Shown here: positions 1 to 64,000 of the stretch, one piece after another
Layout of the letters: every line of letters starts with the position of its first letter
Position numbering within the stretch: the stretch's first letter is position 1
Assembly (NCBI GenBank): GCA_018830005.1
Contig: JAHJTE010000001.1
Location: 257,332-321,331 of the forward strand
Length of the DNA: 64,000 nt
Source of the DNA: Candidatus Omnitrophota bacterium
GTDB lineage: Bacteria > Omnitrophota > Gorgyraeia > JAHJTE01
Direction of reading: 5' to 3'
The notes under the pieces: generated by a model
What the model was told of the DNA's origin: nothing
The model's database searches: none
What the model saw: only the letters and a program-made list of their open reading frames with translations
Made by a program: the position numbers and the translations under genes

Positions 1-1020
1 TTGTTGCTTTTTATTGGAGCTTGCGTTATTTCGACTTCTTTGGCCTTATTAGCAGATGAAATTTCACTACAGGAGAGTTATTTTTATATCTTGAAATATT
101 TTGAGTATTTTTTGTTATATTTTATGGTCGTGAATAATATAAATAGCTTTAAACAGATTAAGATATTTACTGCTTTTCTTTTTCTTGTCTGCATTATAGT
201 TAGCTTTTATACTTATCCCCAAATTGCCGCACTGGAGAAGACCACAGCGCCATTTGAAGGACCAGGAGGTGGTGAACCAAATACCTTAGGCGGCTATCAA
301 ATATTATTGTTGGCTATTAGCGCAGGTGTACTTTTATATACTAAATCGCCATTCTGGAGATTTTCTAGCATTGGGCTTATTGTATCTACATTCCCTTCAT
401 TTTTATATACCCAGTCAAGAGGAAGTTATTTGGGATTTATATTTATGTATGCAGCCTTCATATTATTAAGTAGAAAGACCAGGATATTGTTTATTGTGCT
501 ATTAGTAATCGCTATACTTATTTTTCCTTTCGTTATTCCGCGAGTAGTTACAGATCGCATAGCTTACACATTTAAGTCTGGAGAAAAGTTCGATGTTTTT
601 GGCGAAACTGTAATCTTAGAGGATGCAGCAGCAGCACGCGTTAAGAATTTAAGATTAGTTTTCCGAGAATGGAAGAAGCGCCCGGTTTTTGGTTACGGGG
701 TTACCGGAGTAAGATTAGTAGATACTCAATATGCCCGTGTATTAGGGGAGACGGGAATTGTTGGCTCTTGGATATTTGTCTGGATGCTAGTAGCTATTTT
801 TAAGATTTGTTTTAGAGCCTTTAAGGCCACTGATGATAATTGGTCGAAAGGCCTAATAATAGGTTTTCAGGCTGGATTTATCGGGTTATTATTTCACTCC
901 TTCTCTGCCGAGACTTTTATTATTGTGCGGATTATGGAGCCGTTTTGGTTTTTTTTAGCGATGATTAATTTCATATCAAATAAAGCTAACGCAGAAGCTA
1001 ATGCTGAAAAATCAGCATAA
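1..1020 (+). CDS. O-antigen ligase/polymerase-like polytopic membrane protein (Wzy_C-like), 5'-partial at window edge
   Basis: Many predicted TM helices with a central larger loop; position at the head of a glycan locus; the ORF runs from base 1 so its N-terminus is missing. Confidence 0.45.
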   Translation: MLLFIGACVISTSLALLADEISLQESYFYILKYFEYFLLYFMVVNNINSFKQIKIFTAFLFLVCIIVSFYTYPQIAALEKTTAPFEGPGGGEPNTLGGYQILLLAISAGVLLYTKSPFWRFSSIGLIVSTFPSFLYTQSRGSYLGFIFMYAAFILLSRKTRILFIVLLVIAILIFPFVIPRVVTDRIAYTFKSGEKFDVFGETVILEDAAAARVKNLRLVFREWKKRPVFGYGVTGVRLVDTQYARVLGETGIVGSWIFVWMLVAIFKICFRAFKATDDNWSKGLIIGFQAGFIGLLFHSFSAETFIIVRIMEPFWFFLAMINFISNKANAEANAEKSA

Positions 1021-1039
1021 GTCAAGAGCCCAAGAGGAT

Positions 1040-2083
1040 ATGGGCAGTAATCTGGTAAGATTTCTAAAGAATATACTTAAAACCCTGTTTTATTATTTAG
1101 GAATTTTTAAGATTTTTGCTTTTATTTCTAAAAGCCAGAAGAGGATGCCCATTCTTCTTTATCATCGCGTTATACAGGATAGCTCTAGGAAAACGCACAC
1201 TTGCGCATTCGCCTTAAGGGGATTAGCGATTTCAAAGGAGGGGTTTCGAAGACAGATTGAGTATCTAGTTAGAAATTACAAAGTTATCAGTTTAGGAGAG
1301 TACATAAAAAAGAGGCAACTCAGGCAATCTCTTCGTGGTTGCGCTGTTATTACTTTCGATGACGGATTCAGGGATTTTAGAGAAACAGCATTAGGAGTGC
1401 TTAGAAAAAATAATTGTCCGGCAACAGTTTTTATTATTGGGAATAGCCAAAGGCAAGTTTACTGGCGGCATAAACTTTATGCGATTCTTGATCATTCAGA
1501 GAAAAAGCAGTGTAAATTTATGCTGGATTCCCGTACCCCTGTTTCTATATCCTTAATAAATGAAAATGATAAATATGCGACCTTACTTTTATTAATAGAT
1601 ATTTTAGAAAAATTATCAGACGAGAAGAGAGAGAATATTATTACTAGATTAAGAGAGGAATTGGCTGTTTCTAAAGGTGTCAATATTGACGATCTTTATC
1701 TTAGTCCGGGAGACTTAAAGAACTTGCTTAAGGCGAATCTGGAAATAGGCGCACATTCCCTGTCACATCGCGACTTAACAACGTTGGATAAGCAGAGTTT
1801 CAAGAGAGAAATAGATGATTCTTTAGAATATGTAAAAGAGATCACTGGGAAAAATGATGTATCTTTTTCTGTGCCCTTTGGTGTGATTAATGAGGAAATT
1901 GTTGAATATCTAAAGTTAAACAACGTCAAGGCTAACGTGACTGGCAAGGAAGGATTAAATAGGCACGATGAAGACATTTTTCTTTTAAAGAGATTATTTA
2001 TTGCAGAAGATAATCTGGCGCAATTTGTGTATAAAATCTCTGGGACGCAGATGTTTTTAAGAGACGTTTGGAAAAATTCATGA
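1040..2083 (+). CDS. polysaccharide deacetylase (NodB/CE4 family), N-terminal membrane anchor
   Basis: Carries ILLYHRV, ITFDDGFRDF and GAHSLSHRDL, which match the CE4 TFDDG and H-x-x-x-H motifs. The start is moved to ATG 1040, which follows an AAGAGGA ribosome-binding site; the track start at 1001 overlaps the upstream gene. Confidence 0.8.
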   Translation: MGSNLVRFLKNILKTLFYYLGIFKIFAFISKSQKRMPILLYHRVIQDSSRKTHTCAFALRGLAISKEGFRRQIEYLVRNYKVISLGEYIKKRQLRQSLRGCAVITFDDGFRDFRETALGVLRKNNCPATVFIIGNSQRQVYWRHKLYAILDHSEKKQCKFMLDSRTPVSISLINENDKYATLLLLIDILEKLSDEKRENIITRLREELAVSKGVNIDDLYLSPGDLKNLLKANLEIGAHSLSHRDLTTLDKQSFKREIDDSLEYVKEITGKNDVSFSVPFGVINEEIVEYLKLNNVKANVTGKEGLNRHDEDIFLLKRLFIAEDNLAQFVYKISGTQMFLRDVWKNS

Positions 2084-2108
2084 GGCATTAATTCCGACAA
2101 AAATAAAG

Positions 2109-3581
2109 ATGAATAAGCCATTCAATTTAAGAACTCATATGCTTAGCGGACTCAGGTGGGTTGGTCTTTCTCGATTATTTCGTTGCGGATTACAGATTGT
2201 CTTTATTGCTATTTTAGCCCGTCTGTTGTCTCCGGAAGATTTTGGTATTATGGCTATAGTGATGACGTTTATGGCCGCCTCTTTAATATTTGGAGATTTG
2301 GGTTTAAGTTCAGCTATTGTGCAGAAGAGGCAGATTAGAGAAATAACACTTTCCACATCATTATGGTTATGTATTTTAGCTGGTTTTATATTATTTATAA
2401 TAATGCTTAATTGTGCGCAATTGATATCGAGATTTTTCCGTAAAGAAATTATTGCTCCGCTTATTATGACTATATCCATAAAATTTATAATAGATTCTTT
2501 TGGCATCGTGCATGAGACATTGCTGCGAAAAGACCTGCTTTTTAAAAGGATAGCCTTTGTTGAAATCTCTGAAACTGTATTTTATGGCGCTTCTTCAGTA
2601 ATCTTTGCCTTAAATGGCTTTGGTGTTTGGAGTTTAGTTTTTGGATATCTCCTAGGCAGTCTAATCAGGACTATTTGTTTATGGGGGGCCTGCTCCTGGC
2701 GGCCGGCCTTAAGATTTAACTTAAGTAGCTTTGGGGAAATTTTTTATTTTGCCAGAAATGTGCTCGGCTTTAAGATAGTTAACTATTTAACTACCAACCT
2801 AGATCGTCTCATAATCGGCAGAATACTGGGAAGCGTTGCTTTAGGCTATTATTCCATGGCTTATAATATTTCTAATCTTCCCAGAGAAAAACTCTCTTCA
2901 ATAGTAAACAGAGTTGGTTTTCCTGCCTTTTCTAAGATACAGAATGATAAGATCCAGCTAAGGAATGCCTATTTAAAAATCATAACTTATGCAGCAATAA
3001 TAGTTTTTCCTTTGCTTTCTGGCTTAATTATTCTCTGCCCTGAATTTGTGAGGGTTGTATTTACGCAGAAATGGAGCGCAATGGTTGTCCCGCTTCAATA
3101 TTTATGCTTAGGGGCAATGTTTTTTTCTATAACCTCTTTTGTGGGGATAGTGTTTCTTGCTACAGGGCATGCGGAATTTGAATTACGTCTTTCTATTATT
3201 TCTTTGTTTTCAATTGTAATCGCTCTAATTTTTGGTGTTAGATTTGGTGTTGTCGGCATAGCCAGAGGAATTTGTATATATGCAGTAGTTATAAATATTA
3301 TTGGGCAGCTATTTATCAGGCAGCTGATTAAAATGGGTTTGAGGAGTTATTTAAAAGCATTGTATCCGGCGATAATTCCTTCGGCGATTATGTGTTTGGT
3401 CCTTAAATTGTTTTTAATATGGCAGAATTTGAATTTAGGATTAGGGGATATCTTGTTGCTTGTTAGTTCTGTGGCCTTAGGGCTGTTTATTTATCTTTTG
3501 AGCCTTTTTGTTGTAAGCCCTTCCTTAGCTAAAGAGATCAGAGAAATGTTCATTATCAAAAACCATGAGAGCCTCACTTAA
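2109..3581 (+). CDS. Wzx-like polysaccharide flippase (MOP/polysaccharide biosynthesis protein family)
   Basis: 490 aa with about 12-14 TM segments; N-terminal region (LSRLFRCGLQIVFIAILARLLSPEDFGIMAI) typical of Wzx/RfbX proteins. Confidence 0.75.
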   Translation: MNKPFNLRTHMLSGLRWVGLSRLFRCGLQIVFIAILARLLSPEDFGIMAIVMTFMAASLIFGDLGLSSAIVQKRQIREITLSTSLWLCILAGFILFIIMLNCAQLISRFFRKEIIAPLIMTISIKFIIDSFGIVHETLLRKDLLFKRIAFVEISETVFYGASSVIFALNGFGVWSLVFGYLLGSLIRTICLWGACSWRPALRFNLSSFGEIFYFARNVLGFKIVNYLTTNLDRLIIGRILGSVALGYYSMAYNISNLPREKLSSIVNRVGFPAFSKIQNDKIQLRNAYLKIITYAAIIVFPLLSGLIILCPEFVRVVFTQKWSAMVVPLQYLCLGAMFFSITSFVGIVFLATGHAEFELRLSIISLFSIVIALIFGVRFGVVGIARGICIYAVVINIIGQLFIRQLIKMGLRSYLKALYPAIIPSAIMCLVLKLFLIWQNLNLGLGDILLLVSSVALGLFIYLLSLFVVSPSLAKEIREMFIIKNHESLT

Positions 3582-4230
3582 AATTCTCTATCACAAAATT
3601 GTTTCTAAAGTTAAGTCATTGGATAAGGCTACGTCCTATAAACTTGGAGATATCCTGAGGAACTTGACGGACGTCAATACGAGAAGGTACTGGGATCGCA
3701 TATTTTCAAAAACAGATGAGTTCTTGCGCGATTTTCCTTATGAACCTTTAAAGGATATCTTGCCTAAAGACAGGTCATTTTCTCTTCTGGATATAGGTTG
3801 CGCCATGGGGGATGGCTTAAATATTTTAAAAACATATTTTCCTAAGGCGCATTTTGAGGGGGCAGATATAAGTGCAGTTGGTATAGAAAAGGCCAAGGTT
3901 AAAACTAAAGATATTAATTATTTTGTTTTAGATTTAAAGACTCAGGAGCCACCCAGGAAATATGACTTTATCACATTAATCCACACTTTGGAACACTTCA
4001 ATGATCCCTTCGCTATTGTAGATAAATGTTTAAAGTTTACTAATGAAGCGCTGATTGTGCGCACACCTTATATAGAGCAGTTTGATAATCCCCGGCTTTA
4101 TTTAAGCGGTGAGCATCGGCATCTTTTTAATAAACATACATTCGAAAAGTATAATTGCGAAGTCTTACATATTAGTGACCATATCGAGGCGGGCGGGTAC
4201 AAATATATTTTGTATAGAATAGAACCATAA
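3565..4230 (+). CDS. class I SAM-dependent methyltransferase
   Basis: Motif I LDIGCAMGDG and a post-I acidic residue; size about 220 aa. Confidence 0.7.
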   Translation: MRASLKILYHKIVSKVKSLDKATSYKLGDILRNLTDVNTRRYWDRIFSKTDEFLRDFPYEPLKDILPKDRSFSLLDIGCAMGDGLNILKTYFPKAHFEGADISAVGIEKAKVKTKDINYFVLDLKTQEPPRKYDFITLIHTLEHFNDPFAIVDKCLKFTNEALIVRTPYIEQFDNPRLYLSGEHRHLFNKHTFEKYNCEVLHISDHIEAGGYKYILYRIEP

Positions 4231-4242
4231 TTTCTTTAATTA

Positions 4243-5058
4243 ATGGTGCTTAATATATTACTTAGATTAAGGGATAAGATTTCAAAGATTTTGATGTTTT
4301 CTGAAATTTACTGGCTTCCTCGCTACTATTCATTACTTAAAATAGCTAAATTTAAGAAAGGTGGATTGATATTAGATGCTGGTTGCGCACAGGGATTAAT
4401 TGCGATAGCGCTGGCCAAAAAGGGATTAAGGGTTATTGGCATTGATAAGTCAATTGAGGAAATTGCTCAAGCAAGAAAGCTTGTCTTTGATAAGGGTCTT
4501 AACAGCAAAATTCATTTTGTTGTTTGCGATCTATGTAACTTGCCTTTTAGCGGGAATCATTTTGATCATGTCATATCTCTAGATACCTTGGAATATATTG
4601 AAGATGATTTAACGGCTTTAAGAGAATGCGCCAGAGTGCTGAAGGCGCAAGGGAAATTAAGACTCGCCTTACCGCTAGGTTATGCCTGTAGCGCTAATCT
4701 TTTTTCCGTTCAACGAATATTGAGGAGATTGATACCTCATTCTTTCTTTAGCAGAGATTTGCCGCAAGGCAAAGCCTGGTTAGAGGCCGACGATGATTAT
4801 ATGATGAGAAAGCTCGGTGATGTGCGTAAGTATTCCTTGCAAGAAATAAAGAAAAAAACAGAGCCTCTTTTTAGGCTTTTGCGTAGTGTTTATTTCTTGA
4901 AGATATTTAGCTCTTTAGCTACGGATATAACTTATGGGATAAGAGGTCTAAGTAGATTTAAGTTCATTTTCTTTTTTCCTGCGGTACGAATTGATTATTA
5001 TGCCCAGAATAAGCAGCCCGGCTATGGTTTATTTTTAGAGTTAGTCAAGAAGGGATAG
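4243..5058 (+). CDS. class I SAM-dependent methyltransferase
   Basis: Motif I LDAGCAQGLIAIALA, acidic loop GIDKS, and a Methyltransf_11-like motif ISLDTLEYIED. Confidence 0.65.
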   Translation: MVLNILLRLRDKISKILMFSEIYWLPRYYSLLKIAKFKKGGLILDAGCAQGLIAIALAKKGLRVIGIDKSIEEIAQARKLVFDKGLNSKIHFVVCDLCNLPFSGNHFDHVISLDTLEYIEDDLTALRECARVLKAQGKLRLALPLGYACSANLFSVQRILRRLIPHSFFSRDLPQGKAWLEADDDYMMRKLGDVRKYSLQEIKKKTEPLFRLLRSVYFLKIFSSLATDITYGIRGLSRFKFIFFFPAVRIDYYAQNKQPGYGLFLELVKKG

Positions 5059-5072
5059 TATAACTTAAAGAA

Positions 5073-6311
5073 ATGAAAATATTAAGCATTTCTAATCTGG
5101 ATATCTGGCCAGCAGGAGAGAATAAGGGCATACCTTCAATATTTTTTTCACAAAAAGGATTTGTCCAAAGAGGCCATGAGGTATTTTTTTTATCTCCAGC
5201 TAAGATGGGAAAAAGAGGTCAGGAGCTTTATCAGGGAATTAAAATTTTCAGATTTAAATTTCCCTTTTTGCGTTTATTCAGTTCTATTTCTTCTTTACGC
5301 TTAGATAGGTTTTGCTCTCATATAAAAAGCACCTTTCTTTCAAATTTAGAATTGTTATTTTTTCAGCTTCTTTCTTTATTTTGGGCGATTAAGATTGGCT
5401 GCAAGTTAAGGCCAGATCTTATTTATGTCCATAGCCTCACCCCTAGTTTTGTGGGGTGGTTAGCAAGTAAGTTACTAAGAACTAGGCTTGTGTTTAGAAT
5501 ATACGGAACCATAGACCTTTATTGGAAATTTAGGCGTCCCTTAGCCAGGATAAAAGAATTTAGGAGCTATCTTGTTTTTAAGTTAAGGCCAGATTATTTT
5601 GTAATTACTAGAGACGGCACTCAAGGTGCACGCTTAGCTAAGAAGTTAGGGGTAAGAGAGGAGAAAATAATAGATTACCGCAATGGTGTAGATTTTTCTA
5701 TGTATGCCCCAAACCTATATACCAAAGAAAAACTCTGCCAAGAATTAGGGATAGGGACGGATTCTAAGATTATACTTTCTCTTTCAAAGTTAATTCCTTT
5801 CTACGCAGTGGAGCGACTTATATTCTCTCTTGTAGAGCTTTTCAAAGTCGATCCCCATATCGTTTGTATCGTAGCCAGGGATGGTCCAGAAATGGCCAAA
5901 TTAAAGGAGTTTGTTAGCAATAATAATATTGAGAATAGAGTTATTTTTGTTGGCTACGTTGATCGGGAATTTGTTAAGAAATTGCTCAATGTCTGTGATG
6001 TTTTTGTCTCTGTATCAGAATACAGCAATACCAATAATGCCTTATTTGAGGCGATGGTCTGTGCCAGATGTATTGTAACCTTAAAGGATGAAACTATAGA
6101 GGAGACCCTTACTCATAAGAAGAATGCAATTCTAGTTCCTTTAGAAGAATTAAATAGCTTATCTAATATATTAGGAAAAGTTTTATCTGACGACTCAATG
6201 CGAGAGAGGCTAGGTAGGCAAGCCCAGAGCAGGGCTAGAGAAATTCTAGAGAGCTGGCCCGAGAGAATTGATAGGGAGGCGCAGTTACTCGAAGCTTTAA
6301 TAAAATCATAG
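5073..6311 (+). CDS. glycosyltransferase, GT4-like (GT-B fold)
   Basis: C-terminal glycos_transf_1-like region (SEYSNTNNALFEAMVCARCIVT, matching the E-x-FG-x-x-x-EAMA-x-G pattern); about 410 aa. Confidence 0.6.
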   Translation: MKILSISNLDIWPAGENKGIPSIFFSQKGFVQRGHEVFFLSPAKMGKRGQELYQGIKIFRFKFPFLRLFSSISSLRLDRFCSHIKSTFLSNLELLFFQLLSLFWAIKIGCKLRPDLIYVHSLTPSFVGWLASKLLRTRLVFRIYGTIDLYWKFRRPLARIKEFRSYLVFKLRPDYFVITRDGTQGARLAKKLGVREEKIIDYRNGVDFSMYAPNLYTKEKLCQELGIGTDSKIILSLSKLIPFYAVERLIFSLVELFKVDPHIVCIVARDGPEMAKLKEFVSNNNIENRVIFVGYVDREFVKKLLNVCDVFVSVSEYSNTNNALFEAMVCARCIVTLKDETIEETLTHKKNAILVPLEELNSLSNILGKVLSDDSMRERLGRQAQSRAREILESWPERIDREAQLLEALIKS

Positions 6312-6392
6312 CAAGATTAAATAAGCAATAAAGGAGGCTAAAAACAGGGATTGGGGGACACATTTTATCTTAGCAGCAGGATTACTAGAGAG

Positions 6393-6418
6393 TTGTGGCT
6401 ATAATAAGTCAGCCACAA
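6393..6418 (+). terminator. hairpin (8-bp stem ttgtggct / agccacaa, 10-nt loop) about 80 nt downstream of the GT4 gene; possible terminator
   Basis: Perfect inverted repeat read directly from the sequence; the following tract (gctactctgttttgtcgg) is only moderately T-rich. Confidence 0.3.
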
Positions 6419-6594
6419 GCTACTCTGTTTTGTCGGTTATTGATAGAATTCCGGCGTACTTTCATCGCGTCTATGCCCATATCTTAGTGGATTAGCCAAA
6501 GATATTAGATGCAGCCATAGAGATATTTACAGGAATAAAGACCGGCGTAAATGAGGACTCTTATGAATACAAGAGGATCAAGGAAGATGAGTCT

Positions 6595-7016
6595 ATGTTA
6601 AGAGGTTATCTAAAAGATGCCAGAAAAATAATTATAGAGAACGAAAATTTAATAAGAGGAACAAATCCAGATCTGCGTCAGCGTCTTAGAGAGGCTGGCT
6701 ATAGGATAGCCCTGGTACCAGAAACCTGGGCATATCATCCTGCGCCAGGTAACTTCCTTGAGTTGATAAGTGTTTTTTTAAGAAAGGCATATGTTCAGCT
6801 TGGGTTTTCAAGAATTATCCAGAGTTGGTTTATGAGGCGCCTATCCATGAGCAGTCTCAATTTGTGGGTGAGGTGAGTCTGCGATATAGACTACAGCGAC
6901 ATCTTAAGATCATGTTTAAATCTTTTTTTTCTTTAAAATTAATACTTTTAGCCGTTGAATTAAGTTATAGCACAGGTTATGTCATTGGTTTATTGAGACC
7001 TCGGAGGCTGCAATAG
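6595..7016 (+). pseudogene. GT2 glycosyltransferase remnant (C-terminal third only, frameshifted)
   Basis: The 93-aa ORF (NLIRGTNPDLRQRLREAGYRIALVPETWAYHP) matches the GT2 C-terminal block (ED-x-DLCLRLRKAGYKIVYVPEA-x-VYH) but has lost the ED dyad. The hydrophobic tail continues in another frame (6825-7016). No N-terminal GT2 domain is present in the upstream 280 bp. Confidence 0.5.
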
Positions 7017-7027
7017 ATAAACTTAAT

Positions 7028-7798
7028 ATGAAAGCAATTATTATTGCCGCAGGCATGGGGAGTCGTTTGAGTCCATTAACACGTAGTCTGCCTAAATGTA
7101 TGTTGCAGTTTAAGGGTAAGTCACTTCTAGAGCGCCAGCTTGAAGTCTTTAAAGCAGTTAATATAAAGAACATCATCTTGATTAAGGGGTATAGAAAAGA
7201 AAAAATAGATTATCCTAAAATTAAATATTATATCAACGATGACTATGAGAATAATAATATATTGAATTCTTTATTCTATGCAGAGCAAGAGATAGTAGGG
7301 GATGTTATTGTTTCCTATTCAGATATTCTCTTTAAAAGAAGCGTATTAGAAAAACTGCTTACCTCAAAAAATGACATTTCAATCGTAGTGGATAGAGACT
7401 GGAAAGAGAGTTATAAAGGGCGTAAATATCACCCTCAGGAAGAGGCGGAAAAGGTCATACTGGATGCTAATAATAATGTTTTGGAGATAGGGAAGGTCCT
7501 ATCAAAAAATCATGCTGTTTCTGGAGAATTTATTGGTTTGATGAAACTTAGCTCAAGCGGCTCAGGAATATTCAGAGAACATTTTAAAAGAGTGAAAAAG
7601 ATTTATTGGGGAAAGCCTTTTCAGAAAGCCGCTATCTTTCAAAAGGCCTATTTAACCGACATGATTCAAGAGATGTTGGATTGCGGTGCAAAGATTAACT
7701 CTGTAGTCATTGAGGGTGGTTGGAGAGAAATCGATACGATTGAAGATTACGAGAAGGCCTTAAAGGAATTGGGGCAATGTAGTGAATCCCATGATTAA
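7028..7798 (+). CDS. LicC-like sugar/alcohol-phosphate cytidylyltransferase (NTP_transferase fold)
   Basis: Begins MKAIIIAAGMGSRLSPLT (the G-x-G-t-R-L nucleotide loop). The C-terminal region GGWREIDTIEDYEKAL resembles the W-x-E-I/D-D-x-x-DY region of the LicC, phosphocholine and inositol-phosphate cytidylyltransferase group; about 256 aa. Confidence 0.75.
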   Translation: MKAIIIAAGMGSRLSPLTRSLPKCMLQFKGKSLLERQLEVFKAVNIKNIILIKGYRKEKIDYPKIKYYINDDYENNNILNSLFYAEQEIVGDVIVSYSDILFKRSVLEKLLTSKNDISIVVDRDWKESYKGRKYHPQEEAEKVILDANNNVLEIGKVLSKNHAVSGEFIGLMKLSSSGSGIFREHFKRVKKIYWGKPFQKAAIFQKAYLTDMIQEMLDCGAKINSVVIEGGWREIDTIEDYEKALKELGQCSESHD

Positions 7799-9092
7799 AA
7801 ATTTTTCTAACGACAATGATGTAAAGAAGAAGCTTAAATATTGGCGCAGAAGAGTTTTTATTTCTCTTTGGATAACCTATGCCTCATTTTATTTATGTCG
7901 AGTGAATATCTCTATTGCAATCCCTGGGATGTTAGAAGAGTATGCTCTGACAAAGACAGCTATGGGCGTAATACTCAGTGCTCTATTTTCTGCCTATGCT
8001 CTGGGACAATTTATAAATGGACAGTTAGGAGATAAATTTGGAGCCAGAAAATTAATCGCTTTGGGAGCAGTTGTTTCTTCGATATTGAATTTGATCTTTC
8101 CTGTCCTTCCGGGAATTGTATCAGTTTTAGCAATAGTTTGGGGCTTAAATGGATATTTTCAATCCATGGGATGGGCACCCAGTACCAAGACGATAGCTAA
8201 TTGGTTTCCAAGAAGTAGCCGGGGTAAGATTACCGGTATCTTCGGCTCTTGCTATCAAGTTGGTAATGCTTTTAGCTGGGCCTTAGCTGGATTTGTGGTA
8301 GGGTTGTTCGGGTGGCGATTTGCCTTTTGGATTCCCGCGGTTATTCTTATGTTTATTGCAATACAATGGTTTATTAACGGTCGCAATGCTCCCGAAGAAT
8401 TGGGTTTGCCTACAGTTGAGGATTGCCGAAATGGGACCTTTGATGTCAGAGAGAAAGCAAAAGATGAACATTTAGGGTTTAAGTTTACAATGCGTACTGT
8501 GTTGAGTAATCCTCAGATTTGGATGACCGGATTTGCTTTATTCGGTTTAAATATTGTAAGATATGGTTTTATGAGTTGGGCTCCTACTTATATGTTTGAG
8601 ATGGAGAATGTATCTGTGTCAGTCGCAGCTTACAAGGCGATAGCTATACCACTTGTTGGTTCCTTGGGTGCTTTTTTTGCTGGGTGGATTTCGGATAAAT
8701 TCTTTCAATCTCGTAGAGCCCCGATAGTAGTCTTTATGCTCATAGGTCTTATGTTTTTTACTATAATCTATCCTCATCTAAAGCATTTGCATTGGATCTT
8801 TAGTCTAATTTGTCTTATGGCTATAGGATTTACGATATATGGTCCGCATGTAATGATCTGTGCTACAATCCCTATGGATTATGCTTCTCGTAAGGCAACT
8901 GCCTCGGCAGCGGGGTTTATCGATGGCTTAGGATATATTGGCGCCGCATTGACCGGAGTTATTTCAGGATTTTTAGTTGATAATTATGGATGGAATGCAG
9001 CGTTTTATTTTTGGGTGACAGCAGTCTTTTTAGCTGTAATTTTGATGTCTTTGCAGTGGAGATACATTCCTAAAAGTGGTAAATATGAATAA
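7782..9092 (+). CDS. MFS transporter, organophosphate:Pi antiporter (OPA; GlpT/UhpT-like) family
   Basis: 12 TM segments. The N-terminal region WRRRVFISLWITYASFYLCRVNISIA resembles the GlpT/UhpT signature (R-x-x-I/F-x-x-x-F-x-G-Y-x-x-x-Y-L-x-R-K-N-F); about 436 aa. Confidence 0.7.
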   Translation: MNPMIKNFSNDNDVKKKLKYWRRRVFISLWITYASFYLCRVNISIAIPGMLEEYALTKTAMGVILSALFSAYALGQFINGQLGDKFGARKLIALGAVVSSILNLIFPVLPGIVSVLAIVWGLNGYFQSMGWAPSTKTIANWFPRSSRGKITGIFGSCYQVGNAFSWALAGFVVGLFGWRFAFWIPAVILMFIAIQWFINGRNAPEELGLPTVEDCRNGTFDVREKAKDEHLGFKFTMRTVLSNPQIWMTGFALFGLNIVRYGFMSWAPTYMFEMENVSVSVAAYKAIAIPLVGSLGAFFAGWISDKFFQSRRAPIVVFMLIGLMFFTIIYPHLKHLHWIFSLICLMAIGFTIYGPHVMICATIPMDYASRKATASAAGFIDGLGYIGAALTGVISGFLVDNYGWNAAFYFWVTAVFLAVILMSLQWRYIPKSGKYE

Positions 9093-9101
9093 GAACTAGA
9101 G

Positions 9102-9818
9102 GTGGATATGTTTGAGAATTTAGGTGAGATAAAAAAGACACAGAAATCTATGGAATGGTGGACAGAGCTTGTTATATATAAGTTCTCAACCCCCTTAGTC
9201 TCGTTGCTTAAGGATACTTCCATAACTGCAAATCAACTCACTTTAATTTCGCTAAGTGTTGTGATAATCGCATCTTTCATAATAGCCTTGGGTAATTATG
9301 CAGGTTTAATAATAGCAGCAATCTTATTACAGATTAGTTTTATACTAGATAATGCGGATGGACAGCTGGCTCGATATAGGAAGCAGGCCTCTGCATTTGG
9401 TCACTGGCTAGATTCTACATGCGATAGACTCTGTGAACTTTTCATACTTATGGCTCTGACTTATAGATTTTCTTTTGCCAACGACAAGGCATTATTTTTC
9501 GGTTTTTTTAGCCTTTTTCTTATTTATTATTATAACGGATTAGAGTTAAGAAATCCTGCTTATGTTGATCCTAAAGAGAAAAACAAGATAGAGGCTAAAG
9601 AAGGTGCTTTTTTTAGTCAGCTTAGAGTAGTTAAGAATAGACTTAAATGGATACCCTTTAATACGGGAGAGCAATATTTTTTATTCTCGTTATTTTTGGT
9701 TTTGAATCGAATAGATCTCTTCTTTTACTTCTTTATATGTTACGGCAGCCTATTTATAATTTTTCTTAGCGCTTATAAATATTATCAATATAGATTGTTG
9801 ATGAGAGAAGGCCGTTGA
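9102..9818 (+). CDS. CDP-alcohol phosphatidyltransferase family protein
   Basis: Contains LDNADGQLARYRKQASAFGHWLDSTCDRLCE, which fits the family signature D-G-x2-A-R-x8-G-x3-D-x3-D exactly; polytopic membrane protein; the start follows a GAGGTGG ribosome-binding site. Confidence 0.8.
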   Translation: MDMFENLGEIKKTQKSMEWWTELVIYKFSTPLVSLLKDTSITANQLTLISLSVVIIASFIIALGNYAGLIIAAILLQISFILDNADGQLARYRKQASAFGHWLDSTCDRLCELFILMALTYRFSFANDKALFFGFFSLFLIYYYNGLELRNPAYVDPKEKNKIEAKEGAFFSQLRVVKNRLKWIPFNTGEQYFLFSLFLVLNRIDLFFYFFICYGSLFIIFLSAYKYYQYRLLMREGR

Positions 9819-9875
9819 TAGAAAAGGTTGTTAGCTTAAAGTAATCTTAAGTCTTTTTAGGCCAGATAAATTAAT

Positions 9876-10697
9876 ATGCTAATAATTCCTGCACTTTCCA
9901 TAATTATTCCTTCCCGAAACAGTTCTCGTAAAGAAATGAGCGATAAATTACTTTCTGATATCTCGAGGCAAAAAATAGATACCACAATAGAAATTCACCA
10001 GATTAAAGGGATTAGTACTGCCGGAAAAGCAAGGAATATAGGAGCGCAAAGGGCCAAAGGAGAGATCCTTATTTTCATTGATGATGATATTAGTATAGGA
10101 GACGATAAGGCGCTAACTAAACTAATAGAGCCTCTCATTGAGGATAAATCCATAGGCGCTACCTTTTCTGCTTTGCTTATTCCGTCAGATTCGTCGAGTT
10201 TCCAAAGGTCTTATGCAGATCAGATACCACGCTGTGAAATTCCGCCCGTAGATAAGACCACAGATGCCGGGGCAATGTCTACTCATTTTTGCGCAATAAG
10301 AAAAGATGTATTCTTTGGGGTAGGGCGATTTAATGAGAATTTAAAACGCGGCGAGGATCCGGAATTTTCCTTCCGCGCCAAAGGAAGAGAGCTTCGTTTG
10401 GTTCAGGTGGCAAACTTGATTTGTTTTCATGCTGTACCTAATAATTTAAGAGAAGTTGCGAGGCTGCACTTTAGAAACGGCGTCGCTTGTGCCTTTACCG
10501 ATAAGTACTATCCGCATCTAAATATTGATGTAGATCCGCAAAGCATACTAAATCCCGTAGGAAGGCAGATTCGGCTCTTTAGGGTGGGCAGATTCGTTTG
10601 TACTTTTTTTAGGTCAATTTTTAAAGGGCAATTTTTGCTCCTCCTTGCCAAGATAAGTTATATTGCAGGTTATTTTTTAGGCTGGATAAAGAAATGA
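9876..10697 (+). CDS. GT2-like glycosyltransferase (GT-A fold)
   Basis: Begins LSIIIPSRN; contains DDD and GED acidic motifs; C-terminal hydrophobic segment. Confidence 0.55.
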   Translation: MLIIPALSIIIPSRNSSRKEMSDKLLSDISRQKIDTTIEIHQIKGISTAGKARNIGAQRAKGEILIFIDDDISIGDDKALTKLIEPLIEDKSIGATFSALLIPSDSSSFQRSYADQIPRCEIPPVDKTTDAGAMSTHFCAIRKDVFFGVGRFNENLKRGEDPEFSFRAKGRELRLVQVANLICFHAVPNNLREVARLHFRNGVACAFTDKYYPHLNIDVDPQSILNPVGRQIRLFRVGRFVCTFFRSIFKGQFLLLLAKISYIAGYFLGWIKK

Positions 10698-12406
10698 AAG
10701 TTATCTTAATTCGTCCGCCATTTCCAGAACAAAATATGGCCATTCCCGCTGAGCCCTTAGGTTTAGCTTATCTAGCTGCATATCTTAAGAAGAATTTGCA
10801 AGATATAGATCTAGCTATAATTGATGCGAATACTCTTAATTTGTCAATTGAAGAAATTTTAGCTCAAATAAGAGATGTTGATGCTGTGGGTATCTCTTAC
10901 TTAACTGTGCAGGCGGACTTTGCTTATAGTTTATCTAAGAAAATTCGAGATAAGTTTCCTAAAGTTGCTATTATCCACGGTGGAGTGCATCCGACCTGTG
11001 TCTGGCAAGAGACTATGGATTTTTGCGATTATTGCGTATTAGGGGAAGGGGAGGTTACGTTAAGTGAACTCTTGCGTTGTTTAAGAGATAAAACTGATGC
11101 CAGAGAGGTTGAGGGAATCTGTTTTAAAAAAAATGGAAAAATTGTTAATACGCCAAGGCGTGAATTTATTTCCGATATAAATACAATACCTCATCCGGCA
11201 TGGGATTTGCTGGATATAGATAGATATAAGAATCACTCCATTCACGTAATGGCTGGCCAGGCGGTTGGTATTATGGCCTCTCGCGGCTGTCCGTTTAACT
11301 GTTCTTTTTGCGCATCTGCTCTTTTGTGGAAAAATAGAGTACGTTTTAGAGATCCACAGGATATAATCTTTGAAATAGAGCAAATTGTCAATAATTACAG
11401 GATAGATAAATTTCATTTCTACGATGATAATTTTCTCTTAAAAAAAGATTTTGTTTTCTCTCTGTGCGAAGAAATTCTAAAAAAAAAGTTACAAATTTTT
11501 TGGGTTTGCTTAGGGAGAATTTCTTCGATAGAGAGTTACCCGGATTTGTTGGACATAATGTATAAGGCCGGCTGCCGGGGGATAGAGTTAGGTATTGAGA
11601 GCTATGATGATGAGGTTCTAGAAAAAATCAGAAAAAAAGAGTCAACTGAACATATACCGCGAGTTTTTAATCTGCTTAAAGAAAAAAATATAAGCCCCCT
11701 GATGCTTCTAATGACATTTAATCCGGGTGAGACCATAACCGGATGGTATTATCAAGCGCTTAAACTTCGCCAAATTAATCCAGGGGCCGCAACATTTCTG
11801 GGACAATTTGCAACACCATATCCGGGTACAGAATTTGATAACACTTGCGCCAGAGATGGCTTAAAGCTCGTTACCGAATGGAAGGATTATTCTACAAGCC
11901 AGATAAACTTTTTGCCTTTTTCGCTTTTGAAAGACTCACCTAAGAAAACAACTGAGCGACTACAGCCTAAATTTTTGCTCAGAATAATCTACACTAGTTT
12001 AAATCATAATTTTTATTGGAAGAAGGCGAGTCTTTTTAAAAGACTAGAAGGTGCAGTTGTTTGGGCTAACTTTGTAATTTTTTTCTATCAAAAGTGCGGG
12101 CAAGGACCCTCTATTGAACAAATCGCCGGCCTGATGGGAGAGGAATTTAATCTGGATTTGAGATTAAGCCTAAAGGCAACGAGCTTTCTGACTGTGCTCA
12201 TGGCTCAGTTAGGCTTGATCCGCTCTGGAGGTTCAGAGAGGCAAGTCTCGCCATACGAAGAGGTCTTTAGTAAATTCAGAGTGTTTAAATATTTCTTTAA
12301 TCTGATTGCTATTATTCTATATTCGTTATCTGTAATTTCGCATAATGCCGTTAGAAGGGAAACCTTAGAGAGCAGAGATTTAATAATTTCACTTTTTGGA
12401 AAATAA
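10694..12406 (+). CDS. B12-binding-domain radical SAM protein
   Basis: N-terminal Rossmann-like cobalamin-binding domain (DAVGISYLT..., IIHGGVHPT) followed by the radical-SAM cluster motif C-P-F-N-C-S-F-C (C-x3-C-x2-C). 570 aa with a long C-terminal extension ending in a hydrophobic segment. Confidence 0.8.
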   Translation: MKVILIRPPFPEQNMAIPAEPLGLAYLAAYLKKNLQDIDLAIIDANTLNLSIEEILAQIRDVDAVGISYLTVQADFAYSLSKKIRDKFPKVAIIHGGVHPTCVWQETMDFCDYCVLGEGEVTLSELLRCLRDKTDAREVEGICFKKNGKIVNTPRREFISDINTIPHPAWDLLDIDRYKNHSIHVMAGQAVGIMASRGCPFNCSFCASALLWKNRVRFRDPQDIIFEIEQIVNNYRIDKFHFYDDNFLLKKDFVFSLCEEILKKKLQIFWVCLGRISSIESYPDLLDIMYKAGCRGIELGIESYDDEVLEKIRKKESTEHIPRVFNLLKEKNISPLMLLMTFNPGETITGWYYQALKLRQINPGAATFLGQFATPYPGTEFDNTCARDGLKLVTEWKDYSTSQINFLPFSLLKDSPKKTTERLQPKFLLRIIYTSLNHNFYWKKASLFKRLEGAVVWANFVIFFYQKCGQGPSIEQIAGLMGEEFNLDLRLSLKATSFLTVLMAQLGLIRSGGSERQVSPYEEVFSKFRVFKYFFNLIAIILYSLSVISHNAVRRETLESRDLIISLFGK

Positions 12407-12410
12407 GTTT

Positions 12411-13571
12411 ATGAAAAAAACGGACATTTTGTTTCTTACATTTGATTTTCCGCCTCAAGATGGGGGCATCTCTGTAATTATGAGCAGAATCTTCCGTTGT
12501 TTAGGAGAGAGAGCGCTAGTTTTAACTACAAATGTTTTTGGCGATAATGAAAGTAAGGGTTGCGAAACCAAGGCAAAAATTGTAAGGGAAAATTTTAATA
12601 TAAATGTGAATAATTTCAAATTATTGTTTGTAATATTTAAGGTTTTATTTAAGTCTTTAAGACTTCATGGAAAATTCAAGTTCAGGACCATATTAGTGGG
12701 GGAGGTATTCCCTTTAGGGCTTGTGGGGTTGTTTTTTAAATATTTTCTTAGAACTAATTTAGTTACATTTAGTCATGGCTCAGATTCGTTGTTTTCAAAA
12801 AATAAAATTAGAAATTATTTGGTAGGCATAGCCTATCGTAGTGCAGAGTATGTATTATGCTTCTCTGATTACACTAAAAATAACCTCTTAAAATGGAAGG
12901 TTAAAGAAGGAAGGATTAAAAAGATTTCTGCTGGGGTGGATACTGATCTTTTCAATCCTGAAGTAGACACCGCGCCAATAGAAAAAAGGTTTAATTTGAA
13001 AGACAAAAGAGTTATCTTGAGTGTGAATAGGCTGATAATTAGGAAAGGTATAGACACAGCAATAAAGTGTATGCCTCGTTTAATTAAAGAAGTCCCTTCA
13101 GTTTTCTATTTGATAGTAGGGGATGGCTCGGATAAAAAGCGCTTGGAAGATTTGGCCAAAGATCTTCATGTAGAAAATCATTGTTTGTTTGCCGGTAGCG
13201 TCAAGCAAGAGGATTTAGCCGTTTATTACTGCCTAAGCGAATTATTTTTAAATCTAGTGAGGGAAATAAAGAATCCTCTGGATCCCCAGACAGAAGGATT
13301 CGGCTTAATTAATATTGAGGCCGGCGCTTGTTCTAAGGCAGTAATTGCTGGGAAAACCGGTGGCGTAGTCGATGCGATAGAAGATAAAAGGACAGGTTTA
13401 CTTATCGACCCGTTAGATTTAGAGCAAATTACTAATGCCATTTTGCGGTTACTCAGAGACAGGCATTTTGCAAAAGAACTGGGAAAGAACGCTAGAGAGA
13501 AGGTTTTAAATGAGTTTAGGCTAGAGAATTTAAATCAGGATTTAGATAAAATATTACAAAATCTAAAATGA
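12411..13571 (+). CDS. glycosyltransferase GT4
   Basis: C-terminal EGFGLINIEAGACSKAVIAG (E-x-FG-x-x-x-EA motif). Paralog of the CDS at 20458-21606; both begin ..TFDFPP... The track start at 12396 is also possible. Confidence 0.8.
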   Translation: MKKTDILFLTFDFPPQDGGISVIMSRIFRCLGERALVLTTNVFGDNESKGCETKAKIVRENFNINVNNFKLLFVIFKVLFKSLRLHGKFKFRTILVGEVFPLGLVGLFFKYFLRTNLVTFSHGSDSLFSKNKIRNYLVGIAYRSAEYVLCFSDYTKNNLLKWKVKEGRIKKISAGVDTDLFNPEVDTAPIEKRFNLKDKRVILSVNRLIIRKGIDTAIKCMPRLIKEVPSVFYLIVGDGSDKKRLEDLAKDLHVENHCLFAGSVKQEDLAVYYCLSELFLNLVREIKNPLDPQTEGFGLINIEAGACSKAVIAGKTGGVVDAIEDKRTGLLIDPLDLEQITNAILRLLRDRHFAKELGKNAREKVLNEFRLENLNQDLDKILQNLK

Positions 13572-14512
13572 ATATTTCTATTGGCATAGTTAGCTGTAAT
13601 AATAGAGAAATACTTAGAAGATGTATAAAATCAATTTATGCTACTTGTCAAGATACTGATTTTGAAGTAATAGTTGTTGATAATAATTCTTCCGATAGAA
13701 GTCAAGAGATGCTTGTTGATGAATTTCCTGAAGTAAGAATAATAGAAAATAAACAAAATCTGGGTTTTGCCAAGTCAGTTAACCAAGCGATAAGGCAGGC
13801 GCGAGGAAAATTCCTATTTTTAGGAAATGAAGACATAATTTTTAGCCCCGACTGCCTCAGAAGCATGACTGAATATATGAAAGCTAACCCCAAGGTTGGG
13901 ATATTAGGACCAAAAATCATAAATGAAAAAGGCACAACGGAGATGTCTTTTAATAAAAAGTGTTCTAATATTATCCGCTGTATTTTGGATAATCTGTTTT
14001 TTTATTCTTATTTGCGCGCACATTTAGTTGAAAAATATCTTATAAAGAAATTTTCTCCTTTAGTTAAAAAAGGATTACAGGAGATCAAGCAGGTAGCCTG
14101 GGTTTCTGGTGCAGCTTTTCTCCTGCGTAAATCTGCAACAGAAAAAGTAGGTCTTATGGATGAAAGCTTTTTTATGTACTGTGAAGATGAGGATTTTGGT
14201 TGTCGGATGACAAACGCTGGTTGGCAAGTGCATTTCTTCCCCCGGGGAGTTATTACTCATTCGCGAGGAAGCAGCACTCAAAAAAGTCCGGTTAATTTTA
14301 CATTCGAAGCTACAAAGAGCCAGGTAATTTTTTACAGGAAAAGATATAATCGAATTGCTCTAGTCCTAGTAAAGGCGTTACTTTTTTATAGACTAACAGT
14401 GGAATTGGTATTTTTGTGCATTTACAGCTTATTTTCAAAAAACTTAAGGAAGTTAATAAGCAGAAAGCAAAAAAATTATATTTTTACTATTCATAAACTT
14501 TTTTTTATTTAA
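13568..14512 (+). CDS. glycosyltransferase GT2
   Basis: Begins ISIGIVSCNN with FEVIVVDNNSSD (D-x-D region) and a conserved C-terminal GT-A region. Confidence 0.8.
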   Translation: MNISIGIVSCNNREILRRCIKSIYATCQDTDFEVIVVDNNSSDRSQEMLVDEFPEVRIIENKQNLGFAKSVNQAIRQARGKFLFLGNEDIIFSPDCLRSMTEYMKANPKVGILGPKIINEKGTTEMSFNKKCSNIIRCILDNLFFYSYLRAHLVEKYLIKKFSPLVKKGLQEIKQVAWVSGAAFLLRKSATEKVGLMDESFFMYCEDEDFGCRMTNAGWQVHFFPRGVITHSRGSSTQKSPVNFTFEATKSQVIFYRKRYNRIALVLVKALLFYRLTVELVFLCIYSLFSKNLRKLISRKQKNYIFTIHKLFFI

Positions 14513-14525
14513 GGACTTAGAGTAA

Positions 14526-15476
14526 ATGGAAGAAGTTAAGTGTCTGATTTGTGATAGGAAAGAGACTAAGCATTATAGAAATATTAAGTGTTCTAAGCCT
14601 AGGCAGGTGAGTTTTACTCTCCTTCAGTGTAATGTTTGCGGATTGATATATTTAAATCCCCGGCCAGATAAGCGCGAGATGCAGGAATTCTATCCTTTTT
14701 GGCCAGAGGGCGGGGGCAGGCAAGAAGGAATTAAACTAGATTGGAAGTCAAAAAGAAAAAAAGTTAATTTACTAAGAAATATTTTAGCAAAAAGAGGCAA
14801 TGTGCTGGATATTGGAGCAGGCGCAGGTGAGTTTTTAAGCATTATGCAGGGGCTGGGTTGGCAGGCCTACGGCATAGAGTTTGCTAAAGTGACTTCCAAT
14901 TATGCCAGAGAAAAGCTTGCTTTAAACGTATTAAGCAAAGATCTTCTAGGGGCAAATTTTGAATCAGATTTTTTTGATTTAATTACTTTTTGGGATGTGA
15001 TTGAGCATCTACATAAGCCTAAAGAGACCTTGCTTGAGATTAATAGAATTTTAAAAAAGGAGGGGCTGTTGGTAATATCAGCTCCAAACATCGATAATCT
15101 ATGGGCTTATATTTTTAAAGATTATTGGTACACAAATTCGCCCCGGCATCTTTATCAGTTTAGCCCAAGGACTATCTTAAGGTTATTAGAGGGTGCCGAT
15201 TTTAAAGTAGTTAATATTATTCAGCGTGCCGGATTTTTTGAACCAGTAGGCTTTGTGGTAACTTTTAAGAATTGGCTCTTAGCTAGTTTAAGAGGGGATA
15301 GCCGTAACTTAAATTCAAGTTCGGCATTTGCTCAAGATGCTAGATTAAATAAACTCGCAAGCCCAATAAAGCAATTCATGCGTTTAATTTTGGAGGCAGC
15401 ATTTTTTCCATTTTCGCTAATAAGCGTATTGCTTGAGAAAGCTCCAAACATGATTATTTTTGCAAGAAAATGCTAG
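14526..15476 (+). CDS. class I SAM-dependent methyltransferase with N-terminal C4 zinc-ribbon
   Basis: Begins CLICDRKET...CNVCGLIYLNP (a Cys4 ribbon), followed by methyltransferase motif I LDIGAGAGEF and motif II LITFWDVIEHL. Confidence 0.7.
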   Translation: MEEVKCLICDRKETKHYRNIKCSKPRQVSFTLLQCNVCGLIYLNPRPDKREMQEFYPFWPEGGGRQEGIKLDWKSKRKKVNLLRNILAKRGNVLDIGAGAGEFLSIMQGLGWQAYGIEFAKVTSNYAREKLALNVLSKDLLGANFESDFFDLITFWDVIEHLHKPKETLLEINRILKKEGLLVISAPNIDNLWAYIFKDYWYTNSPRHLYQFSPRTILRLLEGADFKVVNIIQRAGFFEPVGFVVTFKNWLLASLRGDSRNLNSSSAFAQDARLNKLASPIKQFMRLILEAAFFPFSLISVLLEKAPNMIIFARKC

Positions 15477-16606
15477 ATAAACAGAATATCTTATACATAA
15501 CCGAATCTGCAGTGTTAGGTGGGGCTGAAATTAGCCTCTTTGAATTAATTACTAATCTTGATAGGGAAAGATTTAATCCCTTTATCATCTGTTCCGAAGA
15601 AGGTCCGTTAATAGAGAAATTCAATCAATGGCAGATTCCGAACGCAGTAATCCCTTTATATCGGGTACGCCAAATTAGCTTTTGGAGGTTTTTAAAGTCT
15701 GTAAAGGAGCTAGTCAAATTTTTAAAGACCAATGAGATTAAGCTTGTGCATACAAATAGTACTAGAGCAAATTTCCTTGGTGCCTTAGCTGCGAGGATAG
15801 TAAGAGTTCCTGTAGTTTGGCACGTGAGAAACCTAGTAGCCCCGAGCCTTTTTATAGATTTAGAAAAATATTTCACTTTTTTGCCTGCGGCGATTATTAC
15901 GAATTCGCATGCTACAGCAAAGAGGTTTCCTCATGCACAAAAGAAGGTAACCGTGATTTATAATGGCCTAGATCTTAGAGTCTTTAATCCCGGAATTAGT
16001 AAGGATACTTTACACAAGGAATTTAATATAAGCCTAAAGACAAAAATTGTCGCTGTTGTAGGAAGGTTGGGGCCGGGTAAAGGTCAAGAGGTATTTTTGC
16101 AGGCCGTATCTTTACTTAAAGAAAAGGTGCAAGATGTGAAGTTTTTTATTGTTGGGAGTGCTGGTTATGAAAAAGATGTCCCAATAGAGGAATCCCTAAA
16201 GACTCAGATAAAATCCTTGGGCCTTGAAAAAGATGTTATTTTTACTGGATTTCGTAAAGACAGATCCGAGGTTATGGCCTCAATTGATATATTGGTTAGC
16301 CCTGAGTCTATTACCGGTCAGGCATTTGGTAAGGTTTTGGCCGAGGCACAGGCAACAGGCGTGCCAGTTATCGTCACAGATGCTGGGGCAGCGTCGGAGG
16401 TAGTAGAGAAAGATGCAACTGGGATATTAGTTCCAATGAGGGATGCGACATCGCTTGCTGAGGCAATAAAATTTCTGTTGGATAATGAGGAATTATCTAA
16501 TAAGATGGGTCAAGCGGGTCGTGCTAGAGCAGAAAAATTATTCAATATTAAAGAAACGACCAAAGAGATTGAGCAAATTTATATTGATTTATTAAATAAG
16601 GCATAA
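15470..16606 (+). CDS. glycosyltransferase GT4
   Basis: Glycos_transf_1 C-terminal domain (SPESITGQAFGKVLAEAQATGVPVIVTD). Confidence 0.8.
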   Translation: MLDKQNILYITESAVLGGAEISLFELITNLDRERFNPFIICSEEGPLIEKFNQWQIPNAVIPLYRVRQISFWRFLKSVKELVKFLKTNEIKLVHTNSTRANFLGALAARIVRVPVVWHVRNLVAPSLFIDLEKYFTFLPAAIITNSHATAKRFPHAQKKVTVIYNGLDLRVFNPGISKDTLHKEFNISLKTKIVAVVGRLGPGKGQEVFLQAVSLLKEKVQDVKFFIVGSAGYEKDVPIEESLKTQIKSLGLEKDVIFTGFRKDRSEVMASIDILVSPESITGQAFGKVLAEAQATGVPVIVTDAGAASEVVEKDATGILVPMRDATSLAEAIKFLLDNEELSNKMGQAGRARAEKLFNIKETTKEIEQIYIDLLNKA

Positions 16607-16610
16607 CTTA

Positions 16611-18065
16611 ATGAACAGACTAAGGTTAATTATTAAAAATACCGCAGGTTTCCTTGGTTCGCTTATCTTTAATAGGTTTTTAAATTTTTTAGTAACAATT
16701 ATTCTAGTTCGTTATCTGGGCCCCAAAAACTTAGGTCAATATACTTTCGTCTTGACCTTTGCCGGTCTGTTTGCTCTGTTTTGCGATTTGGGTATTGGTC
16801 AGTTAGTAACCCGAGAGGTTAGCCAAGATAGGACGCGTGCAGGAAGTTTTCTAGGAAATTACCTTTCTCTACAACTGCTACTTTCTTCAGTTGTTGTGGT
16901 TGTAATGGTCATTGTTATAAACCATTTTCAATATCCACATATAATAAGGTTGGCACTTTATATCACTGGTCTGAATTTATTGGTTGTTTCTCTCGCGCAA
17001 CCTTTTTTCAATATTGCGATAGCCTTTGAGAAATTACGCTTCACAGCTATTGCGAGTATTATCGGCAATATTTTTTATTGTTTGAGTTTGCTGGCTGCCG
17101 TTTTCTTCCGCAAAGGTCTATTAATTTTAGTCTCGGTCAGCTTAGTAACCAGTATCTTAGAGTTTTTTTTGGTAGCATTTATATGTTCAAGATTCTGCGT
17201 CAAACCAATTTTTAAATTTAATAAACTTCTTTGGCTTACTGTGGCACGGTTTTTTCTTCCCTTTGCATTATATATTGTCTTTACTGGTCTTTACAGGCGC
17301 ATTGATATCGTAATGTTATCGAGAATGAAGACAGATATAGCTGTGGGTTTCTATGGCGCCGCCTATAAGATTATTTATTTATTTATTTTAATTCCCACAA
17401 GTTTTTCCAGGGCAGTATTTCCACTCTTAAGCCAGCAGGCAGCTGAGGATAGGATTAAACTTTCCCAGACTGTTTCCTGGTCCATGAAATATTTACTCGC
17501 TCTAGGCTTTCCTATAGCTATCATTGGAAGTTTTTTCTGCCGAGAGATAATATTGCTTCTTTTTGGCCCTGAGTTCCTGAATTCAGCCGTAGTTTTAAAT
17601 ATACTTATTTGGGTACTCGTTTTAGTCTTCTGGCATTCAATTTTAAGCCAGGCCCTAATTGCTATTAAAAATATGCTTGCAGTAGTCTCTGGTACAATAA
17701 TTGCTTTTATACTTAACGTAGGATTAAATTTCTTATTGATTCCTAAATATAGCTATGTGGGCGCAGCCGCCACTACCGTTTTTTCTGAACTTTTTATAGG
17801 GCTTTGGTTCTATTTATCTTTAAGAAAAATATTGCCTTTAAAGTATTCTTTATATGATTTCTTAAAGATTGTTATAGCTAGTTTAATTATGATTTTATTA
17901 TTTCAGCTTACGTATCAGTTTTATTTTTTAATTGTCATTACACTAGGGATTGTTTTCTATATAATTGCACTTTACCTGCTGCATTTTATAGGGCGAGGAG
18001 AGAGAGTACTTCTGAAGGAGGCGTTTGCTAGAAAAGATGGTTTGTTCAAAAGGGATGCGATTTAG
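16611..18065 (+). CDS. Wzx-like polysaccharide flippase (second copy, MOP family)
   Basis: 484 aa, about 12-14 TM segments; N-terminal LVRYLGPKNLGQYTFVLTFAGLFALFCDLGIGQ typical of the polysaccharide biosynthesis protein family. Confidence 0.7.
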   Translation: MNRLRLIIKNTAGFLGSLIFNRFLNFLVTIILVRYLGPKNLGQYTFVLTFAGLFALFCDLGIGQLVTREVSQDRTRAGSFLGNYLSLQLLLSSVVVVVMVIVINHFQYPHIIRLALYITGLNLLVVSLAQPFFNIAIAFEKLRFTAIASIIGNIFYCLSLLAAVFFRKGLLILVSVSLVTSILEFFLVAFICSRFCVKPIFKFNKLLWLTVARFFLPFALYIVFTGLYRRIDIVMLSRMKTDIAVGFYGAAYKIIYLFILIPTSFSRAVFPLLSQQAAEDRIKLSQTVSWSMKYLLALGFPIAIIGSFFCREIILLLFGPEFLNSAVVLNILIWVLVLVFWHSILSQALIAIKNMLAVVSGTIIAFILNVGLNFLLIPKYSYVGAAATTVFSELFIGLWFYLSLRKILPLKYSLYDFLKIVIASLIMILLFQLTYQFYFLIVITLGIVFYIIALYLLHFIGRGERVLLKEAFARKDGLFKRDAI

Positions 18066-19209
18066 AAGCATAGCTCGTAATATAAAGAAACTCTATTATA
18101 TAGTTTTGGGCCTTTTTGGCGATATGCTATTTTTCTTAATGCGTATTTTAAGGATAATTTCTAAGCCGAAACCTTTTTTGTCTGAAAATATTAAGAGAAT
18201 TTTAGTAATTCGTCTAGATCGAATTGGAGATGTGGCTTTAACTACCCCGGCACTCAGGGCCTTACGTGAAAGTTTTACTCATGCAAAAATTTATCTTTTG
18301 ACACGTTCCTATGCTAAGGATTTAGTCGTAGGAAACACTGATATTGATGAGCTTTTAATTTTTGATGATAAGACGTCATTTTTTATTGAGATAATGAAAA
18401 AGGCAAAGGTCTTGAAAGGTAAAAAATTTGATTTGGCCATAGTCCTAAACCCTAATTTTTGGTCAAATTTTCTTAGTTTTGCGGGTGGAGCTATACACAG
18501 AGTAGGTTATGATGTAGCAGGATCAGGCTTTTTTTTGACGAAGAAAATCCAGGATAGGCGAGCGCAATATCCACGTCATGAAGTCGAAGTAAATCTTGAG
18601 GTAGTAGGTTCGATAGGTGCACATACCAATGATAAGAGTTTGGTAATATCTATAAGCAAAGAGGGGGAAAGTTTTGCTCAAGACTTTTTAAAGAATAATA
18701 ATATAAGTTATGGTGATGCATTAGTTGCCATACATGCAGGCGGCTTTTATCATTATACGCGTTGGCCAGCAGAGAACTTTGCTAAAGTTTGCGATTATCT
18801 AATTGAAAGATATAATGCAAAGCCGATTTTAGTAGGGAGTGCTTCTGAGCGATTTTTGTCAGAAAAAATCGTATCGCTTATGAAGAATCCCCCTATTGTT
18901 GCTGTGGGCAATACTAATCTAACCGGGCTTATTAGTTTGACTAAAAGATGTAAGTTATTTATTGGCAATTCTTCTGGGCCGATGCACATCGCCGCAGCCT
19001 TAAGGATTCCCGTTGTGGGTATTTTTGGAAATATAAGTCCTGTAGATAGCTTCAAGAATTGGGGACCCTGGGGAGAGGGCCACGTGATAGTTAGCAAGAA
19101 CTTAGACTGCACAAATTGCCAACCGGCTGATTGTTTAAGCCTTGATTGTATGCAATTAATAACGGTAGAGGATGTGCTAAAGGCAGTTGAGGAGCAGCTT
19201 GGGAAATAA
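18037..19209 (+). CDS. glycosyltransferase family 9 (heptosyltransferase-like)
   Basis: Contains ILVIRLDRIGDVALTTPALRALRE (the GT9 N-terminal signature) and C-terminal GNSSGPMHIAAAL. The start is uncertain: candidates are ATG 18037, TTG 18025 and ATG 18055, and there is an unusual N-terminal extension of about 50 aa. Confidence 0.75.
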   Translation: MVCSKGMRFRSIARNIKKLYYIVLGLFGDMLFFLMRILRIISKPKPFLSENIKRILVIRLDRIGDVALTTPALRALRESFTHAKIYLLTRSYAKDLVVGNTDIDELLIFDDKTSFFIEIMKKAKVLKGKKFDLAIVLNPNFWSNFLSFAGGAIHRVGYDVAGSGFFLTKKIQDRRAQYPRHEVEVNLEVVGSIGAHTNDKSLVISISKEGESFAQDFLKNNNISYGDALVAIHAGGFYHYTRWPAENFAKVCDYLIERYNAKPILVGSASERFLSEKIVSLMKNPPIVAVGNTNLTGLISLTKRCKLFIGNSSGPMHIAAALRIPVVGIFGNISPVDSFKNWGPWGEGHVIVSKNLDCTNCQPADCLSLDCMQLITVEDVLKAVEEQLGK

Positions 19210-20242
19210 ATTGAAGAAAATCACGGACATAAACAGTATCCTATTAGTAAATCTTGGTGGCATTGGCGATATACTTTTATCCATACCTGCGCTTAGGGCA
19301 CTGCGTGGCTTTTATAAAAAATCCACCATAACATTATTAACAACACCACGCTCTGTGGATTTGATGAAAGATTATCCCTACATAGATAAGATTATCCTTT
19401 TTAATCCAGGATTATGGCAAAAATTAAAACTGGTTTTTATTTTAAGCAGACTTCATTTTGACCTAGCAATAAATATGAGATCCTTAACTTCTTACTTAAG
19501 CAGTCTTAAGATGGCATCTTTATTTTTATTAGCTGGTGCAACTTACCGTGTTGGCCGAGATACCAATGCAAGGGGTTTCTTCTTAAATGAAAAAATTCCA
19601 GAGGACGATATTGCACAAATGCACGATATAGATTATTATTTCGAAATATTCAAGGTTTTGGGAGTAGAAGGTGAAGGTAGAAATATAGACTTAAAAGTTA
19701 ATCATGAAGATGCTAAATTTATTGATAGATTTCTGCTAGATAACGATGTTGGCCAAAATGATATTTTGATTGGCATAAATCCGGGTGGTACTTGGCCAAC
19801 GCGGCGTTGGCCAATAGAGAATTTTGTTAAACTAATTGAGTTATTGAGAAAAGAAAAAGACTTTAAAATAATAATTACCGGAGGCAAAAAAGAGCTAGAT
19901 TTGGCAATAAAATTAGTGAGCCTATCTAAGGTTGGTATCATTAATGCCACTAATAAGACGAATGTTGGCCAGCTTATGGCATTAATTAAAAGATGCAATG
20001 TCTTTATTTCCAATGACGCTGGCCCGATGCATTTAGCTGCTGCCTTAGCTACTCCTTTAATTGCTTTGTTTGGCCCCGGGGATATTACTCGCTATGACCC
20101 GCGTCGAATATCAGAAAAGGCAGTTGTATTTTATAATAAAGTCGATTGTGCGCCTTGTTTTAAGGTTAGATGCAGTTCTATGAATTGTTTTTCATCCCTG
20201 AGGCCTGAGGAAATATCTAAGGCGGCTTTAAAATTAGTATGA
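19187..20242 (+). CDS. glycosyltransferase family 9 (heptosyltransferase-like), tandem paralog
   Basis: Contains ILLVNLGGIGDILLSIPALRALR and C-terminal SNDAGPMHLAAAL. There is no in-frame ATG before the conserved motif, so a TTG start is required (19187, 19199 or 19211). Confidence 0.75.
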   Translation: MRSSLGNKLKKITDINSILLVNLGGIGDILLSIPALRALRGFYKKSTITLLTTPRSVDLMKDYPYIDKIILFNPGLWQKLKLVFILSRLHFDLAINMRSLTSYLSSLKMASLFLLAGATYRVGRDTNARGFFLNEKIPEDDIAQMHDIDYYFEIFKVLGVEGEGRNIDLKVNHEDAKFIDRFLLDNDVGQNDILIGINPGGTWPTRRWPIENFVKLIELLRKEKDFKIIITGGKKELDLAIKLVSLSKVGIINATNKTNVGQLMALIKRCNVFISNDAGPMHLAAALATPLIALFGPGDITRYDPRRISEKAVVFYNKVDCAPCFKVRCSSMNCFSSLRPEEISKAALKLV

Positions 20243-20256
20243 AAATAATATTTAAT

Positions 20257-20389
20257 ATTTACAAAAGATTTCGAATCCTCCTAGCATGCAAGGGCGAAGA
20301 AGGACAATATTTTTCAGGATATCTGCCCTCTAAGGTAAGGGATGAGTTCTTAAGCATATGTAAGAGGAAATCAGGTAGGATCCTAGAGA
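20257..20389 (+). repeat. duplicated 5' fragment of a SAM-methyltransferase gene (copy A)
   Basis: Bases 20301-20389 match 21691-21780 at about 94% identity (5 mismatches in 90 nt). The translated fragment IYKRFRILLACKGEEGQYFSGYLPSKVRDEFLSICKRKSGRILE matches the N-terminus of the methyltransferase at 21630 and ends exactly before motif I. Confidence 0.85.
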
Positions 20390-20457
20390 GGCAGTAGAGA
20401 CACTGCTATATAAGAGATAAATTAAAAAAAGCGTCTTTAAAAAACAAAAACAATATA

Positions 20458-21606
20458 TTGATTGTGAAATCATTACTTGTTACTTTTGATTTTCCCCCTA
20501 TAGTCAGTGGAATTGGCACTGTTTTTTATAATATCTGGAGGCTAATGTCTCCAGAAAATAACTTTATTTTAGCCCCCAAGGTAAAAGGGTATAAAATAAT
20601 AGACAGTAGCAGCGGATTGAGTATATTCCGTTACTTTAGTTTTTGTCGCTCTGCTTTTTTGAGAGCAGTCATTTTATTTTTTTATACCTTTTGGATAGTT
20701 CGAAAAAAAAGGATAGATATTATAGTTTGTGGCGTTCCTGTCAGCATAGGTTTAATCGGATTAGTATTTAAAAAGATAGCCAGATTACCTTATTGCGTAT
20801 TTTATTATGGTGGAGAATTAGAGAAATATAAAAGACGCAAAATCATTTTAAGGCTATTAGAGAGGGTCCTTAAGAACGCTTGTTTTGTCATTGTCAATAG
20901 CGAGTTTACGAGTAAAGAAGTGAAGAAATTTGGCATAGAGGAAGATAAAGTTATAAAGGTTACGCCTGGTGTAGATGTGCAGATTTTTAAGCCAGATTTG
21001 GATTGTTCTGATTTAAAAAAGCGTTTAGGCCTTGAGAACAAAAAAGTATTATTAACTGTATCGCGCTTGGTAGAACGCAAAGGGATTGATGTGGTTATTA
21101 AGGCGTTAGCGAGGCTTAGTGAGAAATTTCCTAGTTTAGTATATTTAATTGTAGGCAGTGGCGAACAAGAGGGTTATCTTAAAGCCCTTGTTGAGAAAAA
21201 TTCACTGAACAAGAACGTTATCTTTATCGGTAAGGTTACGAATGAAGACCTGCCAAAATATTATAATCTTTGCGATATTTACGTTATGCCCAATAGGAAG
21301 ACCCTTGGTGAAGAGATTATAGAAGGTTTTGGTATTTCTTTTATTGAGGCTTCGGCATGCGCTAAGCCTGTTATTGGTGGTAATTCCGGAGGCGCAGGAG
21401 AAGCTGTTTGGGATAAGCGTACTGGGTTTTTAATTGACTCTGAAGATATAGATGCACTTGTGCAAAGTATTACTTGTTTATTAGAGGATGAGAAGCAAGC
21501 GGGTGAACTGGGTAATACTGGGCGCAGATTGATGCAAGAAGAGTTCAGGTGGCAATATCGCGCAGATAGCCTCAAAAAGATATTAAGCTGTTGTCTTCAA
21601 AAATAG
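20458..21606 (+). CDS. glycosyltransferase GT4
   Basis: Contains EGFGISFIEASACAKPVIGG. Paralog of the CDS at 12411; TTG start with no Shine-Dalgarno sequence. Confidence 0.8.
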   Translation: MIVKSLLVTFDFPPIVSGIGTVFYNIWRLMSPENNFILAPKVKGYKIIDSSSGLSIFRYFSFCRSAFLRAVILFFYTFWIVRKKRIDIIVCGVPVSIGLIGLVFKKIARLPYCVFYYGGELEKYKRRKIILRLLERVLKNACFVIVNSEFTSKEVKKFGIEEDKVIKVTPGVDVQIFKPDLDCSDLKKRLGLENKKVLLTVSRLVERKGIDVVIKALARLSEKFPSLVYLIVGSGEQEGYLKALVEKNSLNKNVIFIGKVTNEDLPKYYNLCDIYVMPNRKTLGEEIIEGFGISFIEASACAKPVIGGNSGGAGEAVWDKRTGFLIDSEDIDALVQSITCLLEDEKQAGELGNTGRRLMQEEFRWQYRADSLKKILSCCLQK

Positions 21607-21629
21607 CAAAAAACAAATTTTGATTCAGT

Positions 21630-22295
21630 ATGAGTATATTAAGCCGTATATATGAGAAGCTTAGATTTTTAATTGCGCGTAAAGGCGAAAAAGGAGAGTA
21701 TTCTTCAGGATATCTGCCTTCTAAGGTAAGGGATGAATTCTTAAGCATATGTAAGAGGAAATCAGGTAGGATCCTAGAGATTGGTTGCGGCGAGGGACTG
21801 TTTATTATAAATTTATTAAAGAAAGCTAAGGGATTGAAGATATTTGGCGTTGATATTTTACGAGAAGGCCTACTAAATGCCAAAGAGAAATTAAAGGCCC
21901 AAGATGCTAAAGCAGTAAACTTAATTGAATCTAACGGTAACGAGCTTTGTTTTAAGGATAACACCTTTGATTATGTAGTATGTTTAAATACGCTTTTTAA
22001 TTTGCCTTCTTTTGAAAATGTAAAAGGAATTATTGCTGAATCTGTGCGCGTGGCTAAAAAAGGCGCAGAGATTATAGTAGATATTAGAAATAAGAATGAT
22101 CTAGTTACGTCTTTACGTTATAGATTTGTTAAGCTTTATGATTCAAAATGCGCTGTAGCGTTAAGACAATATGACCCACAAGAGATTATTGAAATTTTTG
22201 AGCAAAATAACGCCGAGGTTCTAGAGGTTTTACCTATTAGAGCTTTTTTTAACTTAACTGTCCCTATAACAATTATTAAGGCCAAGAAAAGATAA
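21630..22295 (+). CDS. class I SAM-dependent methyltransferase
   Basis: Motif I LEIGCGEGLF and acidic loop GVDIL. The bases 21645-21780 of this gene are copy B of the duplicated fragment. Confidence 0.7.
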   Translation: MSILSRIYEKLRFLIARKGEKGEYSSGYLPSKVRDEFLSICKRKSGRILEIGCGEGLFIINLLKKAKGLKIFGVDILREGLLNAKEKLKAQDAKAVNLIESNGNELCFKDNTFDYVVCLNTLFNLPSFENVKGIIAESVRVAKKGAEIIVDIRNKNDLVTSLRYRFVKLYDSKCAVALRQYDPQEIIEIFEQNNAEVLEVLPIRAFFNLTVPITIIKAKKR

Positions 22296-23482
22296 TGATT
22301 TTAAAAAAAGTTCCTATAGTTGCTACAGACTTTAATATCCCTGATATCTTTTCAGTCTTTAGGGGTTTTAAGGCCAAGGAAAGATTCGAGAAAGAATTAG
22401 CCGCCTCTCTAGGTTTAAAATATGTTTTTACTGTTGATTCTGGCACTAGCGCTTTTTATCTTATATTAAAGGCGCTATCTTCAACTTATCCGGATAAAAA
22501 AGAAGTTGTTTTGCCTGCCTATACTGCTGCCTCATTGGTTTTACCTATAAAAAGATTGGGCTTAAAAATAGTTCTCTGTGATATTTCCTTGGATACTTTT
22601 AACCTAGATATAGAAGGTCTTAATAATTTGATCTCAAAAAATACTCTCTGTGTAACTGTAGTGCATCTATTTGGCTTGGTCTTTGATTTAGAGGCTTTTA
22701 GTAGTATTATCAAACGAAAAGGGATAGATACTATTATCGTTGAAGATTGCGCTCAAGCTTTAGGCTCTTTCATAAACAAACGATCTGTTGGTTCTGGAAG
22801 CGATGTGAGCCTTTTTAGTTTTAATCGAGGTAAAAATATGTCTACTGCTTCGGGTGGTGCAATAGGCGCAAATGATGATAGGTTGGCCGATTTGATTAGA
22901 AAAGAGATAAACATCTTAAGGGGCCCGTCAATTTTTAATAAGTTTATGATTATTGTAAAACTTATTTTGCTTTCTTTGGTTGTAAGGCCACTTATATATA
23001 ATTGTCTTTATCACGTATTAAAGACCTTTAGAAGCACAAAGACACCTATGGATTTTTCTGTCTCAAATTATACAGATGTACAATCTAGGGTCGGATTATC
23101 TTTATTAAAGAGATTGCATCTTTTTAGTAAAGCAAGACATTCAAACGGCTCGTTTCTTTATGATTTATTAAGTAATAAGCAGGATCTTATTATTCCTCAT
23201 ATTCTTAATCTCAGCATACCAGCCTATAATCGTTTTCCTGTTATATTCAGAGATATCCAGGTAAAAAAGAGGATTAGGACAATTCTTTCTGAAGCAGGCA
23301 TAGATAGTTCAGAGATGTATGAGCAGCCTTTGCATTTTAAATTCAATCTCGGATATAAAAAAGGAGATTTCCCTAATGCAGAATTTATTGCTGAAAGGCT
23401 TCTTACGTTGCCGAGCCATCCTTTAGTAAATAAGGCTATGTTGAATTTAATGCGGAAAATTTTTGATGAAAATTTGCAATGA
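22295..23482 (+). CDS. DegT/DnrJ/EryC1/StrS-family PLP-dependent sugar aminotransferase
   Basis: Contains SFNRGKNMSTASGGAI (the family's S-F-H-x-x-K-x-l-x-x-G-E-GG-A Schiff-base lysine region) and DCAQALGS. TAATG stop/start overlap with the upstream methyltransferase. Confidence 0.8.
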   Translation: MILKKVPIVATDFNIPDIFSVFRGFKAKERFEKELAASLGLKYVFTVDSGTSAFYLILKALSSTYPDKKEVVLPAYTAASLVLPIKRLGLKIVLCDISLDTFNLDIEGLNNLISKNTLCVTVVHLFGLVFDLEAFSSIIKRKGIDTIIVEDCAQALGSFINKRSVGSGSDVSLFSFNRGKNMSTASGGAIGANDDRLADLIRKEINILRGPSIFNKFMIIVKLILLSLVVRPLIYNCLYHVLKTFRSTKTPMDFSVSNYTDVQSRVGLSLLKRLHLFSKARHSNGSFLYDLLSNKQDLIIPHILNLSIPAYNRFPVIFRDIQVKKRIRTILSEAGIDSSEMYEQPLHFKFNLGYKKGDFPNAEFIAERLLTLPSHPLVNKAMLNLMRKIFDENLQ

Positions 23483-24642
23483 GTCTGATTAAAAGCTTAA
23501 AAAGAAAGATTTATAAGGCTGCCAGAGAGCCGGCTTACGCCTTGGCTGTTTTAATAAAGAGATTCGCCTCCTTATTTAGTTATTATGTTTTTCAAGGTAG
23601 AAGCAGTTGGCCCGAGACGGTTTCTTTGTTTTTGACTTACCGTTGCAATTTGGCTTGTTCGATGTGCGGCTATTGGGGAAAGTGCGGCTCTTTGAAAGAT
23701 AAAAAGGAGGATTGCCTTAGAGAAGATTTGAATCTTCAAGATTTAGAAAAGATTATCGATGATATAGCAGGCCTTGCGCCGAATATTACTCTTTTTGGCG
23801 GAGAACCGTTTCTCTATCCAGACTGGCCGGTGCTTGTAAAATATATAAAAAATAAAGGATTGCGTTGTAATGTCGTTACTAATGGTACGCTCCTTGCCGC
23901 AAGAGAGCAGGAGGTAATCGATTCTGGTCTTGATGAAATTATTTTTTCCTTAGAGGGCACACAGGAAATTCATGATAAGATTACCAATACCTTAGGTTCA
24001 TTTGATAAGGCCTTTAATGCACTTAGTAAGATTGCAAAGTTAAAGAAAATGAATAATCTGAGGTTACCCAAGATTAATGTTGCCACTACAATTTCGGAAG
24101 ATAATTTCTCTAATCTTTATGAAATATTTAAGACAGCAGAAAAACTCTCACCCGATACTATAACCTTTCATCATCTCTCTTTTGTGGATAGAGAAAGCGT
24201 TGCCAAAACCAATCGGATACTTAAAGATAATTTTGGCATACTAAGCCGAGATTGGGAAGGTTTCATCAGGAATGAACTGCCAAAGATTGATACCGCTGTC
24301 TTAATTGAAGAGATTAAAAAGATAGAGAGTTACCCGAAGGCTTGCGGTGTGTTTTTCTACCCTGATTTTAGACAAAAAGAAATAATAGAATACTACAAAG
24401 ATTTTAATTTTAAATCAAAACAATTTGCCAATCGTTGCTTAAGTCCCTGGATGACTGTTTACATATTCCCTGATGGAAAGGTGGGCCCTTGCGAGGAGTT
24501 GAATATTTATTTTGGCAATATAAAGAAAGAAAGTTTTAAGGACATTTGGAATAATCAGCAGTTTTGCAAATTCAGAAAGATTTTAAAGAGAGAGAGAATT
24601 TTTCCAGTTTGTACTCGCTGTACTGAGTTGTATCGATTCTGA
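23479..24642 (+). CDS. radical SAM protein with C-terminal Cys-rich SPASM/twitch-like auxiliary-cluster domain
   Basis: Radical-SAM cluster motif C-N-L-A-C-S-M-C (C-x3-C-x2-C) with a following GGEP motif. The C-terminal region carries additional cysteines (C..PW...C at about 321, C at about 340, C-x2-C-x5+ in FPVCTRCTELY). Confidence 0.75.
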   Translation: MSLIKSLKRKIYKAAREPAYALAVLIKRFASLFSYYVFQGRSSWPETVSLFLTYRCNLACSMCGYWGKCGSLKDKKEDCLREDLNLQDLEKIIDDIAGLAPNITLFGGEPFLYPDWPVLVKYIKNKGLRCNVVTNGTLLAAREQEVIDSGLDEIIFSLEGTQEIHDKITNTLGSFDKAFNALSKIAKLKKMNNLRLPKINVATTISEDNFSNLYEIFKTAEKLSPDTITFHHLSFVDRESVAKTNRILKDNFGILSRDWEGFIRNELPKIDTAVLIEEIKKIESYPKACGVFFYPDFRQKEIIEYYKDFNFKSKQFANRCLSPWMTVYIFPDGKVGPCEELNIYFGNIKKESFKDIWNNQQFCKFRKILKRERIFPVCTRCTELYRF

Positions 24643-24644
24643 AG

Positions 24645-25811
24645 ATGAAGAAAATAAAAATTATCCACATCATTACCCGCTTGGACAGGGGCGGTTCTTC
24701 AAGGATAGTACTGGATATTACAAAGTCCTTAAATAAGGATGATTTTAGTCAAAAGATTATCAGTGGGTTGACTAAAGATCCGGAGCAGGATTTGAATGAA
24801 TTTAGTAAACAGAGCGGGGTTCAAATTATATTCCTAGATTGCCTACGCAGAGATATTAATATCTTTTTAGATTTTTTTAGCTTGTTTAAATTGTATCGGT
24901 TGATTAAGAGAGAAAAGCCAGACATTATTCATACCCATACTTCCAAGGCAGGTTTTTTGGGTCGCTTAGCAGCAAGGATGGCTAAGGTAGAGGTTATTAT
25001 TTATATGCCACACGGCAATATTTTTTATGGCTACGCCGGAGCGTTATTATCTAGATTATTCGAAATACTTGAGCGATTTTGTGCTAATTTTACCGATATA
25101 ATCGTTACGCTTACTGATATTGGAAAGAAAGAGTTTCTTTCTAGGGGCATTGGGGGGCAAGAAAAGTTTGTCACGATTCATAATGGAATAGATTTTAAAG
25201 AATATGAACAAATTAATCTTAGAAGAGTAGAACAGTTAAAACAGGAGTTTAAGATAGCGAAAGATTGTGCTGTAGTCACTACTGTATCCAGGCTTGAGTC
25301 AGTTAAGGGGATAGAATTTTTTATTAAGGCTTTAAAACAGTTGGATAAAACCGGTGCTAATTTTAAGGCATTAATAGTGGGGGAAGGTTCCCTAAAGACT
25401 AAATTAGTAAAGTTTGCTAGGGTATTAGATTTGGAAGACAAAATTATTTTTTTAGGTTTCAGAGAAGATATAAAAGAGATTATTGCTTTATCTGATTGCG
25501 TAGTGAATCCAGCCTTAAATGAGGGCTTTGGCTTGGTTATTTTAGAGGCGTTTGCCTTAGCTAAGCCAGTCATCGCTACCCGGGTAGGAGGGGTGAGGGA
25601 GATTGTGGAAGATAATAATACAGGTATCCTTGTTCAGCCAGCAAATCCCGATGAGCTGACAGAGGCAATTGTCGAGGTTTTACAAAATAAAGAGAAGACA
25701 AAAGCATTAACATCTCAGGCGAAAACTAAATTAGAAAAAGAGTTTACAAAAGAAAAAATGTTAGCAAGCTTTAGAGACCTATACTTAAATCTTGCAAAGG
25801 GTAAAAAATAG
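24645..25811 (+). CDS. glycosyltransferase GT4
   Basis: Contains EGFGLVILEAFALAKPVIATRVGG, the classic GT4 motif. Confidence 0.85.
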   Translation: MKKIKIIHIITRLDRGGSSRIVLDITKSLNKDDFSQKIISGLTKDPEQDLNEFSKQSGVQIIFLDCLRRDINIFLDFFSLFKLYRLIKREKPDIIHTHTSKAGFLGRLAARMAKVEVIIYMPHGNIFYGYAGALLSRLFEILERFCANFTDIIVTLTDIGKKEFLSRGIGGQEKFVTIHNGIDFKEYEQINLRRVEQLKQEFKIAKDCAVVTTVSRLESVKGIEFFIKALKQLDKTGANFKALIVGEGSLKTKLVKFARVLDLEDKIIFLGFREDIKEIIALSDCVVNPALNEGFGLVILEAFALAKPVIATRVGGVREIVEDNNTGILVQPANPDELTEAIVEVLQNKEKTKALTSQAKTKLEKEFTKEKMLASFRDLYLNLAKGKK

Positions 25812-26501
25812 ATGATTATTTCAGTGCATCAACCACAATATTTACCCTGGTTAGGGTTTTTTGATAAGATTGACAGAAGCGATTGCTTTGTATTTTTAGA
25901 TAATGTCCAATATAAAAAACGCGAATTCCAAAACAGAAACAAAATCCGTACCAAAGATAGCTGGATATGGTTGACCGTACCCGTAATTACCAAAGGTTTA
26001 TATACTCAAAAGATTAACGAGGTAGAAATTGACAATGACCTTGATTGGTCTAATGATCATCTAAAAAGCATTAAATTTAACTATAGCCGTGCCCAGTTTT
26101 TTAAAGTTTATTTTGAATTTTTCCAAAAGCTCTATTCAAAGAAATGGCAAAGATTAGCTGATTTGAATGTGTTCATAATAAAGGAGATGCTTCTTTCTCT
26201 GGGAATCAGAAAAGATATTTATTTTGAGTCAGAGTTAGGTATAATCTCTGAAAAGTCTTGCCGGATAATAGATATCTGCAAAAGATTGAATGCTGATACA
26301 TATTTTTCTGGTGAGGGCGGCAGGGATTACCTTGATGAAAAACAATTTGAAAAGAATTCTATCAAATTAGTTTATCAGGATTTTGCGCATCCAGAATATG
26401 GGCAGTGCTATGGTTCATTCGTCAGCAATATGTCAATAATTGACCTTTTATTTAATCAGGGAAAAAATTCCTTGGAGATTTTAAGAGGCAAATTAGTTTA
26501 A
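25812..26501 (+). CDS. WbqC-like family protein
   Basis: Begins MIISVHQPQYLPWLGFFDKI, the hallmark N-terminus of the WbqC family (IHQPNYLPWLGYF); 229 aa; the ATG immediately follows the upstream stop. Confidence 0.75.
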   Translation: MIISVHQPQYLPWLGFFDKIDRSDCFVFLDNVQYKKREFQNRNKIRTKDSWIWLTVPVITKGLYTQKINEVEIDNDLDWSNDHLKSIKFNYSRAQFFKVYFEFFQKLYSKKWQRLADLNVFIIKEMLLSLGIRKDIYFESELGIISEKSCRIIDICKRLNADTYFSGEGGRDYLDEKQFEKNSIKLVYQDFAHPEYGQCYGSFVSNMSIIDLLFNQGKNSLEILRGKLV

Positions 26502-26504
26502 GCT

Positions 26505-27069
26505 ATGAATCGAGTAAAAAAGACAATATCCAATGTTGTATTGATTCTTGGTTCATTTTTATTTGTCCTGTTTATACTTGAGGCTGGCGTAAGGATATTT
26601 ATTCCGGTTGTAAAGCCTGCGATGATTGTAAAAAAGGCCTCGCCGAAAAATCTGGAGAAACCCTTAGCATTTCTAGAGTCGTTCTTTGAAGGGACCTTTT
26701 TGCGCAAAGGCTTAGTCCGATTTAGGCAGGGACAGAACTGTCTGGAATTAGAGAGGTTGGGATATTACAAAAGAGGAACTCAAGAAAATAAATACCCTTG
26801 CTAAAGGCACCGACGTATCTTTTGTAGTAATACGTATACATTTTTTGTATGATGTTTATAATCGCGGCGAAGATCAAGTGAGTAAAATTTTAGCTGAATT
26901 TGCTAAAAAGAATAACATTAACGTATGTGATCTATTAACAGCTCTCAGAGAGAACAGGGGCAGCGATTTATATTATCCGGCAGATGGACACTGGAAGCCT
27001 CTGGCTCATAAATTGGCAGCGGAAGGGATTTATAATTACTTAGTTGATAAGAGCTTATTAAATAAATAA
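26505..27069 (+). pseudogene. SGNH/GDSL-like hydrolase paralog, internally deleted
   Basis: The 99-aa N-terminal piece (TM segment plus VRFRQGQ) and the 74-aa C-terminal piece (LYYPADGHWKP) align to the two ends of the intact 351-aa paralog at 28717-29772 (LGFRGQE and IDEIHMSPKG), but they lie in different frames and the central catalytic region of about 180 aa is absent. Confidence 0.55.
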
Positions 27070-27083
27070 AGAGGTATTAGATT

Positions 27084-27758
27084 ATGTGTGATACTGCTGG
27101 TATTATTTTTGGAGTTAAAAATTTCTCTAAAGAAGAAATTGAAGGAAAGAGGATAATTGAGGTTGGTTCTTTTGATGAGAATGGAAGTTTGCGCCCTTTC
27201 ATTGAGTCGCTTAATCCTCGTGAATATATAGGAATAGACATTAAGGAAGGTCCGGGTGTAGACATGATTTGTAGCGTAGAGGAGATGGTAGAAAAATTTG
27301 GACGCGAGAGCTTTGACATTATTATTTCTACAGAGCTTTTAGAGCACGTAAGAGACTACAAGAGAGGTATTGCAAACATTAAAAATATCTGTAAACTAGG
27401 TGGCACAGTATTCATAACTACCCGTTCCTATGGTTTCCTTTATCATGGTTTCCCTAGTGATTACTGGAGATTTGAAGCCTCTGACCTGGAGTACATATTT
27501 TCAGATTGTCTTATTGAAAAAATTGAAAAGGATAAATACTCCCCGGGAGTTTTTATTAAGGTTAGAAAACCAAAAGACTTTAAGGAGAACGATTTAGCTA
27601 GTTTAGAACTATATTCCATTATTTTAGATAAAAGGACAAAAGAAATAAAACCTAAAGATATAAATATTTTTCAGAAGAGGAAAAATAGAAATCAGCGTGT
27701 TAAAAAAATAATAAATGATATAGGAAAATTATTTTATAGGATAGTAGAGAGATTTTAG
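27084..27758 (+). CDS. SAM-dependent methyltransferase (Methyltransf_11-like)
   Basis: Contains IEVGSFDENG and DIIISTELLEHV motifs; 224 aa. Confidence 0.6.
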   Translation: MCDTAGIIFGVKNFSKEEIEGKRIIEVGSFDENGSLRPFIESLNPREYIGIDIKEGPGVDMICSVEEMVEKFGRESFDIIISTELLEHVRDYKRGIANIKNICKLGGTVFITTRSYGFLYHGFPSDYWRFEASDLEYIFSDCLIEKIEKDKYSPGVFIKVRKPKDFKENDLASLELYSIILDKRTKEIKPKDINIFQKRKNRNQRVKKIINDIGKLFYRIVERF

Positions 27759-27848
27759 TCAATCCTTTTAAAATTAATCCAAGGCCGCAGTAGAGATTAA
27801 AAATTATTTTATGCAGATAGTTCCTTTGCAGCTAAATAAGAATCGACA

Positions 27849-28720
27849 ATGAAATCAAGATTATTAATTTACTTCAAGAGATCAGCTTTATTATTTATCG
27901 CTTTCAGTACAGTTGTTGCAATTTTATTCTTTATCTTTATCGCACCGCATAGAACCTTACCAATTTTAATGTACCATTCTATTTCAGCCGTTGAAGAGAA
28001 AAATAATCTGAGCCTGCCAAAGAATATTTTTGATAAGCAGATGCAATATTTGTCGAAAAATAATTATAAAATAATTTCTTTAAGCGAAGCTGCTAATTTG
28101 ATTAAACAAGGCTCGAGTATTCCAAATAATTTGTTGGTGTTAAACTTTGATGATGGCTATAGAGATTTCTATGGTCGGGCCTATACCATACTTAAAAAAT
28201 ATCAATTTAAGGCAACGGTTTTTGTAATTATTGATTCTCTCGGAGAAAAAAATAATCTAAGCTGGGAACAGGCGCAGGATTTAGCAAAAGACGATTTAAT
28301 AGATATTGGCGCCCATTCCTTAAGCCACAGAATTTTGCCTTTATTATCCCGCGAAGAAGCCAGGAAAGAAATTTTTCTTTCAAAATTGATTTTAGAGACA
28401 AGATTAAACAAAACTATAGAATCTTTTTGTTATCCTTATGGTGTGCTAGATGATTCCATAAAAGAGTTGGTTAAGGAGGCTGGTTTTGACCCGCTGTAGG
28501 TACTGCTTATCAGAAGGAGGAGTTTAAAGACGATGATATCTACACATTAAAAAGGGTATTTGTTTCCAAATTTTCTAAGTACCCACTTGTTTTTAGATTT
28601 ATGATTTCTGGTTATTATGTTCCTATAAGAGGATTCCTCCTAAGGCTATTAAATATAAAAACTCCGCGCGATTTTTACGCTGCAAAAAGACAAAAATCTT
28701 ATTTACTGATACAGAAATGA
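27849..28720 (+). pseudogene. polysaccharide deacetylase (NodB/CE4) with a -1 frameshift near 28496 (or an assembly error)
   Basis: The track ORF stops at 28499 after AGFDPL. The -1 frame continues as VGTAYQKEEFKDDDIYTLKRVFVSKFSKYPLVFRFMISGYY..., which aligns with the C-terminus of the paralog at 1040-2083 (NRHDEDIFLLKRLFIAEDNLAQFVYKISG). It ends with TGA at 28718-28720, forming an ATGA overlap with the next gene's ATG at 28717. Motifs LNFDDGYRDFY and IGAHSLSHRIL are present. Confidence 0.7.
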
Positions 28721-29772
28721 AAAGATTTACCAGTAGAAAAAAAGCCCTTTCGTATATATTAATAATCTTGTTATTTTTTCTTGTAGCAGAGGTAATGTTA
28801 CGCATACGCGAAAGAGTTAAAGCAAAAGAGACCCAGGTTTATGGACAAATTAATTTTTTTTCGTCCCATCCTTTTCTTAATTATGTGCTGAATCCAAAGA
28901 TAGCGAAGCATAATTCATTAGGTTTTAGGGGTCAAGAGATAGATATTTCTAAAGAGGAAAATATTTATAGAATATTTTGCCTAGGTGCATCTAGTGTCTA
29001 TGGTTCAAGGGTTTCCCCGGAAGAGTCCTATCCTTATTTTCTTAATCAGCTTCTAAAGAATACCGTTAAAAAGAAAGTACCCGATGTGATTAACGCCGGC
29101 GTGCCGGGATACACATCAGCTAATATTTTTTTATTATTTCAATTTCGCATTCTTCCTCTATCACCTGATATGATAATAATTTATTCTGGATTTAACGACA
29201 TATTTCCCAGGATTATGGGTAAGGGTGCCTTTGATTATTCAGATTTTAATATTGTTTGGAGGCCGATACCAGCTTTAAAAAGGGCTCTATTTAAAAGTAT
29301 ATTAGCTCAAAAGATTATTGGCCGAGTGGGAGAAAGATTAGGGATTGCTTTTTTAACCTGGCCGCCGCATATTCATGAAATTGTTCAGAAATGGCCATAT
29401 CAATATGTTACTGGTGATTATAAAAGGAATTTAGCGAATACGTCTGCGCAGATTTTCCAACGAAATATTTTGTCCTTGATTCAGCTTGCCAGGGCTAATG
29501 ATGTCGATGTTGTTTTAGTGGCTCAAGTTTTAGGTCCTGTAAAAGAGAGCAAATCAATATATGCTGAATTGGCTAAAGGAATTATGGAACATAACAATGT
29601 TATTCGTAATTTAACCCGCCAGACTGGTGTTTATTTAATAGATTTAGAAAGCATATTTCCAAGGCGTTCGGAGATGTTTATCGATGAAATCCATATGAGT
29701 CCAAAGGGAAATAAAATACGCGCTGAAATTATTTCAGAAACTATAGCAAAAATTATACAAGAGGATAATTAG
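28717..29772 (+). CDS. SGNH/GDSL-like hydrolase family protein, N-terminal membrane anchor
   Basis: Contains N-terminal GASSVYG (a GDS-like block I Ser), GFNDI, and a C-terminal D-x-x-H catalytic dyad (IDEIHMSP); 351 aa. Confidence 0.55.
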   Translation: MKRFTSRKKALSYILIILLFFLVAEVMLRIRERVKAKETQVYGQINFFSSHPFLNYVLNPKIAKHNSLGFRGQEIDISKEENIYRIFCLGASSVYGSRVSPEESYPYFLNQLLKNTVKKKVPDVINAGVPGYTSANIFLLFQFRILPLSPDMIIIYSGFNDIFPRIMGKGAFDYSDFNIVWRPIPALKRALFKSILAQKIIGRVGERLGIAFLTWPPHIHEIVQKWPYQYVTGDYKRNLANTSAQIFQRNILSLIQLARANDVDVVLVAQVLGPVKESKSIYAELAKGIMEHNNVIRNLTRQTGVYLIDLESIFPRRSEMFIDEIHMSPKGNKIRAEIISETIAKIIQEDN

Positions 29773-29811
29773 AAAAAAATAAAGGCAAAAGTTTTTAAAA
29801 ATTTAAATCCG

Positions 29812-29820
29812 TGATATAAT
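29812..29820 (+). promoter_or_regulatory. extended -10 promoter element TGaTATAAT upstream of the PIG-L/WecA/ATPase operon
   Basis: Read as gtGATATAAT in the sequence, with the ribosome-binding site AGAGGTGA and ATG 29837 placed 17 nt downstream. The -35 region is A/T-rich but weak. Confidence 0.4.
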
Positions 29821-29836
29821 CAATAGAGGTGATATT

Positions 29837-30451
29837 ATGAACATATTGGCAATCGGTGCGCATCCGGATGATATTGAATTTGGCTGCGGTGGGACATTAT
29901 TGAAATATACTAAGGCCAAAAATAATGTTTATCTTTTAATTTTAACTAAAGGAGAAATCGGAGCCTCTGGCGCTAGGCGATGTCAAGAGCAGAAAGAATC
30001 CGCTAAATTCTTAAAAGCAAAACGCGTTTTTTGGGGGAATTATAAGGACACTAAAATATGTTTAACCAAAGAGTTGATTGGAAAGATCGAGGCAATATTG
30101 AATAAGGTTAAGCCAGAGATTGTCTTATTTAATGCTCCTTCTGATATCCATCAAGATCACAGGGTGGTTGCAGAGGCCGCTATTTCAGCTACAAGATATA
30201 TAAAGAAGGTCTTATTTTATGAGGTCCCGACTACTATTGGCTTTGAGCCGGATATATTTGTTGATATTGGTGATATTATCTTTGAAAAACTCCAACTCCT
30301 AAAGTTGCATCGTTCTCAAGTGCATAAGACAAGAGTCCCAGGCTTAAGTATAATGGATAGTGCGACCTCTTGTGCAAATTTCAGGGGTTTTCAGGGGCGA
30401 GTGAAGTATGCTGAGGGATTCAAGGCCTTAAGGTTTATGTTAGAGTCATGA
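29837..30451 (+). CDS. PIG-L/LmbE-family N-acetylglucosaminyl deacetylase
   Basis: Begins MNILAIGAHPDDIEFGCGGTL (the AHPDDE zinc-binding signature), with later HQDH. Confidence 0.8.
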   Translation: MNILAIGAHPDDIEFGCGGTLLKYTKAKNNVYLLILTKGEIGASGARRCQEQKESAKFLKAKRVFWGNYKDTKICLTKELIGKIEAILNKVKPEIVLFNAPSDIHQDHRVVAEAAISATRYIKKVLFYEVPTTIGFEPDIFVDIGDIIFEKLQLLKLHRSQVHKTRVPGLSIMDSATSCANFRGFQGRVKYAEGFKALRFMLES

Positions 30452-31503
30452 AATTATTCTATATTTTCATCTTTTCAGTAGTGAGCACATTTATTTTCAC
30501 GCAGATTGCGATAAGGATCGGTTTTAAATTCAATGTCCTTGACCGCCCCGAGAAGAGGAAGATACACGTTCAGCCGGTTCCTCTATTGGGAGGTCTTGCC
30601 CTTGCTATTCCATATCTGTTAATCCTTTTTGTAATTAGAAATGAATTTGATATTGTAATTCTCAGTGTATTGTTTGGAGGCCTTATTATACTTATTGTAG
30701 GTTTTTTGGATGATCTTAATAAGCTTTCAGCCAGGTTACGCCTAGGTATTCAGATACTTGTAGTTTTAATGCTTATTACAAATTCAGCCACATTGACTAT
30801 TTTTCCTAATACAGCTTGGGGTATTATCTTAAGATGTCTTATAACCATCCTCTGGATTGTAGGAATAACGAATGCTATGAATTTCCTCGATGGAATGGAT
30901 GCGCTCTGCGCAGGTCTAGTCTGTATTAGTAGCCTTTGTTTTGCTGTAATTGCTTTTTTCACAAATCAGAATCAGATTTTATTTTTGAGTATTATTCTTT
31001 TCGGCTGCTGTTTGGGTTTTCTGCCGCATAACCTTAAGCCAGCAAAGGTTTTCTTAGGTGATTCTGGCAGCACATTTTTGGGATTTATGCTGGCAAGTAT
31101 TGCTGTTGTTGGCGTGTGGGCACAAGACCGTATTGTAGGGATAAGCATCCCAATTTTAATTCTCGGGGTTCCTATTTTTGATATGGTTTTTACTACGGTT
31201 ATGCGTGTTAAAGAGGGGAAAGTGAAGAATGTTAAACAGTGGTTAGAATATGCTGGTAAAGATCATTTTCATCATAGGCTAGTAGATTTAGGTCTGCAGC
31301 CTCAAGGAGCGGTTATTTTCATTTATCTAGTCAGCATATGTTTAGGTATTAGTGCTATGGTACTACTTAGAGCTACTTGGAAGATTGCTATTATTTTATT
31401 GATTCAGGCAGCCGCGATTTTTCTAATGATAGCCGTACTTATGATTATTGGCAAACGTCGCCGCAGCGGCTGGAATATAGATAAACTAAAAGCTAAGGAT
31501 TAA
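30448..31503 (+). CDS. polyprenyl-phosphate N-acetylhexosamine-1-phosphate transferase (WecA/MraY family)
   Basis: Contains VLDRPEKRKIHVQPVPLLGG and NAMNFLDGMDAL (the family's N-A-x-N-x-x-DG-x-D motif), 10-11 TM segments, and an ATGA overlap with the upstream PIG-L gene. Confidence 0.85.
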   Translation: MKLFYIFIFSVVSTFIFTQIAIRIGFKFNVLDRPEKRKIHVQPVPLLGGLALAIPYLLILFVIRNEFDIVILSVLFGGLIILIVGFLDDLNKLSARLRLGIQILVVLMLITNSATLTIFPNTAWGIILRCLITILWIVGITNAMNFLDGMDALCAGLVCISSLCFAVIAFFTNQNQILFLSIILFGCCLGFLPHNLKPAKVFLGDSGSTFLGFMLASIAVVGVWAQDRIVGISIPILILGVPIFDMVFTTVMRVKEGKVKNVKQWLEYAGKDHFHHRLVDLGLQPQGAVIFIYLVSICLGISAMVLLRATWKIAIILLIQAAAIFLMIAVLMIIGKRRRSGWNIDKLKAKD

Positions 31504-31505
31504 AT

Positions 31506-32324
31506 ATGTATGAGAAATATTGGAAGTTAAAAGAAAAACCTTTTGAGAATACGCCCGATCCTAAATTTATCTATTATTCGGATCAGCATAGAGAAGGCCT
31601 CTCGCGTCTGCTATACGCTGTGAGAGAACAAAAGGGCGCAGGAGTTCTTACAGGTGTATTTGGTTGCGGCAAAACACTTTTAGGCAGGACCTTATTAAAG
31701 GAGCTAAGTAGAGAAGTTTACAAGACGGCATTCATTGCAAATCCTAAGCTTGAATACGTAGAATTATTAATGACTATTGCTAGTCGCCTCGGCGCAAAGG
31801 AGCTGCCGAAAAAGCGTACAGAGGTATTGACGAATGTTGTTTTGGATGCCTTAAGCGAAATCCTAGAAAATAATGCCAGGGACGGCAAGAAGACAGTGCT
31901 TATTATTGATGAGGCGCATGTAATCGAAGATAAAAATGTCTGGGAGGAATTGCGCCTTCTACTTAATTTCCAGACTGAAAGAAATTTCCTTATAAATGTG
32001 CTCTTTCTCGGTCAGCCGGAATTAAAAGATGCTATTGAGCGTAACAGGCAATTGTCACAGCGCATTGCTATACACTGTCACCTTTGCCAGCTAAGCGAGG
32101 AGGATACAACTAAATATATTAAGCATCGTTTTAAAGTTGCTGGAGGCGATGAGGGGGTTTTTGCTGATTCGGCAATTCATTTAATTTATGAATATTCGGG
32201 AGGTATTCCGCGCAGAATTAATCACCTTTGCGACTTGGCCCTATTGACGGCATTTAGTCATAAGGTTAGAAATATTGAGGGCGAGATGGTTAAGGAGGCC
32301 TTTTCAGATTTGGAGGTCGAATAG
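31506..32324 (+). CDS. ExeA/GspA-like AAA ATPase (AAA_22 family)
   Basis: N-terminal PFENTPDPKFIYYSDQHREGL, Walker A GVFGCGKT and Walker B LIIDEAHV, an architecture typical of ExeA-type and EPS-locus-associated ATPases. Confidence 0.7.
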   Translation: MYEKYWKLKEKPFENTPDPKFIYYSDQHREGLSRLLYAVREQKGAGVLTGVFGCGKTLLGRTLLKELSREVYKTAFIANPKLEYVELLMTIASRLGAKELPKKRTEVLTNVVLDALSEILENNARDGKKTVLIIDEAHVIEDKNVWEELRLLLNFQTERNFLINVLFLGQPELKDAIERNRQLSQRIAIHCHLCQLSEEDTTKYIKHRFKVAGGDEGVFADSAIHLIYEYSGGIPRRINHLCDLALLTAFSHKVRNIEGEMVKEAFSDLEVE

Positions 32325-32340
32325 AGAATATAAAAATAGT

Positions 32341-32368
32341 TTGACACTTTTTTTTGAGGTTGTACAAT
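32341..32368 (+). promoter_or_regulatory. sigma70-like promoter TTGACA-N16-TACAAT
   Basis: Near-consensus hexamers read directly, about 45 nt upstream of the small-ORF ribosome-binding site AAGGAGGGGGAGG. Confidence 0.5.
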
Positions 32369-32411
32369 TAAAGTAGGGCGTAAGTTATGTGCTCACTAAA
32401 GGAGGGGGAGG

Positions 32412-32585
32412 ATGAAAAAACTGGCTGATGTTTGTATACCCATAGCTATTGCTTCTATTGTGTTAGGAATAATTTCTCGGATAATGTTTAGGCCATTATT
32501 TGAAGTAGGAGCCAGAGGATTTTTAGGTTTTGCCACTGTAATGCTTCTTTTAGCTATTGCTATTACATTGAAAGAGAAGGCTTAA
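32412..32585 (+). CDS. small (57 aa) two-TM membrane protein, unknown function
   Basis: Strong Shine-Dalgarno sequence (AAGGAGGGGGAGG) 1 nt before the ATG, a consensus promoter upstream and a hairpin downstream; the sequence MKKLADVCIPIAIASIVLGIISRIMFRPLFEVGARGFLGFATVMLLLAIAITLKEKA is too short to appear in the ORF track. Confidence 0.4.
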   Translation: MKKLADVCIPIAIASIVLGIISRIMFRPLFEVGARGFLGFATVMLLLAIAITLKEKA

Positions 32586-32629
32586 TTAAGGCAACTGTTG
32601 TTAACTCACTTTTCGGTTAGTTAGCATGA

Positions 32630-32660
32630 TGCCCGCTTTTTTATCCAAAAAAAGCGGGCA
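32630..32660 (+). terminator. stable hairpin GCCCGC-U6-AUCC-A7-GCGGGC, possible terminator
   Basis: Perfect inverted repeat tgcccgctttttt / aaaaaagcgggca. The U-tract lies inside rather than after the stem, so its function is uncertain. Confidence 0.45.
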
Positions 32661-32702
32661 TACTGTTATTTGCAAAGATGGGTACAGATAAAATACCACA
32701 AA

Positions 32703-32724
32703 TGATCGCAGATATCTGCGATCA
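32703..32724 (+). promoter_or_regulatory. 22-bp perfect palindrome tgatcgcagatATCTGCGATCA, candidate operator
   Basis: Exact dyad symmetry read from the sequence; it ends 12 nt before the ribosome-binding site of the Lrp/AsnC gene. Confidence 0.5.
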
Positions 32725-32747
32725 TCTGATTTAACGGAGGTTAAGCT

Positions 32748-33233
32748 ATGGACGAAATACTCGAGGTTTTAGAAAAAGATGCACGTATCAGGCCGGAAGA
32801 AATTGCTAAGATGCTAGGCAAATCAACAAAATTTGTTAAGTCAGCAATAAAAAAATATGAAAAACAAGGCATTATTGTAAAATATAAGACATTAATCAAT
32901 AAGGAATTGTTAAAGGAGGACCGTAGAAGAGTGAGGGCCTTGATTGAAGTAAGCGTAATACCTCAGAAAAATCTCGGTTTTGATTATTTAGCAGAGCGCA
33001 TATATAAGTTTCCAGAAGTCCAAAGCTCTTATCTGGTTAGCGGTACTTATGATTTACTGCTTGTGGTTGAAGGAGACGATATTCACACAGTTGCTAATTT
33101 TGTTGCAGAGAAACTCGCACCCATGGAGAATGTGCGTGCTACAGTCACGCATTTTTTACTTAAAAAATATAAAGAGGACGGGGATATTTTAAAATTCAGG
33201 AAAGAAAACAGAAGAATAGCTATAAGTTACTAG
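32748..33233 (+). CDS. Lrp/AsnC-family transcriptional regulator
   Basis: N-terminal HTH (LDEIDRKILEVL-like, here DEILEVLEKDARIRPEEIAKMLGKS) and a C-terminal RAM domain; 161 aa. Confidence 0.85.
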   Translation: MDEILEVLEKDARIRPEEIAKMLGKSTKFVKSAIKKYEKQGIIVKYKTLINKELLKEDRRRVRALIEVSVIPQKNLGFDYLAERIYKFPEVQSSYLVSGTYDLLLVVEGDDIHTVANFVAEKLAPMENVRATVTHFLLKKYKEDGDILKFRKENRRIAISY

Positions 33234-33243
33234 GTTGCTGATA

Positions 33244-34416
33244 ATGAAAAGTAGAGATTTGAGAATTTCAAAGATTGCAAACGACTTGCCACCTTCAGGT
33301 ATACGTGAGTTTTTCGATCTTGTCTTAGGGATGAAGGATGTTATATCTCTAGGGGTTGGTGAACCAGATTTTGTTACTCCTTGGAACATCCGCGAAGCAG
33401 GAATTTTTTCTATAGAAGGAGGCCAGACAAGTTATACCTCTAATAAAGGAATGATGAAGTTGCGCCTTTGTATCAAGAGGCACGTTAAGAATCTATGCGA
33501 TATTAGATATGATGCAAATAACCAGATTCTAATAACCACAGGTGTATCTGAAGGTCTTGATTTAGCTTTCAGGGCTATACTAAATAGAGGAGATAATGTT
33601 CTAATTCCAACTCCAAGTTACGTTGCCTATGCTCCTTTAGTATATTTATGTGGGGCAAAAGCAAAGATTATCCGCACGGATTTTCACGACGGGTTTAAAT
33701 TAAAACCGGAAATGATTGAAAATTTCGCCGATTCAAAAACAAAGGCAATAGTCTTGAATTATCCAAATAACCCCACCGGCACCTCTTACACAAAAAATGA
33801 ATTGCAGGCATTGGCTAGAGTAATCAAAAAAAGAGCTATGATAGTAATTAGCGATGAAGTCTATTCGCAGCTTAGCTTTGACTTTAAGCATACTCCTTTT
33901 GCGAGCTTACCTGCGATGAAGGAGCGCACCATTTATTTAAACGGATTCTCTAAAGGGTATGCTATGACCGGCTGGAGAGTGGGCTATGCTTGTGGCCCTG
34001 TGGATATAATCGGGGCAATGACCAAGATTCACCAGTATAGTATGCTATGTGCTCCGATTATGAGTCAATTGGCAGCTGTTGAGGCCTTGGAGAATTCAAA
34101 AAATTCCCTTGATGAAATGTGCAGGGAGTATAGACGGCGTAGAGAATTTGTATTTAAAGGCCTTAATGAATTAGGTCTTTCCTGTCATCGTCCCCAGGGT
34201 GCATTCTACATATTCGCTTCGGTTAAAAAGACGCATCTTTCCTGTACTGAGTTTGCAAAACGCCTCCTAAAGGAGGAAAAAGTAGCAGTAGTGCCTGGTA
34301 TTGCCTTTGGTAATGGCCTTGATAGTTTCATCCGCATTGCCTATGCTGCTAAATTCTCTGATTTGAAAGAGGCGCTTTCCCGCATCGCACACTTCCTGAA
34401 AAAGCACAGAAGATAA
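33244..34416 (+). CDS. class I/II PLP-dependent aminotransferase (aspartate/alanine aminotransferase-like)
   Basis: Contains NPTG, the FSKGYAMTGWRVGY Lys-pocket motif, and N-terminal DLPPSGIREF. ATG 33244 is preferred over TTG 33235. Confidence 0.85.
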   Translation: MKSRDLRISKIANDLPPSGIREFFDLVLGMKDVISLGVGEPDFVTPWNIREAGIFSIEGGQTSYTSNKGMMKLRLCIKRHVKNLCDIRYDANNQILITTGVSEGLDLAFRAILNRGDNVLIPTPSYVAYAPLVYLCGAKAKIIRTDFHDGFKLKPEMIENFADSKTKAIVLNYPNNPTGTSYTKNELQALARVIKKRAMIVISDEVYSQLSFDFKHTPFASLPAMKERTIYLNGFSKGYAMTGWRVGYACGPVDIIGAMTKIHQYSMLCAPIMSQLAAVEALENSKNSLDEMCREYRRRREFVFKGLNELGLSCHRPQGAFYIFASVKKTHLSCTEFAKRLLKEEKVAVVPGIAFGNGLDSFIRIAYAAKFSDLKEALSRIAHFLKKHRR

Positions 34417-34462
34417 TTCAATAAAAGTTTATCTACTAGAAAAGCTTAGTTTTTGAGGTTTA

Positions 34463-35602
34463 TTAGATTAGCTTTGCGATGATTTCTGCGGCAGATTTAC
34501 TTGCCCCGACTTTACCTAATCTTTTTTTAAGGCTATCGAGTTTCAATTTTATCTCTTGATATTTTCCCTTATCCGAAAGCAGCTCTAGACAAGCCCTTCC
34601 GATAAGCCGAGGCTGCGCTTTAAACTGGATTAATTCAGGCACTACTTTTTCTCCTGCCACGACATTTACTAATCCGATATAAGGGATTTTAACCAAGAGT
34701 CTTGCAAGCATCCAGGAAAGTAAATTAAGCTTATAGATAATAACCATTGGCGTTGAGGTAAGTGCGGTCTCCAACGTGGCAGTACCAGAGGCTACTATAG
34801 CCAAATCAGAGGCAGATAAGCAATCGTATATTTCATCTTCACTGACTTTAATCAGATCCAAATCTTTAAAGCCTTCTAGAAGAGGGGTAAGGCTTGAGTC
34901 ATTATTTAGGGTGTTAGATTGTATGAATATAAACTGCGTGTTGCGTTGGTTATTTTTATCGATAATCCTGGCAGATTCAAGCATTATGGGAAGGAGTTTC
35001 TGAATTTCCTTTTTTCGCGAACCCGGCAGGAGTGCAATAGTCGTTTTCTCTTTTTTTAAATTATATTTTTTTATTAACTGGTTAGAGTCTTTTTTTATTT
35101 CTACAGCGTCTAGGAGAGGATGACCTACGAATTCTGCCTCAATACCAAATCGCCTGTAAAATTCCTTTTCGAATTCAAAGACGACAATCATTTTATCCAC
35201 ATATTTTTTAATTAATTTAACCCTGCTTCTGTGCCAGGCCCAGACTTGAGGCGAGATATAATAGATAACAGGGATATGCATTTTTTTTAATTCGCGTGCC
35301 AGACGCAGATTAAATCCCGGATAGTCAATTAATATGCAACAGGCAGGTTTAATTCTCTTTATTTCATTTAGGGTTTTAACGAATATGCTTCTAAATTTAG
35401 CCAGATTGTGCAAGACCTCAAAGAAACCGACTACTGCCAAGTCTGTAATATTAAATAATAGCTTTACCCCGGCCTCTTGCAGATATTTTCCGCCTAGGCC
35501 AAAGAATTTGATCTCAAGATGCTTATCTTGTAGGGCTTTGACCAGACTGGCTCCATGGCGGTCACCTGATGTTTCGCCAGCAACAATAAAGATAGTTTTC
35601 AT
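34463..35602 (-). CDS. lpxB: lipid-A-disaccharide synthase
   Basis: Begins MKTIFIVAGETSGDRHGA (the LpxB N-terminal signature); about 379 aa, GT19. Confidence 0.85.
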   Translation of the reverse strand: MKTIFIVAGETSGDRHGASLVKALQDKHLEIKFFGLGGKYLQEAGVKLLFNITDLAVVGFFEVLHNLAKFRSIFVKTLNEIKRIKPACCILIDYPGFNLRLARELKKMHIPVIYYISPQVWAWHRSRVKLIKKYVDKMIVVFEFEKEFYRRFGIEAEFVGHPLLDAVEIKKDSNQLIKKYNLKKEKTTIALLPGSRKKEIQKLLPIMLESARIIDKNNQRNTQFIFIQSNTLNNDSSLTPLLEGFKDLDLIKVSEDEIYDCLSASDLAIVASGTATLETALTSTPMVIIYKLNLLSWMLARLLVKIPYIGLVNVVAGEKVVPELIQFKAQPRLIGRACLELLSDKGKYQEIKLKLDSLKKRLGKVGASKSAAEIIAKLI

Positions 35603-36531
35603 GTGTAATGCTTGATATATTCGTTAATCTTTTTTTGGATTTTTATTGCTAATGAGAGGGCCTCTTTTCCTTCCCAGCCTGAAACTACAGGATCTTTTCC
35701 GTATAAGATACAGTCAAGGAAGGACTCTAGTTCATTCTGGAGGGGGTCAGCTTTATCGATTGGAACCTCATGTTTGTAGATATTCTTATTCTCTTTTTTG
35801 TATACGCTTGCTTGATTATGCATATAATCAAGAGATATATAGGAATCTTTTAAAAATATTCTGAATTTACGCATTGCCTTAGCGCTAATTCTGCTAGCAG
35901 TCAAATTAGCGACACAACCGTTTTTAAAGCGCAGGCGTACATTTGCGATATCTTCAAGATTAGTTAAGACATTAACGCCTACTGCGTCTATGGATACAAC
36001 ATCTGATTTTACAAGCTCTAGGATAAGGTCAATATCGTGGATCATAAGGTCAGATACTACCCCAATATCTAGAGAACGAGCTGGGAATGGGCTTAGGCGA
36101 TGGCATTCTATGAATTTTGGCTTTTTAACTATATCGCAGACTGTCCGGAAGGCATTGTTAAATCTTTCAATGTGTCCTACAGCAAGTATAAGTTTTTTCT
36201 TTTTGGCTAAATTTATTAATTTTCCCGCTTCAGCCACTGTGGGAGTGATAGGCTTTTCAATCAAGGCATGCGCGCCTTGTTTGAGGCTATCATAGCCAAC
36301 TCGGAAGTGATGCTTGGTGGGGACAGAGACTATAACTGCTTGGACCTGCTTCAGGAGGTCTGAATAGTCTGCATAGTAGGTTGTTTTTATGGTGCGCGCC
36401 AGCTCTTTGCCTTTATTCTTATCAATGTCGCAAATGCCTACAAGCTGGACCTTTTTTATTTTGCTTAGGACATGGGCATGTCTTTGTCCCAAATGCCCTA
36501 CGCCAATAACGCCTATATTAATTTTTTTCAT
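35599..36531 (-). CDS. Gfo/Idh/MocA-family NAD(P)-dependent oxidoreductase
   Basis: N-terminal Rossmann fold IGVIGVGHLGQRH and a conserved EKP motif (LIEKPI). Its TGA stop overlaps the lpxB ATG (ATGA), indicating translational coupling. Confidence 0.85.
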   Translation of the reverse strand: MKKINIGVIGVGHLGQRHAHVLSKIKKVQLVGICDIDKNKGKELARTIKTTYYADYSDLLKQVQAVIVSVPTKHHFRVGYDSLKQGAHALIEKPITPTVAEAGKLINLAKKKKLILAVGHIERFNNAFRTVCDIVKKPKFIECHRLSPFPARSLDIGVVSDLMIHDIDLILELVKSDVVSIDAVGVNVLTNLEDIANVRLRFKNGCVANLTASRISAKAMRKFRIFLKDSYISLDYMHNQASVYKKENKNIYKHEVPIDKADPLQNELESFLDCILYGKDPVVSGWEGKEALSLAIKIQKKINEYIKHYT

Positions 36532-36618
36532 GTTAGAGAAAATCTAATTTTAGTATCTGTCTGATCATTGAATAGTATCAAATCTCCTAGCAAAAGTCAA
36601 GAGAAGGCTTTATGAGTC

Positions 36619-36647
36619 TTGACGCATGATAATAGCTATGGTAGAAT
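36619..36647 (+). promoter_or_regulatory. sigma70-like promoter TTGACG-N17-TAGAAT upstream of the msbA-like gene
   Basis: Hexamers read directly, about 50 nt upstream of ATG 36698 in the divergent intergenic region. Confidence 0.45.
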
Positions 36648-36697
36648 TACAGACAGTTTGCAGCCAGAAACATTAACGTGTTATAAATAATAAAGTT

Positions 36698-38503
36698 ATG
36701 AAAAGTTATTTGCGTCTATTACGATTTATCCGTCCTTATCGGCTGATGCTGGGCCTGGCTGTAGTATGCATGATAGCTTCAGCCCTTTTTGATGTAGCCC
36801 AGTTGTCCATGGTTGTGCCTCTTGCAGACAAGGTCTTAACAGACAAAAAAATCGTTGTTCCCAAACAATTACCAAAAGGTTTAGCCGGCTTCGTTGACTC
36901 TATAAATAATACTGAGCCTTTAAGGTTGTTGTATCTTATGGCCGTTGTTGTAGTTGTGCTTTTTATATTAAAGGGAGTATTTAATTTTATCCAATCTTAT
37001 TTAATGAGCGATATCGGTCAACGCGTGGTAAGGGATGTGCGTTCGAAGCTATATAGAAAATTGCAAGATTTATCCCTGGATTATTTTACGAGAAAAAGAA
37101 GCGGAGAGTTGATCTCCCGCATTACTAATGATGTTAAGCTGATTGAAAATGCAGCAAGTTATGGATTTACTGATTTAGTATATCAGTCGTTTCAGGTAGC
37201 AATGTTTACCTTTTTAATTTTCTATATACATTGGAAACTGGCCTTGGTCTCTTTGGTTATTTTACCTCTGGTGAGTATTCCTATTATTTTAGTCGGAAAA
37301 GTACTTAAAAGATTAAGCATACGTTCCCAGGAAAAGATGGCAGACATTAATTCCTTATTAGTTGAGACAATCTCCGGAGTACGCATTGTTAAGGCATTTT
37401 CCATGGAAGAGGCTGAGACCAATAAGTTTATGACTCATAATCAAGGTTATTATAGAATTACGATGAAGTCAATCAAGCGTATGCTGGTTCTTTCTCCTTT
37501 AACGGAGATTATCGGTGTATTTGGTGGAATCTTTGTATTTGTTTGGGCTGGTAAAGAGGTAATTGCAGGAGAATTGTCCTTTGGTGTATTTAGTCTGTTT
37601 TTAGGTTCCTTGCTCTCCATGATTCGCCCTTTTAAGAAGCTTTCGGGCGTGCATTCTTTAAACCAACAGGCAATCGCAGCCAGTAACCGCGTCTATGAGG
37701 TCTTTGATACCAAGGCCACTGTGAGTGAGAAAGAAGGAGCAATTACACTCCCACCAGTTAAAAAGAACATCATATTCGACTCCGTAAGTTTTAAATATGA
37801 GGATAATGATGTATTAAATAATATAAATCTTGAAGTTAATGTAGGTGAGGTCTTGGCCATAGTTGGGCCAAGCGGTGTTGGCAAAAGCAGTTTAGTCGAT
37901 TTAATACCAAGATTCTATGACCCGGTTAAAGGAACCATTCTAATTGATGGTGTGGATATTAAAGAAGCGACCTTAAGCTCCTTAAGGGGGCAGATGGGAC
38001 TCGTAACTCAAGAGACAATTCTATTTAACGATTCTGTGAAGGCAAATATTGCCTATGGAAACACTAATGCGGCATTCGAAGCAATAGTTAAGGCTGCAAA
38101 AAAAGCAGGGGCACACGATTTTATTATGAATATGCCTTCTGGTTATGATACATTTATCGGAGATAGAGGTTATAGATTATCTGGAGGTGAACGGCAGCGT
38201 CTGGCAATAGCCAGGGCAATATTGAAAAACCCGCCCATATTAATTCTGGATGAGGCAACTTCGCAACTTGACAGCGCTTCAGAGAAAGTGGTTCAAGAAG
38301 CGATTAACGAACTTATCGCTGGCAGAACCGTATTTGTTGTTGCTCATCGCCTTTCAACTATAAGAGGCGCTGATAAGATTATTGTTTTGGAAAAGGGTCG
38401 CATTGAAGAGATGGGCACACATCAGCAGTTAATTGCAAAGGGCGGCCTATACAAGCTATTACACGATATGCAGCAGACATTGCCAGAAGAAGGCATAGGT
38501 TAG
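36698..38503 (+). CDS. msbA: ABC transporter permease/ATPase, MsbA-like lipid A/lipid exporter
   Basis: Six-TM domain plus nucleotide-binding domain with Walker A GPSGVGKS, ABC signature LSGGERQR and Walker B ILILDEATS. Confidence 0.8.
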   Translation: MKSYLRLLRFIRPYRLMLGLAVVCMIASALFDVAQLSMVVPLADKVLTDKKIVVPKQLPKGLAGFVDSINNTEPLRLLYLMAVVVVVLFILKGVFNFIQSYLMSDIGQRVVRDVRSKLYRKLQDLSLDYFTRKRSGELISRITNDVKLIENAASYGFTDLVYQSFQVAMFTFLIFYIHWKLALVSLVILPLVSIPIILVGKVLKRLSIRSQEKMADINSLLVETISGVRIVKAFSMEEAETNKFMTHNQGYYRITMKSIKRMLVLSPLTEIIGVFGGIFVFVWAGKEVIAGELSFGVFSLFLGSLLSMIRPFKKLSGVHSLNQQAIAASNRVYEVFDTKATVSEKEGAITLPPVKKNIIFDSVSFKYEDNDVLNNINLEVNVGEVLAIVGPSGVGKSSLVDLIPRFYDPVKGTILIDGVDIKEATLSSLRGQMGLVTQETILFNDSVKANIAYGNTNAAFEAIVKAAKKAGAHDFIMNMPSGYDTFIGDRGYRLSGGERQRLAIARAILKNPPILILDEATSQLDSASEKVVQEAINELIAGRTVFVVAHRLSTIRGADKIIVLEKGRIEEMGTHQQLIAKGGLYKLLHDMQQTLPEEGIG

Positions 38504-38679
38504 CCGCATAAATCCGTCCGCTATTTGGCACCTACCAATTCTTTTTAAGGGGTCAAAACAGCTCAAAATTCGCAAAAAGATCTAATTTTTGGCTGATTTT
38601 TTTACATTTTTTGTCAATTTTTTCCAATTTTACGCTAATTTTTTGCGATTTTGCGGTAAAAAAAAAGCTTAAAAATTAC

Positions 38680-38708
38680 TTGCCACAAGTATAAATTTAA
38701 GGTATATT
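38680..38708 (+). promoter_or_regulatory. sigma70 promoter TTGCCA-N17-TATATT with an upstream A/T-rich (UP-like) tract, for the rpsB-tsf-pyrH-frr operon
   Basis: Near-consensus hexamers at optimal spacing, preceded by about 90 nt of poly-A/T. A 5' leader of about 130 nt follows and contains the hairpin gtccgtc-ttga-gacgggc at 38787-38804. Confidence 0.6.
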
Positions 38709-38841
38709 ATTGAAATTGTCTAATAATAAGGGCAGTAAGGCCCTAATTTAGCGTAAGTTAAGTTTAGTTTGACCTATAATTTATGTTGTCCGTCTTGAGA
38801 CGGGCTTCATGAGTCACGCGCGCATTAAAGGAGGAGTTAAT

Positions 38842-39708
38842 TTGGCTACAGAGTTTATGAGACAACTTTTAGAGGCAGGAGTTCATTTTGGACATCAAAC
38901 AAAGCGTTGGAATCCTAAAATGGTGAAGTTCATTTTCGCTAAACGTAACAGTATCTATGTTATAGACTTGGAGAAAACTGTTGTTTGTCTTGAAGAGGCC
39001 AAGGCCTATCTTAAAGAATTGACATCCAAAGGGGGAAGTGTTTTGTTTGTTGGTACAAAGAAGCAGGCGCAAGCAGTTATGAAGAGTGAGGCAGAGAGAA
39101 TTGGCGTTTTCTATATCACAGAACGTTGGGTTGGTGGTATGCTTACAAATTTCCATACAGTGAGAAAGTCTGTTAAGCATCTGAAGGAATTAGAAAAGAT
39201 GCAGGAAGAAGGCATTATGGCAAAGTTTTCTAAAAAAGAGATTTCTCGCTTGAGTAAAGAGATGCATAAGATGAGAAAGAATTTTTCCGGCATCATGGAT
39301 ATGAAGGAATTGCCAAAGGCCTTATTTGTCGTCGACCCTAAAAAAGAAGATACAGCTGTCAGGGAGGCTAAGCGTTTAGGAATACCGATTGTGGCAATTA
39401 TCGATACAAATGGCGACCCTGATTTTATTGATTTTCCCATTCCAGGAAATGATGATGCAATAAGATCAATAAAATTGATTGTAACCTGTATTGCCGATGC
39501 TGTTTTAGAAGGCAAGCAGGAATTCCTGGATACAAAGAAAGAAGAAGATGTTAAGGCAACCTCTGGCAAAGAAACAGAAGAGGATAGGCCGCAGGAGAAT
39601 GCGTTGATTGAAGAGGTGCCTCAGATACAGGAAGAATCTGATGAAAAGACTCCTATAAAGACTCCCAAGAGGGCAGTTAAAAAGAGTAAATCTAAGGATG
39701 TTGAATAA
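38842..39708 (+). CDS. rpsB: 30S ribosomal protein S2 (TTG start), C-terminal acidic/basic extension
   Basis: The TTG at 38842, placed 7 nt after AAAGGAGG, gives (M)[26 protein letters not shown], which matches E. coli [27 protein letters not shown]. The track's upstream extension is unlikely to be real. Confidence 0.9.
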
Positions 39709-39734
39709 ATTAAGTTAAGGAGAGCTAGCTAGCG

Positions 39735-40262
39735 ATGGCAAACAAAGTCAATATTATAAAAGAATTAAGAGAGATCACTGCAGCTGGAATGACTGATTGT
39801 AAGAAGGCGCTTGAGAAGGCAGGCGGCAATAAAGATAAGGCATTGGATATCCTACGGCGACAGGGTTTAGATATTGCCAAGAAGAAGGCAGGCCGGACAG
39901 CAGGAGAAGGTCGAGTCGAGTCTTATGTGCATACTGGTTCTAAATTAGGCGTTTTGGTAGAAGTAAACTGTGAAACTGATTTCGTAGCAAGGAATGAAGA
40001 GTTTATTCGCTTTACTAAAGATATAGCGATGCAAATAGCAGCAACAGCCCCTACTTATGTTGATTTTGAATCTGTGTCTAGCGATTTGAAAAAGGAGATT
40101 AAAAAAGAAGAAGAAGCCGAATATCGTAAAGTCCATTGTTTACTTGAGCAGCCTTTTATCAAAGAGGCCTCAAAGACAGCCGGCGATTGTCTGGTTTCCT
40201 TGATTGCTAAGATGGGCGAGAATATTATCATAAAAAGATTTGTTCGATTTTCTATAGGTTAA
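39735..40262 (+). CDS. tsf: elongation factor Ts (short 175-aa form)
   Basis: N-terminal UBA-like [20 protein letters not shown] and a single core domain. Confidence 0.85.
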
Positions 40263-40264
40263 TA

Positions 40265-40984
40265 ATGAAAAAACCAGCGTTTAAACGTATAGTTTTAAAA
40301 TTAAGCGGAGAGGCATTATTAGGTCGCAGTAAGGAGCATGGTATTGATATGCATACCTGCAAGGTTATCGCTCATCAAGTAAAAGAGATTGTTCAGATGA
40401 ATGTTCAGGTAAGCCTTGTTGTGGGTGGTGGCAATATATTTCGCGGCCAGGAGAACGAAAAGTCTTTCGGCATCGAAAGAACTGTCGGGGATTATATGGG
40501 GATGTTAGCAACCTTGATTAATGGGCTGGCACTTCAGGACATATTAGAAGGTATGTCTGTTCCGACAAGAGTAATGACAGCCATAGAAATGCATCAGATT
40601 GCCGAGCCTTACATTAGACGCAGGGCTATCAGGCATCTGGAGAAGGGACGTGTGGTTATATTTGCTGCTGGAACAGGCAACCCCTATTTTACAACCGATA
40701 CAACGAGCGCTTTGCGCGCCATGGAGATAAAGGCTGACGTAATTTTGAAAGCGACGCGAGTCGATGGCGTATATTCTGCTGATCCGCTCAAAGATAAGTC
40801 TGCTAAAAAATTTTTCCGGCTTTCCTACCTTAGCCTTTTAAAGAAAGGATTAAAGATTATGGATGCTACAGCAATAAGTCTGTGTATGGATAACGGCTTG
40901 CCTATAATCATTTTTAATCTTTTAAAATCCGGCAATATAAAGAAAGCGGTCTTAGGAGAAAAGATCGGCACTATAATCCACTAA
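40265..40984 (+). CDS. pyrH: UMP kinase
   Basis: Contains [11 protein letters not shown] and [10 protein letters not shown] motifs. Confidence 0.9.
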
Positions 40985-41033
40985 AAGACTGCTCGCTAAA
41001 ATATCTTAATTTTAAGCTAAGAGGGTATTTGCG

Positions 41034-41594
41034 ATGGAAGTAAAAACTATTTTACGTGAAACCGAAGACAAAATGAAGAAGACAATTGAGTCTGTGCAGC
41101 GAGAGTTTGCTCATATAAGGACAGGAAGGGCGCATTCTAGTATAGTTGAGGGGATACATGTAGATTATTATGGAGCCCCGACTCTGATAAAGCAGATCGC
41201 CTCTATTTCCGTTCCTGATGCAAGGCTTCTGGTAATACAGCCCTGGGATGTTTCTGCTATTGCTGAGATTGAAAAGGCAATTATTAAGGCAAATTTAGGA
41301 CTCAACCCTACTAATGACGGAAAGATTATCCGTTTGAGCATTCCTCAGTTGTCCAGGGAAAGAAGAGATGAACTGGCCAAGATGGTAAAAGATATGGCAG
41401 AGGACGGAAGAGTATCTTTACGTACGATTAGACGCGATGCAGTTGAGATAGTTAGACACTTGGAAAAAGACTCCAAGATTACTGAGGATGAGCGCTTTAG
41501 GACCCAAGATAATATTCAGAAGATCACCGATAGATGTATTAGTAAGGTTGATGAAATTCTCAAGAACAAAGAGAAGGAGCTAGTAGAGTTTTAA
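41034..41594 (+). CDS. frr: ribosome recycling factor
   Basis: 186 aa; conserved RRF sequence (IRTGRA..., LSIPQLSRERR). Confidence 0.9.
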   Translation: MEVKTILRETEDKMKKTIESVQREFAHIRTGRAHSSIVEGIHVDYYGAPTLIKQIASISVPDARLLVIQPWDVSAIAEIEKAIIKANLGLNPTNDGKIIRLSIPQLSRERRDELAKMVKDMAEDGRVSLRTIRRDAVEIVRHLEKDSKITEDERFRTQDNIQKITDRCISKVDEILKNKEKELVEF

Positions 41595-41792
41595 ATTAGA
41601 AAAGTATTATTAGGTAACAGTCCTGCAGAGTCTTTCCTGTAAGATAACATAACGATTTTATAGGGCAGGTCGCGTGGGACTGTTTCTTATGTTTGGACTA
41701 TTAGAAATCATAATACTGATTTTTGTTGAATTAATATAAAAAATAGTGAGATCTTAATTTCGTTCGTTGATAATAAAATAAAGAATAACTAT

Positions 41793-41865
41793 GGGCCACT
41801 AGCTCATCCGGTAGAGCACCGCTCTTTTAAGGCGGGTGTGCCGCGTTCAAGTCGCGGGTGGCCCA
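41793..41865 (+). tRNA. tRNA-Lys (anticodon TTT)
   Basis: Cloverleaf folded by hand: acceptor gggccac/gtggccc, anticodon loop cuUUUaa, T-loop ttcaagt; 73 nt; CCA not encoded. Confidence 0.85.
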
Positions 41866-41872
41866 AGTTTGC

Positions 41873-41954
41873 GCGGATGTGGTGGAATTGGCAGACACGT
41901 ATGGCTTAGGACCATATGGGGTAACCCATGGGGGTTCAAGTCCCTCCATCCGCA
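41873..41954 (+). tRNA. tRNA-Leu (anticodon TAG), long variable arm
   Basis: Acceptor gcggatg/catccgc, anticodon loop cuUAGga, variable arm about 14 nt, T-loop ttcaagt; 82 nt. Confidence 0.8.
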
Positions 41955-41971
41955 TAAATTGCGAGCGACAT

Positions 41972-42047
41972 GCGAGGGTAGCTCAGCTGGTAGAGCTTCT
42001 CGTTGCCAACGAGAAGGTCGCGGGTTCAAACCCCGTCCCTCGCTCCA
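41972..42047 (+). tRNA. tRNA-Gly (anticodon GCC), CCA encoded
   Basis: Acceptor gcgaggg/ccctcgc, anticodon loop uuGCCaa, T-loop ttcaaac, discriminator U followed by genomic CCA. Confidence 0.85.
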
Positions 42048-42105
42048 AGATTTTCCTAATAATAATTTGTAACTAAATTAATACTTAATTAGACGGAGGC
42101 TTTTG

Positions 42106-42576
42106 ATGAAAGTGATGGATTTTTTACCCAAGAAGGCAATCAGTTCAAATCTCAAAGGAAGTAATAAAGACGAGGTTATTTCAGAGCTACTTGATTTATT
42201 GATTTCTGCAGGAGAGGTCGATAAAAAAAACAAGGCTAAAATAATTAATATACTTCTTGCGCGGGAGTCGCTTGGTTCTACTGCCATCGGACAGGGCATA
42301 GGAATTCCTCATGGAAAAAGCGATTGCGTAACAAAATTAGTTGCTGCATTTGGCCTATCAAGGAGCGGCGTTGATTTCGATTCATTAGACGCAGAGCCGG
42401 TGTATCTGTTTTTCCTATTGCTTGCGCCTCAAGATTCAGCTGGTCCACATCTAAAGGCCTTAGCAAGAATCTCTCGTCTTTTAAAAGACAGCTATTTTCG
42501 TGAAAAGCTGAAAGAGGCAAAGGATGAGGCTACTATATTAAAGATCATCTCTCAAGAAGACGAAAGAAAGGCCTAA
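42106..42576 (+). CDS. ptsN: PTS EIIA, fructose/nitrogen-regulatory (PtsN-like) type
   Basis: Contains GIGIPHGKSD (the active-site His of EIIA-Ntr/Fru). ATG 42106 lies 6 nt after the ribosome-binding site GACGGAGG; the track's TTG at 42103 is less likely. Confidence 0.75.
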   Translation: MKVMDFLPKKAISSNLKGSNKDEVISELLDLLISAGEVDKKNKAKIINILLARESLGSTAIGQGIGIPHGKSDCVTKLVAAFGLSRSGVDFDSLDAEPVYLFFLLLAPQDSAGPHLKALARISRLLKDSYFREKLKEAKDEATILKIISQEDERKA

Positions 42577-42577
42577 C

Positions 42578-43819
42578 ATGCTTACTAAAATAAAAAGAAT
42601 TATAAAATGGCTCTATCCTGGAATGAAGGTAAAACGCTGGATCCTCTTAACAGGAGGCGGCCTGCTTCTTTTTGGTTATGGTTGGGCAAGATTAATATTT
42701 GATGAATTCCTGGTTATCAAGTTCTTCGATGCATTTATCATCTTGGTGGGAATAGGTATGATTATTGCCGGCATTAAGAAATTGATGAAATCCTTTATTA
42801 CGGTTTTCTTGCCGGAGAGAGAAAGGGAATTGGTAGATATTATGTATCGCAAGCGGCAACTCGAGAAGGGTACTAAGATTATTGCCATCGGCGGTGGAAC
42901 CGGACTGTCAACGTTGCTGCAAGGTTTAAAAAGTTTTACTAATAATATTACTGCTATTGTTACTGTGGCTGATGATGGTGGTTCTTCTGGTCGCTTGAGA
43001 GAACAATTCGATGTATTGCCACCCGGAGATATCCGCAATTGCCTTGTTGCCTTAGCTGATGCTGAGCCTCTAATGCAGAATCTGTTTCAGTTTCGCTTTG
43101 AAGGTGACACGGAGTTTAAAGGTCACAGCTTTGGCAATATCTTTCTGACTGCTATGACTAAACTTACTGGCGGAGATTTTGAAAAGGCCATTGAGCAGTC
43201 AAGTAAGGTATTGGCTATCCGGGGTCGGGTTGTACCTGCGACTTTAGAAAGAGTGACTTTAGAAGCTAGCTACTTTGATGGCAGCAAGACTCTTGGTGAG
43301 GCAAAGATTCCCAGTAAGGGTGAGCCTATTAAACGTATTTCTTTAAGGCCTGCAATGATTAGGGCCTCAAGTAGTGCCTTAAAGGCAATTGAAGAAGCAG
43401 AGCTAATTATATTAGGTCCGGGTAGCCTCTATACAAGTGTTATACCAAATTTATTAATTCAGGATATAGTTGATAATATAATAAAGTCACACGCATTTAA
43501 GATCTATACCTGTAATGTTATGACTCAAGGAGGCGAGACAGACGGATATACTGCCTTTGACCATTTAAAGGCATTAATTAATCATACAAATAAAAAGATC
43601 GTTGATGCTTGCGTAGTGAACAATGCTAAGATCCCAGAACATTTTTTGAATAAATATAGAGAAAAGCAATCATTTCCTGTTATTGCTGATAGTCAAAAGA
43701 TTCGCGAGGCAGGATACTTGGTTGTGGAGGAAGACCTAGTTAATTTCACAGATTTTGTAAGACATGATAGTAAAAAATTGGCTAAAACCATAGTGAATAT
43801 AATTGCGAATTATGTCTAA
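42578..43819 (+). CDS. yvcK: YvcK/CofD-like gluconeogenesis-factor family protein with about 95-aa N-terminal two-TM extension
   Basis: Contains IIAIGGGTGLSTLLQGLK (the hallmark YvcK/UPF0052 motif). It is preceded by two hydrophobic helices that canonical cytoplasmic YvcK lacks. Confidence 0.8.
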   Translation: MLTKIKRIIKWLYPGMKVKRWILLTGGGLLLFGYGWARLIFDEFLVIKFFDAFIILVGIGMIIAGIKKLMKSFITVFLPERERELVDIMYRKRQLEKGTKIIAIGGGTGLSTLLQGLKSFTNNITAIVTVADDGGSSGRLREQFDVLPPGDIRNCLVALADAEPLMQNLFQFRFEGDTEFKGHSFGNIFLTAMTKLTGGDFEKAIEQSSKVLAIRGRVVPATLERVTLEASYFDGSKTLGEAKIPSKGEPIKRISLRPAMIRASSSALKAIEEAELIILGPGSLYTSVIPNLLIQDIVDNIIKSHAFKIYTCNVMTQGGETDGYTAFDHLKALINHTNKKIVDACVVNNAKIPEHFLNKYREKQSFPVIADSQKIREAGYLVVEEDLVNFTDFVRHDSKKLAKTIVNIIANYV

Positions 43820-43830
43820 AAGATAAAGCC

Positions 43831-44094
43831 ATGCACATTATCGAAAAAGAAGTCGTTATCCAGAATAAACAGGGCTTACATGCTCGGCCAGCAGCATTAT
43901 TTGTACAGCTTGCCAATAAGTTTGATTCAAATATTACTATTAAGAAGGGTGCTCAAGAGGTTAATGGAAAGTCGATCATGGGGATTCTAATGCTTGCTGC
44001 TGAAAAAGGTTCGCGTGTAGCGATAGTCGCTGAAGGTGATGATGCCGCTGAGGCAATAGAACAATTAATCGCATTGGTTAGTAAAGATGAGTAA
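43831..44094 (+). CDS. ptsH: phosphocarrier protein HPr
   Basis: Contains GLHARPAA (His15) and GKSIMGI (Ser46 region); 87 aa. Confidence 0.85.
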   Translation: MHIIEKEVVIQNKQGLHARPAALFVQLANKFDSNITIKKGAQEVNGKSIMGILMLAAEKGSRVAIVAEGDDAAEAIEQLIALVSKDE

Positions 44095-45832
44095 TTATAT
44101 TGAATTAAAAGGAATACCCGCCGCACCAGGCGTAGCAATCGGTAGAGCTTATATATTTGGTAAGCAGGAGCTCAGGGTTCTAAAGAAACCAATTGAGGCC
44201 CCGGAGGTTCCCTTAGAGATTGCCCGTTTTGAAGAGGCGTTGATTAAGACTCGAAAAGAGATTATAGATATCCAAAAGAGGATATCCAAAGATATGGGCG
44301 CTGAAGGTAGTGAGATCTTTGACGCCCATCTACTTGTTCTGGAAGATAGAATGTTGATTGACGAGGTGATTACCAGATTAAAGAAAGAGAAGGTTTGCAT
44401 TGAATATATCTTCTCCCAGGCGCTCAAAAAATACATGGATGTCTTTTCAAAGATCGAGGATGAGTATTTACGAGAGAGGATATCTGATATCAATGATGTA
44501 GGTAGACGCGTTATCCATAATCTAATGGGCAAGAAACAGAAGAGCCTAACCGATTTAGAGGAACCGGTGGTTGTTGTTGCCCACGAACTTTCTCCTTCTG
44601 ATACTGCAACAATGAACAAAAAGCACGTCATTGCCTTAATTACTGATATAGGAGGCAGGACCTCTCACACTGCTATTTTAGCTAAGAGTTTAGAGATACC
44701 TGCTGTTGTGGGATTGGAACAGGCTACTCTTGCTATAAGAGGCGATGACAGGCTTATTGTAGACGGTCGCCAAGGCGTTGTTATTGTTAATCCTACTCAG
44801 GAACATATCAGTAAATATGCCAAGGTAAAAGAAGATAACCTAAGTCGTGTTGCAACGGTGCAGGAGTTTAAGGACTTATCGCCTGTGACTCTTGATGGCA
44901 GAAAAATTATATTGGCTGCTAATATTGAGTTGCCGGAGGAGGTAGATTCTGTACTCGCTCATGGCGCTGAAGGAATAGGGCTTTATCGCACAGAGTTCTT
45001 CTATATGAATAGAAGGGACCTTCCTTCTGAAGAAGAGCATTACAACAGATATAAGGTAGTTGCCGAGAAGGTAGCCCCAAATGCAGTAATTGTTCGCACC
45101 CTTGATTTAGGAGGGGATAAATTTATATCAACATTAAAAGTTCCTCATGACATGGCGCCATTTTTAGGCTGGCGCGCAATACGTTTCTGTTTGGCTAAGC
45201 CTGAATTTTTTAAGGTACAGTTGCGCGCAGTGTTACGTGCATCTAGCCACGGTAATTTAAAATTGATGTATCCGATGATTTCCGGGGTAGAAGAATTAAA
45301 ACAGGCTAATGAACTCTTGGAAGAGTGCAAACAAGAGCTAAGAAAGGAGGAGGTCTCCTTTGATGAAGATATTGAGGTCGGGGCAATGATAGAGGTTCCT
45401 TCCGCTGCCTTAACCTGCGATATCTTGGCTAAGGAGGTAGACTTCTTTAGTATTGGGACGAATGATTTAATTCAGTATTCTCTCGCTGTAGATAGAAGCA
45501 ACGAAAAGGTCGCTTATCTTTATGAGCCTGCACATCCGGCTGTGTTACGTTTAATCAAGAGTATAATAGATGCCGGACATAAGGAAAATATCTGGGTTGG
45601 TATGTGCGGTGAGATGGCGGGTGAGCCAGCATTTGTTATTTTACTCTTGGGTTTGGGTCTTGATGAGTTTAGTGTTTCCACTGTTGCTATTCCGGAGATT
45701 AAGCGTATTATTCGTGCGGTTAGTTACAACCAGGCAAAAGAAATAGCTGATAAAGCATTAACGCTGTCTGATTCCAAAGCAGTAGAAGAATTTACTAGCA
45801 GAAAATTGAACGAGATTGTTAAATTATATTAG
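44087..45832 (+). CDS. ptsI: PTS enzyme I (phosphoenolpyruvate-protein phosphotransferase)
   Basis: Contains GGRTSHTAILA (phosphohistidine) and a PEP-utilising domain with GTNDL and CGE motifs; 581 aa. Confidence 0.9.
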   Translation: MSNYIELKGIPAAPGVAIGRAYIFGKQELRVLKKPIEAPEVPLEIARFEEALIKTRKEIIDIQKRISKDMGAEGSEIFDAHLLVLEDRMLIDEVITRLKKEKVCIEYIFSQALKKYMDVFSKIEDEYLRERISDINDVGRRVIHNLMGKKQKSLTDLEEPVVVVAHELSPSDTATMNKKHVIALITDIGGRTSHTAILAKSLEIPAVVGLEQATLAIRGDDRLIVDGRQGVVIVNPTQEHISKYAKVKEDNLSRVATVQEFKDLSPVTLDGRKIILAANIELPEEVDSVLAHGAEGIGLYRTEFFYMNRRDLPSEEEHYNRYKVVAEKVAPNAVIVRTLDLGGDKFISTLKVPHDMAPFLGWRAIRFCLAKPEFFKVQLRAVLRASSHGNLKLMYPMISGVEELKQANELLEECKQELRKEEVSFDEDIEVGAMIEVPSAALTCDILAKEVDFFSIGTNDLIQYSLAVDRSNEKVAYLYEPAHPAVLRLIKSIIDAGHKENIWVGMCGEMAGEPAFVILLLGLGLDEFSVSTVAIPEIKRIIRAVSYNQAKEIADKALTLSDSKAVEEFTSRKLNEIVKLY

Positions 45833-45844
45833 GAAAGGAGAAAA

Positions 45845-46600
45845 ATGAAGGCAATATTACTTGCAGCCGGTTATGCTACCAGGCTTTATCCTTTGACCTT
45901 AAATTTTCCCAAGGCATTGCTGCCTATTAATTGCGTGCCGGTTATTAATATTATTATCCATAAATTGGAATTGATCCCTGATATAAATGAGATTATAGTT
46001 GTGACGAATAATCGTTTTCATACTGATTTTAAGAATTGGGCTAAAGAATATCATTTCAAAAAGAAGGTAACTATCCTCAATGATAAGACAGCCTCAGATG
46101 AGGATAAATTAGGAGCCATCGCCGATCTAGGTTTTGTAATTGATAAAAAGAATATAAAAGAGGATATTGTCATTATTGGCGCTGATAATCTTTTTGATGC
46201 AAAGTTAGGAAATTTCATAAAATGGGGCAGGGAATCAAAAAAGATTTGCGTTGGACTTTTTGACTTTAAGAAAAAAACTGAGGTAACAAAATACGGTGTT
46301 GTTCGGATTGGCCGCAATAGAAAGATTACAAATTTTCAAGAGAAGCCAAGACAACCTAAGTCGACCCTGGTGGCAATGTGTCTATATTATTTTCCCAAGG
46401 GAAAGGGAAAGATTATTGATAGGTATTTGCGCTTGAGTCAGAAAAAAGATGCAGTTGGACACTATATTAGCTGGCTTGTTAAGAAGGGTTACGCCTATGG
46501 TTGGGTTTTTAACGGCAGATGGTTTGACATCGGAGATAAAAAACAGTACTTTAAAGCAAACAAGACATTCCAGACGGTAATACACCCTGATTTAATATAA
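45845..46600 (+). CDS. sugar-phosphate nucleotidyltransferase family protein
   Basis: Begins MKAILLAAGYATRLYPLT (G-x-G-t-R-L loop); 251 aa; substrate cannot be called from sequence. Confidence 0.6.
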   Translation: MKAILLAAGYATRLYPLTLNFPKALLPINCVPVINIIIHKLELIPDINEIIVVTNNRFHTDFKNWAKEYHFKKKVTILNDKTASDEDKLGAIADLGFVIDKKNIKEDIVIIGADNLFDAKLGNFIKWGRESKKICVGLFDFKKKTEVTKYGVVRIGRNRKITNFQEKPRQPKSTLVAMCLYYFPKGKGKIIDRYLRLSQKKDAVGHYISWLVKKGYAYGWVFNGRWFDIGDKKQYFKANKTFQTVIHPDLI

Positions 46601-46654
46601 TATTTACACAGATACTTACTTATATCTGTGTTGAAAAGAAAGGAAGGAAAAAGT

Positions 46655-47821
46655 ATGCACAAAGAAAAAATATTTTTTACATCTGAATCAGTAACAGAAG
46701 GTCATCCCGATAAGTTGTGTGATCAGGTTTCTGATTCTATTCTTGATGAGGTATTGAAACAAGATCCTGCTGGACGCGTCGCCTGTGAGACATATGTAAC
46801 TATGGGTTTGATTATTGTCGGTGGAGAAATCACAACCTCTAGTTATATTGATGTTCATGGCGTTACCAGAAATACTATTCGTGAGATTGGCTATGACTCG
46901 CCTAAGTACGGATTTGATTATAAAACCTGTGCCATACTTAATGCGATACATGCACAGTCTCCCGATATTGCCCAGGGTGTTGATCGTGGCGGAGCAGGCG
47001 ACCAAGGCATGATGATTGGTTATGCCTGCGATGAGACCGATGAGCTTATGCCTCTGTCCATAGTCCTGGCCCATAAATTGGTGTCTAGGTTAACGCATGT
47101 GCGAAAAAATAATATTTTAAAATTCTTAGGGCCTGATGGTAAATCCCAAGTTACAGTTCAATATGAGGCAGGCAGACCGGTTCGAGTAGATTCGATAGTT
47201 CTGGCAACGCAACATACAGAAACTGTTCTTGATAAGACAGGTACAAAAATGAAACCTTCTGCCAAGGCTGTAATTATTGACAAGGTTGCTAGGCCTGTTT
47301 TAGGCAGATGGATAGATAAGAAGACTAAGTTTTTTATTAATGAAACGGGTAAGTTCCTTGTTGGTGGTCCCCAGAGTGATACGGGTATGACTGGCAGAAA
47401 GATTATTGTGGATACTTATGGTGGTGTTGTTGCTCATGGTGGCGGTGCCTTTTCAGGTAAAGACCCATCAAAGGTAGATAGATCAGCAGCATATATGGCA
47501 CGCTATATAGCAAAGAATATTGTTGCGGCAAAATTGGCCAAGAGATGCTTAATTCAGCTTTCCTATTGTATTGGGAGGGCTGATCCATTATCGATAATGG
47601 TTGACACTTATCAAACATCTAAAATCTCCGATAGTAAATTAGTAAGCTTAGTGAGAAAGGTCTTTCCGTTAACGCCGCGGGGAATAATCAATTGTCTGGA
47701 TCTTTTAAGACCCATTTATAAGCAGACGGCTGCTTATGGCCATTTTGGCCGTAGCGCTAGTTTTGGTTTTAACTGGGAAAGAACAGATAAAGTAAAGGAG
47801 CTATTAAAGGAACTAAAATGA
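46655..47821 (+). CDS. metK: S-adenosylmethionine synthetase
   Basis: Begins [20 protein letters not shown] and contains [12 protein letters not shown] 46655 follows the ribosome-binding site AAAGGAAGG. Confidence 0.9.
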
Positions 47822-49089
47822 AAAAAAATTACGATATAAAAGATATACGCCTTTCTAAAAAGGGTCGCGCAAGAATCGAGTGGGCAGAAAGGGACATGAA
47901 GGTTACCTCCGGAATTCGCGAGAGATTCAAAAAGGAGAGGCCTTTAGCCGGAGTAAGAATTACTGCTTGTTTGCATGTGACGACTGAAACAGCAAATTTA
48001 ATGCGGGTTTTAAAAGCAGGCGGCGCCAAGGTTAATTTATGTGCTTCAAATCCCTTAAGTACTCAGGATGATGTGGCTGCTTCGCTCGTGCATGATTTTA
48101 ACATTAGTGTCTTTGCCATTAAAGGTGAAGATAAACGCACATACTATAAGCACATTGTTAATGCACTTGCTATAAGGCCTCAGATTACTATGGATGACGG
48201 AGCAGATTTAGTATCCACCTTACATAAAGAGCCTTTAAGATTTGGTATAGATTCATGCATAGGAGGAACAGAGGAGACTACAACTGGAGTTATTAGATTG
48301 CGGGCGATGCAGGAAGATAACGCCTTATCTTATCCCATAATTGCTGTTAATGATGCCCAGACAAAATATATGTTTGACAATCGCTATGGCACTGGTCAGT
48401 CAACTATTGACGGAATAATTCGCTCCACCAATAGATTACTGGCTGGATCGAATTTTGTTGTCTGCGGTTATGGTTGGTGCGGTAGGGGCGTTGCTATGCG
48501 CGCCAAAGGCATGGGCGCTAAGGTTATAATTGTCGAGGTAGATGCCTTGAGGGCCTTGGAAGCGACTATGGATGGTTTTAGGGTAATGCCGCTATCCCAT
48601 GCAGCAAAGATTGGTGACATATTTTTAACTACCACAGGCGATATAAATGTAATTGATGAAAAAGACTTCCACCTCATGAAAGACGGCGCTATAGTTGCCA
48701 ATTCCGGACATTTTAATGTAGAAATAAATATTGTTGCTTTAAAGAAGATGAGTAAAAGCGTAAGGCCGATTAGGGACTTTGTGCTTGAGTATACATTAAA
48801 GAAAAATAACAAAAAGATTTACATCCTAAGCGAGGGAAGATTAGTTAATCTTGCTGCTGCTGAAGGCCATCCGGCGCAAGTTATGGATATGAGCTTTGCT
48901 AATCAGGCGTTGTGCGCTGAATATATTTTTAAGAATAGTAAAAGTTTAGAAAACAAGGTTTATCCTGTGCCTTTAGATATTGATAAAGGGATCGCCAAAT
49001 TAAAGCTGGATTCTATGGGAATAAAGATAGATACCTTAAGTCCAGAGCAACGGAAATATTTATCGAGCTGGCAGCAGGGAACACTCTAA
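47818..49089 (+). CDS. ahcY: adenosylhomocysteinase
   Basis: Contains an NAD-binding GYGWCGRG motif and conserved AhcY N- and C-terminal regions. Confidence 0.9.
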
Positions 49090-49102
49090 TTTCGTATATC
49101 GC

Positions 49103-50059
49103 ATGAAAAGGATCGCAGTACTTACCTCAGGCGGTGATTCGCCGGGAATGAATGCAGCAATTCGGGCTGTTGTTCGCTACGCTGATTTTAAAAAAATAGA
49201 AACGCTGGGAGTAATTGCAGGTTACAAAGGTTTGGTTGAGGGGAACATTATCTCTTTAAATCGGCGTTCAGTTTCAAATATAATCAATCGCGGCGGCACA
49301 ATTTTAAAAACAGCGCGTTGCGAGGAATTTAAGACAAAACAAGGTCAAAAAAAAGCAGTTGAGGTTATAAGAAAAAATAAAATTGATGGTGTGGTTGTAA
49401 TCGGTGGCGATGGTTCTTACCGAGGAGCGCACGCACTTTCTTCCTGGGGGGTCCCAACAATAGGCGTTCCGGGTACGATTGATAATGATATCCGCGGTAC
49501 AGATAAGACCATTGGTTGTGATACTGCAGTAGATACAGCACTAGAGGCTATTGATAAAATTCGTGATACTGCTACAAGCCTAGAGCGCATATATGTTATT
49601 GAGGTAATGGGTAGGCTTTCAGGATATATCGCTATTCAGGTTGCCTTGGGTGCTGGAGCTGAGGATTGTATAATTCCCGAAATAAAATTTGACATCAACA
49701 AGATGTGTAAGGATATCAAAGAGGGGAATAGAAAAGGAAAGGCGAGTTGGATTATAATTGTTGCCGAAGGAGCAGCCAATGCCGTTGATGTTGGAAAAAA
49801 GATTAGCAAGATAACGGGTTTAGAAAATCGCGTAGCAGTGTTAGGGTATATACAAAGAGGCGGTGTGCCCACTGCACCTGACCGAATTTTAGCAATTCGC
49901 CTCGGTGCCGCTGCCGTGGATTTATTAACTAAGGATAAGACTGATAAGGCCGTAGGTATTTTAGGAGGAAGGATAAACGTAGTTGATTTAGAAGAGGCCT
50001 CTAAGAAGCGAGATATCGAAGTGGACGCTTTGTATCGACTCATACGCATAGTCACCTAA
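49103..50059 (+). CDS. pfkA: ATP-dependent 6-phosphofructokinase
   Basis: Contains RIAVLTSGGDSPGMNAAIRAVV and GGDGS motifs. Confidence 0.85.
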   Translation: MKRIAVLTSGGDSPGMNAAIRAVVRYADFKKIETLGVIAGYKGLVEGNIISLNRRSVSNIINRGGTILKTARCEEFKTKQGQKKAVEVIRKNKIDGVVVIGGDGSYRGAHALSSWGVPTIGVPGTIDNDIRGTDKTIGCDTAVDTALEAIDKIRDTATSLERIYVIEVMGRLSGYIAIQVALGAGAEDCIIPEIKFDINKMCKDIKEGNRKGKASWIIIVAEGAANAVDVGKKISKITGLENRVAVLGYIQRGGVPTAPDRILAIRLGAAAVDLLTKDKTDKAVGILGGRINVVDLEEASKKRDIEVDALYRLIRIVT

Positions 50060-50075
50060 GAAGAAGGAGGAAACA

Positions 50076-51401
50076 TTGGCAAACTTAAATATTGATAATA
50101 TGGTTTATGAGCTCGTAACCTCTAAAGATATAAGTCAAAAACATGAGATAGCTGTTAAAATCAGAAAACAGGCTCAGAAACAAGGAATATACCTAGCCTC
50201 TATTTATAACCTATATAAGGCACGTAGCCAGAATAAATTTAGCGGTTTTACGGTTCCGGCCATAAATTTACGTGCCCTCACTTATGATTTGGCAAGGGCA
50301 ATATTTCGCGTAGGCAATAGGCTCGCTAGCAGCGCCTTTATCTTAGAAATTGCCCGTTCAGAAATGGGTTACACTGATCAATCGCCAACAGAATACGCAG
50401 CCGTGTGTTTAGCAGCAGCTTTAAAGGAGAATTTTAAAGGTCCTGTATTTGTACAAGGCGATCATTTCCAGGTTAATGCCAAGAAATTTGCCAATAATGA
50501 CAAGAAAGAGACTGAGGCACTTAAAGATGTAATTTTTGACTCAATAAATGCAGGCTTTTTTAATATTGATATTGATAGTTCAACACTTGTTGATTTAGAT
50601 AAGTCTGATAAGCTAGAAGAGCAACGTCTGAATTTTGAAATTTGTGCCCAGATGAGTGCCTTTATTAGAGAGATAGAGCCAAAAGGCATAACTGTTTCTA
50701 TCGGCGGCGAGATTGGCGAGGTAGGAAAGGCTAATAGCACTCCTGAGGAGCTGGATGCCTTCATGCAAGGATATAATGAGGCAATATCAAAGACGAATAA
50801 GCTAGAGGGCCTGGCTAAAATAAGCGTTCAGACCGGCACAAGCCATGGAGGTGTTGTGCTGGCTGATGGAACAGTTGCCAAGGTAAAGCTTGACTTTGAT
50901 ACCTTAAAGATATTATCTAGAAATGCCCGCCAGAAGTATGGTATGGCAGGGGCAGTTCAGCATGGCGCTTCGACTTTGCCTGAGGATGCATTTGGAAAAT
51001 TCCCTGAAGTCGAAACAGCCGAAGTCCATCTTGCAACTCAGTTTCAGAATATGATTTATGAACATGAGGCCTTTGGGCAAGGTTTACGAGCTAAAATGTA
51101 TGATTGGATCGGAAAAAATTGTGCTGCAGAAAAAAAACCGGAGGAGACCGACGATCAATTTATCTACAAATTACGTAAAAAGGCCTTAGGTCCGTTTAAA
51201 AAAGAACTTATGGATTTGCCAGTTGCTACTAGAGAAACAATAGCCTCCTCTATTCAAGAGAAATTTGAATTTCTTTTTAAGCAATTAAAAATAGATAATA
51301 CGCGTGATTTAGTTGCTGCGTTTGTTTTGCCGGTTAATATTGGAATTAGTAAAGAATTAAAACGGCCAGCAGAAGTTAGGCACTTTGAAGGAGATGATTA
51401 A
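50076..51401 (+). CDS. class II fructose-bisphosphate aldolase-family protein (long form)
   Basis: Blockwise similarity to E. coli FbaA: PVFVQGDHF (compare PVILHTDHC), FEICAQMS...[10 protein letters not shown] (compare IEICSKY...ELGCTGGEEDG), [15 protein letters not shown]. Its 441-aa size and extensions are unusual. Confidence 0.6.
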
Positions 51402-51511
51402 ATATGCCTAAGAGGCGAAAAAAAGTTAGAAGGAAATCTAGAAAAGTAACTAGAAAGCCAAAGAAAAAACCAGCTCTGAAAGTCAAAGAAAAAGAGAAAA
51501 AGGAATTGTCT

Positions 51512-53167
51512 TTGCGTTCAGATATTACAAAGAAAGGCGTTGAGCGTATTCCGCACCGCGCCCTGCTTTATGCTACGGGCTTAACACCTCAGGATATTGA
51601 TAAGCCATTTATTGGGATAGCCTCTTCTTTTTCTGATTTAGTTCCGGGTCATATAAATATGCGTTCTCAGGAACGGGCAATTGAGGCTGGGATACATTCT
51701 GCAGGAGGTAGGCCATTTATCTTTGGCGTGCCAGCTGTTTGTGACGGAATTGCAATGGGTCATTCTGGAATGCGCTATTCATTGCCATTGCGGGAAATAG
51801 TTGCTGATTCAGTTGAGACAGTGGCGAATGCGCATCAGTTGGATGGTTTAGTTTTGTTAACGAATTGCGATAAGATTACCCCTGGTATGCTTATGGCAGC
51901 AGCGCGGCTTAACATCCCTGCGATTGTGGTTACTGCAGGACCAATGTTAACGGGTAGGATGCGTGGTAAGCGCTTATCCTTAGTGCGCGACACATTTGAA
52001 GCAGTTACTAAGGCTAAAAAAGGTGAGATAAAACCCGATGAGTTAGAGAAGTTAGAAACCTGTACCTGTCCAGGAGCAGGTTCTTGTCAAGGGCTTTATA
52101 CTGCAAATACCATGTCCTGCCTTACTGAAACATTAGGCATGTCACTTTCAGGTTGCGCTACAGCTGGCGCAGTTAGTTCCAAAAAGGCACGTATTGCCTT
52201 TGAATCAGGCAGGAGAATTATTGATTTAGTGAAGAAGGACATCAGGCCAAGAAGCATTTTAACGCGCACAGCCTTTGAGAATGCAATAACCGTTGATATG
52301 GCCTTAGGCGGTTCAACTAATACTGTTTTGCATCTATTGGCAATTAGCTTTGAAGCAAATATTCATTTGCCATTGAAATTATTTGATTTGATTTCACGCA
52401 AGACTCCTAATATCTGTTCACTTGAGCCTGCGGGAGATTTTTATATGGAGGATTTAGAGGCTGCGGGTGGAATAGGAGCTGTTCTGAAGCAGCTAAGACC
52501 AAAGCTGAACAATACTCAGACATTGAGCGGTAAATCAATCTATCAATTAGCTGCTGAAGCAAATATCGAGGATGAAGAGGTTATCCGTTCCCTAAATCAG
52601 CCTTATAATAAACAAGGGGGCATTGCTATTCTTTTTGGTAATCTTGCTCCAGAAGGTGCAGTAGTAAAACAAAGTGCTGTAAGTAAACAGATGCACCACT
52701 TCACAGGAAGGGCTGTTGTCTTTGAATCCGAGGAAGAGGCAATGTCTGCGATTTTAGCTCTCAAGATTAAGAAGGGTCAAGTTATTGTAATTCGCAACGA
52801 AGGCCCTAAAGGAGGCCCGGGAATGAGAGAGATGCTTTCGCCTACTTCTGCTATTGTAGGTATGGGCCTTTCCGATAGTGTTGCTCTAATTACCGACGGA
52901 AGATTTTCCGGAGGTACACGCGGACCTTGCATTGGTCACATAAGCCCGGAAAGTATTGCAGGTGGTGTAATTTCAATTGTCGAGAATGATGATCGAATTG
53001 AAATAGATATCTCAAAGAGAAAAATAGAGCTACTTGTTTCTAAGAAAAAGATTATAGAGAGACTAAATCAAAAAAAGGCTATAGTAAAGCCAAAAGAACT
53101 GAGTGGCTATCTGGCAAGGTATGCTAAATTGGTAAGCTCTGCTAATTTAGGCGCTATACTTCGTTAA
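51512..53167 (+). CDS. ilvD: dihydroxy-acid dehydratase (likely TTG start)
   Basis: The TTG at 51512 gives (M)[22 protein letters not shown], matching the canonical IlvD N-terminus MRSDxIKKGxERAPHRSLL. The track ORF from 51404 adds a 36-aa Lys/Arg-rich extension that is probably not translated. Contains the CDKITPG Fe-S motif. Confidence 0.85.
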
Positions 53168-53227
53168 CAAGGGATAGACAGAAAATCTTGATCAGTCCGG
53201 AATTGATTACTAGGGAGTACTGTTGAA

Positions 53228-54907
53228 ATGACAGACAAAAAGATGACAGGCGCACAGATTTTAATAGAGGCTCTTAAAAAAGAGAATGTTGAGGTAATCT
53301 TTGGTTATCCTGGTGGTTCTGTACTGCCTTTATTTGATGTATTATATGATGCGCCAATCAAGTTCATATTAACACGCCACGAACAGGCTGCTGCGCATGC
53401 TGCTGATGGTTATGCTCGCGCAACTGGAAAGGTTGGTGTTTGTATCGTAACCAGTGGTCCAGGTGCGACTAATCTAACTACGGGTTTGGCAACCGCCTTT
53501 ATGGACTCTGTTCCTGTTGTTGCTATTACCGGCCAGGTAAAGACACATCTCATCGGAAATGATGCCTTTCAGGAGGCAGATATTACAGGCATAACACGGC
53601 CGATAACAAAGCATAATTATCTTATAAAAGATGTCACTCATCTTTCGCGTACTGTAAGAGAGGCTTTTTATATTGCATCTAGTGGCAGGCCGGGTCCTGT
53701 AGTTATTGATATGCCTTCAGATGTTCAAACTGCTAAAGGAGAATTTAGCTGGAAACCACAGGCGGATATTCGCGGATATAAGCCAACTTATGTTGGTCAT
53801 CGGGGTCAAATCAAGAAGGCTGCAAGGCTTATTGAGAAGTCAAAAAGGCCTGTGCTCTATGTAGGTGGTGGAGTTATAATTTCTGGGGCATCTGATGCTT
53901 TAGGGGAATTGGCTGAGAGGTTACAGATTCCAGTTACTACCACACTTATGGGCATGGGAGCATTTGATATGAATCATGAGCTGTCTTTAGGTATGCTGGG
54001 TATGCATGGCACAGCCTATGCTAATCATGCGATAATGGAGTCAGATTTGATTATTGCTGTTGGTGCCCGTTTTGATGATCGTGTTACAGGTAGGATTGAT
54101 ATGTTTGCTCCGCATGCAAAGGTTATTCATATAGATATAGATCCAACCTCTATTAGTAAAAATATCAATGTAGATATTCCAATCGTCGGCGATGCAAAGA
54201 ATAACCTGGGCCAATTATTGGAGGTTATAAAGAATGCGGATACCAAAGATTGGCTCAAAAAAATAAAAGAGTGGAAAAAGAAGTATCCGCTTACCTATAA
54301 GAAGGATGACGATAAATTACGGCCACAATATGTTATTGAAGAGATTTACAGAGCTACCAAAGGTAAAGCAATTATTACTACAGAGGTGGGTCAGAATCAG
54401 ATGTGGGCTGCACAGTGGTATAAATATTCCCAACCCAGGACGTTTATTTCCAGCGGTGGTTTAGGAACTATGGGTTATGGATTTCCTGCAGCTATTGGCG
54501 CTAAAATTGGTTGTCCTGGAAAAACAGTTTTTGACATTGCTGGTGATGGCTCAATACAGATGAATATTCAGGAACTTGCAACAGCAGTGGAAAACAAGGT
54601 CGCAGTTAAGGTAGCTATTTTAAATAATGGTTTTTTAGGCATGGTGCGACAATGGCAGGAGCTTTTCTTCAAGAAGAGGTACTCTTATACGCATATGGTT
54701 AATCCTGATTTTGTAAAACTAGCAGAGAGTTATGGTGCCTTAGGAATCTGTATTAAGAAGAAGGCCCAGGTGCGTCCAGCTATCAAGAAGGCGATTGCAA
54801 CCAAAGGTGTTGTATTTTTGGATTTTCAGATCGAGAAAGAAGAGAATGTTTTTCCCATGGTTCCAGCGGGTGAGGCCATTAATCGCATGATAGGCGGCAT
54901 GGCCTAG
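53228..54907 (+). CDS. ilvB: acetolactate synthase large subunit
   Basis: ThDP enzyme motifs GYPGGSVLP and GDG...NN; 559 aa. Confidence 0.9.
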
Positions 54908-54935
54908 ATAGGTAGGGAGTCAAGAGGAGTAAGAT

Positions 54936-55415
54936 ATGAAGCATACTATTTCAGTTTTAGTTGAAAATAGACCGGGTGTCTTAGCAAGAATCTCCGGGCT
55001 TTTTAGCGCTAGGGCATTTAATATTGATTCTTTGGCTGTGGGGGAAACACATGATCCTTCCATATCGCGCATGACTATCATCGTCGATGCTAAAGATGAA
55101 AGAGTCCTAGAGCAGATTAAGAAACAGCTGAATAAATTGATTGATACTATTTCTGTCACTGATTTAACAAACAGGGAATTTATTGAGAGGGAATTAATCC
55201 TTATAAAAATAGTATTCGCCCAGAAGAACAAAAAACAACTTGAGTCATTGTCCGAGAAGTTTCGTGCCCACATCCTTTTTATCAAAGGCCCTATGGCTAT
55301 TATTGAGATTTCTGATGAAAAGGAGAGAATCGATCAGTTTTTGAAAGAACTAGAGAGGTTTGAGATTAAGGAATTAGTTAGAACTGGAAGGATAGCAATA
55401 GACAAACATATTTGA
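54936..55415 (+). CDS. ilvN: acetolactate synthase small (regulatory) subunit
   Basis: ACT domain ISVLVENRPGVLARISGLFSARAFNIDSL. Confidence 0.85.
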   Translation: MKHTISVLVENRPGVLARISGLFSARAFNIDSLAVGETHDPSISRMTIIVDAKDERVLEQIKKQLNKLIDTISVTDLTNREFIERELILIKIVFAQKNKKQLESLSEKFRAHILFIKGPMAIIEISDEKERIDQFLKELERFEIKELVRTGRIAIDKHI

Positions 55416-55476
55416 TTAACCCCTGTTGGTTTTGCCTATAGCAAGATCAAGTCGTTGGGATGAATAGGAGGTTTTA

Positions 55477-56469
55477 ATGGCAAAGATTTATTATGATAAT
55501 GATGCGGACTTAGAGGTAATAAAACACAAGCAAATTGCTATTATAGGTTATGGTATTCAGGGTCGCGGCCAGGCATTGTGTCTGCGTGATTCTGGTTGTA
55601 ATGTAATTATTTCTGAGTTAGAAGGAACAGATAATTTCCAACAGGCGAAGAAGGACGGATTTAATCCTGTCTTGGCCCAAGAAGCAGCAAAGAGTGCTGA
55701 TATTATTCAAATCTTGACCCAGGATCATGTTCAGGCCAAGGTCTATAAAGAAAGCATAAAGCCGAACTTAAAAAAGGGAAAAGCGCTTTGTTTTTCGCAC
55801 GGATTTAATATTAGGTTTAAGCAGATAAAGCCGCCAAAGAAAATCGATGTATTTATGGTTGCACCAAAAGGACCCGGAGCTTTGGTGAGGAGGATGTTTG
55901 AGCAGGGAAAAGGCGTGCCTTGTCTTTTAGCGGTTTTTCAGGATTCAACAGGTGGCGCAAAACAGCTGGCCTTAGCTTATGCCAAGGCAATTGGCGCAAC
56001 GCGTGCTGGCGTAATTGAGACTACGTTTGAAGAAGAGACTGAAACTGATTTATTCGGTGAGCAAGCTGTACTCTGCGGTGGTGCTACCGAGTTAATAAAG
56101 GCAGGATTCGATACATTAGTTGAGGCAGGATATCAGCCGGAGATTGCCTATTTTGAGGTATTACACGAGTTAAAACTTATTACAGATTTGGTTCAGGAGT
56201 TTGGAATTAGCGGTATGCGACGCAGGGTTTCAAATACTGCCTGCTACGGGGATTTAACACGCGGCCCTGTTATTATTGATGCGAAGACGCGAAAGAAGAT
56301 GCAAAAGATTTTAAAAGATGTAAAGAGCGGCAAATTTGCGCGTGAGTGGATTAAAGAAAACGAAACAGGTAGACCTGTTTTTAATAAATTATTAAAAGAA
56401 GGCGATGAGCATCCAATAGAGGAAGTCGGCAAGCAGTTACGCGAAATGATGCCTTGGATGAAAGAGTAG
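55477..56469 (+). CDS. ilvC: ketol-acid reductoisomerase
   Basis: Contains [21 protein letters not shown]; 330-aa class I KARI. Confidence 0.9.
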
Positions 56470-56492
56470 TTCCCGCAAAAGTTTTTGCTGGA

Positions 56493-56532
56493 TCAAGCAA
56501 AAAATAGACGCCAGATGGCATTTTTTGCTTGA
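56493..56532 (+). promoter_or_regulatory. 13-bp perfect inverted repeat (tcaagcaaaaaat / attttttgcttga, 14-nt loop) in the ilvC-leuA intergenic region
   Basis: Read directly from the sequence. It is flanked by a second tight hairpin (gcaaaa-gt-ttttgc, 56475-56488) and by a 29-nt degenerate copy of the ilvC 3' end (56532-56560). Confidence 0.4.
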
Positions 56533-56569
56533 GATGCCTTGGATGCGGGATGAAAGTAAGGGATAAGAA

Positions 56570-58075
56570 GTGAAAAAACTAATAATTTTCGACACAACTT
56601 TAAGAGATGGGGAACAGGCGCCAGGCGCAAGTCTTACCTTAAAAGAGAAGATTGAGATCGCCAGGCAACTCGTGCGCTTAGGGGTGAATGTTATTGAGGC
56701 AGGTTTTCCTGTATCTTCAAAGGGTGACTTTGAATCAGTAAGGACGATAGCAAAAGAAGTTAGGGGTACTACTATCTGCGGTTTAGCCAGGGCGCTTAAG
56801 AAAGACATGGACACAGCTTTAGGGGCAATAGAGCCTGCTAAGATGAAACTTTTGCATGTATTTCTTGCTACGTCTAAGATCCATATGAAGTACAAGTTAA
56901 GAAAGGCCAAAGAGGAGATATTGCGTATTGCAGTTGAGTCTGTGAGATATGCGAGAAAGAGAATTGAGGATATAGAGTTTTCTCCTGAAGATGCCAGCCG
57001 TACAGATCCTGAATTTTTGTTTCAGGTTATTGAAGCGGTTATTGATGCGGGTGCGTCTATAGTTAATATTCCAGATACAGTTGGTTTTTCCGATCCAGTT
57101 GAGTTCGGGCAGCTAATCCGTAAGATAAAAGAGAACGTGCCCAATATAGATAAGGCGATAATTTCAGTTCATTGCCATAATGATCTGGGCCTTGCAGTAG
57201 CCAATTCCTTATCTGCAATAAAAAATGGTGCACGGCAAGTTGAGTGTACGGTAAACGGCATAGGCGAACGTGCAGGCAATGCCTCAATGGAAGAGATTGT
57301 CATGGCAATAAAGACGCGGCCAGAGATTTTCTCAAATTTAAAAACAGATATTAATACTAAGGAAATTTATAAGTCATCTCGGCTGGTAAGCAAGCTTACT
57401 GGGTTTGTGGTTGCTCCTAATAAAGCGATTGTTGGCCTGAATGCCTTTCGTCATGAATCCGGAATACATCAAGATGGTGTTATTAAAAAGCCGATTACCT
57501 ATGAGATTATTAAACCTGAGGACGTTGGCTATACCGGTATAGGATTAGTTTTAGGCAAACATTCCGGCCGGCATGCCTTAAAGGAAAGATTGCAGTTATT
57601 CGGATTACATCTAAATGATTCTGAATTGGATAAGGTGTTTAAAGAGTTCAAGGACCTTGCAGATAAAAAGAAAGAGGTATTCGATGAGGACTTGATTGCT
57701 TTAGTAGAGGAGGAGATTGGAAAGGCCTCACATTTTTGGAAGTTGGAGGATTTAGAGGTAAATTCCGGATTACACATCACTCCTGCTGTTAAGATAACTT
57801 TAAAATTAAAAGGAAAGATTAAAAAGAGTATATCTAGTGGCGATGGGCCTATTGACGCCTGTTACAAGGCTATAGATAAGATTACAGGTATAAAGGGAGA
57901 ATTGCTGGATTATTCCATTCAATCAGTTACTGCAGGCAAGGATGCCTTAGGAGAAGTTAGCGTGCGGATTAAAGCCCGCAATAGAGAATCCCTGGGAAAA
58001 GGCAGAAGCACAGACATTATCGAGGCTTCAGTCAAGGCATATCTTAATGCGATTAGTAAAATTGCTAATAGATAA
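56570..58075 (+). CDS. leuA: 2-isopropylmalate synthase / citramalate synthase family
   Basis: Begins [17 protein letters not shown] and contains [16 protein letters not shown], with a C-terminal LeuA dimerisation and regulatory domain. LeuA and CimA cannot be distinguished by eye. Confidence 0.8.
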
Positions 58076-58081
58076 TAAATA

Positions 58082-58567
58082 ATGCTGATTCATTCAAGAA
58101 GAAGGAACATCCTGGGAATCTTTATAATTATAGTTGTGGCTGTGTTTGGCCTGTTGGCTTTTAAGCTAGTGAGATCAGGTGGCTTAGATGGGTTGAGAAC
58201 AAATATAGCTAGTGATCGCCAGGATTTAAAAACGCAGTTTGAGATAGTTAGAGCTAATACCCGAGATTTAATTTCCCCGTTGAGAAAACCGCCTTATTCA
58301 ACCTTGGCTCCTCAAGCGACTTTGGCTCAGATGCTGCCTCAGGCATTTGCTGAATTCCAAGAAGATGACTGGAGATATTTTTGGGAATTAATCTATGGTG
58401 TTCATGAGACAGATGATTATGGGAGCAATTATACCCCAAAGAGAAAAAGACAATTAAGCATCGAGGAAATAAAGGAAACCCTTAGCTATGATTACCCTGA
58501 AGTCTTTGGCAGGTTCAATGGACAAATGTGGGAAGAGTTCTGGAAGGTAGTATTTAAAAAATATTAA
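58082..58567 (+). CDS. hypothetical protein, N-terminal TM anchor
   Basis: 161-aa ORF wedged between leuA and aroE with no recognisable family motif. Confidence 0.4.
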   Translation: MLIHSRRRNILGIFIIIVVAVFGLLAFKLVRSGGLDGLRTNIASDRQDLKTQFEIVRANTRDLISPLRKPPYSTLAPQATLAQMLPQAFAEFQEDDWRYFWELIYGVHETDDYGSNYTPKRKRQLSIEEIKETLSYDYPEVFGRFNGQMWEEFWKVVFKKY

Positions 58568-58572
58568 AGAGC

Positions 58573-59469
58573 ATGGCACAGAGTATCTTTGGTTTAATCG
58601 GTACATCATTAAAGCATAGCTTTTCGCCTGATATCCACAATGCAGTATTTAAAAAATTAGCAATAAATGCTCGCTATAGAATCTTCGAGCTGGAAGAGGA
58701 GCAGCTTAAGTCATTTTTATCCAGCGCCTTTGCAAAATCAATAAGAGGCCTTAACGTCACAATTCCCTATAAAGAGAAGGTAATACCTTTTTTGACTAGA
58801 TTAGATGCTGACACTCCCAGCGCTTTTACAATCGGAGCTGTCAATACGATTAAGGTAGAAGAGAGAGGGCTTACCGGCTATAATACTGATGGTGGTGGAT
58901 TTATTGATGCCCTTAACAGAATAGAACGGAGAGAAAATCATAGGCCCTTTGATTTTAAGAGTAAACTTTGTGTTATTCTCGGAGCAGGAGGAGCAGCTAA
59001 GGCAGTTGCTTTTGCTCTCGCCGCACAGAATGTAGGTGGTTTATATATTTACGATATCGACCACCCTAAGTCGAAAAAATTAGCGGCAGAGATAGGGTCG
59101 AAATTTCCTAAATCCTTTCCGCAAGCCTTAGAGAGTAAGGAGCAATTAGAGGCAATTGAGGACAGTCAGATTCTGGTAAATGCTACTCCTATAGGCATGA
59201 AGGCTACTGATGCGCCAGTAGTAAATGAGGATTTTTTGCATAAGGATTTATTTGTTTTTGATTGTGTATATAACCCCAAAGGCCGGCAAAGGACTATTTT
59301 GGTTGAGGAGGCAAGAAAAAAAGGACTGCGTGCCTTTGATGGCTTATGGATGCTAATATGTCAGGCTATCCGCTCGCAAAAGATATGGCTTGGCAGGAAA
59401 ATTCTGGAAGATGAAATTTTTAGAATTATGGCTGGGGCACTAGAAGAGAGGGGGCATCCTTTATGTTAG
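58573..59469 (+). CDS. aroE: shikimate dehydrogenase
   Basis: Contains SFSPDIHNAVF (S-x-S-P-x-x-H-N) and the NADP-binding GAGGAAKAV motif. Confidence 0.8.
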   Translation: MAQSIFGLIGTSLKHSFSPDIHNAVFKKLAINARYRIFELEEEQLKSFLSSAFAKSIRGLNVTIPYKEKVIPFLTRLDADTPSAFTIGAVNTIKVEERGLTGYNTDGGGFIDALNRIERRENHRPFDFKSKLCVILGAGGAAKAVAFALAAQNVGGLYIYDIDHPKSKKLAAEIGSKFPKSFPQALESKEQLEAIEDSQILVNATPIGMKATDAPVVNEDFLHKDLFVFDCVYNPKGRQRTILVEEARKKGLRAFDGLWMLICQAIRSQKIWLGRKILEDEIFRIMAGALEERGHPLC

Positions 59470-60236
59470 AGTATATTTTAGTATTTATAATCGCAAGTGC
59501 AGTAGGAAGTTTTCTTAATGTTTGTATTTATCGCATGCCGAAGAATGAATCAGTTATTATGCCTGGTTCGCATTGTCCGCATTGTGATAAGGAAATTAGT
59601 TGGTGTGATAATATTCCCATTTTGAGCTTTTTGATTTTAGGTGCAAGATGCAGAAAATGTAAAAAGAAGATAAGTATACGTTATTTTATCGTGGAACTTT
59701 TAACTGCATCTTTACTTTTGTTTTTGTACGTACAATTCGGTTTCACATTGAAATTTTTCATCTATGCAATCATTTTTTCAGGATTAATTGTTGCTTCCTT
59801 TATAGATTTGGAGCATCAAATTATTCCGGATGAGATTTCCGTTGGCGCTATTGTGTTGGGATTGATTGTTAATGTCGCCTTTCCCGGCCTGCATGGTTTT
59901 TCCAATTTAAAACAATCTCTTATTTTTTCAAGTCTAGGAATACTGATAGGTGGAGGCAGTCTTTATATTACAGGCATGATTGGAGACTTTATATTTAAAA
60001 AGGAATCAATGGGTGGTGGAGATATTAAACTACTTGCAGGTATCGGGGCTTTCCTGGGATGGAAAATAGCACTTTTAGTTTTTTTTGTTGCTCCCTTATT
60101 TGGGGCGATTATGGGATTGATAGTAAAGATAAGAAAGAAGATAAACGTTATACCTTATGGTCCATTTATTTCTTTGAGTACGTTTGTTGCGGTATTTTGG
60201 GGAGATAAAATAATTAATTGGATATTTAAGTATTGA
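59463..60236 (+). CDS. pilD: prepilin peptidase (A24 family, PilD/GspO-like)
   Basis: N-terminal Zn tetracysteine C-P-H-C...C-R-K-C and polytopic membrane peptidase domains. Confidence 0.85.
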   Translation: MLEYILVFIIASAVGSFLNVCIYRMPKNESVIMPGSHCPHCDKEISWCDNIPILSFLILGARCRKCKKKISIRYFIVELLTASLLLFLYVQFGFTLKFFIYAIIFSGLIVASFIDLEHQIIPDEISVGAIVLGLIVNVAFPGLHGFSNLKQSLIFSSLGILIGGGSLYITGMIGDFIFKKESMGGGDIKLLAGIGAFLGWKIALLVFFVAPLFGAIMGLIVKIRKKINVIPYGPFISLSTFVAVFWGDKIINWIFKY

Positions 60237-60275
60237 TGCCGCTTTTGGCGGAGTTTATTTATAGGAGGACATAAA

Positions 60276-61316
60276 ATGTTGCGCTTTCTGACAGCTGGTG
60301 AGTCACATGGAAAATTCCTCGTGGCTATTTTAGAAGGCATGCCTGCCGGCCTGAGACTTGATATCAAAGAGATTAATGAAGAATTAAGGAGGCGTCAGCA
60401 GGGAGTAGGACGCGGAGCGAGAATGCGCTTAGAGCGAGATAAAGTTTTTGCTATTACTGGCCTGGCAAAAGGAAAAACTATCGGCGCTCCCATCGGGATT
60501 ATTATCAAAAATTGCGACTCCAGCATTGATAGGTTGCCTTTGGTTTTGGTTCCCCGGCCAGGACATGCTGATCTGGCTGGTGTTTTAAAGTACGGATTCA
60601 ATGATGCACGCTGCGTTCTAGAGAGGGCATCTGCCAGAGAGACGGCAGCACGCGTTGCAGTGGGTGCAGTATGTAAAATTCTCCTAGAACAGTTCAAGAT
60701 AAAGATAAAATCTCGTATTTTAAGTATAGGCGGATTGAGAGGAATCTCTGAAATAAAAAAACTCATAGCCGCAGCAAAGAGAAATAAGGATACCTTAGGT
60801 GGAATATTCCAGGTCCAAGTAAAGAATTGTCTTTGCGGGTTAGGAAGTTACGTTCATTATGAACGTAGGCTCGATGGCATATTAGCTGGAGCGATTATGT
60901 CCATACCAGCTATTAAAGCAGTTGAGATAGGTATGGGTTTAGCCTGCAGTGAGAAGTTTGGCTCAGAGGTTCAGGACGTGATTCATTTTGCTAATGGTAA
61001 ATTCCTTCGTTTGACTAATAATGCGGGTGGCCTAGAAGGTGGGGTTACTAATGGCCAGGATTTAGTCATCAGGGCAGCTATGAAGCCCATTTCGACGTTA
61101 GGTGATCCTTTAGATTCAGTTAATATTAGAACTAAGAAAAAAGCAAAGGCCTCTGTTCAGCGTTATGATACCTGTGCTGTTGAGGCAGCAAGCGTTATTG
61201 CCGAAAATATGGTTGCTTTTTGTCTATCGCAAGCTTTCTTAGAGAAGTTTGGCAATGACAATATGGAAGATATTAAGGTAAGTTTAGCACATTACAGAAA
61301 GCGAACGCGAAGCTAA
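60276..61316 (+). CDS. aroC: chorismate synthase
   Basis: Begins MLRFLTAGESHGKFLVAILEGMPAGL. Confidence 0.9.
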   Translation: MLRFLTAGESHGKFLVAILEGMPAGLRLDIKEINEELRRRQQGVGRGARMRLERDKVFAITGLAKGKTIGAPIGIIIKNCDSSIDRLPLVLVPRPGHADLAGVLKYGFNDARCVLERASARETAARVAVGAVCKILLEQFKIKIKSRILSIGGLRGISEIKKLIAAAKRNKDTLGGIFQVQVKNCLCGLGSYVHYERRLDGILAGAIMSIPAIKAVEIGMGLACSEKFGSEVQDVIHFANGKFLRLTNNAGGLEGGVTNGQDLVIRAAMKPISTLGDPLDSVNIRTKKKAKASVQRYDTCAVEAASVIAENMVAFCLSQAFLEKFGNDNMEDIKVSLAHYRKRTRS

Positions 61317-61345
61317 TCTATTTGAACAAGTTTCAAGTTCTAAGA

Positions 61346-61370
61346 CCCCACATTATGCTGTGGGGTTTTG
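61346..61370 (+). terminator. rho-independent terminator (ccccaca-ttatgc-tgtgggg followed by TTTT)
   Basis: 7-bp GC-rich stem, 6-nt loop and a T-run, 30 nt after the aroC stop. Confidence 0.7.
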
Positions 61371-61405
61371 ACTTTTTAACTTATGTGACTAAGCTAGAGG
61401 TTAAG

Positions 61406-61434
61406 TTGACACATTCCTAAGGCGGTGTTAAAAT
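61406..61434 (+). promoter_or_regulatory. sigma70 promoter TTGACA-N17-TAAAAT upstream of aroK-dprA
   Basis: Consensus -35 and good -10 hexamers at 17-nt spacing, about 55 nt upstream of aroK. Confidence 0.5.
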
Positions 61435-61491
61435 TCAGGATATGATAAATAAGATTGCTGGATTGCATAACTTACTTTTTTTCAAGCTATT

Positions 61492-61998
61492 ATGAAAAAT
61501 ATCTATCTTGTAGGATTTATGGGCACAGGGAAATCTGCCGTAGGTAGGAAGCTGGCAAATAAGATAGAATCAAAGTTCGTTGACCTAGATCATTTTATTG
61601 AGAAAGAACAAGGCAGAACAATTAAAGATATATTTTCCCGAAACGGTGAGTTTTATTTCCGGACTCTTGAGAAAGAGGCAGTTAAAGAGGTCTGTGGACT
61701 TGAGTCTGTTGTTATTGCCTGCGGAGGGGGAGTTGTACTTGATGATGAAAATATGCAGAATCTAAAAGGGAGCGGGATTGTTATTTGTTTGAATTCGCGT
61801 CCAGAGGTGATATTAAAACGTTGTAAGGGACACGCTCATCGACCACTTTTAAACGTTGATAATCCGCTTTTGCGGATTAAAGAATTGTTAAGCTTTCGCG
61901 CACCCTTTTATGCAAAGGCGCAATTTTCTATAGATACCTCTGATTTAACTGTTGAAGAGAGCGTTGAGGAGATTTATAAACAGATCAATAAACTATGA
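61492..61998 (+). CDS. aroK: shikimate kinase
   Basis: Walker A GFMGTGKSAVG; 168 aa. Confidence 0.85.
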   Translation: MKNIYLVGFMGTGKSAVGRKLANKIESKFVDLDHFIEKEQGRTIKDIFSRNGEFYFRTLEKEAVKEVCGLESVVIACGGGVVLDDENMQNLKGSGIVICLNSRPEVILKRCKGHAHRPLLNVDNPLLRIKELLSFRAPFYAKAQFSIDTSDLTVEESVEEIYKQINKL

Positions 61999-62921
61999 CT
62001 GAGTTAGAGGCAAAGATTGCCCTTAATATGCTACCGGAAATTGGTAGTATACGGATAAAAAAATTATTAGATTACTATAAAAGCGCTAAGGCAGTTATTG
62101 AGGCTTCCCCTTTGGAATTAAATCGAATCTGCTCCCTGCCAAAAAATAAGACATTTAATTTTAGCTCATCCTTTAAGAGCGTTAATTTAAAGAGAGAATT
62201 AGAACTTATTGAAAAACTTAAAGTTAATGTAATTTCAATTGATAACCCCGAATATCCCGAGCTTCTTAAGAATGTCTATGATCCGCCGCCAATACTATAT
62301 GCTAAGGGTAAATTGCCACAAAAATCTATTAATATTGCTATAGTAGGTTCACGCCGTGCCTCTGGCTACGGGTTAAAGATGGCTAAAAAATTATCCTATG
62401 AATTGGCTTCTTGTTCGATTACTATTGTTTCAGGAATGGCGCGCGGAATTGATACTGCAGCTCATAATGGCTCATTGCAGGCCAGGGGCCAGACCATTGC
62501 TGTTTTAGGAAGCGGCCTTTCATATATATATCCTCCGGAAAATAAAAACCTATTTGCCCAGATTGCTGAATCTGGCGCAGTTATCTCAGAGTTTCCAATG
62601 CAGACGAGGCCTAATCCAGGTAATTTTCCTCGCAGAAACAGAATTATCAGCGGTCTATCATTAGGGGTTTTAGTGGTTGAGGCAGCCAAACGCAGTGGGG
62701 CCTTAATAACTGCCCGTTGTGCGTTGGAGGAGGGAAGAGATGTCTTTGCTATTCCAGGAGAAGCAGATTCAGAAACCTCCTTGGGTACGAATCAGCTGAT
62801 TAAAGATGGGGCTAAGCTGGTTGATAGTTTTGAGGAAATCATTTCAGAACTTAATATTGATATCCGTACCTCTTTGTTAAAGGATAAAAAAGAAGCTGAA
62901 ACCAAGGCAGATATACCTTGA
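61995..62921 (+). CDS. dprA: DNA-processing protein DprA
   Basis: Rossmann-like DprA domain (IAIVGSRRASGYG, SGMARGIDTAAH). Confidence 0.85.
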   Translation: MTELEAKIALNMLPEIGSIRIKKLLDYYKSAKAVIEASPLELNRICSLPKNKTFNFSSSFKSVNLKRELELIEKLKVNVISIDNPEYPELLKNVYDPPPILYAKGKLPQKSINIAIVGSRRASGYGLKMAKKLSYELASCSITIVSGMARGIDTAAHNGSLQARGQTIAVLGSGLSYIYPPENKNLFAQIAESGAVISEFPMQTRPNPGNFPRRNRIISGLSLGVLVVEAAKRSGALITARCALEEGRDVFAIPGEADSETSLGTNQLIKDGAKLVDSFEEIISELNIDIRTSLLKDKKEAETKADIP

Positions 62922-62948
62922 GTTTAGGATGAACCTACGAGGAGTCAG

Positions 62949-64000
62949 ATGGTTAAAAGAGAAAAGTCGTTAGTTATCGTTGAGTCGCCGACAAAGGCCA
63001 GGACAATATCTGCTATATTGGGCAATGATTTTGAGGTTGTTTCTTCAATGGGCCATGTTGTTGATTTGCCGCAGAAGAGCCTAGGTATAGATATAAAGGA
63101 TAATTTCAGACCTGATTTTGTAGTTATTCCGGGAAAAAATAAATTGTTAATGCAGTTAAAGAAAGAGGCCAAAACTAAAAAACATATCTATCTAGCCACA
63201 GATCCTGATCGCGAAGGTGAGGCAATAGGCTGGCATATAAAGTCCAAAATTGCAAACGCAAAAGATCCCAAGGATAAATTTTTAAGGGTGGTATTTCATG
63301 AGATTACTAAAGAGGCGGTCAGTGAATCGTTTTTACATCCTCAAAAACTAGATCGGGCAAAATTTGATGCCCAGCTTGCCCGCAGGATTTTAGACAGGAT
63401 TGTCGGTTATTTTTTAAGTCCGTTTCTCTGGCGAAAACTTGCCAGGGGCCTAAGTGCTGGTCGAGTCCAATCAGTTGCCCTACGTATTATTGTAGAGCGA
63501 GAGAGAGAGATTGCTAAGTTTACGCCGCAAGAATATTGGGAGATTGAGGCGAGATTAAGCAAGGAGGGAAAGGAAGATTTAGAAGGCCTTAATAAAGATG
63601 GTATTTTTAGCGCTAAGCTGGTTAAGATAGGCAAAGAGGTCCCAAAGATAACAGGCCATCTTCAGGCTGAATCAATAGCAGATGAAATTAAAAAAGAGGA
63701 GTTTAAAGTTTGCGATATAAAGGAGAATGAAAGAAAAAGATCAGCACTGGCTCCTTTTACTACTAGTTCCCTGCAGCAGGATGCATTTAATAGCCTGCGT
63801 TTCACAGCGCGCAAAACTATGATTATTGCTCAGCATCTTTATGAAGGAAAGGAGCTAGGTAAACTCGGGCCCACGGGTTTGATTACTTACATGCGAACTG
63901 ATTCTGTTAATGTTTCCCAGCAGGCCCTGTTTCAAGTAAGGGATTTTATAGTTAGTAACTTTGGTAGGGACTACCTTCCCCATAAACCAAATGCTTATAA
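62949..64000 (+). CDS. topA: DNA topoisomerase I, 3'-partial (runs off window)
   Basis: The ATG at 62949 follows the ribosome-binding site GGAG. The N-terminus SLVIVESPTKARTISAILG and the TOPRIM motifs DPDREGE match TopA. It is absent from the ORF track because no stop codon falls inside the window. Confidence 0.85.
   Translation, partial: MVKREKSLVIVESPTKARTISAILGNDFEVVSSMGHVVDLPQKSLGIDIKDNFRPDFVVIPGKNKLLMQLKKEAKTKKHIYLATDPDREGEAIGWHIKSKIANAKDPKDKFLRVVFHEITKEAVSESFLHPQKLDRAKFDAQLARRILDRIVGYFLSPFLWRKLARGLSAGRVQSVALRIIVEREREIAKFTPQEYWEIEARLSKEGKEDLEGLNKDGIFSAKLVKIGKEVPKITGHLQAESIADEIKKEEFKVCDIKENERKRSALAPFTTSSLQQDAFNSLRFTARKTMIIAQHLYEGKELGKLGPTGLITYMRTDSVNVSQQALFQVRDFIVSNFGRDYLPHKPNAY

Follow-up and report, generated by a model that had tools for sequence, protein, structure and literature searches.

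A candidate radical-SAM and DegT aminotransferase route to amino sugars within an envelope glycan cassette conserved among uncultured anaerobic bacteria

The locus considered here raises the question of where a DegT-family aminotransferase obtains its keto sugar when its neighbours include no gene for an SDR, epimerase or dehydratase. A preliminary description of the 64-kb stretch of DNA analysed here (the window) had singled out four genes at positions 22295-26501 and proposed that a radical-SAM enzyme (rSAM) supplies the ketone by a BtrN-like oxidation. In the reading that we favour, tentatively and at somewhat less than even probability, the rSAM creates a sugar carbonyl, the aminotransferase aminates it and a methyltransferase methylates the product, the three forming the core of an envelope glycan cassette with two sub-modules. 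If this is true, amino sugars may be made in these bacteria without the usual NAD-dependent enzymes.

Gene content and conservation of the cassette

The four genes were recovered by the ORF check at exactly the coordinates given earlier, and Pfam assigns them, as had been described, to a DegT aminotransferase (hereafter DegT1), a radical-SAM enzyme that carries a cysteine domain at its C-terminus, a GT4 glycosyltransferase and a WbqC-family protein (Table 1). The DegT1 stop and rSAM start share a 4-nt ATGA overlap, confirming the coupling noted previously, while the gaps between rSAM and GT4 and between GT4 and WbqC measure 2 and 0 nt. A methyltransferase overlaps the DegT1 start as TAATG, and the block consequently begins one gene earlier than first reported.

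Table 1. Features of the window in and around the glycan cassette
Feature	Coordinates	Strand	Evidence
GT9 (heptosyltransferase-family) glycosyltransferase, first of pair	18025..19209	+	PF01075, 1.3e-33
Second GT9 glycosyltransferase	19187..20242	+	PF01075, 4.5e-34
GT4 glycosyltransferase between GT9 pair and methyltransferase	20458..21606	+	PF00534, 5.7e-45
Class I SAM methyltransferase, 221 aa	21630..22295	+	PF13649/PF08241
DegT1, DegT-family PLP aminotransferase	22295..23482	+	DegT_DnrJ_EryC1 PF01041, E 1.8e-53
Radical-SAM enzyme, 387 aa	23479..24642	+	PF04055 1e-18; SPASM PF13186 4e-16
GT4, BshA/MshA-like	24645..25811	+	PF00534, 1.4e-42; PF13439
WbqC-family protein	25812..26501	+	PF08889, 1e-79
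Probable frameshifted GDSL/SGNH hydrolase remnant	26505..27070	+	ORF reading
Insert: methyltransferase, polysaccharide deacetylase, GDSL hydrolase	27084..29772	+	Pfam; between WbqC and PIG-L
PIG-L/LmbE-family de-N-acetylase	29837..30451	+	PF02585, 3e-26
WecA/MraY-family polyprenyl-phosphate sugar-1-phosphate transferase	30448..31503	+	PF00953, 5e-37
Intrinsic-terminator-like hairpin, strong	32629..32661	+	14-bp stem, 6 GC pairs, T-rich tail
Gfo/Idh/MocA oxidoreductase, overlaps lpxB	35599..36531	-	PF01408, 9e-28

The block is the centre of a larger cell-envelope glycan cassette, conserved among uncultured anaerobic bacterial phyla, that occupies approximately 18.0-31.5 kb of the window, part of a Candidatus Omnitrophica genome (GT9, GT9, GT4, methyltransferase, DegT1, rSAM, GT4, WbqC, an insert, PIG-L and a WecA-like gene). 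Orthologues of the rSAM were found in 177 GTDB species genomes, and 80 loci from at least ten phyla were retrieved. The order GT9-GT9-methyltransferase-DegT-rSAM-GT4-(PHP)-WbqC-PIG-L-(second DegT, DegT2)-WecA-like recurs in at least ten phyla of uncultured bacteria, its portion from the methyltransferase onward being found in Omnitrophota, Nitrospirota, Latescibacterota, Elusimicrobia, Poribacteria, KSB1, Firestonebacteria, Planctomycetota and others. As this order is repeated in dozens of loci across at least ten phyla, the arrangement is not due to chance. The GT9 pair precedes methyltransferase-DegT-rSAM in many loci of many phyla (homologues of the second GT9 in 19 of 81 rSAM-seeded loci, median identity 34%), and the GT4 that follows the pair is found at the equivalent place in the closest relative (L003). 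PIG-L and the WecA-like gene, which is the last of the cassette, are likewise conserved members, 25 of 81 loci having a homologue of the former (about 50% identity) and 20 of 81 one of the latter (about 44%). The probable hydrolase remnant (an ORF of 99 aa whose N-terminus holds a TM segment, then out-of-frame SGNH-like C-terminal sequence) is window-specific filler outside the conserved cassette; the insert is lineage-specific, with only its polysaccharide deacetylase recurring elsewhere (13 loci). The hairpin, which has a convergent partner at 32728-32699, closes the co-directional glycan gene array.

The tightly packed genes, earlier treated as a single four-gene block, fall into two sub-modules, methyltransferase-DegT-rSAM and GT4-WbqC(-PIG-L), and the methyltransferase had been overlooked. 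The first of these is the most constant unit of the cassette, and in some Planctomycetota loci it stands alone, without GT4 or WbqC downstream. The methyltransferase belongs to a protein cluster (cluster 3) found in 45 loci and is the constant partner of the DegT1 type, lying upstream in 58 of the 62 DegT1-seeded loci whose DNA extends far enough on that side. The pairing of DegT with rSAM, for which phylogenetic profiling had been proposed, is strongly conserved: this rSAM follows DegT1 in at least 41 of the 53 DegT1-seeded loci with enough downstream DNA, and in one apparent exception (L134) it sits 10 kb further along, after an inserted gene cluster. Seeded from the rSAM, roughly 50 of 82 loci have a DegT1-type aminotransferase within 6 kb. 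About 25 of the 82 orthologues, with approximately 43-45% identity, have no DegT within 10 kb, their contexts being a polysaccharide-export locus in Marinimicrobia and a housekeeping/RiPP-like region in Thermodesulfobacteriota.

The aminotransferase and the radical-SAM enzyme

No NCBIfam equivalog reaches its cut-off for DegT1, rSAM or WbqC, and none of the three has a characterised member. The catalytic lysine (K180, aligned with the lysine of 7b0d) and D151 of DegT1 are conserved in the family alignment. The protein also carries an atypical hydrophobic insertion of about 44 aa at approximately residues 214-260 (between query residues 217 and 261 in the alignment), where the 19-aa Kyte-Doolittle maximum reaches 2.22 at residue 226. 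Every equivalog model, with DesI among the matches, falls far below its cut-off, and WbpE is matched at only 7e-22. By sequence comparison, DegT1 constitutes a divergent subfamily with its own insert rather than a GnnB/WbpE orthologue, and the insert suggests work at the membrane. Of the methyltransferase, no specific solved relative was found.

The rSAM bears the motifs C56xxxC60xM62C63 and GGEP (107-110), followed by an auxiliary domain of the form C320-X12-G-X4-C338...C378-X2-C381. Given that this C-terminal motif stops after CX2C, before a second SPASM cluster, the enzyme is of the twitch type as defined in PMC6231123, with one auxiliary cluster rather than a full SPASM domain, which settles a classification that the preliminary description had left to be made. 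M62 and the three-cysteine auxiliary site are invariant in the family. In 31 of 82 orthologues (approximately 38%), some of them in DegT1-type cassettes, Tyr or Phe takes the place of the fourth auxiliary cysteine, C338, whose loss suggests an open coordination site as opposed to a fully ligated electron-acceptor cluster of the BtrN/anSME type.

On the reading that we favour, this twitch-type enzyme would take hydrogen from a sugar to yield a carbonyl, either by two-electron dehydrogenation of a hydroxyl (as in BtrN, or DesII with hydroxy substrates) or by a radical dehydration of a 1,2-diol that leaves a deoxy-keto sugar (as in BlsE/AprD4). PLP-dependent DegT1 would transaminate that carbonyl, and the methyltransferase would methylate the amine so formed or a group next to it; the first sub-module would then need neither an NAD-dependent SDR nor a Gfo-type enzyme. 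In the second, the GT4 would add GlcNAc, PIG-L would deacetylate it and WbqC would re-acylate the free amine. From the presence of the WecA-like gene and the GT9 pair, the glycan concerned would be polyprenyl-phosphate-linked or of the LPS-core type. Against this reading stand the rSAM loci devoid of DegT, the variability of C338, a BtrN likeness limited to the twitch domain, a UDP-GlcNAc 3-dehydrogenase-like gene at 35.6 kb, the occurrence of DegT2 without a dehydratase, and the RiPP maturases SuiB, SkfB and CteB, which score equally with sugar enzymes against the rSAM by fold and by profile.

Keto-sugar supply and competing readings

The reported absence of SDR, epimerase and dehydratase genes holds for the entire window (64 kb of an 848-kb contig), where no such Pfam family occurs among the ORFs of 150 aa or more and phmmer queries with GalE and RmlB returned no match. 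SDR-like ORFs are nearly absent from some 160 related loci as well, with one weak GalE-like match among 2,385 ORFs (82 loci and the window) and two RmlB-like matches in 80 further loci. This absence needs one qualification, since the Gfo/Idh/MocA gene, 9 kb downstream of the end of the block and outside the 32-kb array, matches the UDP-GlcNAc 3-dehydrogenase model NF040723 at 4.3e-70 (237 bits, below the 450 cut-off). Its product resembles the GnnA/WbpB type, a conventional kind of keto-sugar-forming enzyme, and could serve as a conventional keto-sugar source.

It is accordingly possible, if on balance doubtful, that DegT1 aminates a keto sugar from an NAD-dependent enzyme encoded elsewhere (this dehydrogenase-like protein or an unlinked 4,6-dehydratase), and that the rSAM performs some other tailoring of the same sugar, for instance by epimerising it, deoxygenating another carbon or forming a C-C or C-S bond. 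DegT2, present in many cassettes, is canonical (275 bits to the PseC model) and lacks a dehydratase nearby, so it is evidently usual in these genomes for keto sugars to come from unlinked genes, and the argument from a missing dehydratase loses weight. The DegT-less rSAM loci and the open auxiliary site, unlike that of BtrN, point the same way, and similarity among SPASM/twitch proteins is no predictor of chemistry (PMC6231123). However, the Gfo-type gene stands outside the cassette, on the other strand in a lipid A cluster, and no cassette-linked homologue occurs in the other loci surveyed. Moreover, the fact that DegT1 and rSAM almost always adjoin and overlap across phyla argues for consecutive steps, and the divergence of DegT1 from WbpE, together with its own insert, counts against this reading.

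The two steps may also run in the opposite order, with DegT1 making an amino sugar that the rSAM deaminates to a deoxy-keto sugar, the pair being a deoxygenation device. DesI and DesII of desosamine biosynthesis are an established pairing of this kind, DesI is among the DegT1 matches, and the best structural matches of the rSAM include DesII (E 1.6e-13, TM 0.62). We nevertheless consider this order unlikely: its starting material would be a 4-keto-6-deoxy sugar made by an RmlB-type SDR, effectively absent from the related loci; the DesII profile match reaches only 6e-4; the rSAM family has its invariant three-cysteine site, whereas DesII is not known to have an auxiliary-cluster domain; and the ever-present methyltransferase is easier to explain if the amine survives.

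The second sub-module bears on a further alternative. Its GT4 is, by sequence, most like BshA and MshA, retaining enzymes that use UDP-GlcNAc (BshA NCBIfam model 1e-40, below cut-off; best solved relatives BshA, 2jjm and 5d00, at 1e-29, and MshA at 2e-18). The best NCBIfam match of PIG-L is BshB1 (1e-29), and the WecA-like protein matches the WecA model at 2e-33, both below cut-off. WbqC has more than 7,900 homologues, and its AF2 model (pLDDT 92) found no significant PDB match by Foldseek (no E-value of 1e-3 or lower; TM approximately 0.37); the weak top matches, TyrRS, PanC and NMNAT, hint at a resemblance to HUP-class nucleotide-binding ligases. A GT4-WbqC-lmbE triad is also reported from unrelated operons, the actinobacterial tRNA-ProX operons, where a ProRS paralogue and a tRNA of its own accompany it (PMC10404621). 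GlcNAc addition, de-acetylation and re-acylation by GT4, PIG-L and WbqC are the probable course of this sub-module. With MshA/MshB/MshC-like logic, the first sub-module could instead build a non-sugar acyl or amino-acid-like substituent that WbqC, as a ligase, attaches to the GlcN amine uncovered by GT4 and PIG-L; the weak fold matches of WbqC are to class I aaRS and PanC-type adenylate-forming folds, and DegT-fold enzymes able to use non-nucleotide keto substrates (AHBA synthase, NtdA, Kdo8N transaminase) are in the DegT1 match list. This strikes us as improbable, the WbqC fold matches being non-significant, characterised DegT-family substrates being almost all sugars or cyclitols, and some loci (L021, L022 and L026) keeping methyltransferase-DegT1-rSAM with WbqC and GT4 missing downstream.

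It is very improbable that the rSAM matures peptides or proteins, as a RiPP sactisynthase-like or anSME-like enzyme, and sits in a glycan locus by chance: although anSME joins SkfB, CteB and SuiB among its top sequence and fold matches, its best NCBIfam match is a tungsten-enzyme maturase (110 bits against a cut-off of 380) and some loci hold a SynChlorMet-like RiPP cluster beside or within the cassette, all curated maturase models fall far below their cut-offs, the AF2 model (pLDDT 87) has only two N-terminal helices (residues 2-37) and no RRE domain, the overlapping genes leave no room for a precursor peptide, no sulfatase occurs in the window, those RiPP clusters have their own full-SPASM rSAM (approximately 25% identity), and the polysaccharide context is conserved in at least ten phyla.

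Comparison with known systems

The pairing of a radical-SAM enzyme with a DegT-type aminotransferase has more precedents than BtrN/BtrS, which had been put forward as the only well-characterised case, for DesI/DesII and BlsE/BlsH are also known. The proposed likeness to BtrN holds for one domain: BtrN is the best solved match to the twitch domain (profile E 1.9e-9), but the match is confined to residues 315-382. The rSAM is not a member of the BtrN family, being longer (387 aa against approximately 250), and in core and fold it lies closer to SkfB, CteB, BlsE and DesII. The fourth cysteine of the auxiliary cluster, which is fully ligated in BtrN, is frequently missing from the rSAM family. BlsE and DesII are sugar-acting radical-SAM enzymes. 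In overall geometry the best match is BlsE (TM 0.65/0.76, rmsd 3.5 A) and the next is DesII. BlsE has in common with the rSAM family both GGEP and the unusual methionine of CxxxCxMC, and it is reported to form a keto sugar by radical dehydration of a 1,2-diol.

Gene order in the window and in related genomes

Every gene in the first ~32.3 kb of the window lies on the plus strand, in one long glycan-biosynthesis array that includes a Wzy-like protein, two flippases, GT2, GT4 and GT9 glycosyltransferases, methyltransferases, deacetylases and a B12-radical-SAM enzyme. A promoter scan gave scores no better than those of shuffled sequence. Within this array, the preliminary description had singled out a DegT-family aminotransferase gene (DegT1), a radical-SAM gene (rSAM) translationally coupled to it, a GT4 glycosyltransferase gene and a gene for a WbqC-like protein. 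This observation is confirmed and extended here: the four ORFs encode the families named, the rSAM start and the DegT1 stop share the sequence ATGA, and DegT1 is itself overlapped, as TAATG, by an upstream methyltransferase gene (MT). The gap between rSAM and GT4 is 2 nt, and that between GT4 and WbqC is 0 nt.

Features of the window discussed in the text
Feature	Position	Strand	Remarks
Wzx/MurJ-type flippase	2109-3581	+	
NTP-transferase, MFS transporter, CDP-alcohol phosphatidyltransferase	7028-9818	+	trio inside the array
B12-binding radical-SAM enzyme	10694-12406	+	
Wzx/MurJ-type flippase	16611-18065	+	
MT	21630-22295	+	methyltransferase, 221 aa
DegT1	22295-23482	+	first ORF of the block; 395 aa; PF01041, 1.8e-53
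rSAM	23479-24642	+	second ORF; 387 aa; PF04055, 1e-18; PF13186, 4e-16
GT4	24645-25811	+	third ORF; 388 aa
WbqC	25812-26501	+	fourth ORF; 229 aa; PF08889, 1e-79
Probable GDSL/SGNH pseudogene	26505-27070	+	99-aa ORF, then out-of-frame C-terminal sequence
Paralogue of the probable pseudogene	28717-29772	+	
PIG-L	29837-30451	+	
WecA-like	30448-31503	+	
Terminator	32629-32661		strong; closes the glycan array
lpxB and Gfo/Idh/MocA gene	34463-36531	-	overlapping pair
Gfo/Idh/MocA oxidoreductase	35599-36531	-	overlaps lpxB; lipid A cluster, outside the array
SAM synthetase and SAH hydrolase	46628-49089		adjoining genes

Several other features of the neighbourhood deserve mention. Since two Wzx/MurJ-type flippase genes occur in the one co-directional array, it may encode two different glycans, with the genes considered here in its second half. 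The trio of NTP-transferase, MFS transporter and CDP-alcohol phosphatidyltransferase has its best NCBIfam matches in inositol-1-phosphate cytidylyltransferase/DIPP synthase and archaetidylinositol-phosphate synthase, and may serve to decorate with a phospho-alcohol (inositol-phosphate?) or to build an unusual lipid head group. The B12-binding radical-SAM enzyme resembles BchE, HpnJ and P-methyltransferases, in each case below cut-off; a related Firestonebacteria locus (L165; L numbers denote relatives' loci retrieved with rSAM or DegT1 as seed) is likewise flanked by two B12-radical-SAM genes, and radical chemistry may be used repeatedly in such loci. Some 20 kb downstream of the glycan locus, with its at least six methyltransferases and two radical-SAM enzymes, a SAM synthetase gene adjoins a SAH hydrolase gene; the pair is probably housekeeping and fits a heavy demand for SAM.

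The rSAM family has a near-constant length of 387 aa and ~45% identity across phyla, and carries no specific name in any source. Scanning a single genome for each GTDB species turned up relatives in 177 genomes; the top 80 are MAGs without exception and are drawn from Omnitrophota, anammox Planctomycetota, Nitrospirota/Thermodesulfovibrionia, Thermodesulfobacteriota, Latescibacterota, KSB1, Poribacteria, Elusimicrobia, Marinimicrobia/Fidelibacterota and others. When ORFs were called in 82 rSAM loci and clustered, the order [GT9 GT9] MT-DegT1-rSAM-GT4-(membrane PHP/CehA-like hydrolase)-WbqC-PIG-L-(canonical DegT2)-WecA-like recurred (for example in L008, L023, L025, L029, L035, L053, L060, L062, L068, L071, L073, L164 and L165). 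The PHP gene and DegT2, a second and canonical DegT gene, are missing from the window and from its closest relative, L003, and the window carries a lineage-specific insert between WbqC and PIG-L, comprising a methyltransferase, a deacetylase, a GDSL hydrolase and a GDSL pseudogene remnant. The remnant is probably frameshifted: its ORF encodes a membrane segment at the N-terminus, and an SGNH-hydrolase-like C-terminal sequence (ADGHWKPLAH...) comes after it in another frame. Other variants include a Scalindua cassette with a deacetylase and a carbamoyltransferase between DegT1 and rSAM, a 2.9-Mb Scalinduaceae contig on which MT-DegT1-rSAM-PHP-GT4-WbqC stands alone between glycolysis genes and topA, and loci of some Planctomycetota reduced to MT-DegT1-rSAM (L021, L022, L026).

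A reverse search seeded with DegT1 yielded 80 metagenome loci, with MT upstream in 58 of the 62 informative ones and rSAM downstream in at least 41 of 53; the pairing of DegT1 with rSAM, for which the preliminary description had proposed phylogenetic profiling, is strongly conserved. One apparent exception, L134, has its rSAM 10 kb further on, past an inserted RiPP cluster. This SynChlorMet-like cluster splits the cassette between DegT1 and the 387-aa rSAM in L134/L163 (contig SDBU01000077.1), L083 and L100, and comprises a full-SPASM radical-SAM enzyme (~25% identity), a 53-aa ORF, a ScmC/HPr-kinase-like protein, an S24 peptidase/NTP_transf_5 protein and an ABC exporter. In L163 (14589-18699) and L164 (13432-18684) a Y1 transposase gene comes after the cassette, and beyond it lies a giant ORF (7,685 and 6,964 aa, respectively), whose products could be surface-protein targets of the glycan machinery or mere neighbours. 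In Marinimicrobia/Fidelibacterota (L047, L048, L055, L061, L069 and similar loci), the rSAM orthologue heads a Wza/Wzc/Wzy polysaccharide-export locus, directly following the dcw cluster (murC-ftsQ-ftsA-ftsZ) and a gene for a cNMP-binding/FHA protein; DegT is absent from the surrounding 10 kb, and Tyr occupies position 338 in every one of these orthologues. Neither the cassette nor any of its three core families has been characterised.

Predicted properties of the encoded proteins

Membership of rSAM in the radical SAM superfamily is indicated by its cluster motif, SAM-binding GGE motif, Pfam assignment and predicted fold: none of the 35 sequences aligned departs from C56-X3-C60-X2-C63, M62 or G107-G108-E109-P110, the PF04055 score is 68.6 bits (cut-off 29.5), and Foldseek matches of its AF2 model to radical-SAM structures reach E-values of 7e-15. 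The preliminary description had also noted an extra C-terminal cysteine cluster. This is present as C320-X12-G-X4-C338 ... C378-X2-C381, with the protein ending six residues past C381. A SPASM domain, which holds two auxiliary clusters, is defined by the seven-cysteine motif CX9-15GX4C-gap-CX2CX5CX3C-gap-C (PMC6231123); only its first half occurs here, so that a full SPASM domain was rejected and the region classes, by the definition of the same source, as a twitch domain with one auxiliary cluster. The Pfam SPASM model nevertheless scores 59 bits because it also covers twitch domains, and the N_Twi_rSAM model (NF033640) gives 88 bits, below its cut-off of 170. A twitch domain is a shortened SPASM domain, a beta-hairpin and a helix supplying the ligands of one auxiliary cluster; in the model, strands at 326-329 and 334-336 precede a helix at 360-372. 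C320, C378 and C381 do not vary among the aligned full-length orthologues, apart from one case that may be a misalignment (L079). The window protein keeps all four cysteines; 31 of 82 orthologues, some of them from DegT1-type cassettes, have Tyr or Phe at position 338, so that some members probably have an open auxiliary coordination site of the kind seen in MoaA, SkfB or CteB.

Searched against PDB sequences, the rSAM family profile matched SkfB (1.9e-18), CteB (6e-16), BlsE (6.5e-16), anSME (3e-8) and DesII (6e-4) in its core, and BtrN in its twitch region 315-382 only (1.9e-9). By Foldseek, the model (pLDDT 87) had its best E-values with SuiB and SkfB (~1e-14), then DesII (1.6e-13), and its best geometry with BlsE (7vob; TM 0.65/0.76, rmsd 3.5 A); BtrN was not among the top 50 matches. 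All curated NCBIfam models among the best 25 of 64 matches fell far below cut-off. The N-terminal 37 residues form two conserved, basic, amphipathic helices. Taken together, sequence and model place rSAM among twitch-type enzymes with BlsE and DesII as its nearest sugar-acting relatives, and not as an orthologue of BtrN; the BtrN-like identity first proposed, lacking full-length homology, is not upheld. Likeness within the SPASM/twitch subfamily is no predictor of chemistry (PMC6231123).

DegT1 scores 182.5 bits with PF01041 (cut-off 19.8) and reaches none of the NCBIfam equivalogs (PseC, 123 vs 423.5; DesI, 85 vs 650); it is divergent, its best solved relative being 7b0d (5.6e-28). Its Schiff-base lysine K180 (in SFNRGK) and its pyridine-N aspartate Asp151 align with the Lys and Asp of 7b0d and are invariant in seven family members. 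ColD/E1 dehydratases have His in place of this lysine; DegT1 therefore classes, by its conserved residues, as an aminotransferase-type rather than His-type member of the fold-type I PLP family DegT/DnrJ/EryC1/StrS. A family-specific insertion of ~44 aa (~residues 214-260), strongly hydrophobic in its first half (19-residue Kyte-Doolittle maximum 2.22), is unexpected in a soluble nucleotide-sugar enzyme and hints that DegT1 may act at the membrane. No informative solved relative of MT was found.

The closest characterised relatives of GT4 are BshA (1e-29 to 1e-40) and MshA, and that of PIG-L is BshB1. Membership of a bacillithiol or mycothiol pathway was rejected on scores under the equivalog cut-offs (GT4 vs BshA, 139.9 bits, cut-off 273.7; PIG-L vs BshB, 103.8 bits, cut-off 182.5), and the resemblance would be one of reaction type only, namely GlcNAc transfer followed by de-N-acetylation. 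WbqC matches PF08889 over its full length (267.9 bits, cut-off 21.3) and belongs to a very large family (>7,900 matches), for which no solved relative was found by sequence; our literature search on WbqC, PF08889 and radical-SAM/DegT glycan systems found no functional study. Its confident AF2 model (pLDDT 92) has no significant PDB neighbour, and the weak top matches are class I aaRS, PanC and NMNAT, that is, HUP-class nucleotide-binding folds. In actinobacterial operons, a GT4-WbqC-lmbE triad accompanies a ProRS paralogue and a dedicated tRNA (PMC10404621). A putative role in ligation or acyl transfer on de-acetylated GlcN is a reasonable guess.

Supply of the keto-sugar and the role of the radical-SAM enzyme

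The accepted route to amino sugars of bacterial envelopes is nearly always NAD(P)-dependent oxidation or dehydration by an SDR- or Gfo-type enzyme, with transamination by a DegT enzyme as the next step; to our knowledge, radical-SAM alternatives come only from a few antibiotic pathways (BtrN, BlsE, AprD4, DesII). The lack of any dehydratase in the 32-kb locus had been the original argument for such an alternative here. The absence itself holds: Pfam detected no SDR, epimerase or sugar dehydratase in any ORF of 150 aa or longer across the 64 kb, phmmer queries with GalE and RmlB had no match there, and only three GalE- or RmlB-like ORFs occur across ~160 related loci. In the same loci no Gfo homologue exceeded the thresholds used, with one 43-bit match in 81 loci. 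Non-orthologous displacement of rSAM was rejected, as no NAD-dependent dehydrogenase was found in its place in the DegT1 loci that lack it, and at least one such exception has rSAM further downstream. The weight of the argument is, however, weaker than the preliminary description held.

GnnA/WbpB-type enzymes are the conventional suppliers of DegT aminotransferases, and the Gfo/Idh/MocA gene of the window is of this type, scoring 237 bits (4e-70) against the UDP-GlcNAc 3-dehydrogenase model, below its cut-off of 450. Its overlap with lpxB suggests a lipid A containing GlcN3N. No canonical GnnB-type aminotransferase is visible in the window, and DegT1 is an unlikely partner, being divergent and tied to the cassette, while the Gfo gene is never cassette-linked elsewhere.

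That MT, DegT1 and rSAM overlap or adjoin one another so consistently speaks for successive action on a single substrate. Among the three characterised pairs of DegT-type and radical-SAM enzymes, the radical enzyme makes a carbonyl in two (BtrN/BtrS and BlsE/BlsH), and the RmlB on which the third (DesI/DesII) relies is absent here, which favours a carbonyl-making rSAM. By this analogy we tentatively prefer, at somewhat less than an even chance, a scheme in which rSAM would generate a carbonyl, by dehydrogenation or diol dehydration, that DegT1 would then aminate. The general idea of a radical-SAM/DegT amination unit is plausible and is strengthened by conservation; its specific assignment to BtrN is unsupported.

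The main competitor, which we consider rather unlikely, is a conventional keto-sugar supply from unlinked genes, with rSAM doing something else. The canonical DegT2 genes likewise lack a linked dehydratase, a GnnA-like gene does lie in the window, ~25 of the 82 rSAM orthologues have no DegT context (Marinimicrobia polysaccharide-export loci, Thermodesulfobacteriota regions), and the fourth auxiliary ligand of rSAM is not conserved, all of which speak for such a supply; the cassette-tied character of DegT1 and the position of the GnnA-like gene make that particular source doubtful. We see slim prospects for a DesII-like radical deamination, given its need for an RmlB-type dehydratase, and it is very unlikely, too, that MT-DegT1-rSAM builds a non-sugar substituent for WbqC, the putative ligase. 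A peptide maturase of RiPP or anSME type is highly improbable: the model has no RRE, its N-terminus being two helices only, the overlapping genes leave no room for a precursor ORF and the window contains no sulfatase, so that neither of the neighbours named as refuting in the preliminary description is present, rSAM has one auxiliary site where such maturases have two, none of the curated maturase models listed in the best 25 of 64 NCBIfam matches reaches its cut-off, and the RiPP-like cluster in L083, L100 and L134 has its own, different SPASM enzyme.

The scheme in which rSAM makes the carbonyl for DegT1 can be extended to an NAD-independent route to (N-methyl)amino or amino-deoxy sugars in anaerobic candidate phyla. 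Its substrates would be polyprenyl-diphosphate-linked or LPS-core intermediates, handled at the membrane, to which the hydrophobic insert would anchor DegT1 and the conserved amphipathic N-terminal helices would anchor rSAM; the variable fourth ligand would let the auxiliary cluster bind the sugar directly, and WbqC would be a previously unrecognised HUP-class amide ligase completing an MshABC-like conversion of GlcNAc to GlcN to N-acyl-GlcN on the same glycan. As a whole, this extension is quite unlikely.

If the carbonyl scheme is true, radical-SAM amino-sugar chemistry would extend to primary cell-envelope glycans, in a cassette conserved in Omnitrophota, anammox Planctomycetota, Nitrospirota, Latescibacterota, Elusimicrobia, KSB1 and other phyla. 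For enzymologists, the cassette delimits a unit of three genes, MT-DegT1-rSAM, and one protein family (387 aa, twitch type, CxxxCxMC); the very large, function-less WbqC family gains a concrete setting beside GT4 and PIG-L, in which a ligase role suggests itself. Should the keto-sugar supply be conventional after all, the cassette is still a useful marker of an uncharacterised LPS/O-unit modification in uncultured anaerobes.

Comparison with known systems

The preliminary description had taken BtrN/BtrS to be the only well-characterised partnership of this kind, which is incorrect, as BlsE/BlsH and DesI/DesII are characterised too. BtrN, of the butirosin 2-deoxystreptamine pathway, is a radical-SAM dehydrogenase that oxidises a secondary alcohol by two electrons at the expense of SAM. 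The resemblance to BtrN/BtrS lies in the combination of a one-twitch-cluster radical-SAM enzyme with a DegT/StrS-family aminotransferase; the four cysteines of the window rSAM have the BtrN-like spacing C-X17-C...C-X2-C, BtrN is its best solved twitch-domain match, and BtrM/BtrD parallel the GT4-then-PIG-L deacetylase logic of the cassette. In contrast to BtrN, with which likeness is limited to residues 315-382 by both phmmer and profile, rSAM has 387 aa rather than about 250 (the BtrN chains compared count 269-270 residues), and it possesses two additional helices at the N-terminus as well as an insertion in the middle. The fourth auxiliary cysteine is not conserved in the rSAM family, whereas the auxiliary [4Fe-4S] cluster of BtrN is fully ligated by four Cys (PMC6231123). 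The butirosin pathway also differs in context, an aminocyclitol antibiotic as opposed to a cell-envelope glycan: no DHQ-synthase-like protein (2-deoxy-scyllo-inosose synthase) was found among the window ORFs, and the neighbours are glycosyltransferases, flippases and a WecA-like enzyme.

BlsE of blasticidin S biosynthesis, which along with AprD4 of apramycin biosynthesis is a radical-SAM 1,2-diol dehydratase giving a deoxy-keto sugar, yields a 4'-keto-3'-deoxy sugar that is aminated by the PLP aminotransferase BlsH. BlsE/BlsH therefore resemble the proposal in that a radical-SAM step makes the carbonyl used by the aminotransferase. The Met of the CxxxCxMC motif, in the place of the usual aromatic residue, was called unusual by the BlsE authors (PMC3715490), and the diol dehydration was later reported (JACS 2022). 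This motif and GGEP are common to both proteins, and BlsE is the best geometric fold match, with a core profile E-value of 6.5e-16; these are shared features of sequence and model that do not amount to catalytic membership. Sequence likeness covers only the radical-SAM core (rSAM residues 52-190), and the BlsE substrate is a cytosine nucleoside uronic acid of an antibiotic pathway.

In desosamine biosynthesis, a nucleotide sugar is likewise acted on by a DegT-family enzyme, DesI, together with a radical-SAM enzyme, DesII, whose fold matches strongly and which can also dehydrogenate hydroxy analogues; yet the order is reversed (amination, then radical deamination), an RmlB-type dehydratase is needed that is absent here, and profile similarity is weak. 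GnnA/GnnB and WbpB/WbpE carry out the same net chemistry as proposed, hydroxyl to ketone to amine on a cell-envelope sugar, and a gene of GnnA/WbpB type lies in the window at 35.6 kb; their oxidant, however, is an NAD-dependent Gfo/Idh/MocA dehydrogenase acting on UDP-GlcNAc or UDP-GlcNAcA, and the window gene sits in a lipid A cluster, without linkage to the cassette in other genomes. Lastly, MshA/MshB/MshC and BshA/BshB/BshC share GlcNAc transfer and de-N-acetylation with GT4 and PIG-L, whose nearest characterised relatives they include. WbqC may hold the position of MshC/BshC, which ligate to the freed amine, and the GT4-WbqC-LmbE triad recurs elsewhere, but WbqC is unrelated to these ligases in sequence and its fold match is not significant; moreover, those pathways make a soluble thiol, whereas the product here would be a polyprenyl-linked or LPS-type glycan.

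What the first reader, a model, noticed from the sequence alone, without database searches (positions are those of the whole stretch)
29812..32324. PIG-L-type deacetylase translationally coupled to a WecA/MraY-type initiating transferase and an ExeA-like ATPase
Behind an extended -10 promoter, three overlapping genes (ATGA, then a 2-nt gap) encode an LmbE/PIG-L N-acetylglucosaminyl deacetylase, a polyprenyl-P HexNAc-1-P transferase (NAMNFLDGMDAL) and an ExeA/GspA-family AAA ATPase. The arrangement mirrors eukaryotic GPI-anchor step 2, where PIG-L de-N-acetylates lipid-linked GlcNAc straight after its transfer. That suggests a lipid-linked GlcN (free amine) primer for the glycan, which is unusual for bacterial Und-PP-linked pathways. 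ExeA-like ATPases in exopolysaccharide loci have no established function; here one closes the locus where the Wzc/Wza or ABC export functions would normally sit, and none of those are present in the window.
Basis: inference. Interest (0 to 1): 0.55.

Follow-up and report, generated by a model that had tools for sequence, protein, structure and literature searches.

The report
Conserved deacetylase–initiating transferase–ATPase glycan cassette
Three tightly packed genes in an uncultured Omnitrophota bacterium (a sugar de-N-acetylase, the membrane enzyme that starts a lipid-linked surface glycan, and a small ExeA-like ATPase) belong to a gene cassette conserved across several uncultured phyla and never studied, which probably starts a surface sugar chain on a lipid carrier and then strips the acetyl group from its first sugar.

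Summary
Three + strand genes (29837-30451, 30448-31503, 31506-32324) encode a PIG-L/LmbE deacetylase, a WecA/MraY-family polyprenyl-phosphate HexNAc-1-P transferase (PNPT) and a 272-aa AAA+ ATPase. They are joined by an ATGA overlap and a 2-nt gap.

The ATPase matches TIGR03015 (XrtA/PEP-CTERM-associated ATPase) over its full length but below the cutoff. It lacks the membrane and peptidoglycan-binding parts of ExeA/GspA.

The source is an Omnitrophota MAG. In 80 species-representative loci holding this ATPase, 22 of the 45 with enough flank also carry PIG-L and the PNPT next to it. The usual order is X-WbqC-ATPase-PIG-L-PNPT, in MAGs labelled Omnitrophota, Elusimicrobiota, Firestonebacteria and others. 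Separate look-ups add Margulisiibacteriota and Nitrospirae.

Sister loci replace PIG-L with an unrelated cytoplasmic deacetylase (TIGR03006) beside the PNPT. One locus carries only WbqC-PIG-L-PNPT.

The lipid-linked GlcN idea is plausible but untested.

The ATPase does not stand in for missing export genes. The locus has two Wzx flippases and a Wzy_C protein. Close ATPase relatives sit beside Wza/Wzc genes, and a separate clade sits in pilus/T2SS operons. I rate it an uncharacterised variant of a known kind, of moderate interest.

The parts
29812..29820 (+). Extended -10-like element TGATATAAT in the 64-nt gap before the deacetylase gene
   Evidence: Read. Conserved as TGTTATAAT in L006. Not enriched in the window as a motif.
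29837..30451 (+). PIG-L/LmbE-family zinc de-N-acetylase, 204 aa, no membrane segment
   Evidence: Pfam PF02585 92.8 bits. HPDD and D-HQDHR motifs are kept in at least 95% of 32 orthologues. No TM segment. Nearest solved structures are archaeal diacetylchitobiose deacetylase and BshB1.
30448..31503 (+). WecA/MraY-family polyprenyl-phosphate HexNAc-1-phosphate transferase (PNPT), 351 aa, polytopic
   Evidence: Pfam PF00953 127.8 bits. TIGR02380 WecA 115.9 bits, below the 326 cutoff. LDD, NAMNFLDGMDAL, FLGDSGS and DHFHH motifs are conserved. Many hydrophobic segments.
31506..32324 (+). Short soluble ExeA/GspA-like AAA+ ATPase of the TIGR03015 type, 272 aa
   Evidence: TIGR03015 227.9 bits, full length. 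AAA_22. Walker A GVFGCGKT, Walker B IIDEAH and GGIPRRIN are invariant in 21 homologues. The AF2 model resembles ORC/Cdc6, RuvB and TnsC. No TM segment.
25812..26501 (+). WbqC-family protein, the usual cassette partner of the three genes
   Evidence: Pfam PF08889 267.9 bits. Adjacent to ATPase/PIG-L/PNPT in most cassettes and directly coupled to PIG-L in L086. AF2 pLDDT 93.5, with no significant solved fold match.
26505..29772 (+). Lineage-specific insert between WbqC and PIG-L: SGNH/GDSL gene remnant, methyltransferase (27084-27758), frameshifted PF01522 deacetylase (27849-28690), membrane-anchored GDSL esterase (28717-29772)
   Evidence: Same gene content in L006.
32412..32585 (+). 57-aa two-helix membrane ORF that recurs at the end of the cassette, with its own promoter-like site (32341-32368)
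   Evidence: Homologues lie right after the cassette in L006, L009, L014, L021 and L074. An unnamed 58-aa ORF holds the same position in L087.
32629..32661 (+). Terminator-like hairpin closing the co-directional gene block
   Evidence: 14-bp stem, 6 G-C pairs, T-rich tail.
1..25811 (+). Upstream co-directional glycan assembly genes: Wzy_C ligase/polymerase-like (1-1020), two Wzx flippases (2109-3581, 16611-18065), GT4/GT2/GT9 transferases, methyltransferases, radical SAM enzymes, DegT aminotransferase

Best explanation
The three genes form the initiation module of a Wzx/Wzy-type, polyprenyl-diphosphate-linked surface glycan pathway in an Omnitrophota bacterium. The product is probably an O-antigen-like chain, given the neighbouring Wzy_C, GT9, LpxB and MsbA-like genes.

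Proposed steps:
1. The membrane PNPT transfers HexNAc-1-phosphate, most likely GlcNAc-1-P, from a UDP-sugar to the lipid carrier at the cytoplasmic face.
2. The soluble PIG-L enzyme, made in step with the PNPT through the ATGA overlap, removes the N-acetyl group from that first lipid-linked sugar or from a very early intermediate. This exposes a free amine.
3. In most relatives the adjacent WbqC protein then modifies that amine. In sister loci a methyltransferase is placed to do so.
4. The ATPase is a cytoplasmic, oligomerising AAA+ accessory of the EPS-type TIGR03015 group. It works with glycan initiation or export machinery rather than replacing it.

Shown: the gene content, the motifs and the cross-phylum linkage.
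Inferred: the substrate of the deacetylase, the role of WbqC and the role of the ATPase.
For: Gene linkage:
- In 45 species-representative loci with at least 3.5 kb on both sides of the ATPase, 22 carry PIG-L plus the PNPT beside it: XQAPW 18, APW 2, QPWA 1, XQPWA 1 (X = PHP-like membrane protein, Q = WbqC, A = ATPase, P = PIG-L, W = PNPT).
- 15 of 30 PIG-L/PNPT junctions overlap, mostly by 4 nt, judged from longest-ORF starts.
- L086 carries only WbqC-PIG-L-PNPT, overlapping and outside any glycan locus. This points to direct sequential action of the three.
- L087 has ATPase-ATPase-PIG-L-PNPT.

Non-homologous replacement:
- Sister loci (L001/L007, L003, L008, L013) have a TIGR03006 deacetylase (306 bits, above the 276 cutoff, no TM segment), then a methyltransferase, the PNPT, X and the ATPase. 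A cytoplasmic deacetylase therefore sits beside the PNPT in both designs.

Enzyme features:
- The catalytic and metal motifs of PIG-L, and the Mg/UDP-HexNAc motifs of the PNPT, are conserved.
- PIG-L has no signal peptide or TM segment, so it faces the side of the membrane where the PNPT product is made.
- A distant PIG-L relative is fused to an LpxD-like N-acyltransferase (P0395). This shows deacetylate-then-reacylate logic within the family.

Precedent:
- Characterised PIG-L enzymes act after glycosyl transfer (established knowledge of PIG-L, MshB and BshB).
- NaxD deacetylates Und-P-GalNAc (PMC10927774).

ATPase:
- Cassette-linked and Wza/Wzc-linked copies interleave in a tree, while MshE/T2SSF-linked copies form one separate clade.

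Pathway type:
- Two Wzx flippases and a Wzy_C protein lie in the same co-directional block, next to LpxB and an MsbA-like gene.
Against: - No biochemical datum exists for any member. No paper was found on the cassette or on TIGR03015.
- Gene linkage cannot tell deacetylation of the lipid-linked product from remodelling of the UDP-sugar donor before transfer.
- No PIG-L-PNPT fusion protein appears in the best 150 representatives.
- Eukaryotic PIG-L is membrane-anchored (my own knowledge). This protein is soluble.
- The sugar specificity of the PNPT is unknown, since the WecA equivalog cutoff is not met.
- The WbqC fold could not be assigned.
- The ATPase is absent from L086, so it is not obligatory for the chemistry.
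- X, present in most cassettes, is missing from the 64-kb window.
Confidence: 0.5

Rival explanations
1. Donor remodelling. PIG-L and WbqC act on the nucleotide sugar before transfer: UDP-GlcNAc to UDP-GlcN to UDP-GlcN-acyl. The PNPT then transfers the modified HexN(acyl)-1-phosphate to the lipid carrier. The first lipid-linked sugar never carries a free amine.
For: The isolated WbqC-PIG-L-PNPT trio in L086 fits a donor-supply pathway as well as it fits a post-transfer one. PIG-L is soluble. Its nearest solved relatives act on soluble substrates: diacetylchitobiose and GlcNAc-malate.
Against: I know of no PIG-L family enzyme that acts on a UDP-sugar. Characterised PNPTs recognise the 2-acetamido group of the donor (established knowledge of WecA, MraY and GPT). 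The gene order PIG-L then PNPT, with translational coupling, is neutral on this point.
Confidence: 0.2
2. Late deacetylation. PIG-L de-N-acetylates a HexNAc elsewhere in the finished lipid-linked repeat unit, not the primer sugar. It is simply co-inherited with the initiating enzyme.
For: The locus has several other modifying enzymes. In Klebsiella core LPS, GlcNAc is deacetylated after transfer to a growing glycolipid (my own knowledge of WabH/WabN, not checked here).
Against: The tight pairing with the PNPT persists while the surrounding glycosyltransferases vary completely. It holds even where no glycosyltransferase is nearby, as in L086.
Confidence: 0.15
3. Low-molecular-weight thiol or detoxification enzyme. 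The deacetylase is a BshB/MshB/Mca-type enzyme unrelated to the glycan, and its position is coincidental.
For: The best NCBIfam hit is BshB1.
Against: The score of 103.8 bits is far below the 182.5 cutoff, and MshB and Mca score under 20 bits. No BshC or MshC partner is present. The conserved neighbours are the PNPT, WbqC and the ATPase across phyla.
Confidence: 0.03
4. The ATPase is a true GspA/ExeA or MshM. It serves secretin or pilus assembly and only happens to lie next to the glycan genes.
For: It has the AAA_22 domain, and I recall its N-terminal motif as GspA-like (memory only, not compared here). A clade of homologues at about 50-59% identity sits between MshE/T2SSE and T2SSF genes. 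A prepilin peptidase gene lies at 59463-60236.
Against: The window copy groups with cassette-linked and Wza/Wzc-linked copies, not with the pilus-linked clade. It has no TM or peptidoglycan-binding domain. Adjacency to PIG-L/PNPT is seen in 22 of 45 loci. There are no T2SS genes nearby in the window.
Confidence: 0.05

Closest known systems
Eukaryotic GPI anchor steps 1-2 (PIG-A complex, then PIG-L)
   Same: A PF02585 de-N-acetylase is paired with the enzyme that puts the first GlcNAc on a membrane lipid. Both are cytoplasm-facing. The free amine is created after transfer.
   Different: The lipid is phosphatidylinositol, not a polyprenyl phosphate. The transferase is a GT4-fold glycosyltransferase unrelated to PNPTs. 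Eukaryotic PIG-L has a membrane anchor, and this protein has none. The resemblance is one of logic and does not make it the same pathway.
Mycothiol and bacillithiol pathways (MshA-MshB-MshC, BshA-BshB-BshC)
   Same: Same deacetylase family. The logic is the same: transfer GlcNAc, deacetylate, then load a new group on the amine. The best NCBIfam hit is BshB1.
   Different: The score is far below the equivalog cutoffs. The substrate there is a soluble conjugate. No ligase partner of the MshC or BshC type is present. The neighbours here are a PNPT, WbqC and an AAA+ ATPase.
NaxD/LgmC and ArnD: deacetylation or deformylation of undecaprenyl-phosphate-linked amino sugars for lipid A modification
   Same: A bacterial precedent for removing an N-acyl group from a polyprenyl-phosphate-linked sugar on the cytoplasmic side before flipping (PMC10927774; ArnD and LgmC from my own knowledge).
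   Different: Those use monophosphate-linked sugars made by GT2 enzymes, with YdjC or CE4 family hydrolases. The sugar ends on lipid A rather than priming a polymer.
XrtA/PEP-CTERM exopolysaccharide loci (TIGR03015 ATPase, TIGR03006 deacetylase, TIGR03088 transferases)
   Same: The ATPase aligns to TIGR03015 end to end. Sister loci carry a true TIGR03006 deacetylase and stp2-like GT4 genes. Close ATPase relatives sit beside Wza/Wzc-type genes.
   Different: No exosortase or PEP-CTERM protein was seen. The ATPase is below the family cutoff. The initiating enzyme is a PNPT, whereas I recall the PEP-CTERM loci using a PF02397 sugar transferase (that family is listed for them in PMC1569441). In the window PIG-L replaces TIGR03006.
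ExeA/GspA (type II secretion) and MshM (MSHA pilus)
   Same: AAA_22 ATPase domain with Walker A/B and a GIPRRIN motif. A sister clade of homologues sits in MshE-T2SSF operons.
   Different: It lacks the transmembrane segment and the peptidoglycan-binding domain of ExeA. No ExeB/GspB or secretin gene is nearby. It is linked to glycan genes instead.
WecA-initiated O-antigen/ECA synthesis
   Same: PNPT family, conserved DD, NxxNxxDGxD and HxHH-type motifs, and Wzx and Wzy_C partners in the same block.
   Different: The score of 116 bits against a cutoff of 326 means it is not a WecA equivalog. WecA loci have no dedicated deacetylase or AAA+ partner.

Membership tests
PIG-L/LmbE de-N-acetylase (PF02585) | Profile match above the curated cutoff | tested here: met
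   92.8 bits against a cutoff of 28.2.
PIG-L/LmbE de-N-acetylase (PF02585) | Metal-binding and catalytic motifs (A/G)HPDD and HxDH | tested here: met
   GAHPDD at residues 7-12 and DIHQDHR at 103-109, kept in at least 95% of 32 orthologues. They align to the same motifs in 8bgn.
PIG-L/LmbE de-N-acetylase (PF02585) | De-N-acetylase activity on a GlcNAc-containing substrate | not testable with these tools
   Needs an enzyme assay.
BshB1 / MshB equivalogs | Score above the NCBIfam equivalog cutoff | tested here: not met
   BshB1 103.8 against 182.5, BshB2 53.2 against 195, MshB 18.9 against 224.
PNPT / WecA-MraY superfamily (PF00953) | Profile match, polytopic membrane protein, and cytoplasmic-loop motifs DD, NxxNxxDGxD, GDxGS | tested here: met
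   127.8 bits. Many hydrophobic segments. LDD, NAMNFLDGMDAL and FLGDSGS are conserved.
WecA (TIGR02380) equivalog, UDP-GlcNAc specific | Score above the cutoff; GlcNAc-1-P transfer to Und-P | tested here: not met
   115.9 bits against 326. The DHFHH loop resembles what I recall as WecA's HIHH motif, but sugar specificity cannot be tested here.
TIGR03015 XrtA/PEP-CTERM-associated ATPase | Full-length alignment with P-loop GxxGxGKT and DEAx box | tested here: met
   Residues 1-272 align to profile 1-269/269. GVFGCGKT and IIDEAH are invariant.
TIGR03015 XrtA/PEP-CTERM-associated ATPase | Score above the curated cutoff | tested here: not met
   227.9 against 324.5.
TIGR03015 XrtA/PEP-CTERM-associated ATPase | Genome encodes exosortase XrtA and PEP-CTERM proteins | not tested
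   None appeared among the ORFs scanned in the 64-kb window. The rest of the 848-kb contig and of the genome could not be scanned.
ExeA/GspA | Transmembrane segment and C-terminal peptidoglycan-binding domain after the ATPase domain | tested here: not met
   272 aa, only AAA-type Pfam hits, no hydrophobic segment.
ExeA/GspA | Partner ExeB/GspB and T2SS or secretin genes nearby | tested here: not met
   None in the window. Only a separate clade of homologues has MshE/T2SSF neighbours.
Wzx/Wzy-dependent glycan pathway | Initiating phosphoglycosyl transferase, Wzx flippase and Wzy/WaaL-type protein in one locus | tested here: met
   PNPT at 30448-31503. Polysacc_synt_3 299 bits at 2109-3581 and Polysacc_synt 83.5 bits at 16611-18065. 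Wzy_C 32.8 bits (cutoff 31.7) at 1-1020.

The most novel reading that the evidence does not exclude
The cassette makes a reducing-end or primer amino sugar with a free or specially acylated amine, and that amine serves as a chemical handle. It would be a nucleophile or attachment point for covalently joining the glycan to another envelope component: a protein, as proposed for sortase-like exosortase systems, or peptidoglycan or a lipid. The TIGR03015-type ATPase would couple this priming step to the export apparatus. This would give the uncharacterised ATPase and deacetylase families named for XrtA/PEP-CTERM loci a first concrete biochemical role. It would also define a core envelope pathway shared by several uncultured phyla.
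Probability: 0.1. Interest if true: 0.8.

Novelty: new variant of a known kind. Interest (0 to 1): 0.5.

Why it matters
Short ExeA-like ATPases and dedicated deacetylases recur in exopolysaccharide loci, and no paper found here assigns them a role. This work links one such ATPase group to the initiating transferase and a cytoplasmic deacetylase in 22 of 45 sampled species-level loci spanning several phylum labels. Proteins across these loci are 50-79% identical. That level of conservation suggests a core envelope function in lineages such as Omnitrophota and Elusimicrobiota, most of which are known only from metagenomes.

The work also gives a simple testable scheme: transfer HexNAc-P to the lipid, deacetylate, then re-derivatise. 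It supplies a compact three-gene unit (WbqC-PIG-L-PNPT, locus L086) that could be expressed in E. coli. If the lipid-diphosphate-linked GlcN is confirmed, the GPI-type 'deacetylate after transfer' rule would extend to bacterial polyprenyl-diphosphate pathways.

Tried and rejected
- **Literature.** No paper mentions TIGR03015, PIG-L together with WecA, LmbE with undecaprenyl, or XrtA with deacetylase and ATPase. The single PEP-CTERM plus ExeA hit is a genome paper that I did not open. The PEP-CTERM founding paper does not discuss the ATPase. The WbqC papers listed gave no sign of a tested function, and none was opened. A WabN search returned only unrelated hits.
- **Protein X in the window.** A profile built from 29 orthologues found nothing in any frame.
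- **Rosetta-stone fusion of PIG-L with the PNPT.** None appears among the best 150 of 1.84 billion representatives. The fusions found are with TPR arrays, a HAD domain and an LpxD-like acyltransferase.
- **ATPase structure.** There is no sequence relative in PDB. Fold matches are generic initiator-clade AAA+ proteins, which say little about function.
- **Promoter.** The TGnTATAAT motif is not enriched, and the consensus scan did not rank it. Only its conservation in L006 supports it.
- **Chance adjacency.** Rejected on the locus counts.
- **Bacillithiol or mycothiol role.** Rejected on scores and neighbours.
Full report
**1. What is in the sequence**

The first junction is an ATGA overlap. The second is TAA, two bases, then ATG.

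Family scans give:
- Pfam PIG-L, 92.8 bits.
- Pfam Glycos_transf_4, the WecA/MraY family, 127.8 bits.
- Pfam AAA_22, 73.7 bits.
- NCBIfam puts the ATPase on TIGR03015 (XrtA/PEP-CTERM system-associated ATPase), end to end, at 227.9 bits. This is below the cutoff of 324.5.
- The deacetylase's best NCBIfam hit is BshB1, at 103.8 bits against a cutoff of 182.5.
- The transferase's best hit is WecA, at 115.9 bits against 326.

So all three are clear superfamily members, but none is an equivalog of a characterised enzyme.

The deacetylase and the ATPase have no hydrophobic segment. The transferase is polytopic.

TGATATAAT lies at 29812-20. As a bare motif it is not enriched: 2 hits against 5.3 expected. 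It is, however, kept as TGTTATAAT in the same intergenic gap of the closest relative. A transcript from it would have a leader of only about ten bases.

**2. Surroundings**

Everything from base 1 to 34416 is on the + strand. Bases 1-29772 form a large glycan assembly block:
- a Wzy_C protein (1-1020, cut by the window edge);
- two Wzx-type flippases (2109-3581 and 16611-18065);
- many GT4, GT2 and GT9 transferases;
- methyltransferases;
- two radical SAM enzymes;
- a DegT aminotransferase;
- a WbqC-family protein (25812-26501).

Downstream lie a 57-aa membrane ORF, a terminator-like hairpin, an Lrp-type regulator and an aminotransferase. After those come LpxB and a Gfo/Idh/MocA oxidoreductase, both on the - strand, then an MsbA-like ABC exporter on the + strand, and then housekeeping genes.

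There is no Wza or Wzc gene in the window. A Wzx/Wzy/ligase route next to lipid A genes does not need one.

**3. Source and relatives**

The ATPase is identical to a protein of a Candidatus Omnitrophota MAG, on an 848-kb contig. Homologues at 50-79% identity occur in MAGs labelled Omnitrophota, Elusimicrobiota/Endomicrobiales and Firestonebacteria. They also occur in MAGs labelled Planctomycetia, Ignavibacteria and Nitrospirota.

I fetched 80 species-representative loci and searched their six-frame ORFs with the window's proteins. Of these, 45 loci have at least 3.5 kb on both sides of the ATPase. With X for the PHP-like membrane protein, Q for WbqC, A for the ATPase, P for PIG-L and W for the PNPT, the orders found in them are:

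| Order | Loci |
|---|---|
| X-Q-A-P-W | 18 |
| A-P-W | 2 |
| Q-P-W-A or X-Q-P-W-A | 2 |
| W-X-A (no PIG-L) | 3 |
| X-A | 1 |
| A alone | 19 |

The window's order (Q ... P-W-A) is a minority permutation, shared with its closest relative L006.

Half of the PIG-L/PNPT junctions overlap, mostly by 4 nt, judged from longest-ORF starts.

A Nitrospirae-labelled contig carries only WbqC-PIG-L-PNPT, overlapping, among unrelated genes. A Margulisiibacteriota contig carries ATPase-ATPase-PIG-L-PNPT.

**4. A non-homologous swap**

In the W-X-A loci the gene order is: deacetylase, methyltransferase, PNPT, X, ATPase. The deacetylase there is a true TIGR03006 'XrtA system polysaccharide deacetylase' (306 bits, cutoff 276) with no membrane segment.

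A cytoplasmic deacetylase of an unrelated fold thus occupies the place beside the PNPT. This argues that deacetylation is functionally tied to the PNPT step and did not simply travel along with it.

X is a membrane protein with a signal or anchor helix, a PHP/CehA-McbA-like metallohydrolase domain and two internal helices. A profile of 29 orthologues finds no copy of X in the window.

**5. The ATPase**

It has an invariant Walker A (GVFGCGKT), Walker B (IIDEAH) and GGIPRRIN. Its predicted fold resembles the ORC/Cdc6, RuvB and TnsC AAA+ group. It has none of ExeA's membrane or peptidoglycan-binding parts.

The 'ATPase alone' loci fall into two contexts:
- **Glycan export.** One set has an HD-domain protein, a Wza-like export protein and a Wzc-like chain-length/tyrosine-kinase protein next to the ATPase.
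- **Pilus or T2SS.** The other set has the ATPase between MshE/T2SSE and T2SSF genes.

In a neighbour-joining tree the pilus-linked copies form one clade. The cassette-linked and Wza/Wzc-linked copies interleave.

The window's ATPase therefore belongs to a glycan-associated group that sits either with the initiation enzymes or with the export proteins. It suggests an accessory or coupling role, but the mechanism remains inferred.

**6. Most likely mechanism**

The proposed sequence is:
1. The PNPT makes polyprenyl-PP-HexNAc on the cytoplasmic face.
2. The soluble PIG-L enzyme removes the acetyl group.
3. WbqC, or a methyltransferase in sister loci, modifies the freed amine.
4. The chain is then extended, flipped by Wzx and polymerised or ligated by the Wzy_C protein.

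Support comes from:
- the conserved coupling of the genes;
- the isolated three-gene unit in L086;
- the deacetylase swap;
- conserved catalytic motifs;
- the rule that characterised PIG-L family enzymes act after glycosyl transfer (established knowledge);
- a distant PIG-L relative fused to an LpxD-like N-acyltransferase;
- the NaxD precedent for deacetylating a lipid-phosphate-linked HexNAc (PMC10927774).

The main rival is that PIG-L and WbqC remodel the UDP-sugar before transfer. Gene linkage cannot separate the two.

I put the lipid-linked model at about 0.5, donor remodelling at 0.2, late deacetylation at 0.15, and thiol or pilus roles at 0.05 or less each.

**7. Comparison and novelty**

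The logic matches GPI step 2, the mycothiol and bacillithiol pathways, and NaxD/ArnD. The parts are shared with XrtA/PEP-CTERM loci. No defining feature of BshB, MshB, a WecA equivalog, ExeA, or TIGR03015 above its cutoff is met.

No paper on the cassette was found. I rate it a new variant of a known kind: a widely conserved, uncharacterised initiation cassette.

**8. Limits**

- All relatives are MAGs, and some taxonomic labels are doubtful.
- The ORF calls in the loci use the longest possible start.
- The tree is a simple distance tree.
- The rest of the source genome could not be scanned for exosortase, Wza/Wzc or X.

Noticed in passing
window 27849-28690: The PF01522 polysaccharide deacetylase gene appears frameshifted. 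The L006 orthologue aligns with aa 1-214 at 27849-28487 and aa 206-282 at 28460-28690 in another frame. This is either an assembly error or a pseudogene.
   Followed up: partly
window 26505-27069: Remnant of an SGNH/GDSL esterase gene between WbqC and the methyltransferase. Only aa 1-65 and 230-353 of the intact 358-aa L006 homologue are matched, with a frame change, so about 165 codons are missing.
   Followed up: partly
window 32412-32585; L006 10903-11094; L009 2494-2763; L014 12789-13007; L021 13548-13739; L074 12715-12885; L087 3108-3284: A 57-58-aa two-helix membrane ORF recurs directly after the cassette in several phyla. In the window it has its own strong promoter-like site (TTGACA-16-TACAAT, 32341-32368) and a terminator hairpin. 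The L087 ORF is placed here by position and size only. Function unknown.
   Followed up: partly
L001 6413-7945; L005 5816-7264 and about 29 other loci: Protein X, of about 480-510 aa, has an N-terminal anchor, a PHP/CehA-McbA-like metallohydrolase domain and two internal helices. It is conserved at the head of the cassette in most relatives but absent from the 64-kb window.
   Followed up: partly
L020, L023, L043, L048, L072, L080 versus L027, L049-L051, L055, L073-L077, L085: Homologues of the ATPase occur in two other fixed contexts: next to Wza-like and Wzc-like polysaccharide export genes, or between MshE/T2SSE and T2SSF pilus/secretion genes. Several genomes carry tandem copies.
   Followed up: yes
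window 7028-9818: A nucleotidyltransferase, a GlpT-like MFS transporter and a CDP-alcohol phosphatidyltransferase (weakly similar to archaetidylinositol-phosphate synthase) sit together inside the glycan locus. They may form a polyol-phosphate decoration module.
   Followed up: no
window 10694-12406 and 23479-24642: A B12-binding radical SAM enzyme and a radical SAM/SPASM enzyme lie inside the glycan locus. The first weakly resembles P- or C-methyltransferases. This hints at unusual sugar modifications.
   Followed up: no
P0395, P0386, P0449, P0506, P0419 (relatives of the deacetylase): PIG-L domains at 35-47% identity are fused to an LpxD-like hexapeptide N-acyltransferase, to long TPR arrays, or to a HAD phosphatase.
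   Followed up: partly
window 34463-38503: A lipid A gene group lies directly downstream of the glycan block: LpxB and a Gfo/Idh/MocA oxidoreductase on the - strand, and an MsbA-like ABC exporter on the + strand. This shows the organism is diderm with LPS-type lipid A.
   Followed up: partly
L086 1-4427: Next to the isolated WbqC-PIG-L-PNPT trio lies a protein of more than 2,200 aa with cadherin, PKD and teneurin-like repeats, followed by an Rce1-like protease and a YD-shell protein.
   Followed up: no
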